Assembly: GCA_002269645.1 (NCBI GenBank)
Contig: NIVC01002022.1
Location: 62,001 to 126,000 of the forward strand
From: Macrostomum lignano
Lineage: Eukaryota
DNA: 64,000 bases
Direction: 5' to 3'
Positions 1-64,000 of this stretch are shown one piece after another. The translations under genes were made by a program, and so were the position numbers. Every line of letters starts with the position of its first letter. The stretch's first letter is position 1. The notes under the pieces are model-generated. The model ran no database searches and was not told the DNA's origin. It saw only the letters and a list, made by a program, of their open reading frames with translations.

Positions 1-466
1 GGCTGAGGGCTTTAACGATCGAAGAGTAAGGACAATGCGTAAAATACAGTTTAGTTGCTAACTAAAGAAGGTAGATTTTTAACTCTCTTTACAGAAAATT
101 TGTAAAAGAACAAAATATAAATGCTCAATTGAGCAAAGGTCAAATATATTAATTATTGAAAAAGACTGCAGCAACACAGGACCTAGCATGGCGTGAGAAC
201 GACTGCCTCAGTTTGCTTCCCTCATGAAAGGTGAAATTATGCAAAATGACATGAATAAATGCTTCGTTGCGTGACAAAGAATCGTCGAAAAATATGAAAA
301 AGTAAAAAAAACTCTAAAAAACAGGAAAAGGCATTGCAGAAATACGAAATTTCTGTCGGATATGATAAAAAACACAATAAAATATTTTTGGGCACTTTTA
401 GCGCTTGAGGCTACAATATTCATTGAATTTAACGTATTTTAATGAGACTTCATGAACTGTCTGCAC

Positions 467-1060
467 TGGGGTTCAGTGAGGTGTCAATCAAGGGCTGTCT
501 GCACTGGGATTCTGTGAGGTGTCAATCAAGGGCTGTCTGCACTGGGATTCTGTGAGGTGTCAATCAAGGACTCTCTGCACTGGGGTTCAGTGGTGTCTGC
601 ACTGGGGTTTCAGTGAGGTGTCTGCACTGGGGTTTCAGTGAGGTGTCTGCACTGGGGTTCAGTGAGGTGTCTGCACTGGGGTTCAGTGAGGTGTCTGCAC
701 TGGGGTTTCAGTGAGGTGTCTGCACTGGGGTTCAGTGAGGTGTCTGCACTGGGGTTCAGTGAGGTGTCTGCACTGGGGTTTCAGTGAGGTGTCTGCACTG
801 GGGGTTCAGTGAGGTGTCTGCACTGGGGTTCAGTGGTGTCTGCATTGGGGTTCAGTGGTGTCTGCATTGGGGTTCAGTGGTGTCTGCATTGGGGTTCAGT
901 GGTGTCTGCACTGGGGTTTCAGTGAGGTGTCTGCACTGGGGTTTCAGTGAGGTATCTGCACTGGGTTCAGTGAGGTGTCTGCACTGGGGTTCAGTGGTGT
1001 CTGCATTGGGGTTCAGTGGTGTCTGCATTAGGGTTCTGAAGGTGTTCTGAGGGTTCTGAG
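467..1060. repeat. Minisatellite, about 24-25-bp unit GTGTCTGCACTGGGGTTCAGTGAG
   Basis: Direct tandem repeats. Each unit contains the palindrome CACTG-GGGTT-CAGTG. Confidence 0.95.
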
Positions 1061-1739
1061 GTGTCTGAATTGGCTTTTTGGTAATTTCTGAATTTAGGCT
1101 TAAAAGTGTATGAATGACTCTGCATTTCGTATCGAGAGCCAGGAAAACTGTAGGACAAATAAATATACAATCTCTTAATCAGCTTTCCAATCCGATCCAT
1201 TGTTAATAGACAAATTTATTGACGTCATGGCAAATCCCCTATTAACCAGTCACAAACAACAAAAGTTAGTAAGCATTAAAATATGAAAACTATAACGGAG
1301 GCAGCTCTTGCCTAGACTAAGCTACAAAAGACTTATTGAATTTGTTGGAAATAAATAATTGTTTTTGGCTTCGACGACCCTAAAACAATGTAAGATGTTA
1401 AAATCAGTATTGAAGTGCATCAGGCTGCTGAATTATATACATAAAATGTGAAAAAAAGCTTGTAAAAGAACAATATAGCTAGTCGAGTGCATATAGAGTC
1501 ACGCATCGCATATGATTTGTTAACAATGACAGACTAGTAGTCAGTGGAAAAGCAAGGCATGCATAATTATAGGTATTACACCTGCTGATCCAAATACACC
1601 GTTGAGTGTTTTCCTATTCCGAAAATGCCTGCAGGTGATTAAAGAGCTCAACAGCTGTACACTTTCTAGAGTCGAACACGAAGCATCTTATTGCTGTGTA
1701 AATACGAGTCCACTTAGATCCCTACTTTTTGATCCCTAT

Positions 1740-2005
1740 TCACTCACTATGATCCTTACTCTGTCACTATGAGCCCTACTCACTCAATATGATCCCTATT
1801 CACTCACTATGATCCCCTACTCACTCACTATGATCCCCTACTCACTCACTATGATCCCCTACTCACTCACTATGATCCCCTACTCACTCACTATGATCCC
1901 CTACTCACTCACTATGATCCCCTACTCACTCACTATGATCCCTACTCACTCACTATGATCCCTACTCACTCACTATGATCCCCTACTCACTCACTATGAT
2001 CCCTT
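1740..2005. repeat. Minisatellite, 21-bp unit CTATGATCCCCTACTCACTCA
   Basis: Tandem array ending about 35 bp from the oxidoreductase stop codon. Confidence 0.95.
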
Positions 2006-2042
2006 AAACCTTACTATGATCCCCAGATTAACCAGGATCCCA

Positions 2043-4752
2043 TCACTCTCCATCCCCAGTCCCGTCCTTGGCGCCATCGGCAGTGCCCAGCCTTGGCCGA
2101 AACGGTTCAGCGTCCATAAACGAACAGGCTCCATCCAACAGCAGGTCGGCCAGCATGAGGCCAGTGGCCGGGCCGTTCAATATGCCCCAGCAGCTGTGCC
2201 CGGCGCCTACGAATCCGTTAGCCAGGCCATGCAGTTGGCCAATCATAGGCAGTCCAGTGCGCGACACGGGCAGGTAGCAGGCCTGCCCGGCAACCACAGA
2301 ATCAGCCGACAGTCGATCTGACACAGACTCGGCAAATTTTGCTAGCCGACGCAGCTTGTTAGAGTCGGCAACTACGTCGGCAGTTGACGCTGGCAGCGGG
2401 GCATCGTCTGCCAGGCCGCAGATGTAGATGGTGCCGTCTGGCCTGGGATAGAGCTCGGGCGACTCTCCGCCCTCCTGCTCGGTGTACAGAGCGTGCGGAC
2501 TGAGCTGTCCGGCCGGGGCAGACAGTACAACCGAATGGGCCCGATGCCCGAACACGGCGTCGGAGCCTCCGGCAAGATTTAGCCAATCGCCCAGAGCTGT
2601 GGAAGTCCACGGGCCCATGGCGAATACGATTTTAGCTGAGCGGCAGTCTATTGTAGTTGTAGAAGCAGCAGTGTCGGTTTTATCGGTTGATGACGAAGCA
2701 GTTGTCGCAGTTGAAACGGCTGCATCGGCGACGTCATCCAATGTCAGGCTGACAATGCGACCTTCTGCTACCTGAGCACCGATGACTCGGGCGCGGCGGA
2801 CCTGGCTGCCGGCCAGAGCGGCGGCTCGGGCGACCAGGCCGGTGGTCAGTTTGTACGGGTGCACCTGGTTGGGATGGGGGAGAGCGTAGAGTAAGATGTA
2901 GAGTAAATGGAAGGGTGAGATGTAGAGTGGATAGTAGGGTGAGATGCAAAGTGTGTACAGTAGAGTGAGATGTAGAGAGTGGAATAGTAGTGTGAGATGT
3001 AGAGAGTGGATAGTAGAGAGTGGATAGTAGGGTGAGATGTAGAGTGGATAATAGCGTGAGATGTAGGGTGGATAGTAGGGTGAGATGTAGAGAGTGGATA
3101 GTAGTGAGATCTAGGGTGGATAATAGCGTGAGATGTAGGGTGGATAGTAGGGTGGATAGTAGGGTGAGATGTAGAGTGGATAATAGCGTGAGATGTAGGG
3201 TGGATAGTAGGGTGAGATGTAGAGAGTGGATAGTAGTGAGATGTAGAGTGGATAATAGCGTGAGATGTAGGGTGGATAGTAGGGTGAGATGTAGAGAGTG
3301 GATAGTAGTGAAATTTAGGGTGGATAATAGCGTGAGATGTAGGGTGGATAGTAGGGTGAGATGTAGAGAGTGGATAGTAGTGAAATTTAGGGTGGATAAT
3401 AGCGTGAGATGTAGGGTGGATAGTAGGGTGAGATGTAGAGAGTGGATAGAGGGTGAGATGTAGGCAGCAATACAGTCTACAAGCTTGCAGACATTTGAGC
3501 AGTGCTCACTAAAAAAGGAACTCAGAGAGAAGTTTCTTTCCCAACAGGCAGGGATGAACATGTACAGAGCGGACAGTGTTCGAATAATCTATGCAGAGGA
3601 TTAGACCAGAAAGCAGGAGCGCAGCAAAGCTGATTGATTTTTATCCTCTTACAATCCGGAAAAATCCCCCAACCCTAGCTCTCGAAGTCCTTCCCCGTGC
3701 TGCCATCCCATCTCCCTGCCCTAGCCGCATTTCCCTACTCGAAACTTCGAGCAGAATCGATGGGGCGGCACAGACTATCGAAGATACATCAACGGAGGAA
3801 AAAAATTGGATGGGAGCTTAGACTGCTGGCCTAGACTCAAAGGAATTAGGTCGATGTGAGGGGATGGACGGCTTAAGCAAGCGATGTGTTGGTTTAGCAA
3901 CTTTTTTATTAGCTGCTCAGATCGGCCAGACAGTTGGCTGCAAAAACAACTGAAATTTCTCTCTAAGGATGGAATCCGCAAGCTGCCTGCACCGAATTTT
4001 AACATGCTTTGCTTTAAAGAAATTCACACAGACTGAAGTAGGCTAAGACCGCATCAATTAGACAAATTAGTTGAAAGTTATTTACTTCCTGAAATTTTTA
4101 ACCATATGCAAATACGTAGACCAGATTGTTCATTAAATAGTTTCAGAGACAGACCACAGGCAGATAAGACACAAAGACCAGACACAAATCAAGACACAAA
4201 GACCAGAGACAAATCAAGACACAAAGATGAAGACACAAAGACCAGAGACAAATCAAGACACAAAGACCAGGGACAAATCAAGACACAAAGACCACACAGA
4301 TGGAGCCAAAAGCTAGAAAAGTGCCGCACCTGGGCGGTATTGTTGGGATCTCCCAGCCTGCAGGCCCTAGTAACCTCGGCCGTGACCCAGTCCGGACAGC
4401 CGGTAATGGGTCGGCCGCATCGAGGCTGCCCGCCAACCCGCAGCCGCAGCGACAGAGTGTCCAAGCGTCGATAATCCAATGACTGGCCAAGTTCGCTTTC
4501 CAATTCCGAGTGCAAGCGGAAGCTCTCCCAGGCCAGCTGGGCAAGGGGCCCGCCGGCTCCGCCGCCGCACCAGTCCCGAGCCAGAAACCCGCCAGCCTTG
4601 CCGCTGGCGCCGCTAGCAACTCCGACGCTCTCCAGCAGTAGGCTCCGTACGCCTCGCTTAGCCAGATAATAGGCCGTCGATGAGCCGATTATTCCACCGC
4701 CGACAATGATCACTGGCGGCGTGTCGTTGCCGCTGTCGCCACTATCAGCCAT
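2043..4752 (-). CDS. FAD-dependent oxidoreductase, DAO family (yeast TDA3/BTN3-like), 2 exons, about 414 aa
   Basis: Exon 1 4330..4752 (141 codons) has the Rossmann motif IIVGGGIIG and GASGKAGGFLA. CAG|GTGCGG donor. Exon 2 2043..2864 follows an accag acceptor, and the join gives TAQ|VHP. The C-terminal QACYLP and GAGHSCWGILNGPATG motifs are typical of the DAO fold. Family assignment is from remembered motifs. Confidence 0.9.
2880..3462. repeat. Intronic minisatellite, variable unit of about 25 bp (GTGAGATGTAGAGTGGATAGTAGG-like)
   Basis: Tandem variants adjacent to the exon 2 acceptor of the oxidoreductase gene. Confidence 0.92.
4149..4300. repeat. Short array of the 25-bp GACACAAAGACCACAGACAGATCAA family (intron 1)
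   Basis: Degenerate copies of the same unit as 4953..5730. Confidence 0.85.
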
Positions 4753-4762
4753 GGCTAAACAG

Positions 4763-4782
4763 CTGGAATGATTGACAAGTGT
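4763..4782 (-). promoter_or_regulatory. 3' splice acceptor 10 nt upstream of the oxidoreductase ATG (candidate trans-splice site)
   Basis: CTTGTCAATCATTCCAG|CTGTTTAGCC ATG. Confidence 0.45.
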
Positions 4783-4952
4783 TCATATTATTATAGTTTG
4801 CTAATTCTAATTAAGCTATTATCATATGTACTACTAGCACTATATGTAACAGTAAAAGAAGTGAGACTGCAGAACACCTGTTAACAATATTATGATAAAA
4901 GATTCAATTGGCAGCCAAATAATTGTATTTATTATTATACCTTTATTAAGTT

Positions 4953-5730
4953 CAGACAGACACAAAGACCACAGACAGGTCAAGACACAAAGACCAGACA
5001 GGTCAAGACACAAGGACCAAAAGACCACAGACAGATCAAGACACAAAGACCACAGACAGATCAAGACACAAAGACCACAGACAGATCAAGACACAAAGAC
5101 CACAGACAGATCAAGACACAAAGACCACAGACAGATCAAGACACAAAGACCACAGACAGATCAAGACACAAAGACCACAGACAGATCAAGACACAAAGAC
5201 CACAGACAGATCAAGACACAAAGACCACAGACAGATCAAGACACAAAGACCACAGACAGATCAAGACACAAAGACCACAGACAGATCAAGACACAAAGAC
5301 CACAGACAGATCAAGACACAAAGACCACAGACAGATCAAGACACAAAGACCACAGACAGATCAAGACACAAAGACCACAGACAGATCAAGACACAAAGAC
5401 CACAGACAGATCAAGACACAAAGACCACAGACAGATCAAGACACAAAGACCACAGACAGATCAAGACACAAAGACCACAGACAGATCAAGACACAAAGAC
5501 CACAGACAGATCAAGACACAAAGACCACAGACAGATCAAGACACAAAGACCACAGACAGATCAAGACACAAAGACCACAGACAGATCAAGACACAAAGAC
5601 CAGAGGCAGGTCAAGACACAAAGACCAGAGGCAGGTCAAGACACAAAGACCAGAGGCAGGTCAAGACACAAAGACCAGAGGCAGGTCAAGACACAAAGAC
5701 CATAGACATAGGTCAAGACACAAAGACCAA
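4953..5730. repeat. Minisatellite, 25-bp unit GACACAAAGACCACAGACAGATCAA
   Basis: About 30 copies, near-perfect in the centre, lying between the PSMB4 stop and the oxidoreductase start. Confidence 0.97.
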
Positions 5731-5926
5731 CTCTGATAATATTATTAAAACAAGTTAGTTAGCCACATAGCAAAAACTGAATAATTAGATAGAAACCCTG
5801 TGTTGCTTTAATAAAGAAACATACAGACTGGGATTCAGCTTATATACTCCTACTCAAAAGCTAGTATTGTTGTCAGTTAATAACGGGTTTATGTTCCAAC
5901 AGTGAAGCAGGGTTATTATAAGCCAA

Positions 5927-8900
5927 TCACTCGGTATAGTGCTTGACCAGCTTGGCCACCGACCAGTCGCTCTGCAGGAAATGCGGACCGGACACCTGAG
6001 CCGGCTTAGCAACTGGCACATTAGCCAATTGGTACTGGTTGTAGGCCCGGCAGTCTCGGTAATACAGCACCCGAAGGCAAGCTTCTAAAGCGCTAGTGGC
6101 GGTCTCCTCAGTCAGGCCGGCGTAACCGCCAGCGGCATCCAAGGCTTCGCGGAGCAGCCCGAGGCACAGGTGGCTGCCGAATCCGGTTGCTAAGCAGTCT
6201 TCTTTAAACGCTACGCCTAGCATGTTCACGTAGCCTAGAAAAGGCTGCCCAGCCTCTGTCCCGGCCACTATATAAGTGTTCCACAGCGGGTTGATCCTGC
6301 TTCGCCGATTGTACATCACCCGGGTTAGCCAGCTGTGCAGCGAGGCGGGCGAATAAGCGATGCCGTGCTCGTGAATCTCTGCGCGGAACAGGGGGGGGCT
6401 TACTAAGATTGAGTAGGTATGGGATTGGATGCTGTCCGCTCTACAAACTGTATATGCTGATTGTAGCCACTTAGCAAATATATAAGAGCTTGTCTCAGCT
6501 TCCCTGCATCCACCGGCGCCTTAAAGTCCCTACCTCCTCTGCATATCCCAACTTCCGATGCATCCGCCTCCAGTCCCTGCCTCCGCTGCATCAGCCCCCA
6601 GTCCCTGCCCCCTCTGCATCCGCCCCCAGTCCCTGCCTCCTCACATTTCCAGTTCCTACATCCGCGCTCTCTTTCTCATATTTCATGCTTTCGCTCCCTC
6701 CCTCAATTTCACCGGCCCTAAGTGACTCTCAGACATACGATGGCCTCTTCTTTGCCATCTTGTTCCATTGCTCTGCCGCGTTCCTTGCAAGAGGATTAGA
6801 GAATGGATTTATAGAATAATGCGTGGGCTAGTAAATTGCCACGCGCAGTGATGCTAAAGTTACTTAGCCTCCGCTTCTCGAGGATAATGAACCAGACCAA
6901 AGCCAGATAGCAAGAGAATCAGCTAAGTGCAAGAGTTCAGAATCTTACCAAATTAGCTGACGAGAGAGAATTCGCTAATCTCATCTGTCGTCTCTAGGGA
7001 ATTTTAGGATTGAATGCCGGGCAGATGATAGGGTCCGGAGAGATTTCCCAAATGGGAATTCTATAAAGCTTAATGGTAGTAGCACATTAGCACATTTTTG
7101 CCGCTTAGTAGAGTGGGCAGCAATGAAATCGTAGGGTTCAAGTAGGTCAGCCGACCACCCCCCCCCCGTAGCAGGCCTAGGCGAGTATTGCTTCAGCCAC
7201 TTTCGAGTATTGAGTGCCGAGCACTCTAACCCAGGAGTGACCGAGTGCCGAGCACTCTAACCCAGGAGTGACCGAGTGCCGAGCACTCTAACCTAGGAGT
7301 GACCGAGTGCCGAGCATTCTAACCTAGGAGTGACCGACTGCCGAGCAGTCTAACCCAGGTGTGACCGAGTACCGAGCACTCTAACCCAGGAGTGACCGAG
7401 TGCCGAGCACTCTAACCCAGGAGTGACCGAGTGTCGAGCACTCTAACCCAGGAGTGACCGAGTGCCGAGCACTCTAACCTAGGAGTGACCGAGTGCCGAG
7501 CACTCTAACCTAGGAGTGACCGAGTGCCGAGCACTCTGACCTAGGAGTGACCGAGTGCCGAGCACTCTAACCTAGGAGTGACCGAGTGCCGAGCAGTCTA
7601 ACCCATGAGTGACCGAGTGCCGAGTACTCTAACCCAGGAGAATAATTGTTGATTATAGTTGCTTGTTAAATACGATCGTCATAACTTGATTATAAACGAG
7701 TACCACTGACCTCGTCTGTCATCACACGACTCCCCGATGCACCCTAGATGAAACAGAAAAGTTTGAATACGCTACGCTTACAGAAACTTCTGCAGCTTCA
7801 GAGTTCAGGCTGGCTGAATTGTACTTTTTTCAATTCTCGCTCAATGCTTAAATGCTTGCTCAGGGTAAGAGGGGGCATGCAGATGATTTTACGGGCTTGG
7901 GTAATTTCCGTCTGTGCTTGCTTCAGTACATAGCAGCGAGAAGGCTTGCGGGCAGATCACATGAGAATGATTATAAATGGCAGAGCATCATTCCTGCTCT
8001 AGCTTCATCAGCTCTACTATATCTCTTCCCTCGTTCATTCGAAGCTAGCCTCTTTAGCTCAGATGCCTGAAGTCCGCACTGCCGAGTCGCGTCTCTTAGC
8101 AACAAAAATAATTGCTATTTTAAGGGATCAATCCAAAGCCTTTTTTGACTCTTTAGCCAGAGCCTATAGCACATACGTATAAATAAAGGACTCTTTAACA
8201 ATCGGAAACTGTCAAAAAAGTAACGCAACACCTGAGCTATTTTTAGTGTCAAGCTTGCGTCATCAACCGCATAGCAGAGCTTCTCTGTCTTTCCCGGGGT
8301 TTTCACGCATAGACTCCTGTACTAATAAAGCAGGGGACTGTAGAGGGGGAAGAGAGGACTGAAGAAGGTGAAAGGGGACTGCACAGGGAAGAGGGGACTC
8401 CAGCGGGGAAGAGGGGACTGCAGATAGGGAGAGGGGACTGCAGAAGGTGAGAGGGGACTGCAGAGGGCAAGAGGGGACTGTAGATAAGGAGAGGGGACTG
8501 CAGATAGGGAGAGGGGACTGCAGAGGGGAAGAGGGGACTGTAGATAAGGAGAGGGGACTGCAGCTGGTGGGAGGGGACTGCAGAGGGCAAGAGGGGGCTG
8601 TAGATAAGGAGAGGGGACTGCAGCTGGTGGGAGGGGACTGCAGAGGGCAAGAGGGGGCTGTAGATAAGGAGAGGGGACTGCAGCTGGTGGGAGGGGACTG
8701 CAGCTGGTGGGAGGGGACTGCAGAGGGCAAGAGGGGGCTGTAGATAAGGAGAGGGGACTGCAGCTGGTGGGAGGGGACTGCAGAGGGGAAGAGGGGACTG
8801 TAGATAAGGGGAGGGGACTGCAGAGGGGAAGAGAGGAAGCGTCTGACATCAATCTGGGATTCGTGCATGAAAATAAGCTAAGGGTTCATCGGTGCCATTC

Positions 8901-10726
8901 TCGCCAATGAGAGCCATCCCCCAAGACGCAGAGACTGTACATGTCTGACAGTTAGAAAGTCAGGGCTGCTGTACACACGTGTGAGCTTGCGTAGGTATCC
9001 GTGTGTATGCTCAAAGGTCAGCGGAATGCGGGGAAACAGTCGCTAAAGTGCTCAATGCAGCTTCCTTCCTGCAATCTATAAACTAATTAACTAATAGAGG
9101 GATGATGGCAACTTGACCCACTCGCTCACTCGACTAATTAGCAAACTAGCATAAAAATATCAAAGCAAAAAATCAATGCACTGCTTTCCCTGGATGGATG
9201 CATTAAACAACACTGTTTACAAAAGAAGATAAAAGCAGCTGACTGCATAGAGAGAATCATTGTAAGAAAAACAAGATAATAAAAGTTGTATAGATGGCTA
9301 GTCTGTCTCATTTAGCCGAGAAAAGGATGAAAGCAAGAATTAGTCTTTGTTGATGCGAGAATATTTGTGGGCTACTGATAATTGATGATGAGGTCGGAGA
9401 CTGAACACGGTTAGCCGAAAAAAAGTTGTGACATTGGTACGCCTTTCGATGCGCGCAAGGCTTTGAAATATGACCTCGCGGCAAGCCGTACGGTGACAGG
9501 GTAATTATAGATAGTAAATGATTTACTACTCAATACTATATAGGCTATAGCGCGTACTACAGTGTTTTGCTACCTGCATAAGGCAGCTCGAAGATTTAAT
9601 GAGCTACTTTCTAGCCTAGTATCAATTAGGTAGACTCTACTCCCTACTCTACTATCAATCAGGTAGACTCTACTCCCTACTCTACTATCAATCAGGTAGA
9701 CTCTACTCCCTACTCTACTATCAATCAGGTAGACTCTACTCCCTACTCTACTACCAATAAGGTAGACTCTACTCCCTACTCTACTATCAAACAGGTAGAC
9801 TCTACTCTCTACTCTACTATCAAACAGGTAGACTCTACTCCCTACTCTACTATCAATCAGGTAGACTCTACTCCTTACTCTACTATCAATCAGGTAGACT
9901 CTACTCCCTACTCTACTATCAATCAGGTAGACTCTACTCCCTACTCTACTATCAATCAGGTAGACTCTACTCCCTACTCTACTATCAATCAGGTAGACTC
10001 TACTCCCTACTTTACTATCAATCAGGTAGACTCTACTCCCTACTCTACTATCAATCAGGTAGACTCTACTCCCTACTCTACTATCAAACAGGTAGACTTT
10101 ACTCCCTACTCTACTATCAAACAGGTAGACTCTACTCCCTACTCTACTATCAAACAGGTAGACTCTACTCCCTACTCTACTATCAATCAGGTAGACTCTA
10201 CTCCCTACTCTACTATCAATCAGGTAGACTCTTACTCCCTACTCTACTATCAATCAGGTAGACTCTACTCCCTACTCTACTATCAATCAGGTAGACTCTA
10301 CTCCCTACTCTACTATCAATCAGGTAGACTTTACTCCTTCATCGCACAAAGGTCAGTCACGACTCCCTACCAAATAGAGCGCAGAAGACAGGAAGGCCCA
10401 AGCCACTCACCCTCATCAATAGCGTGATTCTCCACCACAGTATTGAGAAACTGCATATCTGCCAGGTCGCCGCTAGCCGCAGCCACAGTGGCATCGTTGA
10501 CCCGCAGCACGCGAGGAATGGAACGAAACTTAGCCAGCGATCCGTAGGAGCCTAGCGTGTCGGCAACCATGATCACGCCAGCATTATATTTGATAGCTAG
10601 CACGCTAGCACCAGTAGTTATCGGTTGCAAAGTACGCTGCCGACCCGGATTCGAGTCCCAGCTAGTTTCCATGGCAACTCCTGCGTTACCGTTGTTGGCC
10701 GGTTTAGTATAGAAACTAGCGGACAT
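5927..10726 (-). CDS. PSMB4: Proteasome subunit beta type-4 (beta7), 2 exons, about 255 aa
   Basis: Exon 1 10411..10726 encodes TLQPITTGASVLAIKY..ADTLGSYGSLAKF..SGDLADMQ and ends G|GTGAGT (phase 1). Exon 2 5927..6378 follows a cgcag acceptor and gives [54 protein letters not shown], all PSMB4 signature segments. Confidence 0.96.
7210..7640. repeat. Minisatellite, 31-bp unit GAGTGACCGAGTGCCGAGCACTCTAACCCAG
   Basis: Tandem array in the PSMB4 intron. The unit contains the palindrome GAGTGC-CGA-GCACTC. Confidence 0.95.
8330..8830. repeat. G-rich minisatellite built on GAGGGGACTG(C/T)AG
   Basis: Alternating sub-units with a higher-order period of about 60 bp, in the PSMB4 intron. Confidence 0.92.
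9630..10340. repeat. Minisatellite, 33-bp unit CTCTACTATCAATCAGGTAGACTCTACTCCCTA
   Basis: About 21 near-identical copies, ending about 70 bp from the PSMB4 exon 1 donor. Confidence 0.97.
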
Positions 10727-10738
10727 GGCGCTGCTAAA

Positions 10739-10760
10739 CTGTAAAGGGAATAAAAAATGG
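10739..10760 (-). promoter_or_regulatory. Strong 3' splice acceptor 12 nt upstream of the PSMB4 ATG (candidate SL trans-splice site or 5'UTR intron end)
   Basis: TTTTTTATTCCCTTTACAG|TTTAGCAGCGCC ATG. Confidence 0.6.
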
Positions 10761-11394
10761 GAATATATATATAGCTTCCTGAAAGCTTTGCCCTAATAAA
10801 CTGACTTAGCTGGCTTCATATCTCCTTCCTAGTTGTAAATAACCCGATTTCCTGAGAGCTACTTTCAAGACTGATTGGGGAATTTTATTAGCACTAAAAT
10901 TGACTATGAGAGGGAAAGAGAGAGAACTAAATACACTGCTGAGTGTAGATAGAACGATACTTGGGCTTATGCCTATACATATATATGCACTGGGTTATAC
11001 AGATTTCGACTAAACAAGTTTTAGCCAATAGTAGGCAGTGGCTTTAAAAACTGATGATTGGGCAAGTCAGAGAGAGTGGCCCAGGGAGATCTAAAACCCT
11101 TAGAAGTTTGGGGTATGCTAGGCTACAGCTACTAGAATAACCAACTACTCGTAGTTGTCACTCGCAAAAAATGCGCTTATCTACTTTTTTCGGTAGCAAA
11201 ATTTGTGATAGAGCTTGTGGCTTTCTGCAAGCGAACCCATTAAATAAGCATCTTAATCCTGTTTAGCTGACTCCAGACTGCCTCAGACTTTAAAAATTGA
11301 AATATTTTAAAAATCTATAAATTAAGGAGAAAATGGGGGACACCCCAGCCCTAAGCCAGGCCAATAAACAGTTTGGCATTCCTCCCTATTTGTG

Positions 11395-11690
11395 TCTGAC
11401 TTTGACCTCTCTCCTTACTGCTCTCTCATTGGCTGAGCTAGATTGGGCCTGCCCCCCTAGGCTGAGTTTCGACCGTCTGACTATGACCTCTCTCCTTACT
11501 GCTCTCTCATTGGCTGAGCTAGATTGGGCCTGCCCCCCTAGGCTGAGTTTCGACCGTCTGACTATGACCTCTCTCCTTACTGCTCTCTCATTGGCTGAGC
11601 TAGATTGGGCCTGTCCCCCCTAGGCTGAGTTTCGACCGTCTGACTTTGACCTCCTCTCCTTACTGCTCTCTCATTGGCTGAGCTAGACTG
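11395..11690. repeat. Tandem repeat, 81-bp unit, about 3.5 copies
   Basis: TCTGAC recurs at 11395, 11476 and 11557. Confidence 0.92.
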
Positions 11691-12388
11691 GGTAAGTCTC
11701 CCCCGAACCACACCAAGCTGAGTTAGTTTTGTCCGTCTTGCGTTCACTTGTGTACATCGAGTTAAAAGCTTGCTGCTCATTCTTTATATGCTGTTTTGAG
11801 GGCAGAAACCCTGAGGAAGGAAAGAAAATCTTAGCTGCCTATTCATGCAGAAGTCGGCGTATAGGTTTACAATTTACACAACAGATAAACGAATCTCTGT
11901 GTCGTATTATTTGACATAAAAAAGCAAACATCATAGCCTGTTCTATTTATTTTGTAACATTGTGAACTTCAAAGTATCTAATTTAGCCAACGAATAAGAA
12001 GGCTGGGCAGAGATCTCGTCAAAGGAAACAGTTGAAAATTGAAGCAGACCAGTTGCTATATAAGGTTAAGCTGGATAGGAAATGCCTGCATCCAAGGAAG
12101 CCAGGCGTATAGCAGGCAAGATGAATAAGTAAATTGAGCCAAGAAGCGGAGAGATGGAGAAGAGGGAGAAAAAAGTTAAGAGCGGCGGAGAGGGAGCAGC
12201 TGCACGGAAAGAGGGAACATATTTCTCTGCTGCTTCTGTTTGCCATGAGAGTGCTCAGAGCAGACCATGAGTTCAGGTCGTGGGAATTCTACATAATGAA
12301 GACGGGAGATGAAAAGCAATCCCTGGGCACTGCTTCCGTTCATGCAAAGCTTTATTCGGCCAAATTATTCTCATTTCTTTAAGCTTAA

Positions 12389-12644
12389 AGGATTTGATAC
12401 TAAGACTAGGCCTAGGTCAGGGGACAGGTTGGCCTTCTATCCATACTGTGTTAGAAGTTTTCGCTTGTGAAAAACCCTGCTTTTTGTAAAAAACGCCCCA
12501 GTAGAATACTGGGTCGCTAAAACAAGGTCGAACTTTCCATAATCAAAATTTGTTTTAGTCGTGAGCTAGATGAAGCAGCTAAAAACACTTTCGACAATGT
12601 GCAATTTCGAGCTCATCAAGTTACGAGCTTTTGACATACCCCCT
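12389..12644. mobile_element. Possible second TTAA-flanked (Kolobok-like) non-autonomous element
   Basis: TTAA|AGGATTTGATAC ... GACATACCCCCT|TTAA. The TIR match is only partial. Confidence 0.35.
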
Positions 12645-12991
12645 TTAAATCAATATAGAAAATACTATATTTACAGACGAACGAGACGAACAATAATTAT
12701 AGCATTGCATTAGCTTTAACAGAGACAATATTAGAGAAAAGTACACTAGGAGATCGAGACATCAAGAGAGAGAGACTGCGTTAGAAAAGCAGCCATTTTG
12801 TTTAAATAGATAAATTGACGAACTAGTCTGGTTTATTGACCAAGGCGATTTCTTCTAGTTATCTAGAACTAAGGAAATAAATTATTTATTGGGCTTAGGC
12901 AAATAAACGAAAAGCTTTAGCTTGTACAACATAGATTTATGCCAGTGGGCAAGCAGGAGCAACATAAAGAGCCAATACATACTGCTATTAA

Positions 12992-13187
12992 AGCTGAAAC
13001 CGAAATCAGTATCTTCCGGCTTCAACTAAAATTAGACACACTATAAAACTCTCTGTGGCACGTTCATAAACAGCCCCAGTGGTTCATTTCACTGCTAGAA
13101 CAGGACAAGCTCTAGAAGCACGCGACACAGACTTTTGTCTATGGTTGAAAAGTAGGAAACCGAGGATTTGGTATTTCGGCTTCAGCT
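12992..13187. mobile_element. Kolobok-like MITE
   Basis: TTAA|AGCTGAAACCGAAAT ... ATTTCGGCTTCAGCT|TTAA. The TTAA target on both sides with RR..YY termini and imperfect TIRs of about 35 bp fits the Kolobok superfamily. Confidence 0.65.
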
Positions 13188-13312
13188 TTAAAATAACAAT
13201 GCCGGCTCTAGATGCAACTACTACTACTATTATGGTTGCTACTGTATAATATCGTTTTTGTCAGTCTTTTTGTCAATTTAAGTATTGCCAGTCTAAAGGA
13301 GACCCTTAAATA

Positions 13313-13635
13313 AGCAGAGCGACTAGGGCGGCGCTCTGATGTGCCAACGGCCCAGGCTCGATTCCTAGTGCAGTCACATTAATTTTTTGGCTTGGCTCCT
13401 AAATAACGCCATTGAAGGCCAACCCCCAATGCACAGTGAAGTGTACATGCCCTAACGATAAATAAAGTTAGTGCCGCTGTGCACTCCTGTGTGAGTGTGT
13501 GCCTGTGCGTATGCCTGCGTACGTATCCGCGCGCTTGTGTGCCTGCTCAGCAGAGTCGGTGGAATGGGCAGCAATGCCTCTCGCCGGTTGTGTGACAATG
13601 TCGCTTGAAGTGCGCTTGAAGTGCGCTTGAAATAC
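13313..13635 (+). mobile_element. tRNA-derived SINE, family A copy
   Basis: GGCCCAGGCTCGATTCCTAGTGCAGTCACATTAATT..GGCCAACCCCCAATGCACAGTGAAGTGTACATGC..GTGTGACAATGTCGCTTGAAGTGCGC aligns by eye with 50711..51095. Confidence 0.8.
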
Positions 13636-14744
13636 TATATAGAATCGAATTTCTTGGAAAAATAAGCAAACGGAACAAAGCAGATAAATATAAAAATTAA
13701 AAAAGAAGATTGGCAAAAAAACTGGTCTTACAAATGGGGTGCTTTTTTGATCGCTTCCCAAAACCAGATTGCTTTGGCTGGGACTTCTTGAGTAGCCTAA
13801 AAATAGCTCTAACAGTAATTAATCAATAGAGTTTCCAACGAGCTGTCAGTATGCTGACAGGCAGCTAACCTAGAAGATGGATGCTTCTAAGCCTACTTCT
13901 GATTAAAATTATAACAAAAATAAAGAATAAGAGGAAAGACAAGCATAAGTATCCCCGAATGAAACATTTGGAAAGTATATTTTAATTAACTAACCCACCG
14001 CAATGCTGCATGATTAACAGATTATACACGAAATCCAATTAGAATTGAGGTATTTAATAAATGTAAGCACAAAATTCACTGTTATAACATGCCTTAGAGG
14101 TGGTAGGAGAACTACTGAACCAAGTAATTGAAACTGTCAAAGTCAATCACAAACGAATAAATTGTTCAGTTGATGAAAATAGCAACAAAACAAAAAAAGA
14201 ATAACAATGTGCGTGCTTTCGATTGAAATCAGATTATTTGGTCGCGGAGAGACGAACTGCAAGTAACAAAACAGAAAAGCTATCGAGTATTTCAACTACT
14301 ATAGAAAGTTCATAGGCCTGTTGCAGGCGTAGCTACATTAATTAGTTAATAGTACACGCAGATTTGACGATAAAGTACATATTAGCGATTAAAAATAGTT
14401 TTTTTTAAAATGCACAGATAACCGGTTTTAGCCAGAGAATAAATGGTGGCATTAAATGCACGTAATTTGTATTTAAAGTATTTATATACAGTATGAAAGA
14501 GTAAAAAATTTGAGCTGAATAGCACCAAGACAAAATTATAATAACAACAGTTGAAGGAAAATTAGTAACATAGGCGGGAATACTGCAGTCAATCATGTAA
14601 TTGAACCATTAAATAAGTAGAGAGGATATACTTAAATTAGTCAGGGGGCAATAATTTTAGACAGTCAGAGTCAATGATTGAAGATTAATCAAATGCCGTT
14701 GTTTTTCATATTCAGAGGCGAATATTGAAGACAGAAAGAGGCCA

Positions 14745-15645
14745 TTATTGAGAATAGTCAGAGGTGATTATTGAGAATAGCCAGGGATGATTATTGAAAA
14801 TAGTCAGAATCGATTATTGAGAATAGTCAGGATCGATTATTGAGAATAGCCAGGGTCGATTATTGAGAATAGTCAGGGGCGATTATTGAGAATAGTCAGG
14901 ATCGATTATTGAGAATAGTCAGGATCGATTATTGAGAATAGTCAGGATCGATTATTGAGAATAGCCAGGGTCGATTATTGAGAATAGTCAGGGGCGATTA
15001 TTGAGAATAGTCAGGATCGATTATTGAGAATAGTCAGGATCGATTATTGAGAATAGTCAGGGTCGATTATTGAGAATAGTCAGGGTCGATTATTGAGAAT
15101 AGTCAGGGGCGATTATTGAGAATAGTCAGGGATGATTATTGAAAATAGTCAGGATCGATTATTGAGAATAGTCAGGATCGATTATTGAGAATAGTCAGGA
15201 TCGATTATTGAGAATAGTCAGGATCGATTATTGAGAATAGTCAGGATCGATTATTGAGAATAGCCAGGGTCGATTATTGAGAATAGTCAGGGATGGTTAT
15301 TAAGAATAGTCAGGGATGATAATTGAGAATAGTCAAGGGTGATTATTGAGAATAGTCAAAGGCGATTATTGAGAATAGTCAGGATCGATTATTGAGAATA
15401 GTCTGGATCGATTATTGAGAATAGTCAAAGGCGATTATTGAGAATAGTCAGGATCGATTATTGAGAATAGTCAGGGGCGATTATTGAAAATAGTCAGGGG
15501 CGATTATTGAGAATAATCAGGATCGATTATTGAGAATAGTCAGGATCGATTATTGAGAATAGTCTAAGGCGATTATTAAGAATAGTCAGGGGCGATTATT
15601 GAGAATAGTCAAAGGCGATTATTGAGAATAGTCAGGGGCAATTAT
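14745..15645. repeat. Minisatellite, 23-bp unit CGATTATTGAGAATAGTCAGGAT/GGG
   Basis: About 39 copies downstream of the 15771 stop codon. Confidence 0.97.
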
Positions 15646-15770
15646 TACGACTATAGACATGATTAAGGTAAATATTCAATGCGATGTAATTATAAAGAAA
15701 ATAATAAATAGATTAGAAAGTCAGACGATAATAATTAAACGAATTCAATTACCATTGGAGACCAGAAACC

Positions 15771-17649
15771 TTAGACAGAGCCGGTAGCAGACTCCCGTTT
15801 ACTACCTCTAGCAGTCGGTGTGGGAACTTTACTAGCAGTTGAAGAGGCTGCAACAATCGGTCTATCGGATTCCGGATCGAAGTCTTTAGAATTCACTCGC
15901 AGCGTAGAACAATACAGCGGCGATAGCATAGCAGATTGCGGAGGCTTGCGACTGCCAGACACGGCTGTAACAGCCGCCGTAGGCTTCTTGACAGCGCCGG
16001 TGTGACTACCTGAAGTCGTTCTAGCCGGTGGCAGAGGCGGCTTAAACACTGGAGCCGATTTTTTAGTCGGCGAACCGCCCAACTGTGGTCGATTTTCGTC
16101 GGTAGCGGCGTTCGACACCCGCCGTTTAGTATTATTATCAACTCGATCAAAGTTGCCAGCCGGCAGCACGGTGGTGCTATCGAGTTTTTGAAAATTGCAA
16201 CCTATTTTGACGTCGATACAATTAGACGATGATGATATGTCGGCTACGCCGGCGCTTGTAGCATTGCTGAAAGCGGCTAGGGATGCTTGGTGCTGCTGCT
16301 GCTGCTGCTGGTAGCGAGTCTTATGCGGCTGTACAGCAATGCTGGCTCCGGTGCTGTTTAACTGCAAATCCCGATGATCGACAATGGCGGCTGCTCCGGC
16401 AGCTGAACGAGTTCGAATTGGTCGGTTGTGCTCCGCGGCACCAGCTGATTGAGCTGGGGCTGCTAGCAAGCGAGAAGGCGGACTCAAACCGATGCCAAGC
16501 CGATTGCAAGCGCTGCTACTCTCGTTGCTTATGTCTACCAGAGATCCCGTAGTTGAGGAGTCTTCCTGATCGGCCAGAGTGGAATCCTCATCATCATCAT
16601 CGTTGTTGTCGGCTGATTTTGAACGCCTGGACGAACGCCTTAGACGATAATGATTTGCTGACTGACGTCGCGACTGTTGCGGCGGCTGTTTCGGCGAGAC
16701 GGCGATGGCCACGGCTGGTTGGGTGCGACGTCGCTTAGGCTGCGACGGATTCTTACGGGCCGCCGCGGTGCCGGCGTCTCTGCTGGTCATGGCGGACAGA
16801 GAGGAGTCCGACGCTTCGCGATTGCGCCGTCTGGAGAGATTGGAGAGAGGGCTTGCTAGATTTTGGGAGATATTTGGATTAATGATTGTTGGGATTAGGG
16901 ATATTTGGATTAATGATTTTTGGGATTAGGGATATTTGGATCAGCGAATGTTGGGATTAGGGATATTTGGATTAGCGAATGTTGGGATTAGGGATATTTG
17001 GATTAATGATTGTTGGGATTAGGGATATTTGGATTAGCGAATATTGGGATTAGGGATATTTGGATTAGCGAATGTTGGGATTAGGGATATTTAGATCAGC
17101 GAATGTTGGGATTAGGGATATTTGGATTAGCGAATGTTGGTATTAGGGATATTTAGATCAGCGAATGTTGGGATTAGGGATATTTGGATTAGTGAATATT
17201 GGGATTAGGGATATTTGGATTAGCGAATATTGGGATTATGGATATTTAGTCTAACAAAATAATACAAGATCATTAAGCACTACTGATATATGTAATAGTT
17301 CTTACTTGCGAATACCCGGTACAAAACCGACGGCATCAGTAGCGTCCTCCTCGTTGTCATGGTGACAAGCCGTAGTAGAATCGCGCAGAATGCGAATCTG
17401 CTGAGCCTGGTGCTTAGTAACCGAGCGCTCATGACTGAGCAGAGCGGCAAGTCGAGAGTTGCTGCGAGTGAGACGATCGATCTCGGCGTCCCGCTGAGCA
17501 GCCAAGCCGTCTCTAAGACGATCGACAGCTTGATCAACAAATCGATGCAGATCAATTCGAAGCTGGTCAACTACTGCCGAGGAAGCAGTAGAAACAACAG
17601 ATGAAGCTGTCGAAGATTGATGCTGAGGCTGCTGGTGTTGCTGGGACAT
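15771..17649 (-). CDS. Coiled-coil, Ser/Ala/basic low-complexity protein, 2 exons, about 467 aa; candidate divergent shugoshin
   Basis: Exon 1 17306..17649 ends CGC AA|GTAAG (phase 2). Exon 2 15771..16830 follows a ctctccag acceptor and continues in frame (K-RRNREASD..). Exon composition is GC-rich like the other genes. The identity is tentative (see findings). Confidence 0.75.
16870..17245. repeat. Intronic minisatellite, 31-bp unit GTTGGGATTAGGGATATTTGGATTAGCGAAT
   Basis: Fills most of the 16831..17305 intron. Confidence 0.95.
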
Positions 17650-17744
17650 TGCTTAAAGACTGGTTTATTCGCAGCAATGTTAGAACGGAAAACAATATTA
17701 TCTTGGTCACCTAGAGATTAGAGAACTACAAATGCACAAAGTGT

Positions 17745-17825
17745 GTGTCTGAGAATGGGAAAACCGCTGTACTGTACACCCTGTGTGAGTGCCTGTCTGC
17801 GTACGTATTTTCGTGCTGCGCAAAT
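17745..17825 (+). mobile_element. SINE family A internal fragment
   Basis: CCGCTGTACTGTACACCCTGTGTGAGTGCCTGTCTGCGTACGTAT matches the body of the 13313 and 50711 copies. Confidence 0.5.
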
Positions 17826-18830
17826 ATGGAGGGTAAAGGGCTGGAGTAACTATGTACTTTTATATAGAACAGAATGCCTCGGCGCCTGATTAACTTGATG
17901 AAAACAGTTCCTAGGCTAAGAAGCGTCAAGAGTCACTTGCGTCACTTAGAAGTGACTCTAGACGACTTTAAAATGACGAGATTCCAGTCGTTAATGACTC
18001 TATATATAATGACTCTGAGACCGTAGAGTCGTATCTGAGGTGTTCTAGAGTTGCTGTAGAATCACTGAGTTGCGTCTTATGAATTAGAATCGCATTTTGT
18101 ATTCTTAACAACTCTATTTATAGAAGTTAGTAGAAAGCTAACTACTTTTGGACGACTCGTAACTCAACAATCGCCTCTCCGTCGCATTGCAGTCGTCTGA
18201 GTCGTTAAAAAGTCACGAGTCGCCCCAGGGTCGCTAGAATCACTAGTGAGTTATTCGCTATGGCTATTTAGCGATGGTCATATAGTCGCCATAACAGGCA
18301 CATGCAGTCCCCAATAAGAATTATTAATGAATATAAATTTTCCAAAGCCTCCAGCAGTTAGATACACAAGACTGGCAAGTGTTCAATATCATATAGACAA
18401 GGAAGTGATGCGTATCCTAGATAAGAAAACGAATATATAGTATAGTCTGCGGATCACGCAACCTGCCTGTGCCCAGTGCAATATTTATAGCCAGATAGAT
18501 CTCCAGCGATAGTTCCTCGTTTCAAATAAAATATGATTAGTAAAAAAGATGAGATAAGCTTTGCATATTGCATATGGCTGTAGAATTTTTTTCGTGTTCC
18601 TACGATTTTTATACCGAACTTATACTGTTCATCAGAGCTAAGGCAGCTGCTGTGCCACGATTTTGCGGGACGCAAGGCCCATGGAATCGTCAATGTGTAC
18701 CAGCAGTTTTAGTCTATGGCATTTACTATTAAGCGTTAAAAAATATAAATTTAATAAAATTAACAGCATAATAGACCACAGAAGGAATGGAGAGTGAGCC
18801 ATCTAGTGTTTATAGAATCTGTGTACTAGA

Positions 18831-18862
18831 CTAGCAATCTAGTGCGGCCCCTCTTCGGGGCG
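18831..18862 (-). mobile_element. Candidate Helitron 3' terminus
   Basis: On the minus strand: hairpin GCCCC-GAAGA-GGGGC, a 12-nt spacer, then CTAG followed by T. The 5' end was not identified. Confidence 0.4.
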
Positions 18863-19084
18863 CCCAATAAGCAAGGAGCAAAAACAATAAAAAAGCACAT
18901 TTTCTTAAAAACCAATTCCATCTTCACTTTTAAAAATCACCTTATTCGTGTAAAATTGTCACGGACAAAGATGCTTGCTATAAATCACTTTTTCTCTAAA
19001 ATTAACAAACAGACAACAAAATATAGCTCCCCCTAAATAGAAAATATTCCCAAGACAGCAAGCACCCCCTTCAAAAGTAAGCAA

Positions 19085-19735
19085 CCGCAGATAGCAAGCA
19101 TCCCCCAGACAGCAAGCATCCCCTAGATAGCAAGCACCCCCCAGATAGTAAGCACCCCGGGCCCCCAGATAGCAAGTATCCCCCAGATAGCAAGCATCCC
19201 CCAGATAGCAAGCATCCCCCACACAGCAAGCATCCCCCAGATAGCAAGCATCTGCAGATAGCAAGCATCCCGTAGATAGCAAGCATCTGCAGATAGCAAG
19301 CATCCCCCAGATAGCAAGCATCACCCCAGATAGCAAGCATCCCCCACACAGCAAGCATCCCCTAGATAGCAAGCATCCCGTAGATAGCAAGCATCTGCAG
19401 ATAGCAAGCATCCCCCAGATAGCAAGCATCCCCCAGATAGCAAGCATCCCCCAGATAGCAAGCATCCCCCAGATAGCAAGCATCCCCCAGATAGCAAGCA
19501 TCCTGCAGATAGCAAGCATCCCCCAGATAGCAAGCATCCCCCAGATAGCAAGCATCCCCCAGATAGCAAGCATCCCCCAGATAGCAAGCATCTGCAGATA
19601 GCAAGCATCCCCCAGATAGCAAGCATCCCCCAGATAGCAAGCATCCCCCAGATAGCAAGCATCCCCCAGATAGCAAGCATCCCCAAGATAGCAAGCATGT
19701 GCAGATAGCAAGCATCACCCCAGATAGCAAGCATC
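19085..19735. repeat. Minisatellite, 18-bp unit GATAGCAAGCATCCCCCA
   Basis: About 35 copies with variants. Confidence 0.96.
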
Positions 19736-19982
19736 AGAAAAGTTTCTTGCTGGCGGTGATGATTCATTTGTTAACAGGCAAGAGAAAAATCAGAGGTAAC
19801 AATGCAAAAATACTAAGAACAAGTTAACAACTTTTATATCTGTATTTAGAGTGGCGATAGCACATGACAACAAGAAACTACCAAATGTTACTCACGCTAG
19901 TCCACAAAATACTTGGTTAGTAAAAAGACGAAGATAACTTATTCAGTTCGTAAAAAACTATAGATCGGTTTGGTGAATTCAT

Positions 19983-20240
19983 TGTGCCAGAGGCCCAGAC
20001 TCGACTACAAGTAGGGTTGTCACATCAATTCGGGGCTAAATTGGAATCTCGGCTTGGCTCTGCTTGTGCAATGAGCGCATTTGAGGGCCAACCCCCAGGG
20101 CACACTGAAGTGTACATGCCTAACGATAAATAAAGTTAGGGCCACTGTACACAGCTCGGACACAGGACAGCGAACCTGTTGTGTGACAAGTTCGCTTCAA
20201 GTGCGCCAGGGTGCACACAGCCCCGTCTCTAATAAAAATA
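19983..20240 (+). mobile_element. tRNA-derived SINE, family A copy (internally deleted)
   Basis: Shares GGAATCTCGGCTTGGCTC, GGCCAACCCCCAGGGCACACTGAAGTGTACATGC, TAACGATAAATAAAGTTAG and GTGTGACAAG..GTGCGCCAGGGTGCACACAG with the other copies, and ends in CTCTAATAAAAA. Confidence 0.75.
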
Positions 20241-23200
20241 TCTCTGCATAATCATCAATACTCATGTGCTTTTATTCTATAACCTCAAGAATTACGTCTC
20301 ATAGGTCACGCGGTGATGTCTATTTTGTATCTCTATAACTTTGTTTCTCTATATGCTGCAGCTAATGTTTCATATAATAACTCATATGCACTAACATAGG
20401 TGCTGCACAGTATAAATAAAGAAGCCAAGTTACTACTTTGAAATCCTGCATCATGACAAAAGAAGAAATCCTGAAACGTGGCATACATCATTGATTATAA
20501 ATATTTATCTGGAAGCAAGAAATCTAAATTAGCTCGCCATATAGCATTAGATGTTTTTCTAGATCATCAAAAACAAATGCTTGACTGATTTATAGCAATA
20601 ACAGCATGCATCAGCAAGCAGAATTAATTAGTTGGCTGTTCAATTATAAATATTTCCGATTGTATCAGCATTGCTACTGATAGTAGGCTGTGCAACATTT
20701 TAACTGTGCAACATTGCCACTTAATACTAAGTAAGTCTTAATGAAGAGATTTTTTGTCCAATCAAAACAGTTCTATGATAGAAAATGCATAGTTTTCTTG
20801 TAGGTTTTCATTTCTAAATATACATATGTAAGCTATTAATTCAATGCATATTGCTTTGTCCTAAATCTTTTTATTAAGACTTACTAAGCATTGAGGGGCA
20901 ATTTAGACAAAACCTGCCAAAATCAAAACAGAATCAAAAGCATTATAGCAAACATTGACAGAAAAAGCTCTGCAGGCAAATCTTGGTGGAAATCTCATGT
21001 GTACAAATATCAGTGGGCAATTCTTATGGACCAACTAATCATTGACCCCACTGTTTTTTTTGAGGCTACTAAATGCAGGTGTATGCCTATGCCTATTCAT
21101 ATACTATGCATATATCTATACACTTGTATGCCTATTGCACCTACTAGAATAGAAAATAATGCATCTTTTAATTGTGATAATGCTGCTTGAAGTGCACTAG
21201 GATACACTTTGCCCCTGCTTCTAATGAAAGAAATACAAGTGTATATTAGTACACACTGCCTCTATCCAAAATGTATAGCTTGTATTTAGCTATATTTACT
21301 TTGCTCTCAAGAATTAACATATTATTCTTTGTTAATATAAAACACTTTAATCTAATACATTGACTAAATAATTTTATTTCTTGAAATTAACTTTGAAGGT
21401 TGACCAGATTGAAAGATATATATAAAAAATTAAAAAGAAATATTGATCTTTTTAATATGAAATTGGACCCTTATTTATTTAATGGATTTCTCTAGTAACT
21501 TCTCAGATAGACTTCTTAGATAAAATTCCAGGGTTCAACTTTGGGACTCAACTTCCATAGATTCTTTTCCAATAGGAAAGTTGGACTTGTTACTTTATAT
21601 AGGCCTATTAATAGTAAAACATTTAAAACAAGCCTTTGCCAAAACAGACTAGGCATTCTTTCATTATACAATTCCTACTATTTTACTATTTTGTTATACA
21701 ATCCCTGTGCAGTTAGGCTATGTATTGCCATTGATTTGTTATACATTCCCCATTAAAAAGTGAAGGTGAAATCAGTTTTAAGTTTATTGTACCACTTAAA
21801 ATCATAGATATTGCAAAAGTATATTCATAAGAGGCCATACTACATATTCACTTTTATAATATGATCCCTTAAATATTAAATTCATTTGAAAATTGTATTG
21901 GAAGGAAGGATTTGAGAATAAAAATGAGGGGCTTTTGTTTTGCAATCATTCCAATGTTAGTTTTATATTTTATAGATTGTATTATCAAGGGTGATACAGT
22001 TGATTTGAACTAGTACATTCATTAGAATTGTGTAAATTGTATATTCATAGTTAAAGCTACATACTACATACTACCCTCTCTTACTATCATTATAGAATCC
22101 CTTTAATGCTAATGAATACAGAATACATTAAATGGGTTAAATAACAAAAGTGAAAGAGGAGAGTAAAAAAGAAAGAAAAATAGGAGGTTTGAATTATTAA
22201 ATAAAACAAATTGAGTAAGTTTTACTTTGCTGATTTTATTGCTGCAATTGTGGAAATTCAATACCTGCTATCTTTTTATAATACAATCCACACAATACAA
22301 AATTGCTATTGAAATGATTGAACAACAAACCTTCCCTTCTCACTTTTGTTATCCAATCTTCCAACTTCATATAAAATGAATTTACCATTTGAGAGTGCAT
22401 ATTAAAAAAGTGAATATATTGTATGGCTTTTTGTTAAAGTGTACCAATACACTTTTGCAATATTCATGATTTTCACAACAATATTATAAAGTGAAAATTG
22501 GTGTTGGCTTGCCTTTCTTACAGGGGATTGTATAACAAAACATTGCAAAAAAGTGGATTGCCCCATTGGAAAAAGGTTACAAATTGTGTATCCCAAATCT
22601 GCTATATTTTTGGGAATATTTTGTGCCACACCACAGATTAAGGAAAAAAATTGATGCTATACGCTGTGCAACCTAGAATCATAGAAAATTCATATTAGGC
22701 TTGAATTACTAGGAAGAAAAAGCCCAAAAGCTACAATTAGTCATTAACTTGTACTTGACAACTCATTTCTAGGCCCTTCATACTAGTTTAATATTGTTTG
22801 TTATGCTTCTATTTATAGTTTGAACTTACTTATGATAAGTTTTTGGTAATGCTGCTTAAGATTTTAATTTATTTTTGTAATTCTATAATTTTTTCTTTTC
22901 TTAGTTTTTTGTACCTAAAAGCATAGATGTATAAGAGAAGAAAGAAGTATCTTTTCACTTTTCTGTTTGCCATTTGTATCAGTTGTTAGAAAAATTAAAT
23001 TGTGTGAAAATATTTAAACACATATTTTATAACATATATAAACTGTGTATATCCCACACTTTTGGGACATATTCTTTTGTTCATTTGTTCCTGTGCCACA
23101 CTTTTGGGACACATTTTAGGGGATTAAATAATAAAAGAATGCTAGACTACTATATATTAAAATGTTACATATAAATGATTTTGAAAGAAATTCAAAATAG

Positions 23201-23689
23201 ATAATGTACAAGTCTATAAATATTCCATAGTCCATGTTCACGATCATATTATAAAGTTATTTATTTTCCAAAAGTCATCAAAAATATTCTCAATTATAGG
23301 CCACACAAAAAGCCTATGCTAGGCAAAATGCTCTAGTGCACTAGGTATGCCAGAAACAGTAATGAGTCTAAAATTAAAATTTAGGTAAAGTTGCTTGCTT
23401 GGCAAGTACAATAAATAAGAAGGCAAAAATCAACATTAATTTTATTTTATTGAACGATGCGCTTTGCACGATACTATGTAACTTCAGGTTTTTTTTTGAG
23501 CGCAAGAAACGAGTGAGATTGGTAGTAAATAAATACAAAATTTTGGGGTGTAAATTCAATCAATATTTGAAATATATATTTGTTGGTCCAAAAGTTGAGA
23601 AGCTAAGTCCAGGGATGGAATGATAGCGATATGGTTTGAATTATATAATGTACATCTAGTGTCCCCACCCTCAGAACACACAGAGAACA

Positions 23690-23947
23690 TTTCCTGCAAC
23701 AGTGTTGGAATTGAGTGCTAAGGTTGGGGGAATGTGCTCTAATGTACAGCACTTCAAGTATCTGGAGTTTGGAGTCAAATGAGCATTGATCAATGACTTT
23801 TAAGTGCTTTTCAGGTTTGTAGTTAGAGCAACTATTAGACTCTAAGAGATGGTTTTGGATAGCCAACAGTTTCAGCCAGTGCTCCTTTATTCTAGTATGC
23901 AGGCTGAAATCATTCTTCAATTTTCTATTATTTGGAAGAGAAGCCAC
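23690..23947 (-). mobile_element. Penelope-like element relic (GIY-YIG endonuclease C-terminal half)
   Basis: SLHTRIKEH..AIQNHLLES..C..LKVID....KLQILEVLYIRAHSPNLSTQ matches the PLE endonuclease pattern. There is no intact upstream RT. Confidence 0.6.
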
Positions 23948-26900
23948 CCTACCCCTAGATACCCAGATCTGAAGTGCAGCAGAACATGCTGACTACCCTG
24001 CCTACATCTCCAAACATGCTGAAAGACTAGAAGCCCACAAAACGGTAGAGAAAAAGTTGGAGAAAGCAGTTGAGAAGAGACAGACTGTTGCAGAAATTAA
24101 CAAACTTCCCCCAGAATCCCCATAGGTTGCCTTGCTCTAATTAACAACCCCTAGTTAAATAGCGAAAAATCTCATAAGTTCTATCAAAAGAAAAGATCTG
24201 CATTTAGAGTCTTAATGTAATTATCAGATGTAGTATTTAAGGTCCAGAAAGAAGGAGAATTAGTAGGAAAGGAAATGCTTGTGCACTGAGATAATCTTAC
24301 TCCAGTCCCAAATTCAGCTGCAGAACTAATCCCTAAGGAAGGCCAGAGAGACATGCCTGCTCCTGCTTCCGCCCTTGCTTCTAAGACTAACCCTACTTTT
24401 GCTCTTGCCCCTGCTTTCATTCCTGCCTCTACTAAGCCTAAGACAACCTCCAATTAAAGAAGGCCATTCCTGCCAGAAATCCCCAAAACCAATTTTGCCC
24501 ATCCCTGTTAAATCCAATGAATCATCCAATGAAGAAGAAATTAATTGGCGATGCCAACTAAGAGAAGAGGACAATGAATAAATAGGAGAAGAATGGAATA
24601 AAGCCAAGACAGAGGGAGAAAATGAAGGAATAGTTGATGAGTCAGAAAACAAAGCCCAGAACAAAGAGACTTCTCAATCCCTACCTCTCCTTTCCTGCCT
24701 TGTAAGATCTTGAGCCTGCACACTCTCACCCCTATAATTTAAGATACCAACCCCAAACTAAACATCAATGCAATTGCCATCTAGACAGACTACTGACAGC
24801 CCTCAATCTATTATGTAAACTGGAATTTTAGCCTTCTTACCTTTCCCTTGCCATCCCCTATTGCATAACAGACCCCAAAATTTGAACAAATATAGCCCTT
24901 GACAAAGCCATAGCAAATGTATAAAGAACCCCTCAAAGTATCGATTGTGAAAGAAATGGGAACACAAAAAAGGCAGAAAGTGGGATAAGTCACAAAAAGT
25001 AGGAAACCTCAAAGAATAGGAATATTGAGACAATAATAAGTAGACACTTCAACTGAGATTGCATAATCAAAAAATTTTTGCTTCCCATTGTTATTTGCTT
25101 ACTGCAAAAACAGTCCTAAATTATTTTGCATTATTCCTGATGTCTATTGAAGCTAACAATTTGAAGACTGCAAGATGAGTTGAGTCTAAGTGCCAGTGAA
25201 AGAGAAATAGATAGTGATATCAATAATAAGCTACCAGCCCCTGAATACCAGAAGACCTGGCTCAATCTGCCTAGAGTGAAATCTTGACCATCCTCTATAG
25301 TCATGCATCCCGAGTGCCCTCCTCCTTCTTTGGTGTCTTCCAATTGAATTCTGCTAATGAGGCAATAAGCCAATGCCCCGATCACTGTCTCCCCCGCCAT
25401 AGCACAATGTCAGCCTAAAGGTAGCAAACCTACTATTGCACTACCTACTGTTGAAATACCCAAACCAAACACTAAATGCCACCTTGGACAACACCAACTC
25501 ACAGCCTCGCCACCCCACAACCCAGATCACTAGCCAAGGTCTCTTATCAGATAGCCACTATCACTCCCCCTGGTCATGCCACTATCTAACTACAACATGA
25601 AACAGCAGCATCAAGCTATTATGAGACCATTGGCAAAGCAAGAATCCTTGACAAACAAAGTCCCACCTCTGATGCAAGGAGCATCTGAGTCAAACCTACT
25701 TTAGGACATTGGTGGCAAGTATAGCTAGCTCATCGCAGAGATAGCAGAACAAAGCTGCAGCAAGTATTACCACCTAATTACCAATATTCAGCTTTACCTA
25801 GTGCACGGCTGGGCTAATCAAGCCAATGTCTACACTGAGACTCAGTGGTTAGGCCTAGAGTGTGGCTGGCCTAATGCTGATTGGTTTCCAATAGAAATGA
25901 TCTAGTATCTGTAAAATTGACTCTAAGTTTAATTTTTAACAGTTGCTAACTTTACTACTATTATGCTGCATAATAGAAAATATTCACTTATGAAATTATA
26001 TTCATATCTTTTAATAAGAAAGGTCAGTTGTATACTTGTATCAGTGCTATTTTCTTTTCTCTTTTTGTAGTATATGAAATCTATCTTTTATTTTGTTCAC
26101 TAAATTCTTGCATGCCCTAAAACATATTTACAGCCTTATTTGCCTATTTGCCTAGTTGCCTCATTATTTAATTCCTCATTTTAACATATAGTTACTATCT
26201 TCATTATTATTTTAGATGTTCTTAAAATAAATCTGTTTTTGCTAAGTAAACCATTTTAGTACTATATGTTTGCTACTACTTTTTTTATTATAAAACTTTG
26301 TTTAAAATAGTCTACCATATTGACTAAAATTCATTTATATACAGGTAAAATATATGGTAGGAAAATCATTCCCTTGGCTCCTGCCTCTTGGTGCCTCCTA
26401 GCTAACTTATTTTCTGTTAGCCTGGCTTTGCCTGATGAACAGTTTGTTCTAAAAATAGAATTGATTCAGCTTTCAGCCTTCTTTCCTTTCCTGAAGCCCA
26501 CTATACAATAGAAGTGCCCGGCTGCTTCTTACCTTCCTGCAAGCACTCCGCTAGGAAAACTGTCCCACTTACCCTCACCCCTTAGGATATACAGTCGACC
26601 TATATGATTGCTTTTCCTTCCCTAGATGTATAGGTTTACCTGGTCTTTGCCTGTTCCTAGAAAATTGTCTCCAAGTCTTAAGCATTCTATTCTCCATTTA
26701 CTGATTTCCCTATTAGGTGTATCCCCTCTCCAATACCAATATTCCCTATTAGTTATTGAATTCCCCATTAGTGTGCCCATTTCTTAGGCAACTCTGGTCT
26801 GCCATATAGCCCTTCTTCTCTGCCTCTTCCCCTGGACTTAAGTTAAACTAGCAAACTGTGCCTTGCCACTTGGATGCACATGCCACTAGGAGTAACTTTA

Positions 26901-28143
26901 AAAGCATACTCCTTATAGTACTCTAATTTGAAAAAGTTTTTTAAGTTCCAAGAAATTCCCAAATATTCCTCCCAAATTCCTATAACAAATTGGTGTCAGC
27001 AAAAGAATAGAAATTATAATCCCCTGATCCCTATTACAACTTGGTGATTAATGGTAGGATCAACTATATATTAAACACCCTTACAACAAGAGCAAAGAGT
27101 GAAAAGGTTGGACTGCCCAGATAAAAAGGGAATTCCCTAGGAATAAATAGGCTGTTACAGTCAAAATATCAGATGTATTGTTAAAAGTTGGGAGAGACAA
27201 TATGAAAGCCAGAAACCCCATTGGTCATTAGTAATGCCATTTTGGACTGTGTTGTTAGCAATTATTAGTTAGTAGCATCTTGTTGCTTAGGCACTGAAGC
27301 TAGGCATACTAGGGTAATTTGTACTAACGATAGCCCATATATGTTTTAATAATGAATTATTAGTACCTAGATACTAGAGATATAGATAGTAGGACATACA
27401 TAATAGCTATATTGCGGAAGGTTTTCTATGTACACCGGACACACTTTTATTGAATTTCCAATTATACGCCAACAGATTTTAAATGTACGCCAACTTAAAA
27501 ACAGTAAAAAAATCAACAAATATTTAAATTTAAATTTAAACTATAAAAAATTTATAACAACATGACAATTGTCATGACAATTCTGTTAATTAAAATGATT
27601 GGTAAATGAGAAAATAGTAGCAGAAAAAAAGGTTTTTGAAATAACTTAACACAGAAAAAGCACGAAAAAATTCTTTATATTAATTTCTATGCCAGTTGCC
27701 ATACACCACACTCTATACCACACTATACATAGCCAAGAAATGTATGCTGGTATACGCCACGGAAATCAAGTGTATGTTGGAATTTTCTGGCATACACCCC
27801 ACCATCCGCAAAATGGCATAATAGTAAAGGAAGACCACTTAAATGTCTAAATATTGAAAGTTAGATAAGGAAGCAAAAGGTCTACTGCAAATTGATAACA
27901 TCGGTAGGCCTAAGATATTTTAAGGTAAGGCCATTAGACCTACTACAATATTTATATAAATATAATAATGCATAGACCATATAGTTGATTTCTAATATAA
28001 TATAAATGCATACAATATATGAGGATAAAAGCATCTAAGGCCAAGCGGGCAATTTCCTAGGCCTAGTTTTGTACATTTACGTGGCATAGTTGTGCTAAAG
28101 TGACGTGGCATATTATGTAGTCTATGGTTTATGTAGTTTATAG

Positions 28144-30122
28144 CAGTGTTGGGTACTTCCATTACCGATTAACTTGTAAATGGTAATGCAAGTTACTTTT
28201 TCGTAAAGCGTTCCTTACGAAAGTTACTTTCCTATTTTGGTAACAGAGTAACAGTAAGTTACTCAAATTTCGGAAGTCCGTTACAGTTACTTAGCAACAA
28301 TCGCAATATTTAAATTTAAAACTGATATGCTTAGCTATTACGCCAGTTGTCAAATTTTTAGCATTTTTCATTCCTAAATTCAAAACTAAGTGAATAATAT
28401 TATATGGTATTACGCTGTAATTAATAAAGAAATACTTGAAACATGTTTTTACTTTGTTATTTTCGGTAAAATATTTTTGCTATTTGTTTTTAAGTTAATA
28501 AAAATATTTTGTTTAGTTTTTAGAAACAAACAACCAAAGAAAGAAATTCATCTGTAGTCTCCACAAATCCATTCAGTGATCGACGTAGCGAAGAATTTTA
28601 ATTGGGGGGGGGCGGGTTGGCCTGGCTGGCCATGCCTCATGCCATTGCTACTTTTAGCACCGCAGGCACTCATTTTAGCGCCGCAGGCACTCATTTTAGT
28701 GCCGCAGGCACTCATTTAGCACCGCAGGCACTCATTTTAGTGCCGCAGGCACTCATTTTAGTGCCACAGGCACTCATTTTAGCACCGCAGGCACTCATTT
28801 AAGCGCCGCAGGCACTCAATCGCCTCATGGTTTTTGGTACCCGCCACGCCCAACCCTACCCCCCCCCCTTTGGTGGGGTGTCTTGCAGGTGGGGTGAAGT
28901 TGCTGCCCCAACGATTGTTAAGGCGGCCTCCCTGGCTATACCACTAAAGTCCACTGGCACTGCACTGCACTGCACAATAATTTAATATTAATGATAATAA
29001 TTGAAAATAAATAAAGACTAGTAAAGCAGACTATAGAGTGGAGTAAAGCCAATGTATTATCAAGGACAACTGAAGTTACGTTAAGTTGTCCTTGTGTATT
29101 ATAACTTATAATGTTATTAAAAATTAAATTGCGTTTTGCCTTTAACGTTTCTGACCTTCAGCTTCTCTTCTTTTTACGGAAAGGGCCTAAAGTGATAAAA
29201 ATTTAATATAGTTACTGAAATTAATGTTGTTGTATTCTTTCTTCTGGCTTTCGCAATCATTTGTATTGTGGTAGGGCTATTTCCTCTGTCTAGAAATCCC
29301 AGCCGCTGACACCAAGTTGTTCCAGGGGTAACTTCTGTCCCTACAAATGATTTCACCGCTGTTACCAAGTTGTGACAGGCCTTCAAAATCCCTGCTATCG
29401 AATTTATACTGCTGATACTAAATTCTGCCTTTAGTATTTCTAACTCTTTCTTAGAATCTCATGTACTTTCTGGGTAGCGTTTTTAGTAGCGTTTCTGGTA
29501 GCGTTCTTATGTATTATTCTGGTAGCGTCTTATGCATTAGTCTGGTAGCGTTCTTAGTATATGGCCTGAGCGGTCTTACTGGTATATGTACTTTCTCTCT
29601 CCAGTCTGGGCGTTACCGAGATTAGAGGGTCACAGCGATTACTCTTAGTACTCTCTCTGCATGAATTCCCAATTCTGACTTTCAATACCTTTTAAAATGA
29701 GCAAAGATCTGAGAATGTTTATCGAACACGTTTTGAGCTTATAGCTAACAAACGAGTTAATTTTCCTACCTCCAACTTTGCTCCTATTTATACCATCTCG
29801 ACTGTGTATATTTATAACAAACGTAGAATATTAAGAATATTTTGCAAATTAAAACAAAACATAGTTTTCGCGTGATTTTAGAAATAAGGTTTCCTAGAAG
29901 ATAGTAACCGCTTCTACAGTATTGTTCCAGCACATTTGCAATGTTAAAAAAGCAGAAAATTTTGTTTATAACATAGGTAACGGAAGTAAGTAATGGAAGT
30001 AACTTAAAAGTTACCGGGTTTTTGTTCAAAGTTACTAGGCTAACTTAAGTTACTTTTTAAAAAGTGGTAACTTAAGTTACAGTAACGCAAGTTACTTTTT
30101 TTGAGTAACTTGTCCAACACTG
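28144..30122. mobile_element. Non-autonomous hAT DNA transposon with 8-bp TSD
   Basis: Termini CAGTGTTGG...CCAACACTG, a perfect 8-bp TSD GTTTATAG at 28136..28143 and 30123..30130, and dense subterminal GTAAC/GTTAC motifs at both ends. No transposase ORF is visible. Confidence 0.9.
28655..28820. repeat. Minisatellite, 21-bp unit CGCAGGCACTCATTTTAGCGC, inside the hAT element
   Basis: About 8 tandem copies. Confidence 0.9.
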
Positions 30123-32527
30123 GTTTATAGTCTATGGAATAAAGGTCTGAGGGTAATAAGAGCAAAGGCAAGGGTGAAAGGAAGGAATTAGCTGCAAATA
30201 TTGAAGCTACGAATATTGAAACTCAAAACATAGCTGGTAGACCCTACTACAACACAAGGCCTACTATAGCATTTAATACCCTTTAATACCATTTAAGAAA
30301 CAAACTATTGACATTATAAACTTTTATTGATGTTTAACCATAAAAGTTCTTAACTTGTTCTGTTGCCCATTTGTTTTTATGCCATGTAAATGCACAATTT
30401 CAAACAGAAAATAATTAAACCTGCAAAACTAGGAAATTGCCGGCCAAGGGCAACTAGGAAAGTGTCTATAGGTGGTCTAGGTCTATCACATAGGTCCTTT
30501 CCCTTGCTTCGTTCAGTTGTAATTTATTTCAATACAAGTCTACATTTCCTAAGATAAGAAATATAGTCCAGAGTCCTAGTTAGGATAGGCTAGGTGCACA
30601 GTAAGAGAACAGACCTAGATAAAGGCCCTAATACCTGTTAGCTGTTTGTGTTCAGGCCGCAAATATCTATTAAAAGCTAAAAAGATTCTAGAAATTAGAA
30701 TGATAATTGCCTACATGTAGATTCGTAAGACTAAGACACAATTCGCTTTATTCTTGGAAACTGGTGGGTGCAGTTGTAGTGAGCTGTATTCCTTGTACAT
30801 GGCAGTAAGTAGTAGTAGTAATAGTAAGTAAGTTTGGCTCAGGCAAAAAGCCCGTTTGGCCAATATAAGTCGATGATTGTTTAAAAGGCTGGATACCTTT
30901 GTTGATGACACGATCGATCAAAACTTTACATGCAAATTTCAAATTTTCAGTAATAATATAAAAGTTAATAACAAAAGCCTAAAAAGAAAGTATACGTAAT
31001 TGTTTAACTATAAAATACTTTACAGCGTCTTTATACAAAAATAATTTTTGTTTGCGCTGCAAGCTTAAACAATCATTCAATATTTTGCTAAATGACAATG
31101 TAACTAAAATTCAAACAAACGGCATAACGGTTGCCGGTTGCAGTTCAACAAGATCAGTTCGAAGCTTTTCATATTGTCTGTTCCGTTTTCAGAATCGGTT
31201 TCAGAACCGTGTTCTGGTTCTGGAATTTGGATCGCGAACTTTTCTCGATCCATTGTCTTGTTTACACTTTAACAGTAAAATGTATTTGAAATCGTCTATT
31301 TCTATTATTGTTATTTTATTATTCTGTTTTTTTGCCATATCCAAGAGGGAAACAAAGTCAAGTAAAGACAAAATTAAATTGTAAAGACTGACAAACATAA
31401 AATGGGTTCGAAGATTTTCATTTTCCTACCGATTCTGGTTCTGGAATCAAAATTATTCTGGTTCTAGAACCAATCTTCGTGAGAAGTCTATAAATAAAAA
31501 TCTGTTTGGCAGTTTGGGGCGCTATTTATAAGAACTAGGCCTACTACTACTACTAAAGCCAAAATTTTACGAAAACGTCAAAAAGCTCATTTTTAATATT
31601 CAATTATGAAGTTTTGGGTTTATGAGGTTTAGGAAATTTAATCATTGATTGTGAAGCATAGTCTAGTGGGTATTTTGAGTTTTGTTTTTGCAAAATTTTA
31701 GTGTTAGACCTATGAAATAAATGGCTTGCTGATAAGTGATGACATGTGATGTGACATGTCGCAGTAATGGCTTTCTTTACTTAACATTTCTCAAAAGAGG
31801 TATAGAATACTTTTCTAAAGTTGATAGGTAATGTTAGGTTAATTTCATCTTGTTTGCATTATGTATACACTATAGAGTCCATAGGTTTTCCTGATTTTTG
31901 GTGCTATTAGGTGGCCTATGTGCTATGGCATTCTTTATATGCGCAACAGTCGGCCGATCTGGCCAACCAATTTGTCGCAAATTGGCGGCCAACCAAGGAA
32001 GTCACAAAAATGCCCACTTGAAAAAAACACCAAGTAGTAGTTACTAAGTAGCTGATGAGGCATTTTGGCTTTTTAAGACAGTCATAGTTACTCTTGCCAT
32101 TTACCTAAAGTTGCGTTAATTTTACTTTAGAGTTTTTTACATGTAAGTCTCATTTTTGGCTAAAAACTATATCACATTTTTGTTGAAACTAGGTCGCATG
32201 GCTGACTGAATTTTGGAAGCTGCACATGTATGAAGGCATTGATGTACATAACTTTGCCCAAATGGTTTTTATTGACATTAAACTGCCATTATAATTTATA
32301 TAACACGAATTCGTCTGCTAGCCAATAAGATTAGAGGAAGAAAAGGAGGGAAAGGGTGATGGAAACCTGCTTTAATCTTCTTTTAATGAATGATTTTCTC
32401 GCTGTATATAGTATAGGCTATATGTGTAGTGTAACAGTGTTATATAGTACATAAATATTCAGAATATGTAATACAATATGGTAACTGCACGACTCGTGAC
32501 TCGATCTCCTGATCTACAGTTAAAAAC

Positions 32528-32907
32528 GGGTCTCCCTAAAACACGCCCCACACCGCCCTGCAGCGCTACACATTAAAACAAATTGGACTATAACTGAAGA
32601 CAGCTCAAAATGCGTTTTCTGTTAAGCTTCAAAGTTTTTATTAAATTTAGTTTTTACTATGAAATATAAAATTCGGTGAATAATGAATGATATTAATAAT
32701 AATTATTAATAAAAACATAATTATTATAATTTAATAATGCAAACGAGAATATAAAAAATAATAATTATAATTATAATTATAATTAAAGATATTTATTTCA
32801 TTACTCTTACAACGAATAGTTTTCTTTGCAATCAAATACTGCATTGACAAAAAATGTTATAATGTGTAGCGGTTCAGGGTGGTGCGATGCGTTTTTTAGG
32901 GAGACCC
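32528..32907. mobile_element. MITE with about 50-bp TIRs and 9-bp TSD (Mutator-type)
   Basis: Termini GGGTCTCCCTAAAA...TTTTAGGGAGACCC with imperfect TIRs extending to the GCTACACATT motif. Perfect TSD GTTAAAAAC at 32519..32527 and 32908..32916. The interior is AT-rich. Confidence 0.85.
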
Positions 32908-33254
32908 GTTAAAAACGAGTACTTATTGTATTTCCTAAATTGCTAAAAATATGGTGTACCTAAAAATTAGGTACTGAGCTATTTCTGAAGTACATGATTA
33001 GTTCGCGTATTTTTTACATTAGACTTTTTTATTTCAACGCACTGAGAATATTACGTTTTAATTTGTTATACAGCTGGATGACTCTTAATTTTAACATATT
33101 TAACAAGAGCCTGGTAAAATGTGCGGATTTTGAACGCTTTGAGCTCTAATCCCCACTATTTTTGCCAAAAAACCTAATTTTGAAGTCATACTTGAACAAA
33201 AACTTTTTGATGGTTTGAATAGAGGTTTAAAAATGGAGTAATTCAAGTGAAAAT

Positions 33255-33490
33255 AAGAGTGTGAGAGGGTGAGTCAGAGAGTGGTGAGAGGGTGAGTGAG
33301 AGAGTGGCGAGAGGGTGAGAGGGTGAGTGGTGTGAGGGTGAGAGGGTGAGTAAGAGAGTGGCGAGAGGATGAGTGAGAGAGTGGCGAGAGGGTGAGAGGG
33401 TGAGTGGTGAGAGGGTGAGTAAGAGAGTGGCGAGAGGGTGAATGAGAGAGTGGCGAGAGGGTGAGTCAGAGAGTGGTGAGAGGGAGAGTT
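33255..33490. repeat. GA-rich minisatellite GAGAGGGTGAGTGAGAGAGTGGC
   Basis: Degenerate tandem units. Confidence 0.85.
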
Positions 33491-34465
33491 CATAAGATTA
33501 AGAATGTCTCCAAATTTGCAGGTTTAATTTATTGCCCAAGCTATCTATCGCAAGAAAAATCTGTTAGTGCGTAGCATGGGCTCCAAGATTATACATGTAG
33601 TAACATTAATAAAGTTGTCCAAGTGTGTAGCAATTAGCTGGCAATATAGAGAACAAATCATGTGTTGTGCATTGATAGCGGGGGGGGGGGTGCATTGTGT
33701 TGCTAAGCCGCTGCTATATGCATGGTTAGTCGAGACCAGTCGAGGAATTTACTAAGCCTTGAAGTTCTAGCAATGCTGTATGACGCAATTTGGTATGTGC
33801 AAAGATGCATGGGACTAAACTTGCAGAATAAGAACGAATCAATTATATAATAGAATAGAATAATAGAATAGAATTCTTATAGAATGAGTACCAACCACCA
33901 ATTCCAATCCATTTGTAAACAATCAATTGCTTCACTTATAAATTTCACTCACCAGTTTTAGCACGTCAGTAACACTAACACAAAACCTTATTGTTCTCCA
34001 CGTTGTGTTAGTTTGTTTTGTTTAACTGTTTCGTATTTAGCTTTTATATGAGCTATAGAAGAGAACAAAATGACATCACGAACTTATTATGCACCACACA
34101 TGTTATTTACGAGCATGCTGTAATTGCAATATATTTAACCTAAATCGTAATTACGTGAAAGACAAAGCCTTCCACTGCAATATGTATATCAAATGCCTTA
34201 ACCTACAGGCTAGGTGATAATAAATCATACACGATGCAAATACATACACATACAGTACGCACGCCTGCTTTCATTACTTTTATAATTAGTTCAAGATAAA
34301 AAATGGGAATCCCAAAAAAGTTATAATGGGATAGAAGCTGATAAAAGCTAAAGTGAATAAGTGAATCGATGAAATAGGTGAATGAATAAATGAATGAATG
34401 CGTGTAAGCTAGGGACTGGTTAGAGAACCGAGATGTTTGCAAAGTGTTCAGCAAATTCAGGAAAA

Positions 34466-37176
34466 TCACGCAGTAGACAATTTGGTGAACTTGGCTATGA
34501 GCTGGGTGCAAATAATCAGAAGGCGCAGGACGTCAGCTTCTTCGCGAGCGCTGCTCTCGAACTCACGCCAGGCAGATTGAAGCTTCTCCTCTCGTCGCCT
34601 GTAAACTGGCCTCACTCGCCGTGCGACACCGACTGAAGCTTGCAGCTGTTGAGCTTGCAGGACTGCCAATGTCGATTGCTGCGCCAGAAGGTCTGCCAAA
34701 GCGTACAAATTCAGGTTGCCTTTCCTGGCTCGTCGATTGAGGGCCAGGTGCCAGCCCTCGACTGAATTGTTTGTGCGCTCCCTCTGCCTGTAGACAGATA
34801 GTTTGTCCAGACTCCAGATACTGCTTGACAGCCATGTCTGCTCCACGTAGCGACACAGCCGCACTAATGCCTCGGAGTTTGCTGAATCCACCAGAGTTCC
34901 GAATGCAGTATAGATATGCGGCGCTGGCAGGTAGATGAGAGCCATCAGCTTCTTGCAAAAAAGCTGTGTCTCCTTATCGGTTGTGTAGGTCGCGGAAAGG
35001 CCAAGGTCTTGAATTTTTCGAAAAATGCTCTGTGCGAAGTGAAATGAGCATCCCTGCAGCTGAGCGTCGGGGCAGGTTTGATGCAAAGCCTCGCACATAG
35101 CTGCTTCAAAGTCAAGCACAGCTGCCGTGGGTCGAGCTCCTGTCAGCTCGATCAGCCACTCAAGTACATGAACGTAGTCGTGTTTTGATTTTCCAGACAT
35201 AAGGATGAAGCACAGAGGTACCTGCTTTTCCTTTCCGTCTTGATGGATAAGACCGTGAACTAAAAATGTACAGGATTGGATTAGTATTTGGTATTAAACG
35301 TTTAGTATAGTTGGATTTAGTATTTACTAGTTTAGTATCAGTAGTAAGATTTAGTTATATAGATTAGTATTAAAGGATTTAAAGCAAATTAAAAAGTAAC
35401 TCACCGGAATAAAGCTGCATAAACGGATTTTTAACAACGTAGAATGTTCCATCCATGAACCATTGATTCATAGTAGTCAGAATCTCTAGTTGCTCATCAG
35501 TGGCAAACAACAAATGGCGCTTATGGGTTCTGGCCATGGTGATGTCCACTTTAAGAAAGTTGGAGGGGAGGGCCAGCTCTTGAAGTTCAAATCGAAGATC
35601 ATGTGGATGATGAGGCTGGCTTCCTGCGCGATATCGGTTAGCGTTTCTAGCCAGCTGCTCAACTGCTGGAAGATTAGCGCCCTGCTCACCTCGCAGTGCC
35701 TGTGCTATTAGGGCGCTTTCAGCAATCTCTGCCGCTGATTCAAATCGGCATCGCTTTGCTTCGTGTTTCACTTCCCATTGAATTTCTCTTTTGAGGCCGC
35801 CAGCCATGTTGGGCTCGCAGATGTGTTGTCGGCTTACGTGAAAAGCGCCATCAATTGTCTCTTTAACGGAGCCGTTACAGGTCAAAGCACCGTTTCGAAC
35901 CACGCATTTCCAGTATTTACACCCAGCTTTACCTCCATTTCTTCCCAGAATATAACCACGGGAAGATACAAGCAAATCGCCGCCACGTTCGCTTACGCCC
36001 CGCTTTAGTTGAAACTGCTCTGGCTCCACGTGCATTACTTGAGCAGGAAGAGCTGTCGGTAGCGCGGCGAAAGCTGCTGGTGGATCGGCAAAAGCTGGCA
36101 GATCGGCGAAAGCTGCTGGTGGATCGGCAAAGGCTGCAGGCAGATCGGCGGGAGCTGCTGGTGGCTCGGCGAAAGCTGCTGGTGGATCGGCAAAGGCTGC
36201 AGGCAGATCGGCGGGAGCTGCTGGTGGCTCGGCGAAAGCTGCTGGTGGATCGGCAAAGGCTGCAGGCAGATCGGCGGGAGCTGCTGGTGGCTCGGCGAAA
36301 GCTGCTGGTGGATCGGCAAAGGCTGCAGGCAGATCGGCGGGAGCTGCTGGTGGCTCGGCGAAAGCTGCTGGTGGATCGGCAAAGGCTGCAGGCAGATCGG
36401 CGGGAGCTGCTGGTGGCTCGGCGAAAGCTGCTGGCGGATCGGCAAAGGCTGCAGGCAGATCGGCGGGAGCTGCTGGTGGCTCGGCGAAAGCTGCTGGTGG
36501 ATCGGCAAAGGCTGCAGGCAGATCGGCGGGAGCTGCTGGTGGCTCGGCGAAAGCTGCTGGCGGATCGGCAAAGGCTGCAGGCAGATCGGCGGGAGCTGCT
36601 GGTGGCTCGGCGAAAGCTGCTGGTGGATCGGCAAAGGCTGCAGGCAGATCGGCGGGAGCTGCTGGTGGCTCGGCGAAAGCTGCTGGTGGATCGGCAAAGG
36701 CTGCAGGCAGATCGGCGGGAGCTGCTGGTGGCTCGGCGAAAGCTGCTGGCGGATCGGCTGAACCCAGATCAGAAAACTGGCTTGTGCCAACCTTACCAGT
36801 ACCATTGAGCGTCTGCGTCTGTGTGTGAAAAATTTGTTATCGCTTTGTTATCACTACGAGATTTACATCAAGCTTAAACTTTGCAGCATGACCGAAAATA
36901 TCAACAATTACATGTACCATAGCATAGCATGTAAACAGTAATTCATATATAATAGAATCCTTTATACTACAGTAGCTGCTGCCAGTCTCTTACCTCATTT
37001 TTTCCAGTGCACTTTGAGCATTGCCAATTAAAGGAATGTTCCATCAAAGCATGGTATTCCTTTTGGCTCAAACCAGTGCCGCAAAGAAGGTGCTGCCATA
37101 GCTGACAAGAATCGCACTGTAAAGCATGCTGCCGATAACTCACTTCTTTCTGGCATTCAATGCACATGTCAGTCAT
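34466..37176 (-). CDS. Intact Mutator-like (MULE) transposase with N-terminal PHD finger, 21-aa repeat linker and FLYWCH domain, 3 exons, 796 aa
   Basis: Exon 1 36994..37176 encodes the C4-H-C3 PHD (CIEC..CDSC..HLLC..WQCSKC) and ends GAG|GTAAGA. Exon 2 35405..36818 (an alternative in-frame acceptor is at 36812) is open through the repeat in the ADPPAAF frame and holds KYWKC..C..H-x-C plus WFMDGTF, ending G|GTGAGT. Exon 3 34466..35259 gives LYS-V-HG..VLDFEAA..GCSFHF..RTNNSVEGWH. The total of 2391 nt is 797 codons with no internal stop. Confidence 0.9.
36080..36760 (-). repeat. Coding minisatellite, 63-bp unit, about 10.5 copies, within the MULE gene exon 2
   Basis: GGATCGGCAAAGG recurs every 63 bp from 36121 to 36688 and encodes ADPPAAFAEPPAAPADLPAAF. 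Confidence 0.97.
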
Positions 37177-37661
37177 ATTTCAGTAGCGCACACACTATAT
37201 TAAATGTGTTTTTGTTATAATTATTAAAATGAATCCTTTAACACGTTGAATATTTAACTATCATCTTATTGAAATGATGTTCAAAACGATGGCTTTATTA
37301 AAACTGTATACAAAAACTTTAGCTGGGGTGGATGCGATGTAATGAAGAATTGAGTGGTAGGAGCAGGCCTAATTTCATTGGTTGCCGCAGCAGACGAGTA
37401 GGCAAAACGTTGCAAACCAATTCGTCTGCTGAGCAGACGAACTGGCGGCAGACGAATTGACTGGCACCCGGTTGGCTGCATACTAGGTGACAAACACAAT
37501 AGGTTGGCTGACCAAGGGGTGAAAGCGTGAAGCCAAAGGAATAGATAGGCCTAAGTCATAATGTGGAATCATGCAATGCTATTTGCTTAGTTTGTTATAC
37601 AAATTGGCAATATCCTACATGTACATTTTTTAAACATTAGTTTAATGTCAATAAAAACCCA

Positions 37662-38066
37662 TTGGCGATCTTCCAGTTTGTTTTGCAATATTATTTTTGA
37701 GTTTGAAATGGTGCATCAACGTAGTGAAACAATAGAAAATGGTAGGCCTAGTACTTAGCTAGCCAGTTGATAGTCGAGCAGGTATCATATGTTGCTTTGT
37801 ACATATCATACAGAGGAAAGGCCTAGATTGTTAGGTTCAGCAGTTCTGCTGCAGGCCATACCTCGTTTGGTGGCAGAATAAAATTTGGTGCTGCTGTTTG
37901 ACTAGCCATGTTAAAGAAATTCGTGTAAATACAAGAGCAAGAGTCTAAGTAAAGTCAGTGAAATCAAAATGTCTTTAACAGTGCTATTTCGCGCGTGTCA
38001 TTATATTGATGTACCATTTCAAACTCAAAAATAATATCGCGAAACAAACTGGAAGATTGCTGCCAA
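37662..38066. repeat. Foldback/MITE-like inverted repeat (about 58-bp arms)
   Basis: 37662..37719 is an imperfect reverse complement of 38006..38066 (core CCATTTCAAACTCAAAAATAATAT..AAACAAACTGGAAGAT). No TSD was found. Confidence 0.7.
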
Positions 38067-39189
38067 CCAGTTGGCCAAAGTTATTTGCATATAGCATTAT
38101 GAAATCTTGGTTTAGTAAAATATAGGGTTTATAAAATTTCAATGTTGTGAAATTTTGATGTTAGGCCTATAAAGTTTTGACCATAAAAAACTGTCTTGAA
38201 ATTATAAAATCAGTTTTATAGAATGACCCTAAAATTAGATTTTGGCATTGCCAGTTGTTATTGTTATGATAGCTATATAATATTATAAATAGAGTAGAGA
38301 TGGTTATTTTTATGGTCATCACAGAAAGTATTATCTAAATAAAGTGAAAAAATTGCTGTGCAAATAATAAAAGATAGTTAAATTAAAGAAATAAGTGTTA
38401 TTAATATATCTAGCTGTCTATAGTGATTCTTGTCATTGTTCCAACTTTAGCTAGCTTTTTTAGGTTTTTGTTAACTAATTAGTGTATATAAAATATATTT
38501 TCCAAGACCATAAAAATAGCTATTTTTCTTCTTAAGCATAATAACTATAAAAAAAGTTTTGCTATTTATACAGTTATGATTTTTATAGGTAGAGATATTA
38601 AGACTTAAGTTAAAACCTGAAGCCCAAATGCCAAATAGTGTCCTATGCATTGACCATCAAAGTAACAATTTTGCTATTTATATAGTCACTGTAATAATAA
38701 CAACTGCCTTAAATTTTAGTATATGTAATACATAGCTATACCATACTATAAACAATAAGGGTAATGCATTATCTATATAAGAAAAGAAGATAGTTATTAA
38801 AAACAATTTTTCAATTTTTATGCAAAAGGATAGCTATCTAATCTAGATATCAATCAGTATAGTATAGTATATATATATATTTGATATAACAGTTTTTTTC
38901 ATATATATACAAGCTGTTGAAACCCGCGGATTTTGAACCCGGGGAATTCCAATCCCGGAACTACTTTTGCATGTATTCTGAAATCTAAGGCCATACACAA
39001 ACAAAAACTTGTTAATAGTTCGTAGTATAGAGGTAGACATAAAATGGAGTACATTCGTGTAAAATTAGGATTTGAGGCAAACATTTGATATTGTTGGCTG
39101 GGGTATTGTGCAGAATGTCAGGCAATGTCTGTCTGACTCTAAAACATGTATTGGCAAACTCTGGCCTTTCCCTGACTCTCCCTATGTCC

Positions 39190-39768
39190 CTTGGATCCTT
39201 TAAAATTTCTATCGTCTCTTCTGTTTCCTCTCTTCTCTCTCGTCCCTCGTCTCTCCTCTCTCCCCTCTTCTTTCGTATCTTCCCTCATCTCTCTTCTCTT
39301 TCATTTCTCTTATCTGATCTCTTTTCTCTTCTTTTATCTCTACCCTCCTCTCTCCTCTCTCCTCTCTACTTTTTCGTTTTCTCTCTCCTCTCCTCTCTCC
39401 TCTCTCCCCCTCATCTCTCTTCTCTTCCTTCTCCTCTCTATTTTTTTCTCTCTTCTCTTAACTCTCTCCTCTACTCACTCATCTCTCCCCTCTTCTCTCG
39501 TATCTTCCCTCATCTCTCTTCTCTTTTATCTCTCTTATCTCATCTCTTGTCTCTTCGTTTCTCTCTCCTCTCCTTTCTCCTTTCTACTTTTTCATTTTCT
39601 CTCTCCTCTCCTCTCTCCTCTCTCCCCCTCTCCTCTCTCCTCTACTCTCTCATCTCTCCCCTCTTCTCTCGTCTCTTCCCTCACCTCTTTTCTCTCTCGT
39701 CTTTGCTCTCTCATCATTCCTTTCACTTCTTTTATCTCTTATCTCTTATCTCTTCTCATTTCTCTCTG

Positions 39769-39848
<80 letters not shown>

Positions 39849-40720
39849 GCTCTCTCCTGTCCTGTCCCATCTGTCTTCTTTCTAATATCTCCCCTCTTTC
39901 CTCTCCTCTCTCGTCCTTTCCGCCAATTTCCCCTGTCCTCTCGATTCTCTTCCCTCCCCTCCTCTCTCCTCACTCACTTCTCATCTCTCCCTTGTCTCCA
40001 CATCTCACCTCATTTCTTATCTATCTCTCCACTTTTCTCTCTACTCTCCCATCTCTCGTCTGTTCACTCTCGTTTCTGCTCTCTCATCTCCTTTCTCTCA
40101 TCTGTCATCTTTACTCTTATATGTTCTCTCCGGTGTAGTCTTCTCTTTCCCCTCTTCTGACTCCTCTCTTTCCTTACTTCTCTTCCCTCTCCTCTACTCT
40201 CTCCCTCTATTCTCTTCTCTCGTCTTTGCACTCTGCTCTCTCTTCCTTCATCTTTCATCTCTACTCTTTCAGCTTTCCTTTCATCTCTCTCATCTCTACA
40301 ATCTCATCTTTTTCCTCTATCCTCCTCTTCCCTTTACTCTATCATCTCTCCTTTCTCCTCTCTTCTTTCGCAACTCGATCTCATCTCTCTCCTCTCTTCT
40401 CACTCCTCTCTCCCCCTCTTATCTCCTCTCTTCTCTATCCTTTCTAATCGCTCCTCTCAATCCTCTCTCATCTCCTCTCTGTTCTCTCTTGTCTACTCAT
40501 CTCTACTCTCTTCTCACTCTTCTCTACCCTCCTCTCTAATTTCCTCTTTGTTCTCTCATGTCTACTCATGTCTACTCTCTTCTCACTCTTCTCTACCCTC
40601 CTCTCTCATCTCCTCTCTGTTCTCTCATGTCTACTCATCTCTACTCTCTTCTCACTCTTTTCTACCCTCCTCTCTCATCGATTCTGTCTCATCTCTTAAC
40701 TCTTCTTTTTCTCCTTTTCA
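39190..40720. repeat. About 1.5-kb polypyrimidine (CT-rich) low-complexity tract including pure (CT)n at about 39773..39840
   Basis: Almost purely C/T on the plus strand, with internal block duplications. Confidence 0.92.
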
Positions 40721-41099
40721 TTCTCATATGGCCCGCAGCCATGAGCTTGATTCTTTATCTGGCCTTTGACGTAAAAAATCTGCCGATCCCTGCTTCGAAA
40801 GCCAGTTTGTGGGACATAGTACTATCATGGTTTTTATCATTTCTCCTGCTTTAATCACGTCATTTTTCTGGTCAATTAGCAGCCCTGAGAGGAATTTGTA
40901 TATTTTCAGCTCCACCACAACAGTCTGCAGCAGTCTAACAACCATGGAAATACGCATTTCTTAGGAGGCCATTTAAATTTTAAAGTACCTTATGCGAATC
41001 TTAATGTTAAAATTTTCATGGTGTAAGTGTAACTAATTTAGTAGGATTGCATTGTAATCAGTTATTCATTAATTTTTCGATATTTTTACAAACCATGCC

Positions 41100-41914
41100 A
41101 CCCACCCACATCGCCTTGATTTGCCATCCTTGTTTAACTGCTGCAGACTTGTCTATTCAGAGGACAGTGGTTTGAAATTGAATCTCTCGCTAAACTCTCT
41201 CCTCTCCACGCCTCTCCACTCGCGGGGGTACAGAGAAGGCTATTATTAAAAAGTTATTCCAAAACACTGTACATTCGCTATGTACATTCAGTCCTATCGC
41301 CTGACCCTTCGTCTGGCTCTGGGGAAATGAGTGAGTGAGTGGCACAAACAACAGAAAAAGCAGACAAACTTCACATGCTTACAGTTTCCGTCCTGATTGA
41401 GATACAAAGTTGAGACTTTACATTTAGACAGAGAATGAGTCAATGAAGAATTATGTCAAGTTTGAAGTTAATCGCTTCACATGGAGCAAACTTATGGCAG
41501 CCGAAAGTTAGTCATTTTAAAACCTATTTACACCCTTTGCCCAAATCGGGAAAGAGAGACAGGCGGATGGAGGTTGAGGTGGCTGCCTCGCTGAAAAAAA
41601 CAGCCTAACTTTAAAAGTGCACAGCACCGCTCAGGATTAACTTTGAGACTCGAAATTTTACATGATTGTGCCAAAATAGTTTAAGATTATCTGTGTCAAA
41701 TTTGAAGAGAATCGGTAGAAGTGGAGCGGCGCTATGGAGGATTTAGTAAAAAATCGCGCATTTTGAGCAGTTTTTTGTACTTTTAGGTGGGAAGACTCAA
41801 ATTTAGGAAATTTAAAGGTAGCCTAAGACATTCTCCGTAGTAAGTTTAGGGTGGGTGTAAAGTTTGGTGTAATTTGGTTGAGCGGTTTGGGAGTCCATAG
41901 TGATCAAAATTGTC

Positions 41915-41946
<32 letters not shown>

Positions 41947-41968
41947 TTTGATTTTTATAGTTAGAGAT
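41100..41968 (+). mobile_element. Helentron/DINE-like non-autonomous element (3' part clearest)
   Basis: CAAATTTGAAGAGAATCGG, AAGTTTGGTGTAATTTGGTTGAGCGGTTTGGGAG, then (CA)n, then GATTTTTATAGTTAGAGAT. This is the typical ending of invertebrate Helentron-associated elements. A similar ending is at about 38575..38600. The left boundary is uncertain. Confidence 0.5.
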
Positions 41969-43607
41969 ATTATAGGCCTATCCTATTCTATATTGTTTGC
42001 ACTAGAAATTTAAGTTAGTTAGCTTATAAGCTTTAGTATAAGCTATGACCCAAAAATTTCTTTAGTATACAGTATCTTGACTCAAGACCTAACTATAGAT
42101 ATATATAACTATAGATATATAAAACAATCGCATAGCATAGCTAAAAGGCCATTGTATATGAGAATAATCTATAAAAATGTACTTTTAACTTGTGAATATT
42201 ACTGTATTAGGCTTATACTTTTTAAGCACTAAATCAAATTTTAATTATTTTCCTATAGACTAATTTCCTTTTATAGTCCGCTCCTAATAGTTCATATGTA
42301 TCCCACACTTTTCATGATTAATGTCATGATTTCATAATTAACTAATATTTTCTTATAGTTTGCATAGCATGGCAACATAGCATGGCTACAAGGCCATTCT
42401 ATATGTAAATATAAAATATATACTTTTAACTAGTAAGTATTAAATTTATAAGTCAATTCAGAGTCAATTTTGAAATTAAAACAATTGAACATTTTAGGAA
42501 CAGCAAATGCCATATCATTATCAGTGACAAAATAGATATTTTGGTCAAAAGACCATACATGTGCAATACCTAGTCAATCTGGCTGGCTAGCAAGGGGCAA
42601 AGTCAAGGTAAATTGCAAAAATGCCTACCCCAAAAAGCTAATATAGTACTAATTAGATGATAAGGCATTTACACTTGATAATAAAGTTACAGATACTCCT
42701 GCCATTTATCCAAAATCATGTTAATTTTGTTTCAAGGTTTTTTTCATAGGTAAGTTATATTTTTAGGTCAAAAAGTAAGTTGCATAGCAAGTTTAAGTCA
42801 GGGGAGGTTGTGCATATATGCATAAGTCCATAATAAAAATGTATAAAAAATGAAAAAAAATTATTACATTATAAGTAAAATTGTAATTAAAAATTACAAA
42901 AAATGTATTTTTATCTTATTATTAATAGATGATTTGGTAAATCAACTTGGCCTAGCACTTGGCTCTCCATTGCAGACAATGTCTAAACTGTGTAGTCAGA
43001 CCATGTCTGCACTTCTAAAGGCTCATATGTGTTAGATGCTATTTGCAATAATGTCCATAGGCTGCAATAGGTACTAGGCTTGTTGTAGCAATCAGTTGAA
43101 AAGGGAAAAAGGGGGGTATATGCTAGATGCTTAGTTTAATGACTTTTTGTGATAAGTGTAAATAGTTCATTCAACATTTTATTGTGAAAATATATTAGGT
43201 ATAACTTTGTAGCCTATACTACACAGATAGAGTAGGTCCCAGCATTACTGAGCATAAAAATGGCAAGTGCTACTAAGTGCAAAAGCCAAGCAAATATTCC
43301 CCAAAAGAGCTAGCATAGTATGCCACAGCTGAAATGTTATATTTCAATAAGAGCCTATAAGAACATATAAGGTCTATATACAAGTAGATTTTTTTATCAT
43401 TTGTATATTTAAAAAATTAACATATGTTATTAATTTGATAATATATTTTTATAATTGTATATTTACTTACCAATTATTAATTCAATCATGATTATTTCTG
43501 TTTTTGTTCACTGAAACACTATATATACACCAAGTCTAGATGTATAATGTAAATAAATAAATGCATGCTACTTATCATCAACACAGTGTGCCATCAGTTA
43601 TAACAAA

Positions 43608-44784
43608 ATGAAAGTTGTTGGTTTGGTTAGTGGTGGCAAAGATAGCTGCTACAATATGATTGAATGTGTCAGATCTGGTCACCAGATTGTTGCATTAGCT
43701 CATCTCTATCCACCTAGTGGAGCAGAAATGGATAGCTTTATGTATCAAACAGTTGGCAGCGAGGCTGTGGCACTCTATGCTAAAGCTACTGGTTTGCCAC
43801 TGTATACTCGGCCTATTGTGGGCGAGTCTAGGGATACTGGTTCTGCCGATCACTATGCTGTAAGTGCTCTGTCTGGCTTTAGAATTGTTTAATAACTGGA
43901 GTTTGCTTTAGTATTTTGTCTTTTACAGACTTAAATGCCTGCATTCTCTATACTGTGTCAATTTAAGTGTATTAATTTACCTCATCATATTCTTCATTAG
44001 TAAGCGCCATTTCCATATGGTCATTCAGTGACTGCCATCTCCCTAAGCTCATTCACTGAGTGCCATTTTCCTTAGGTCATTTAGTGAGTGCCATTTCCCT
44101 TAGGTCATTTAGTGAGTGCCATTTCCCTTGGGTCATTTAGTGAGTGCCATTTCCCTTAGATCATTTAGTGAGTGCCATTTCCCTTAGATCATTTAGTGAG
44201 TGCCATTTCTCTAAGGTCATTTAGTGAGTGCCATTTCCCTTGGGTCATTTAGTGAGTGCCATTTCCCTTGGGTCATTTAGTGAGTGCCATTTCCCTTAGG
44301 TCATTCAGTGAGTTCCATTTCCGTAAGGTCACTAACTTTAAAACACTTTGACAGTCCTCCAGCAATTCGGGCGACAGCGAGGACGAAGTCGAAGACCTCT
44401 ATAAACTCCTGGCCGAGGTGAAAGCCGGCATCCCTGGCCTTCAAGCCGTTTCAGTTGGGGCCATTCTGTCTAATTACCAGCGGGTCCGGGTTGAGTCCGT
44501 GTGCGAGCGGCTCGACCTGCAGGTGCTCGCCTTTCTGTGGCGTCGGGATCAGGTCTGCTTTTTTTCTGTTTTTCTCTGTTTTTCCTCAATTTTCTGTCTG
44601 TTTTGTTGTCTGTTTTTGTCTCTCTCTGCCAGTTAATATATATATGTTTGTGTGTATGTCTGTCTGTTTTTGCTTGTTTGTTTGTCTGTCTCTAGCTGTC
44701 TGCCTGTCTTTGTTTGTCGGTTTTTGTGTCCGTCTGTCTGTCTATCTGTCTGTCTTTCTGTATGTCTGTCTGCCTGTCTTTCTG

Positions 44785-44837
<53 letters not shown>

Positions 44838-47800
44838 TTCTGAATGTCTGTCTGTCTGTCTGTCTTTCTGTATGTATGTCTGTCTGCCTATCTGTCTGTC
44901 TATCTGTCCGTCTGTCTGTCTATCTGTCTTAGTCTCCGTCACAAAATATTTGTCTTGTCTGCTTTAGTCTGTTTAGTTTTTATCAGTCTGTCTGTGATGC
45001 ATCTGCGCTGTAGATGTACATTAGTTTGCTTGTTATGCGCACTATCGGCTTCTATCTGTGCATTTCTCTGCATTGCATTTGTCCCAGTCTTGCGAGTCCA
45101 TTCAGTGTCGCTGTGAACACATCTCCAGACCGAGCTGCTAGACGAGATGCTCTTCAGCGGCTTAGACGCCATCCTCATCAAAGTGGCCGCCTACGGCCTG
45201 TCGCCAAAGCGCCATCTGGGTCGCCGCCTTGTCGACATTCGCGACGAACTTGTGCGCCTGGCCGCTCCGGCCGCCGGCGGCCTGAGTCCGTGCGGCGAGG
45301 GCGGCGAATATGAGACCCTGGCGTTGGACTGTCCTCTGTTTAAGCACGGCCGAATTGTGCTTGACAACGGGCACTTGACTGCGGCGGGTACGGATAGTCG
45401 GGTGGTTGTGCATAGCGACGATGCTTTTGCTCCGGTGTGCTATTTGAAGCTGACTGGCTGTTGTCGGCTTGGCGAGCCCAAGGTAAGTTTGATGGTTGTA
45501 TTTCCTAATTTAGCTTGAATCCACGGTATCTCAGTGTAGCTTAGCTGTGATTGGTGCAGAGTCCATCTAATTTGGGAGTATCTCAGTGTAGCTTAGCTGT
45601 GATTGGTGCAGATTCAATCTAATTTGGGAGTATCTCAGTGTAGCTTGACTGTAATAGGTGCAGATTCAATCTAATTTGGGAGTATCTCAGTGTAGCTTAG
45701 CTGTGATTAGTGCAGATTCAATCTAATTTGGGAGTATCTCAGTGTAGCTTAGCTGTGATTGGTGCAGAGTCAATCTAATTTGGGAATATCTCAGTGTAGC
45801 TTGACTGTAATAGGTGCAGATCAGATTCAATCTAATTTGGGAGTATCTCAGTGTAGCTTGACTGTAATAGGTGCAGACTCAATCTAATTTGGGAGTATCT
45901 CAGTGTAGCTTAGCTGTGATTGGTGCAGAGTCAATCTAATTTGGGAGTATCTCAGTGTAGCTTAGCTGTGATTGGTGCAGATTCAATCTAATTTGGGAGT
46001 ATCTCAGTGTAGCTTAGCTGTGATTGGTGCAGATTCAATCTAATTTGGGAGTATCTCAGTGTAGCTTAGCTGTGATTGGTGCAGATTCAATCTAATTTGG
46101 GAGTATCTCAGTGTAGCTTAGCTGTGATTGGTGCAGATTCAATCTAATTTGGGAGTATCTCAGTGTAGCTTAGCTGTGATTGGTGCAGATTCAATCTAAT
46201 TTGGGAGTATTTCAGTGTAGCTTAGCTGTAATAGGTGCAGATTCAATCTAATTTGGGAGTATCTCAGTGTAGCTTAGCTGTAATAGGTGCAGATTCAATC
46301 TAATTTGGGAGTATCTCAGTGTAGCTTAGCTGTGATTGGTGCAGACTCAATCTAATTTGGGAGTATCTCAGTGTAGCTTAGCTGTGATTGGTGCAGATTC
46401 AATCTAATTTGGGAGTATCTCAGTGTAGCTTAGCTGTGATTGGTGCAGATTCAATCTAATTTGGGAGTATCTCAGTGTAGCTTAGCTGTGATTGGTGCAG
46501 ATTCAATCTAATTTGGGAGTATCTCAGTGTAGCTTAGCTGTAATAGGTGCAGATTCAATCTAATTTGGGAGTATCTCAGTGTAGCTTAGCTGTAATAGGT
46601 GCAGATTCAATCTAATTTGGGAGTATCTCAGTGTAGCTTAGCTGTGATTGGTGCAGACTCAATCTAATTTGGGAGTATCTCAGTGTAGCTTAGCTGTGAT
46701 TGGTGCAGATTCAATCTAATTTGGGAGTATCTCAGTGTAGCTTAGCTGTGATTGGTGCAGATTCAATCTAATTTGGGAGTATCTCAGTGTAGCTTAGCTG
46801 TGATTGGTGCAGATTCAATCTAATTTGGGAGTATTTCAGTGTAGCTTAGCTGTGATTGGTGCAGATTCAATCTAATTTGGGAGTATCTCAGTGTAGCTTA
46901 GCTGTAATAGGTGCAGATTCAATCTAATTTGGGAGTATCTCAGTGTAGCTTGACTGTAATAGGTGCAGATTCAATCTAATTTGGGAGTATCTCAGTGTAG
47001 CTTAGCTGTGATTGGTGCAGATTCAATCTAATTTGGGAGTATCTCAGTGTAGCTTAGCTGTGATTGGTGCAGATTCAATCTAATTTGGGAGTATCTCAGT
47101 GTAGCTTAGCTGTGATTGGTGCAGAGTCAATCTAATTTGGGAGTATCTCAGTGTAGCTTAGCTGTGATTGGTGCAGATTCAATCTAATTTGGGAGTATTT
47201 CAGTGTAGCTTAGCTGTAATAGGTGCAGATTCAATCTAATTTGGGAGTATCTCAGTGTAGCTTAGCTGTAATAGGTGCAGATTCAATCTAATTTGGGAGT
47301 ATCTCAGTGTAGCTTAGCTGTGATTGGTGCAGACTCAATCTAATTTGGGAGTATCTCAGTGTAGCTTAGCTGTGATTGGTGCAGATTCAATCTAATTTGG
47401 GAGTATTTCAGTGTAGCTTAGCTGTGATTGGTGCAGATTCAATCTAATTTGGGAGTATCTCAGTGTAGCTTAGCTGTGATTGGTGCAGATTCAATCTAAT
47501 TTGGGAGTATCTCAGTGTAGCTTAGCTGTGATTGGTGCAGATTCAATCTAATTTGGGAGTATCTCAGTGTAGCTTAGCTGTGATTGGTGCAGATTCAATC
47601 TAATTTGGGAGTATTTCAGTGTAGCTTAGCTGTGATTGGTGCAGATTCAATCTAATTTGGGAGTATCTCAGTGTAGCTTAGCTGTAATAGGTGCAGATTC
47701 AATCTAATTTGGGAGTATCTCAGTGTAGCTTGACTGTAATAGGTGCAGATTCAATCTAATTTGGGAGTATCTCAGTGTAGCTTAGCTGTGATTGGTGCAG

Positions 47801-50494
47801 ATTCAATCTAATTTGGGAGTATCTCAGTGTAGCTTAGCTGTGATTGGTGCAGATTCAATCTAATTTAAGAGATCTCAGTGTAGCTCAGTTGTGATTGGTG
47901 CAGAGTCAATCTAATTTAAGAGATCTCAGTGTAGCTTAGCTGTGATTGGTGCAGAGTCAATCTAATTTAAGAGATCTCAGTGTAGCTCAGTTGTGATTGG
48001 TGCAGAGTCAATCTAATTTAAGAGATCTCAGTGTAGCTTAGCTGTGATTGGTGCAGAGTCAATCTAATTTAAGAGATCTCAGTGTAGCTTAGCTGTGATT
48101 GGTGCAGAGTCAATCTAATTTAAGAGATCTCAGTGTAGCTCAGTTGTGATTGGTGCAGAGTCAATCTAATTTAAGAGATCTCAGTGTAGCTTAGCTGTGA
48201 TTGGTGCAGAGTCAATCTAATTTAAGAGATCTCAGTGTAGCTCAGTTGTGATTGGTGCAGAGTCAATCTAATTTAAGAGATCTCAGTGTAGCTCAGTTGT
48301 GATTGGTGCAGAGTCAATCTAATTTAAGAGATCTCAGTGTAGCTCAGTTGTGATTGGTGCAGAGTCAATCTAATTTAAGAGATCTTAGTGTAGCTCAGTT
48401 GTGATTGGTGCAGAGTCAATCTAATTTGGGAGTATCTCAGTGTAGCTTAGCTGTGATTGGTGCAGATTCAATCTAATTTAAGAGATCTCAGTGTAGCTCA
48501 GTTGTGATTGGTGCAGAGTCAATCTAATTTGGGAGTATCTCAGTGTAGCTCAGTTGTGATTGGTGCAGAGTCAATCTAATTTAAGAGATCTCAGTGTAGC
48601 TCAGTTGTGATTGGTGCAGAGTCAATCTAATTTAAGAGATCTCAGTGTAGCTCAGTTGTGATTGGTGCAGAGTCAATCTGTACTATTATATACTTTGTTT
48701 CTGATAAAATTGATCACTATTCTCAGGCTGGTCTCGAAGAGTTCAGTGCAAAGCAACTATCGCCTATCGATCGCATATCGCCCGCTGTAATCGAACGAGA
48801 ATTTCAAATCGACGCCAAAAACTATCCCAATTCACGCGGAGGTTCGTTGTATTGTGATGATGATTCAAACGATTTGCCTTCATTGAAATTGTCAGTTATC
48901 AATGTTCAAGTTGCTGAACAAAGCGGCGAAATCTCTGTTGCTGAGATGGCCAAGTTATTGATGTCGAAAGCTAATGCTGCAATCCAGGCTGCTGGAGGTG
49001 AGCAGTCGGCTGAGATGCGACCTCTGCTGTGTGTTTTGACAGTAAGTTATAGTTTATGTCGTTGGTTTACACATTATATATTGATTGAAGGGTGTTTGTA
49101 GCTTAGTGATTAGAGCGTTTGACTCAGGACTGAAAGGTCGTGGGTTCGATTCTTGACCAAATAGAAACAATTTGTGCCCTTATCGAGCAAGACGCTTAAC
49201 TCTGCATTGCTTCAGTTGCCTCAAAATGGGGTAAGCTAGAATAAACTGGGGTAATTGAGGGTGTGTGTGGCGACCCTTCAGTCCTTGGACTGAATAGCCG
49301 TACGCAGCCTTCAGATGCGCCGCGTAATAGCTGCGACTGAGTTGTCGGTTGCACATTATCTTTCCATTAAAGCTGGTGTAATCAAGTATTATAGTTATTA
49401 TTGAGTGCTCAACTGTCTCTTAATTTTCCAAATCCCCAAAGCCCATACAAAACCTCACTGCAAACATTTCCGCTAGTGAAAACTACTCATAGTAGTTTAA
49501 TTAAAAGAAAGAACTTCTAAGAAATCGTTCTCCTTGGTTTTTCGTTTTCATCAAGCAGTGCAACAACGATCGTATACTCGCTCACACAGGGTGTACAGCA
49601 CAATAAGTCTTGAATTAAAAACTATTCCAGGTGCCAGACATGTCATCATTCGCGTTAGTCAACTATGTCTATGGTTCGCCAGAGCTCGGCTTTGCCAGCC
49701 GGCCGGGCTATCGATCGCCGCCAGCGCGAGCTTGCGTTGAACTGGCAACAGCAGCGTCTGAAGTGATGTCGGCTTCAATCCTAGTCTTAGAAGAGGATAA
49801 GGGATCCGATGCCTCAACAGTGGCCGCTATGCACGTGCGCAGCCGGAGTCACTGGGCCCCGGCCAACATTGGTCCGTATAGTCAGTGTATTGCATTAGCT
49901 AATCATCGATTGTTATTAATATCCGGTCAGATTGCTATGGATCCGGCTACGCTGGAGATTCCACTAGGCTCCAGTGCTCAGTGGCAAGCCGATTTGTCCT
50001 TGCGTCATACTCTACGAGTAGCCCGTGCCAATGGTTATCAAGGACGCTTTGGTAGTGGTAGTAACGACTGTAGTTTGTTTATCTGCTTTGGTTTAGATGC
50101 CGACTGTCTGTCTGCCGGTGTTGATAGCTTTCAACGATTGATCTGTCGGGAAAATTCCAGTCGTCTAGTGCTGCCTGCACTCTGCACCGGTCTGCCTAAA
50201 GGTGCCAAAGTCGAATGGCTCACCTTTTTAGTTAATGCCAACGATGATACATTAACTACTAGCATTGAATATGTTGACGAATTGGATGATGTCACGACGC
50301 TAATTTCCCGTTGGCAACGAGGTGCTAAAAATAGTCTGGCAGTGTGTCTGGTCAATGAGACTGCACTAGCTGGGCAGAGCTACGATCTATCATCTAGCAT
50401 TGCCGGCTTTCCTGTACTGCAGATCCGTTGCCATGGGTTTCTAAGCCAACGATATGGCAACTCTGCTGCCGTTGTTGCTAGGCTGAATTTCTAA
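43608..50494 (+). CDS. DPH6: Diphthine--ammonia ligase with C-terminal RidA/YjgF-like domains, 5 exons, about 660 aa
   Basis: Exons 43608..43859, 44355..44552, 45129..45482, 48727..49041 and 49631..50494, all phase-0 GT-AG joins. Motifs: [105 protein letters not shown]-like [10 protein letters not shown]. The Dph6-RidA fusion is established in fungi, plants and many invertebrates. Confidence 0.94.
44040..44330. repeat. Minisatellite, 28-bp unit TCATTTAGTGAGTGCCATTTCCCTTAGG (DPH6 intron 1)
   Basis: About 10 tandem copies. Confidence 0.93.
44650..44940. repeat. (CTGT)n-rich microsatellite (DPH6 intron 2)
   Basis: Degenerate GTCT tetramer runs. Confidence 0.9.
45528..48677. repeat. Large minisatellite, 52-bp unit GTATCTCAGTGTAGCTTAGCTGTGATTGGTGCAGATTCAATCTAATTTGGGA, about 60 copies (DPH6 intron 3)
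   Basis: Occupies nearly the whole 45483..48726 intron. It switches to a TTTAAGAGATC variant after about 47865. Confidence 0.98.
49090..49355 (+). mobile_element. tRNA-derived CORE-like SINE in DPH6 intron 4
   Basis: A box TGTAGCTTAGTGATTAG and B box GGGTTCGATTC, then TGTGCCCTTATCGAGCAAGACGCTTAACTCTGCATTGCTTCAGTTGCCTCAAAATGGGG, which resembles the remembered MIR/CORE domain. Perfect hairpin TTCAGTCC-TT-GGACTGAA near the 3' end. Confidence 0.7.
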
Positions 50495-50710
50495 ATCAGC
50501 TAGCTTGAAGGTTGTTTGTTTGTTATTAGCATTTTAGACTTGAATGTTGAATGTTAATACTGTTATTACTATTTATTGATAGTTTAAATATGGTGCAATA
50601 TAAATTATTAAATACAATTGATTTAGTCTTCCTCTAATAGTGATTTTGTTTTTTTGATTACAATATAATCTTTTCATTTATTTAGTTTGAAGCCAATTTT
50701 AGGGTGAGAA

Positions 50711-51095
50711 GGGTCCGTAGATCAGTAGTCTAGCGTGGCGCTCGGACGTGCCAGCGGCCCAGGCTCGATTCCAAGTGCAGTCACATTAATTTGGGGCTGA
50801 ATTGGAATCTCGGCTTGGCTCGGCTCATGCAATTAACGACCCTGAGGCCCAACCCCCAAGGCACAGTGAGGTGTACATGCATAGGGCCGCTGTACACTCC
50901 TGTGTGTGTGTGTGCCTGTGCGTATGACTGCGTACGTATCCGCGCGCTTGTGTGCCTGCTCAGGGCAGTCGGCAGAATGGGCAGCAATGCCTCTCACCAA
51001 TTATGTGCCTCTCACCGGTTATGTGCCTCTCACCGGTTGTGTGACAATGTCGCTTAAAGTGCGCCAGGTGCACACAGGCCCCCTGACTCTAACTA
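50711..51095 (+). mobile_element. tRNA-derived SINE, family A (most complete copy)
   Basis: tRNA-like head GGGTCCGTAGATCAGTAGTCTAGCG..GGCTCGATTCC (A and B boxes). The body and 3' part (GGCCAACCCCCA..GTGTACATGC..TGTGACAATGTCGCTT..GTGCGCC) are shared with copies at 13313, 19983, 17760 and 8965. Confidence 0.8.
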
Positions 51096-51429
51096 AGAAA
51101 GTGATAGCGTGGGAAGTAAGTTTTCGTTCTCTGAGTTTTTTAAAAAGATTTTTGAAAACAAAATAAGCTCGTTATTGTATAAGAATAAGTAGAAGAACTT
51201 GGTTCGTATGTAAATATAATTAGTTTTTTGCAGCGGGTCACTTCACTCTTATTTCGATCCACGGTTAACGTCAGCCAGGCGAGACCAGAACTAGTTAATT
51301 AATTGCTTATTGAATTTAATTATAGTGGACAGACTGAAGTTGACAAAATGACTGCTTGATCTGTACGGTTAGACAGCCTATAATGTGGATAAAACATGCA
51401 GACAGATCAGCAAAATTTGAACTAAATAA

Positions 51430-52055
51430 CATCCAAACTTTAGCAAGAATCGCCCTAAAAACCTCAGCAAGAATCGCCCTAAAAATCTCAGCAAGAATCG
51501 CCCTAAAAATCTCAGCAAGAATCGCCCTAAAAATCTCACCAAGAATCGCCCTAAAAATCTCAGCAAGAATCGCCCTAAAAATCTCAGCAAGAATCGCCTT
51601 AAAAATCTCAGCAAGAATCGCCCTAAAAATCTCAGCAAGAATCGCCCTAAAATCTCAGCAAGAATCGCCTTAAAAATCTCAGCAAGAATCGCCCTAAAAA
51701 TCTCAGCAAGAATCGCCCTAAAAATCTCAGCAAGAATCGCCTTAAAAATCTCAGCAAGAATCGCCTTAAAAATCTCAGCAAGAATCGCCCTAAAAATCTC
51801 AGCAAGAATCGCCTTAAAAATCTCAGCAAGAATCGCCCTAAAAATCTCAGCAAGAATCGCCCTAAAAAATCTCAGCAAGAATCGCCCTAAAAATCTCAGC
51901 AAGAATCGCCTTAAAAATCTCAGCAAGAATCGCCCTAAAAATCTCAGCAAGAATCGCCCTAAAAAATCTCTGCAAGAATCGCCCTAAAAATCTCAGCAAG
52001 AATCGCCCTAAAAAATCTCAGCAAGAATCGCCCTAAAAATTTCAGCAAGAATCGC
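51430..52055. repeat. Minisatellite, 24-bp unit AAGAATCGCCCTAAAAATCTCAGC
   Basis: About 26 copies between DPH6 and ACBD5. Confidence 0.97.
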
Positions 52056-52268
52056 TCCCAAATTGAAGTACAATATTAAGTAATTTTTATAGCATTTTAC
52101 AACCAATCGCTCATTTCGGCATAGATCTTGAAGTAATTTGAATGATTTTATTACAAATTTCTGCTCATCTTCAAGCGATTGTCAATCAGTGAGTTCAGTG
52201 AATCAAAAAAGCTCCTATAACTGTACTGTATTCGAAGTGTGAAATTAAGCTCTGCTGTAAATTAAGCC

Positions 52269-53612
52269 ATGTCAGCAGACACCAGTCCAGACTCCCAGCA
52301 TCGTAATGCCTCATCTCGCAGTCCGCTAGCCCAGTTCGAGGCCGCTGTACAAGTTGTTGACAGTCTGCCGCGCGGCTCATCTAGCCAATCGGTTGCTATG
52401 CAAGGTTTCAAGCCGTCAACGGATTTAATGCTTCGCTTCTATGCTCTATATAAGCAGGCTAGTAACGGTCCCTGCCAGCAGCCAAGGCCGGCATTCTGGG
52501 ATCTGATTGGCAAAATGAAATGGGATGCCTGGCGCGCGCTAGGCGACATGCCTCGCGAACGCGCCATGCTGGAATATTCTCGCCAGCTTCGCACTGTGAT
52601 TGAAAGCCTGCCAAACTCGTCTCCAGCTGTTAGCGGACTAATTGACAAAGTTGCCAACTTCTATAGGCTTGTTGACGATGATGATGATGATCAGGAGTCT
52701 GAGGTTAAACTCGGCCTATTATTAGCCAATCGGATTCGATGTCGAAGCGGCGGTCATTTGGATGCAGAATCAGCCGCCGCCGCAGATTTAGATGTCAATT
52801 CCAATTTTCTAACGCAATCGTTGCCGCCTAAAATCACTAGTAGTAGTAGTAATGATAATAGGAATGGCTTTCTAAGAAATAGTCAGCCTAATCCGCGCCG
52901 GAGACAAGCGTCGGAAACGTCAGTTTGGCCTGCGGCGGCGGTAGTGGCGTCAGCTGCTGTCGATCCAGAACATCCCGACCGAGGCGGCGGCGGCAGCAGC
53001 AGCAGCAGCGACAGCGACAATGACGAATTCTGCGATTCCTACGACAATTTTGTACAGCCATTTGGCGATGATCAGCCGGGTGACGTCACCGGCGGTCAGC
53101 AGCCTTCGACTTCACCTTCATCTGCATCTGCCTCAGGCGGCGGCGGTCACCAATCAGCTGGGCGTCGTCAAGGTCGTCAGCAGCAGCAACAACTGCCTTC
53201 GGCTTCTAGCTTCGAGAATAGCAACGGGTTGTCATGGCAACCGCCGCCGCCGCCGCCGCCGCCTGATCCTACTGGCCGCTCGGCAGCTGCTGCATCGAGC
53301 TTCGAACTTGAGCGCGAACTAGTCGGCCAACTGAGGCACATCCGAGCCGCTCTGGATCGTCTGTCCGGTGATCTTGGGCAGATTCACACCCGTCTAGACA
53401 GGCTAGAACGAACTAGTCATAAAAGTGCATTGTCGGACAGCTCCGGCAGTTTCTACTGCTGGTTTCAGCGGTGGCTGTTCAGCGGCAGGGGTGTCGGCGG
53501 CTTGTCGGTACCGGCGCTGCTGCTGCTGCTGGCCTGGCCTGTGCTCGTCCAGCTGCTATGGCGGCTGCCCTGGAGACGGCTGCGACAGAGGAGGGGTCGG
53601 TTGACCCTCTGA
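52269..53612 (+). CDS. ACBD5: Acyl-CoA-binding domain protein, ACBD5/ACBD4-like peroxisomal tail-anchored tether, single exon, 447 aa
   Basis: ACB domain FEAAV..LRFYALYKQAS.GPC..PRPAFWD.IGKMKWDAW. Acidic FFAT-like SSSSSDSDNDEFCDSYDNF, a coiled coil LVGQL..LDRLE, and a C-terminal hydrophobic LLLLLAWPVLVQLLW followed by a basic tail. This domain order matches ACBD5. Confidence 0.88.
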   Translation: MSADTSPDSQHRNASSRSPLAQFEAAVQVVDSLPRGSSSQSVAMQGFKPSTDLMLRFYALYKQASNGPCQQPRPAFWDLIGKMKWDAWRALGDMPRERAMLEYSRQLRTVIESLPNSSPAVSGLIDKVANFYRLVDDDDDDQESEVKLGLLLANRIRCRSGGHLDAESAAAADLDVNSNFLTQSLPPKITSSSSNDNRNGFLRNSQPNPRRRQASETSVWPAAAVVASAAVDPEHPDRGGGGSSSSSDSDNDEFCDSYDNFVQPFGDDQPGDVTGGQQPSTSPSSASASGGGGHQSAGRRQGRQQQQQLPSASSFENSNGLSWQPPPPPPPPDPTGRSAAAASSFELERELVGQLRHIRAALDRLSGDLGQIHTRLDRLERTSHKSALSDSSGSFYCWFQRWLFSGRGVGGLSVPALLLLLAWPVLVQLLWRLPWRRLRQRRGRLTL

Positions 53613-53669
53613 TCCCTCAGGTGGCTGGCTGAACGGTCGGTGCGATTATTGGTGAGAATGTGATGGCCA

Positions 53670-54330
53670 TGATTCTAAGAAATCATTAAAGATTCTGTAA
53701 TGGTTAGAATTCTAAGAATTCACCCCAATCATGATTCTGTAATGGTTAGAATTCTAAGAAATCATCCAATCAAGATTCTGTGATGGATAGGATTCTAAGA
53801 AATCAGTCAAGATTCTGAGATGGTTAGGATTCTAAGAAATCACTCAAGATTCTGAGATGGTTAGGATTCTAAGAAATCACTCAAGATTCTGAGATGGTTA
53901 GGATTCTAAGAAATCACTCAAGATTCTGAGATGGTTAGGATTCTAAGAAATCACTTAAGATTCTGTGATGGCCAGGATTCTAAGAAATCACTCAAGATTT
54001 TGTAATGGCTAGGATTCTAAGAAATCACCCAATCAAGATTCTGTGATGGATAGGATCCTAAGAAATAACCCAATCAAGATTCTGTGATGGATCAGATTCT
54101 AAGAAATCATCCAATCAAGATTCTGTGATGGATAGGATTCTAAGAAATCACCCAATCAAGATTCTGTGATGGATAGGATTCTAAGAAATCACTCAATCAA
54201 GATTTTGTGATGGATAGGATTCTAAGAAATCACTCAATCAAGATTCTGTGATGGATAGGATTCTAAGAAATCACCGAATCAAGATTCTGTGATGGATCAT
54301 GATCAGATTGTAAGAAATCACTCAATCAAT
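53670..54330. repeat. Minisatellite, about 37-41-bp unit GATTCTAAGAAATCACTCAA(TCAA)GATTCTGTGATGGATAG
   Basis: Tandem array starting about 60 bp after the ACBD5 stop codon. Confidence 0.94.
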
Positions 54331-54714
54331 ATTTTTCGAAGGCCAGAAGCTCACTCAAATATTACTAACATTTTTTAAAATATTCTAAATTAGCCAGTGT
54401 TTTCGCCTCGCTTTTTCAGACTTGGATTGGACACAAATATTGAGGCTTACACAGACAAGCTTTTGTCGCTCCTACAGTCTCCCTCACAGTGTGGTGTTGC
54501 AATGATTCTTAATGTCTTATTTTAGCCTGACAAAAATACTCTTGTGCTGTCTTTCGTTAATTTGCCTGTAATTTTCCCCGTGTTTTGTACTGCAAATAGC
54601 TTTGAGACTATCCTCAAAAATGATTTTGTGATTAGGCGATTAAGTCTCTATTCTTCTGTCTCTTGTTTTCTATTGATTTCCGAATAATTTTTTACAAGCT
54701 TTGAACTTTTATCT

Positions 54715-55145
54715 CTGCTACCCTCCCTCAGAGTCCTTCATTTGGTAACTGCTACCCTCCCTCAGAGTCCTTCATTTGGTAACTGCTACCCTCCCTCAGA
54801 GTCCTTCATTTGGTAACTGCTACCCTCCCTCAGAGTCCTTCATTTGATCACTGCTACCCTCCGTCAGAGTCCTTCATTTGATCACTGCTACCCTCCGTCA
54901 GAGTCCTTCATTTGATCACTGCTACCCTCCCTCAGAGTCCTTCATTTGATCACTGCTACCCTCCGTCAGAGTCCTTCATTTGATCACTGCTACCCTCCCT
55001 CAGAGTCATTCATTTGGTCACTGCTACCCTCCCTCAGATTTCTTCATTTGGTAACTGCTACCCTCCCTCAGAGTCCTTCATTTGGTCACTGCTACCCTCC
55101 CTCAGATTTCTTCATTTGGTAACTGCTACCCTCCCTCAAAGAGTC
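54715..55145. repeat. Minisatellite, 34-bp unit CTTCATTTGGTAACTGCTACCCTCCCTCAGAGTC
   Basis: About 12 tandem copies. Confidence 0.95.
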
Positions 55146-55739
55146 ATTTATTGGTTCTACACTAGAGTTAAACCATCCAATTTTATGCAGTCATATTTTA
55201 ATTTATGATTTCAGTAGATTAACTATAATTTATGCATAGGTTTAGGTCCCTATAGTATGCGCAGTCAACTTACCCCGAGAGCTTGTATATTGTAGGTCCT
55301 GTAAGGCAAAATCCTTTTTCTCAATCATTCAAATCGTATCCATTGGTCTTTTGCGCATAATTTTCAGTATTTCTTCATGCATATTTTTGTAATTCGTATT
55401 AATTCTAATTTAGTACGTGTAATAACAGTATAAAAACGTGGCTAATAAGTGATTAATATAATTGCGAGATCTATTGTCATCTAATAGGCTTACACCCCAA
55501 CCCTGTAATTTCAATATCTATTACTCAACACTTGTGTATATTCGTAGTTTTACGCATCTATGCTGCGTTTATAAGCTAGTATAATGCGTTAACTTTTGTC
55601 TGCTGTCATATTCAGAATTATATGTGACTTTATCTCTGTTGATTGTTGTTGGTTAACTATTTGTACTGTCTTCAAGCGTTTTTTTATAAATTTATTAGAA
55701 TTCCTGTCAGGTAGGTCAAGTAGTAACGCTCAGAATTTG

Positions 55740-56520
55740 GTGTCAGATGGATCATTAATAAGTGTCAGGATTTAGTGTCAGATGGATCATTAATAAGTGT
55801 CAGGATTTAGTGTCAAATGGGTCATTAGTAAGTGTCAGGATTCAGTGTCAGATAAGGTCATTAAAAAGTGTCAGGATTTAGTGTCAGATGGATCATTAAT
55901 AAGTGTCAGGATTTAGTGTCAGATGGATCATTAATAAGTGTCAGGATTTAGTGTCAGATGGATCATTAATAAGTGTCAGGATTCAGTGTCAGATGGATCA
56001 TTAATAAGTGTCAGGATTCAGTGTCAGATGGATCGTTAATAAGTGTCAAGATTCAGTGTCAGATGGATCATTAATAAGTGTCAGGATTCAGTGTCAGATG
56101 GATCATTAATAAGTGTCAGGATTCAGTGTCAGATGGATCGTTAATAAGTGTCAAGATTCAGTGTCAGATGGATCATTAATAAGTGTCAGGATTCAGTGTC
56201 AGATGGATCGTTAATAAGTGTCAGGATTCAGTGTCAGATGGATCATTAATAAGTGTCAGGATTCAGTGTCAGATGGATCATTAATAAGTGTCAGGATTTA
56301 GTGTCAGATAGATCTTTAATAATAAGTGTCAGGATTTACTGTCAGATGGATCATTAATAAGTTTCAGGATTTACTGTCAGATGGATCATTAATAAGTTTC
56401 AGGATTTACTGTCAGATGGATCATTAATAAGTTTCAGGATTTAGTATCAGATGGATCATTAATAAGTGTCAGGATTCAGTGTCAGATGGATCATTAAAAA
56501 GTGTCAGGATTTAGTGTCAG
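55740..56520. repeat. Minisatellite, 35-bp unit GTGTCAGATGGATCATTAATAAGTGTCAGGATTTA
   Basis: About 22 copies, ending about 90 bp upstream of the beta-catenin ATG. Confidence 0.96.
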
Positions 56521-56608
56521 CTGCCACTAGTGTCAGAACCCGTTAGATTTAGGTATATTTTTTTGCCACAATAAATTGCATGCCGTCTAATCCAAAGCTG
56601 TCAGCAAC

Positions 56609-59600
56609 ATGTCAACATTTCGGTCTTCTTATCGCGAAGCAACAACGCCTACAGGTGCATCTGCAGCAGCTGGTCCGGTAAACTTCAGCGCCAGCTTAGA
56701 TCGTCAGTCGGTTTCCATGGATACGCTGAATAGACAGATGCACAGAGGCAGAGCTGTGAGGGTCAGGCAAGCTCTGTTTCCCGAGACTGTTGGTGCAGAG
56801 GCTGAGCAGATGGCTGGCTTGGAGACTCTCACAAGAGGTCGACGGAGACTGCCAACCAGTGTGCAACAGTTGGCTGAGCCGGCGCAGGTGAGAGAGTGAT
56901 AATAAAAATTGATGTGGTTGCACCGGTTGTAATTATAAAACTACTTGACATTTTTTTCTTAAATCTATTTTCGGAATTGTTTTCAAAATCTATTTTTAGA
57001 ATCGCCTTTTGTAATCGCCTCCAATCTATTTTTAGGATGGCTCTTCAGTCTATTTTCTTAGAATCGCCTTCTAATCTATTTTTAGAATCGCCTCCCACAT
57101 TCTATTTTTAGATTGGTCCTCTAATATATTATAAAAAATCGCCTTCAAATCTATTTTTAGAATCGCCTTCACCAATATAGTTTTTAGAATCGCCTCCCCA
57201 ATCTATTTTTAGAATCGCCTCCTCCAATCTATTTTTAGAATCGCCTCCTCTAATCTATTTTTAGAATCGCCTCCTCCAATCTATTTTTAGAATCGCCTCC
57301 TCTAATCTATTTTTAGAATCGCCTCCTCCAATCTATTTTTAGAATCGCCTCCTCTAATCTATTTTTAGAATCGCCCTACAATATATTTTTAAAATCGCCC
57401 TCTTTTCTTTTTTTAAAATCGCCCTTTAGTCTATTTTTATAATCGTCTTCAATAATTGCTTTTTAATCTTAGATTACATGAGAACATTTCTTTTTTGGAG
57501 TTGCCCTGTTTAAAGCCTAACCAAAATAACCCTTCTTTAACCCCTTGCTCACGAACCGCCCTCTGCACAATGTACCCTTCTCCCTAATCCCCGCAGATAC
57601 TTCGCACAGCCGTAGTTAATCTGATCAATTACCAAGAGGACGCAGACGTGGCACTGCACGCGGCAGCGGAACTGGCTCGCCTGCTAGGCAGCTCAGATCC
57701 GGTCACCTGTCAGCGGGCCGCCTCCCTGACTCTGCAATTGTCTAAGAAGCAGGCCTGCCGATTGGCATTCGCTGTTCAAGTCGATCTCATTGAGGCCCTA
57801 CTAATAGTAGTGCAAACTGCACAGTCGGTTGAGGCGCTTCGATTCGCTGTTGGCGCCCTGTGCCACATCTGTCAGGCTGAGCAGGGCTGCGCCACTGTTT
57901 ATCAGTGCGGCAGAGTTCGCGCCGTGCCTGAGCTGCTGCGCTTGTTGGGTGAGGTCACAGACGGCGGATGGGGAGAGGCTGGGAGCTCAGAATAACTAAC
58001 TACCTAACAGCAGGTGATGAAGGAGAGAGGCTGAGAGTAGCTACTCAACAGCAGATGATGAAGGAGAGAGGCTGAGAGTAGCTACTCAACAGGAGGTGAT
58101 GAAGGAGAGAGGCTGAGAGTAGCTACTCAACAGCCAGATGATGAAGGAGAGAGGCTGAGAGTAGCTACTCAACAGCCAGATGATGAAGGAGAGAGGCTGA
58201 CAACAACAACAACAACAAAATACGCTGTCATGATGGTAAAAGTCAGCGTCACAGGGCGCGCTTCATGGCTTGGGCGCGAACAAAGGCCGCGCCACCGGCA
58301 GTGTCCGGGGCGCCGGCGTCAGCCAGCAGACAGTCGACATAACGCCGAGTTCGCGCTTGACCTCGCCGGTAGGGTGCCTGCAGCGTGAGCTCCTGGACTC
58401 CTTTGAGACATCCTCCGGAGTGCTTCAGGGAGATACGCTGGCGCCGTTTCTGTTCGTCCTGGTGCTTGACTGGGTGCTGCGGACTGCTCTTCCTACCGAC
58501 GACGACGGTTTTCTGCTGCAGCGACGCGTGGGTCGACGTCAACCGGAGAAGCGGCTCAGCGTGCTTGGCTACGCCGACGACCTCGCCCTGCTGTCCTCGA
58601 CCGTCGAGGGCGCCCAACGGCAGCTGGACAGGCTGGTTGCCGTTGCGGCGAGTGTCGGCCTGGTGGTCAACACGCAGAAGACCGTTGTGCTCTGCGTGCC
58701 GGACGACATCGAGGCTGCAATATTTTGCCGAGGCGCTGACGGGCAGGCGACCGAACTCCCGCGATGTCAGCAGTTCGTCTACCTCGGCGGTCTGGTTCCA
58801 GACGCTCGCGAGGCTGACAGTAGCTACTCAACAGCAGGTGATGGAGGAGAGAGGCTGAGAGTAGCTACTCAACAGCCAGATGATGAAGGAGAGAGGCTGA
58901 GAGTAGCTACTCAACAGCCAGATGATGAAGGAGAGGCTGAGAGTAGGTACTCAACAGCCAGATGATGGAGAGAGGCTGAGAGTAGCTACTCAACAGCTAG
59001 ATGATGAAGGAGAGAGGCTGAGAGTAGCTACTCAACAGCCAGATGATGGAGAGAGGCTGAGAGTAGCTACTCAACAGCTAGATGATGAAGGAGAGAGGCT
59101 GAGAGTAGCTACTCAACAGCCAGATGATGGAGAGAGGCTGAGAGTAGCTACTCAACAGCCAGATGATGAAGGAGAGAGGCTGAGAGTAGCTACTCAACAT
59201 CAAGTGATGGAGGAGAAAGGCTGAGAGTAGCTACATAACATCAGGTGATGGAGGAGAGAGGCTGATCGAGAGCAGCTACTCAACATCAGGTAATGGAGGA
59301 GAGAGGCTGATTGAGAGTAGCTACTCAACAGCAGGTGATGGAGGAGAGAGGCTGATCGAGAGTAGCTACTCAACAGCAGGTGATGGAGGAGAGAGGCTGA
59401 TCGAGAGTAGCTACTCAACAGCAGGTGATGAAGGAGAGAGGCTGAGAGTAGCTACTCAACAGCAGGTGATGGAGGAGAGAGGCTGATCGAGAGTAGCTAC
59501 TCAACAGCAGGTGATGGAAGAGAGAGGCTGATTGAGAGTAGCTACTCAACAGCAGGTGATGGAGGAGAGAGGCTGATCGAGAGTAGCTACTCAACAGCAG

Positions 59601-62600
59601 GTGATGGAGGAGAGAGGCTGATCGAGAGTAGCTACTCAACAGCAGGTGATGGAGAAGAGAGGCTGAGAGTAGCTACATAACATCAGGTGATAAAGGAGAG
59701 AGGCTGATCGAGAGTAGCTACTCAACAGCATATGATGAAGGATAGAGGCTGGGAAGGGTCAATATTGGTGCGATAGGTGTAATGTAATCAGTGTTTTGTA
59801 TTCATATAACTATATGGCATGTACGATGCCAATGCTGCACAGGTAGCACGGATATCCGCACCCGGAACTACGCTCTCACCTGTCTGCACCACCTGCTGGT
59901 TCACCTGGAGGAGGCGCGTAACGAAGCCAGGATGGCTTCCGGTGCTCAGGTGCTCTCTGAGCTGCTTCTGAGCATTGTGTCCACCAGCTGGCAGCAAGCC
60001 TCTGTGTCCTCGCCTCCGCCACCGATGTCGCCGCCACTGTCTGCAGCTTCCACAGGTTCCGGTTCGGAAGCTCAGCAGCAGCAGAAACTGATGGCCGTTT
60101 GCATTGACTCTCTGCAGTTGCTGGCTTTTGGTATGCATTTGTGTTGTGATGAGGTATATTAATACATCAAGTACATGCAGGTCTGTGGGCACCCTTGCGG
60201 AACCCTTGTGTTAAGTAATACAAGAATGTTATAAAATTATTACGTAAGAATAGTTGGATGACGTCACGTCCTTTTCCCGACAGCCAATCAGGAGAGCAAA
60301 CTGGTTCTGCTAAGCTGCGGCGCTGTGGACCAGCTGGTTAATTTATTGCTAACAAGTCGTTACGAAAAGCTGCTATTCTCAACTAGTCGCTTATTAAAAG
60401 TGCTATCGGTTGAGCCAAGCTGCAAGTCAGCCATATTAGCCGCAGGCGGTATTACTGCTCTGGGACGGCACTTGAAATCGACTGGCTCGGAGAGACTGGT
60501 TATGAATGCGCTCTGGACTATTAGAAATCTTAGCGATCAGGTAAAAGTGTTTGACCTGGAACCCTACCCCTTTCCTCTGGAATCTTACCTTTTTCACCTA
60601 TAATCCCACCTGTTTCCCTGGAATCCTACCTGTTTCCCCTGGAATCCTACCTGTTTCTCCTGGAATTCTACCTGTTTCCCCTAGAATCCTACGTTTCCTC
60701 TTGAATCCTACCTGTTTCCTTGGAATCTTACCTGTTTCACATGGAATTCTACCTGTTTCTCCTGGAATCCTACCTGTTTCCCTGGAATCCTACCTGTTTC
60801 CCCTGGAATCCTACCTGTTTCCCCTGGAATCCCACCTGTTTCCCCTAGAATCCTACGTTTCCTCTTGAATCCTACCTGTTTCCCCTGGAATCTTACCTGT
60901 TTCACATGGAATTCTACCTGTTTCTCCTGGAATCCTACCTGTTTCCCTGGAATCCTACCTGTTTCAATTGGAATCTTAGCTGTTTTACTTGAAATCCTTC
61001 CGGTTTCCCCTGGAATATTTCCTGTTTTCGCTTGAATCCTTCCTGTTTCCCTGGAATATTTCTTGTTTTCGCTTGAATCTTTCCTGTTTCACATTGAATC
61101 CTACCTGTTTTGCATAGAATCCTACCTGTTTTACATGGAGTCCTACCTGTTTTACATGGAATCCTACCTGTTTCCCTGGAGTCCTACCTTTTCCCCTGGA
61201 ATTCTACCTTAAGGATCCCACTTGTCTTAATTTTACCCACCCTAAAACTACAGGCCTTCACACTGAATCAGCCGCTCGATCAGCTTCTAGTAGACCTAAT
61301 CGGCCTGTTAGCTTCGCCGGACATCGACTGCGTCACCTGCGCGGCGGGCATACTGTGCAACTTGACCTGCCGAAATCGACGAAATAAATTTGTTGTCACC
61401 TCGTCTGGCGGCGCCGGCGCTCTATCGCTAACTCTCCTAGCCACTCAGGATCGCGAAGAGATTGCCGAACCGTTAATGTGCGCCCTGCGTCATATTACTC
61501 ACGATCATGAACAGGTTAGTAGTGTGTAAAGCATCTTATTGTCGATTTTTATCGAAAACTCAAAAAACATCAGTAAACAGTCTACAACCCCTTTGAGGAA
61601 TATAAATAGAGTCGCGTTCTCGGTCCTCTCAATCTGATTGGACGACACGCTGCCGAAGCTTCTGAATCCAGCCAATCTCGTAAATACCATATTATTTAGG
61701 CTTGCGCAGCTGCCGATGCTGTTCTATCGCACGGGCTGGCCTGCACTCTTGGCGAGCTGCTACATCGGGCAGCTGTCGTTGCCGATGCCACCACCGTTGG
61801 AGTAGGCGTCAGCGTCGCCAACGACGAGCCAGGAGGTCCCGCTGCCAGTCGGCCGTTGGTGAAGGTCAGTGCTGGCTAGTTGACATGGCACCTTTTCTTC
61901 TGGATCCTTTCTTCAGCTTTTGTGCTGCTTCATCCTTGAATCTGCTTCTCCGCTCCATCAGTGCTTGAGAATCTGCCTCTCCGCTCCATCAGTGCTTGAG
62001 AATCTGCCTCTCCGCTCCATCAGTGCTTGAGAATCTGCCTCTCCCCGATCTCCGCAGGCCGCTCTGGGCCTCTGCCGGAACCTGTCGCTCCACGCTGCCG
62101 GCCGCGCCGCCCTCCACGCCGAGTCCGCCCCGGCCGCAGCCTCCGCCATCGCGGCCGCCACTTTGGCTCGCGGCATAGACGCCCTCCTCGACGATGCCGG
62201 CTCGATAGCGTCTGCTGGCGGCGCCGACGACGGCGTCAGAGCCGAGGAGGTCCTTGAGGCCGCCTTGGCCTGCCTGCACTCTCTTGCCGGCGGCGCCGAC
62301 GGCGAGGGCGACGGCGAAACCGACCCGATCGAAGCTCGCCGCCAACGTGACGCCGTAGCAGCCGCGGTGCGCAGCCGGCCGGGCCTGCCCGACTCTGTCG
62401 CCGAATTGGCCGCCGGCGGCGTTGTCGGCAGCAGCTGCGTCGGTCCGGCTGGCGACCTGCTGGAACGTCTGGCTACGGCGAATGCCGCCACTGGTTCAAC
62501 TTCGGCTACGCTGCAGCGCAGGCCAGCTGTGGAGCTGACGGATGAGCAGCAGCAGCAACGCCATCTCAGCGACAGATCTTCCGTTCTTGACGTTCCAGAC

Positions 62601-63618
62601 GTTTCCGTCCGGCCCTACCGATACGGTGAGGAGAACTCCATGCCCCCACTCCAGCCACACACACTGAGAATCGCCCCCACTTCAGCCACACACACTGAGA
62701 ATCGCCCCCACTCCAGCCACACACACTGAGAATCGCCCCCACTCCAGCCACACACACTGAGAATCCCCCCACACACACTGAGAATCCCCCACACACACAC
62801 TGAGAATCCCCCCACACACACTGAGAATCCCCCCACACACACTGAGAATCCCCCACACACACTGAGAATCGCCCCCACACACACTGAGAATCGCCCCCAC
62901 TCCAGCCACACACACTAAGAATCGCCCCCTCTCCAGCCACACACACTAAGAATCGCCCCCTCTCCAGCCACACACACTGAGAATCGCCCCCACTCCAGCC
63001 ACACACACTGAGAATCCCCCACACACACTGAGAATCCCCCACACACACTGAGAATCGCCCCCACTCCAGCCACACACTGAGAATCCCCCCACTTCAGCCA
63101 CACACACTGAGAATCGCCCCCCACTCCAGCCACACACTGAGAATCACCCCTCTTGCAACCCTTGAAAATCAGAATCTGCAACACATAAAAGCAGCATAAC
63201 AAAGAAATGTAATTCAAAATTCTCTCATTTGTTTTACTAGGGTCCGGTGCCGTTGTGTAGTCTCAAAGTGGCCTATTGCTTCGCCTATTTAATATTATAT
63301 AATTAGATTGTTTTATTATCATTGATAATTTTCACATAATGATTGGTTAGTTAATGCTTGCACAAAGGATGCACACAAAAGTAATAAAAACAACTAATTG
63401 GGCCACACGATGCAATTCCGTACTAATATAGAGACATATTTACTCTCGCCGTTTACCCAAAACATTTTTAACGCAATTCCGTAGATCCCGAAAGAAGCGG
63501 GGCCACTCTACCTGTTAACTATGCTGCTCAGTTGCCGCCCAGCTACCACACCTATCAGCAGGAGCAGCAACTGCAGCCAGAGCCGCCGCAGCACTGGTAT
63601 AACACTGCCAAGATATGA
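56609..63618 (+). CDS. CTNNB1: Divergent beta-catenin/armadillo paralog, 8 exons, about 767 aa
   Basis: Exons 56609..56887, 57597..57948, 59843..60130, 60284..60540, 61254..61514, 61700..61864, 62058..62625 and 63485..63618 (2304 nt, frame-consistent). Motifs: [117 protein letters not shown]-terminal HWYNTAKI. The symbol denotes the family; one-to-one orthology is not established, and the last exon choice is less certain. Confidence 0.9.
56990..57430. repeat. Minisatellite, about 28-bp unit AGAATCGCCTCCTCTAATCTATTTTT (beta-catenin intron 1)
   Basis: Tandem variants with an AATCGCC core. Confidence 0.92.
58010..59750. repeat. Minisatellite, about 39-45-bp unit GAGAGTAGCTACTCAACAGCAGGTGATGGAGGAGAGAGGCTGA, interrupted by the LINE insertion (beta-catenin intron 2)
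   Basis: The array continues on both sides of 58203..58809. Confidence 0.95.
58203..58809 (-). mobile_element. 5'-truncated, 5'-inverted RTE-type non-LTR retrotransposon insertion in beta-catenin intron 2
   Basis: 58203..~58384 on the minus strand encodes the ORF C-terminus ([21 protein letters not shown]), a short 3'UTR and a (TTG)n tail. ~58385..58809 on the plus strand encodes the RT core ([43 protein letters not shown]). Flanked by GAGGCTGACA at 58193..58202 and 58810..58819. Confidence 0.85.
60560..61205. repeat. Minisatellite, about 20-21-bp unit GGAATCCTACCTGTTTCCCCT (beta-catenin intron 4)
   Basis: Tandem variants starting about 20 bp after the donor. Confidence 0.93.
61958..62045. 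repeat. 31-bp unit x about 3 (CAGTGCTTGAGAATCTGCCTCTCCGCTCCAT), beta-catenin intron 6
   Basis: Direct tandem copies just before the acceptor. Confidence 0.85.
62640..63150. repeat. Minisatellite GAATCGCCCCCACTCCAGCCACACACACTGA and shorter variants (beta-catenin intron 7)
   Basis: Starts about 15 bp after the donor. Confidence 0.94.
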
Positions 63619-64000
63619 TATGAATGATTGCTGGCTTACACGTTGACCGTGTGTTTTTATTGTTGACTGTGTACAAGCTCCACATAAATGATTATTCTAA
63701 GCCTCTCGTTCATGCATAAATTTTCCAGTTTATGTATATGTTGATACTTAAGATTATGTTTTTTTAAACTGTGATATTATATAGCCTGTTATCTGTTCTT
63801 AAATAATTTTACTAAATGCTATATTAAATCTTGTGATTTAAGAATGGAAGTTTGAAAATTATCATTAGCTAAATCCGATTTTAGCGGAATTCTTATTTTA
63901 TTGTATTTTCTTTTATTGCTAATAATAATGTTTCCAAGCCTGTATCTTCTAATTCTTGCCTTCAAAATCGTGTTTTTCTAAACTATTATTGTAATTGCCG

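What the first reader, a model, noticed from the sequence alone, without database searches (positions are those of the whole stretch)
34466..37176. Intact, spliced PHD-FLYWCH-MULE transposase gene with no visible pair of TIRs: a chromatin-reading or domesticated transposase
Seen: three exons join without a stop into 796 aa. The order is a canonical C4-H-C3 PHD finger on its own exon, a Pro/Ala linker, a FLYWCH-type finger, and a complete MULE catalytic core (MDGTF, LDFEAA, CSFH, RTNNSVE). The ORF track splits this into unrelated ORFs. Its exons are CpG-rich although the surrounding DNA is decayed and CpG-poor. Known: PHD fingers read histone H3 tails, and FLYWCH-MULE transposases exist in animals and have been domesticated. 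Inference: this is either an active element that uses a histone reader for target selection (conceptually like the RAG2 PHD) or a host-recruited gene. I cannot say whether this exact architecture is already described.
Basis: partly seen in the sequence, partly recalled or inferred. Interest (0 to 1): 0.7.

Follow-up and report, generated by a model that had tools for sequence, protein, structure and literature searches.

The report
Flatworm Mutator transposon with PHD finger
This is an intact transposase gene of a Mutator-like "jumping gene" in the flatworm Macrostomum lignano; its histone-reader-like PHD finger is standard for a transposon family found across many animals, and the copy does have inverted-repeat ends, so it is an ordinary though nicely preserved member.

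Summary
Three minus-strand exons (37176-36994, 36818-35405, 35259-34466) join through GT-AG introns into a 796-aa protein: a C4HC3 PHD finger, a Pro/Ala linker, a FLYWCH-type finger and a complete MULE DDE core. The window is Macrostomum lignano (Mlig_3_7).

Two points of the reading do not hold.
- **Inverted repeats exist.** A 43/44-nt inverted repeat (91%) brackets the gene at 32242-32284 and 37639-37663+38072-38090. The right arm is split by a 408-bp MITE. Mirrored ATTCGTCTGC motifs lie inside both ends, and the flanking 9-mers match 6/9.
- **The architecture is not special to this locus.** At least 27 divergent protein clusters share the same N-terminal finger and MULE core. They include amphioxus, limpet, dog-whelk and annelid proteins. 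One relative sits in three different flanks with 34-nt TIRs, so it is mobile.

The finger is specifically Pygopus-type (profile E 2.5e-11; model TM 0.82-0.87). It keeps the H3-tail groove residues but not the two K4 cage walls.

Best reading: an aged copy of an ordinary transposon family that still encodes an apparently functional transposase. Domestication is not excluded, because copy number in the genome could not be measured. The linker is a 63-bp x 10.4 coding minisatellite. The CpG contrast is weak.

The parts
32233..32241 (.). Candidate target-site duplication, left copy (AAGGCATTG)
   Evidence: Matches the 9-mer after the right arm (ATAGCATTA) at 6 of 9 positions. This is weak evidence on its own.
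32242..32284 (.). Left arm of the terminal inverted repeat (3' end relative to the gene)
   Evidence: 27-nt core at 93%. The 21-nt core occurs only twice in the window, with 0.01 expected. The arm extends to 43 nt, 40/44 matched, after the MITE is removed from the partner.
32309..32318 (-). Subterminal motif GCAGACGAAT (reads ATTCGTCTGC on the + strand), 22 nt inside the left arm
   Evidence: One of only five sites (<=1 mismatch) in 64 kb. All five lie just inside the two arms.
32525..32910 (.). Nested MITE-like foldback in the 3' non-coding part
   Evidence: 56-nt inverted arms, 86% complementary, 274 nt apart.
33256..33489 (.). Minisatellite (23/46/69-bp period) between the stop codon and the left arm
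   Evidence: TRF. The position resembles the 'minisatellite after the transposase ORF' noted for Rehavkus and aphid Phantom elements. The window is full of minisatellites, so this may be coincidence.
34466..35259 (-). Exon 3: second half of the DDE core (D582, C603xxH606, E700), C-terminal helical region and stop codon (34466-34468)
   Evidence: The Pfam MULE hit spans the intron-2 junction.
35260..35404 (-). Intron 2 (GT..AG, 145 nt, 24% G+C)
   Evidence: The junction is seamless against intronless relatives.
35405..36818 (-). Exon 2: linker, FLYWCH-type finger (35817-35993; W364, C366, C375, H393, C395), first catalytic Asp (D517, 35451-35453)
36103..36758 (-). Coding minisatellite, 63 bp x 10.4, 99% identical. 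It encodes the 21-aa unit PPAAFAEPPAAPADLPAAFAD within the linker.
   Evidence: TRF score 1291. Translation.
36819..36993 (-). Intron 1 (GT..AG, 175 nt), lying in the linker
   Evidence: Phase 0. In relatives the PHD and the rest are joined in a single ORF.
36994..37176 (-). Exon 1: start codon and Pygopus-type PHD finger (C5..C56 = 37009-37164)
37390..37457 (.). Cluster of four GCAGACGAAT-like motifs upstream of the start codon. Three are in mirror orientation to the left-end copy.
   Evidence: Inverted pair I15.
37639..37663 (.). Right arm of the terminal inverted repeat, inner part
37664..38071 (.). MITE inserted into the right arm (66-nt inverted arms, 88%; flanked by AACCCATT / AACCAGTT)
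38072..38090 (.). Right arm of the terminal inverted repeat, outer part
   Evidence: It continues the match to the left arm once the MITE is removed.
38091..38099 (.). Candidate target-site duplication, right copy (ATAGCATTA)

Best explanation
The locus is one copy, about 5.85 kb (32242-38090), of a Mutator-like (MULE) cut-and-paste DNA transposon in Macrostomum lignano. It carries a single three-exon gene for a 796-aa transposase. The transposase belongs to a clade found across many animals, whose standard layout is: N-terminal Pygopus-type PHD finger, low-complexity repeat-prone linker, FLYWCH (WRKY-GCM1 fold) zinc finger, and DDE/RNase-H-like catalytic core with a CxxH motif.

**Shown**
- The gene is intact and keeps the family's conserved residues.
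- Imperfect terminal inverted repeats bracket it, with mirrored subterminal motifs.
- The right repeat is split by a later MITE insertion, and the 3' non-coding part holds other nested repeats.
- Relatives with the same protein layout are mobile.

**Inferred mechanism**
- The FLYWCH finger binds the subterminal ATTCGTCTGC-type repeats.
- The DDE core (D517, D582, E700) excises and reinserts the element, producing about 9-bp target duplications as in other MULEs.
- The PHD finger docks on the N-terminal tail of histone H3 and ties the transposase to chromatin, which may bias target choice. Its groove residues are kept. The two K4-cage walls are not, so the preferred methylation state is unknown.

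This copy is probably old and impaired in cis, but it could supply transposase in trans.
For: - **Gene model and catalytic residues:**
- **Source organism:** names GCA_002269645.1 contig NIVC01002022.1. tie that accession to M. lignano Mlig_3_7.
- **Ends:** inverted repeat. All five GCAGACGAAT sites of the window lie just inside the two arms, with three of the four right-hand sites mirrored. The flanking 9-mers match 6/9.
- **Family:** collinear full-length alignment at 30-38% identity. There are 30,296 representatives at E<=1e-3 and 3,308 at E<=1e-30. 27 of the best 150 carry the N-terminal PHD. Named members come from amphioxus, limpet, annelid and dog-whelk.
- **Mobility of relatives:** the P0002 element has a 34-nt TIR at 97% made of repeated TTCGTCACAC units. 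The identical protein sits behind three different left flanks that diverge exactly at GAATACCAGTCAC. The P0006 element has 51-nt terminal repeats with repeated AATTCACGCCC units.
- **Constraint:** this protein keeps 48 of 50 positions invariant in 15 relatives, which is within the family range.
- **PHD finger:** the family profile hits Pygo PHDs at E 2.5e-11, against 7e-5 for the next PHD. The AF2 model has pLDDT 79.6. Foldseek's top hits are all Pygo, with TM 0.82-0.87 and rmsd 1.1-1.6 A. Mapped on hPygo1 residues (Fiedler 2008), the following are kept: W366->W27, V350->V12, A356->A18, I357->L19, E360->D22, Y379->Y41, W390->W51.
Against: - Only one copy could be examined, so the ends are not confirmed by a second insertion.
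- The inverted repeat is short (43 nt) and imperfect (91%). The candidate target duplication is only 6/9.
- The subterminal motifs are asymmetric: one copy 22 nt from the left arm, four copies about 180-250 nt from the right arm. The right cluster lies 215-280 nt upstream of the ATG and could be a promoter element instead.
- The MITE boundaries used to extend the repeat were chosen to maximise the match.
- The gene has two introns, while the relatives examined are intronless.
- No protein more than about 41% identical exists in the collections. A multi-copy family in this genome is therefore not shown.
- An intact ORF next to diverged repeats and nested insertions is what purifying selection on a host gene would also give.
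- The K4-cage walls Y341 and D352 of Pygo are D3 and Y14 here and vary in the family. Methyl-lysine reading is not secured.
Confidence: 0.62

Rival explanations
1. Domesticated (host-recruited) transposase. An old MULE insertion was immobilised, and its PHD-FLYWCH-DDE protein is now kept by selection for a host function such as a chromatin-bound DNA-binding factor or nuclease.
For: - The ORF is intact and keeps family-conserved residues. Meanwhile its surroundings show decay: the right repeat is split by a MITE whose own arms are only 88% alike, the repeat arms are at 91%, and the 3' part holds nested repeats.
- It has two introns, unlike the intronless relatives.
- There is one copy in 64 kb and no close paralogue in the protein collections.
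- A rough estimate of my own, not a tool result: if the 9% arm divergence were all post-insertion decay, about 1.7 kb of unique coding sequence would be expected to have acquired stops or frameshifts.
Against: - Terminal repeats and mirrored subterminal motifs are still recognisable. MULE repeats need not be perfect from the start.
- All three catalytic residues are retained.
- The coding minisatellite is 99% identical between units. This indicates recent unconstrained expansion inside the protein.
- No orthologue or annotated gene product for this locus is on record.
- Every relative examined in its context looks like a transposon.
Confidence: 0.22
2. The element is a transposon as in the best explanation, but the PHD finger does not read histones. 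It would bind a protein partner on its rear face, as Pygo binds BCL9 HD1. Alternatively it would bind DNA or the transposon ends, as reported for the cysteine-rich PHD-like domain of piggyBac-type transposases.
For: - The two side walls of Pygo's K4me cage are not conserved: Y341->D3 and D352->Y14 here, and variable (D/F/N and A/N) in relatives.
- In Pygo, histone binding is assisted by a cofactor.
- PHD-like fingers of other transposases have non-histone ligands. This rests on the title and abstract of PMC8086355 and on my own knowledge, and was not tested here.
Against: Residues that matter for H3-tail binding in Pygo are invariant or conservatively replaced across the family: W366, V350 and A356 shown by mutation, plus T3-pocket residues I357 and Y379 and acidic E360.
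Confidence: 0.35
3. A dead relic. The ORF is open only because the copy is young, and it is neither expressed nor active.
For: - No gene product from this locus is on record in the collections, although neighbouring genes of the same contig are.
- The right repeat is interrupted.
Against: - Splice sites, start, stop and all conserved motifs are intact.
- Absence from a protein collection is weak evidence about expression.
Confidence: 0.12

Closest known systems
Unnamed metazoan MULE clade with PHD_Pygo + FLYWCH + MULE (for example Branchiostoma floridae XP_035686596.1, Patella caerulea KAK6182207.1, Nucella lapillus ACOMHN_053027, Dimorphilus gyrociliatus CAD5126447.1)
   Same: Full-length collinear alignment with the same domain order. 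The PHD ligands, FLYWCH ligands, DDE triad and CxxH are the same, and the linker is repeat-prone.
   Different: Identity is only 30-41%. This copy has two introns, a 219-aa Pro/Ala minisatellite in the linker, and HxC instead of HxH as the last FLYWCH ligand pair (shared with P0078). The database entries are unnamed or 'uncharacterized'. I found no paper describing the clade.
Phantom-type animal MULEs (Dupeyron et al. 2019, group 20)
   Same: Animal hosts including Platyhelminthes, a FLYWCH finger in some members, 8-10-bp duplications, TIRs of 18-613 bp, and a minisatellite after the transposase ORF in aphid members.
   Different: No PHD finger is listed for Phantom. Placement of this protein in that phylogeny was not tested.
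Rehavkus (Repbase; used as outgroup of MULEs)
   Same: PHD finger in the transposase, a minisatellite before the 3' TIR, TIRs of 26-412 bp, 9-bp duplications, invertebrate hosts.
   Different: There is no detectable similarity between this protein or its relatives and six Rehavkus DDE regions: phmmer gave no hit at E<=10, and the Rehavkus profile scored 0.7 bits. The catalytic motifs differ: DATGS / TDFS / CAAH / NNAIERYF against MDGTF / LDFEAA / CSFH / NNSVEGWH.
MULE transposases with a WRKY-GCM1 finger and a C-terminal PHD (Ciona, C. elegans; Babu et al. 2006)
   Same: A MULE core combined with a WRKY-GCM1-superfamily DNA-binding finger and a PHD finger. The authors proposed it as a widespread architecture.
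   Different: There the PHD is C-terminal and two classic zinc fingers precede the WRKY-GCM1 domain. Here the PHD is N-terminal and of the Pygopus type.
Pygopus PHD finger (hPygo1/2, fly Pygo)
   Same: It is the best sequence and fold match of the finger. The pocket-divider Trp, signature Trp, cavity base V/A, T3-pocket I/L and Y, and the acidic residue after the third Cys are kept.
   Different: The cage walls Y341 and D352 are not kept. There is no Pygo N-terminal homology domain. The BCL9-binding face was not examined. The protein context is a transposase.
RAG2 PHD and piggyBac-family cysteine-rich domains
   Same: They are analogies for a zinc finger of the PHD kind attached to a cut-and-paste recombinase. 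This rests on my own knowledge and on titles and abstracts.
   Different: The superfamilies differ (Transib, piggyBac). The RAG2 finger sits on a separate subunit. The piggyBac domain is C-terminal and is reported to bind DNA. No homology to them was tested.

Membership tests
MULE / Mutator superfamily | DDE catalytic core matching the MULE transposase domain | tested here: met
   PF10551 scores 52.8 bits against a cut-off of 27.6, E 5.6e-14. D517, D582 and E700 lie in family-invariant columns.
MULE / Mutator superfamily | C/DxxH motif about 20 residues after the second Asp | tested here: met
   C603-S-F-H606 lies 21 residues after D582 and is invariant in the alignment.
MULE / Mutator superfamily | Terminal inverted repeats | tested here: inconclusive
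   A 43/44-nt pair at 91% brackets the gene. Only one copy is available, and the right arm is interrupted.
MULE / Mutator superfamily | Target-site duplication of 8-11 bp (usually 9) | tested here: inconclusive
   The flanking 9-mers AAGGCATTG / ATAGCATTA match 6/9.
MULE / Mutator superfamily | Multiple copies or evidence of mobility in the host genome | not testable with these tools
   No searchable copy of the M. lignano genome was available. There is one copy in the window. Mobility is shown only for a relative.
FLYWCH zinc finger (WRKY-GCM1 superfamily) | Match to PF04500 above the curated cut-off | tested here: not met
   12.4 bits against 23.6 for this protein. The homologous stretch passes in P0004 (29.7), P0006 (26.4), P0007 (24.5) and P0002 (24.3).
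FLYWCH zinc finger (WRKY-GCM1 superfamily) | W-x-C ... C ... H-x-H/C metal ligands in register | tested here: met
   W364, C366, C375, H393 and C395 align with the relatives' W-x-C...C...H-x-H.
Pygopus-type PHD finger (Pfam PF27108 PHD_Pygo) | C4HC3 ligands and the signature Trp two residues before the seventh ligand | tested here: met
   C5, C8, C21, C24, H29, C32, C53, C56 and W51 are invariant in the PHD-bearing relatives aligned.
Pygopus-type PHD finger (Pfam PF27108 PHD_Pygo) | Closer to Pygo than to other PHD fingers, in sequence and in fold | tested here: met
   Profile E 2.5e-11 for Pygo against 7e-5 for the next PHD. Foldseek ranks 1-7 are Pygo, TM 0.81-0.86. PF27108 is on record for relatives. 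The model itself is not in the local Pfam copy, so this protein could not be scored against it.
Pygopus-type PHD finger (Pfam PF27108 PHD_Pygo) | H3-tail groove: pocket-divider Trp, cavity base Val/Ala, T3 pocket, acidic anchor | tested here: met
   W27, V12, A18, L19, Y41 and D22 correspond to hPygo1 W366, V350, A356, I357, Y379 and E360.
Pygopus-type PHD finger (Pfam PF27108 PHD_Pygo) | K4me cage walls Tyr341 and Asp352 (EVND loop) | tested here: not met
   D3 and Y14 occupy these positions here, and they vary in relatives.
Pygopus-type PHD finger (Pfam PF27108 PHD_Pygo) | Binding of methylated H3 tail peptide | not testable with these tools
   This needs ITC or a pull-down.
Rehavkus | Transposase related in sequence to Rehavkus DDE regions | tested here: not met
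   No phmmer hit at E<=10. The profile of six Rehavkus sequences scores 0.7 bits for this protein.
Rehavkus | PHD finger plus a minisatellite before the 3' TIR | tested here: inconclusive
   Both are present (exon 1; 33256-33489). However, minisatellites are everywhere in this window, with 55 TRF rows.
Domesticated transposase gene | Loss of transposon ends | tested here: not met
   Inverted repeats and subterminal motifs are still recognisable, although the right arm is split.
Domesticated transposase gene | Syntenic orthologues under purifying selection; single copy per haploid genome | not testable with these tools
   No Macrostomum genomes are searchable here. No relative above about 41% identity was found.

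The most novel reading that the evidence does not exclude
A whole animal clade of Mutator-like transposases carries a true Pygopus-type histone H3-tail reader at its N-terminus and uses it to choose chromatin targets. That would be a built-in equivalent of the RAG2 PHD. The specific Pygo likeness would then reflect shared ancestry between the Wnt cofactor's finger and a transposon domain. Within that reading, this intron-bearing M. lignano copy with a broken end could be a step towards domestication.
Probability: 0.2. Interest if true: 0.7.

Novelty: new member of a known kind. Interest (0 to 1): 0.38.

Why it matters
For this locus alone, little changes. It adds an apparently unannotated, well-preserved MULE transposase gene to the M. 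lignano repeat catalogue, and it corrects the impression of a TIR-less oddity.

At the family level the result is more useful. A large MULE clade spanning several animal phyla has a Pygopus-type PHD finger fused to its DNA-binding and catalytic domains. I found no description of it in the papers searched. Maize Mu elements are known to favour gene 5' ends and open chromatin (my own knowledge, not checked here). A transposase with its own H3-tail reader would be a directly testable mechanism for chromatin-guided integration. It could also be a starting point for targeted large-cargo vectors. The specific likeness to Pygopus raises an evolutionary question about where that Wnt-pathway finger came from.

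Tried and rejected
- **Whole-protein homologue search:** Repeating without the linker worked.
- **Exact look-ups:** The exon-3 ORF is not on record. So no other M. lignano copy could be fetched, and copy number stays unknown.
- **Nucella loci for reading target duplications:** not on record.
- **Logan contig of the closest relative P0001:** it shows no terminal repeats within its 3.5 kb.
- **P0006 element:** it has foldback-like ends, but I could not find a matching target duplication.
- **Rehavkus membership:** considered because of the PHD and the minisatellite. Rejected on sequence.
- **PDB sequence search with the family profile:** it found only PHD fingers and no solved MULE transposase.
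- **Literature searches:** nothing found for MULEs in M. lignano or for an N-terminal PHD on transposases.
- **CpG argument:** recomputed and dropped.
- **A shared TCGTC core** between this element's subterminal motif and that of the P0002 element was noted. It is too short to weigh.
- **Not done:** placement in the Dupeyron et al. phylogeny.
Full report
**Source and setting**

An exact-protein look-up of a neighbouring ORF places the window on contig NIVC01002022.1 of assembly GCA_002269645.1, with window position x equal to record position x + 62000. Three papers identify that accession as Mlig_3_7, the genome of the flatworm Macrostomum lignano. The window holds ordinary host genes:
- a DAO-type oxidoreductase exon;
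- proteasome subunit exons;
- a diphthamide-synthase/L-PSP gene;
- a 447-aa ACBP gene.

Minisatellites are everywhere, with 55 TRF rows scoring 150 or more. The finding lies in an A+T-rich gap between genes.

**The observation**

On the minus strand, exons 37176-36994, 36818-35405 and 35259-34466 are joined by two GT..AG introns of 175 and 145 nt. They give 2391 nt, which is 796 codons plus a stop. The mechanical ORF list does split the gene.

Pfam assigns MULE clearly (52.8 bits, cut-off 27.6). For this protein alone, PHD (17.3 vs 24) and FLYWCH (12.4 vs 23.6) fall below their cut-offs. Both calls become secure through relatives, as described below.

- The 'Pro/Ala linker' is a 63-bp x 10.4 tandem repeat at 99% identity (36103-36758). 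It encodes a 21-aa unit that is itself three 7-aa sub-repeats.
- The CpG argument does not hold. CpG o/e is 0.35, 0.85-0.91 and 0.79 for exons 1, 2 and 3. The non-coding DNA on either side is at 0.78-0.79 and the left outside flank at 0.71. Only the CT-rich block to the right is low, at 0.45. The contrast is in G+C content.

**Relatives and architecture**

A search with the whole protein failed, probably because linker words filled the candidate cap. Without the linker, 25 proteins matched at 32-45% identity, many from the gastropod Nucella lapillus. Their sequences show the same N-terminal C4HC3 finger, a variable acidic or proline-rich linker, a FLYWCH finger and the MULE core. Seven sequences align collinearly end to end. 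In that alignment the intron-2 junction (MQLYS|VHGL) is seamless and intron 1 falls in the linker. This supports the splice model, because the relatives examined encode everything in one ORF.

A profile search of 1.84 billion cluster representatives found 30,296 relatives at E<=1e-3 and 3,308 at E<=1e-30. Of the best 150, 27 carry the N-terminal finger, including 15 of the 46 that are at least 550 aa. Named members come from Branchiostoma floridae, Patella caerulea and Dimorphilus gyrociliatus. They are annotated only as uncharacterized or 'MULE domain-containing'.

FLYWCH passes Pfam's cut-off in four relatives at the homologous position. This protein keeps W364, C366, C375, H393 and C395. 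It also keeps 48 of 50 positions that are invariant in 15 relatives, which is within the family's own range. The closest relative is only about 36-41% identical, so no M. lignano paralogue is present in the collections.

**The finger**

A profile of six family fingers matches Pygopus PHD fingers in the PDB at E 2.5e-11. The next PHD finger (KMT2C) scores 7e-5. The precomputed Pfam label on the relatives' fingers is PF27108 'PHD_Pygo'. An AlphaFold2 model of exon 1 (pLDDT 79.6) has Pygo1, Pygo2 and fly Pygo PHD fingers as its best Foldseek matches, with TM 0.82-0.87, rmsd 1.1-1.6 A and 30-38% identity.

I mapped the residues that Fiedler et al. 2008 defined for hPygo1 through the HMMER alignment.

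| hPygo1 residue | Role | Here | Kept? |
|---|---|---|---|
| W366 | pocket divider | W27 | yes |
| V350 | cavity base | V12 | yes |
| A356 | cavity base | A18 | yes |
| I357 | T3 pocket | L19 | conservative |
| Y379 | T3 pocket | Y41 | yes |
| E360 | acidic anchor | D22 | conservative |
| W390 | PHD signature Trp | W51 | yes |
| Y341 | K4 cage wall | D3 | no |
| D352 | K4 cage wall | Y14 | no |

W366, V350 and A356 were each shown by mutation to be required for binding. The two cage-wall positions also vary among relatives. H3-tail binding is therefore plausible, but the methyl-lysine preference cannot be read off.

**The ends**

A 27-nt inverted repeat (93%) lies at 32258-32284 and 37639-37665. 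Its 21-nt core occurs exactly twice in the window, against 0.01 expected.

Directly next to the right arm begins a foldback with 66-nt arms at 88% (37665-37730 / 37995-38060). Removing 37664-38071 extends the match to 43/44 nt with 40 matches (32242-32284 against 37639-37663 + 38072-38090). So a MITE inserted into the right arm.

The 9-mers outside the arms, AAGGCATTG and ATAGCATTA, agree at 6 of 9 positions. That is suggestive only.

All five sites of GCAGACGAAT (<=1 mismatch) in the 64 kb lie just inside the arms. One is at 32309-32318 and four are at 37390-37457. Three of the four are in mirror orientation to the left one.

The 3' non-coding part (32285-34465) is swollen by three features:
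- a second foldback at 32525-32910;
- a fragment of a dispersed repeat (33089-33265, similar to 38894-39076);
- a minisatellite at 33256-33489.

**Are relatives transposons?**

Yes. The element encoding P0002 is a 3.15-kb unit. Its 34-nt terminal repeats are 97% complementary and are built from repeated GTCAyTTCGTCACAC units, with more copies inside both ends. The identical protein is found behind three different left flanks that diverge exactly at GAATACCAGTCAC. The element encoding P0006 has 51-nt terminal repeats with a repeated AATTCACGCCC unit, and each end is folded back on itself. Terminal repeats with reiterated 10-15-nt motifs are thus the family's habit. The M. lignano copy fits that pattern loosely.

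**What it is and how it most likely works**

The best-supported reading (about 0.6) is an aged copy of an ordinary MULE family that still encodes an apparently functional transposase.

By inference from the family and from what is known of MULEs:
- the FLYWCH finger recognises the subterminal repeats;
- the DDE core with its CxxH motif performs cut-and-paste with about 9-bp duplications;
- the PHD finger ties the enzyme to histone H3 tails.

The split right arm and the diverged arms suggest this copy is impaired in cis.

The main rival (about 0.2) is domestication. The intact ORF and the introns in a decayed setting argue for it. The retained ends and catalytic residues, the freshly expanded coding minisatellite and the lack of any orthologue argue against it. 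A mechanistic rival is that the finger binds a protein partner or DNA rather than histones.

**Comparison with what is known**

- Dupeyron et al. 2019 list a PHD finger only for Rehavkus, together with a minisatellite before the 3' TIR and 9-bp duplications. Six Rehavkus DDE regions taken from their supplement show no similarity to this protein or its relatives, and they have different catalytic motifs. The element is therefore not a Rehavkus.
- Their Phantom group (animal MULEs, some with FLYWCH, aphid members with a minisatellite after the ORF) is the nearest named group by description. That placement was not tested.
- Babu et al. 2006 noted MULE transposases with a WRKY-GCM1 finger and a C-terminal PHD in Ciona and C. 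elegans. PHD plus MULE is therefore precedented, but with a different position and finger type.
- I found no paper describing the N-terminal Pygo-type arrangement, although databases hold many such proteins.

**Verdict**

The 'no TIR' premise and the CpG argument fail. The architecture is family-wide, not a peculiarity of this locus.

I file it as a new member of a known kind. Interest is moderate to low for the locus itself and somewhat higher for the undescribed Pygo-type PHD clade it belongs to.

Noticed in passing
window 1-64000 (e.g. 45526-48679, 14744-15646, 9616-10337, 5020-5729): The window is saturated with minisatellites of 18-80-bp period, giving 55 TRF rows with score >=150. The largest is 52 bp x 60.8 at 96% identity. 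Many lie between exons of host genes.
   Followed up: no
window 37664-38071 and 32525-32910: Two unrelated MITE-like foldbacks. The first has 66-nt arms (88%) and splits the transposon's right repeat, flanked by AACCCATT / AACCAGTT. The second has 56-nt arms (86%) and sits in the 3' non-coding part.
   Followed up: partly
window 33089-33265 and 38894-39076: Two copies of a dispersed repeat fragment in direct orientation, 68% identical over 187 nt. One lies inside the element and one outside it. Each is followed by purine- or pyrimidine-rich repeats.
   Followed up: partly
window 39215-40676: A 1.5-kb CT-rich low-complexity block. It gives long spurious ORFs on the + strand and the lowest CpG o/e of the neighbourhood.
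   Followed up: no
window 36103-36758 (protein residues 84-313): The 21-aa linker unit is three 7-aa sub-repeats (PPAAFAE / PPAAPAD / LPAAFAD). Similar D-[LIV]-P-x-x-[FL]-x-D strings recur in the linkers of distant relatives, for example P0042 DLPPPLDFAD x3 and P0001 DVPPPFMD. This may be a short linear motif multiplied by minisatellite expansion.
   Followed up: partly
window 35817-35825 (H393-I-C395): The last FLYWCH ligand pair is H-x-C here and in relative P0078, but H-x-H in the other relatives. Babu et al. 2006 describe an 'HxC' WRKY-GCM1 family that is also tied to MULEs.
   Followed up: no
window 15771-16790 (-): A 339-aa ORF with 55% G+C and CpG o/e 1.2, similar to host exons. It has no Pfam match.
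   Followed up: no
L009:8906-9114 and L009:12600-12819: In the relative encoding P0006, each transposon end is itself a roughly 210-nt foldback: a 51-nt repeat, a spacer of about 107 nt, then the inverted repeat. The ends therefore look like MITEs.
   Followed up: partly
P0026 (1885 aa): A relative with one N-terminal PHD finger followed by nine tandem copies of the FLYWCH-plus-helical segment and no catalytic core. It is a candidate DNA-binding derivative of this transposase family.
   Followed up: no
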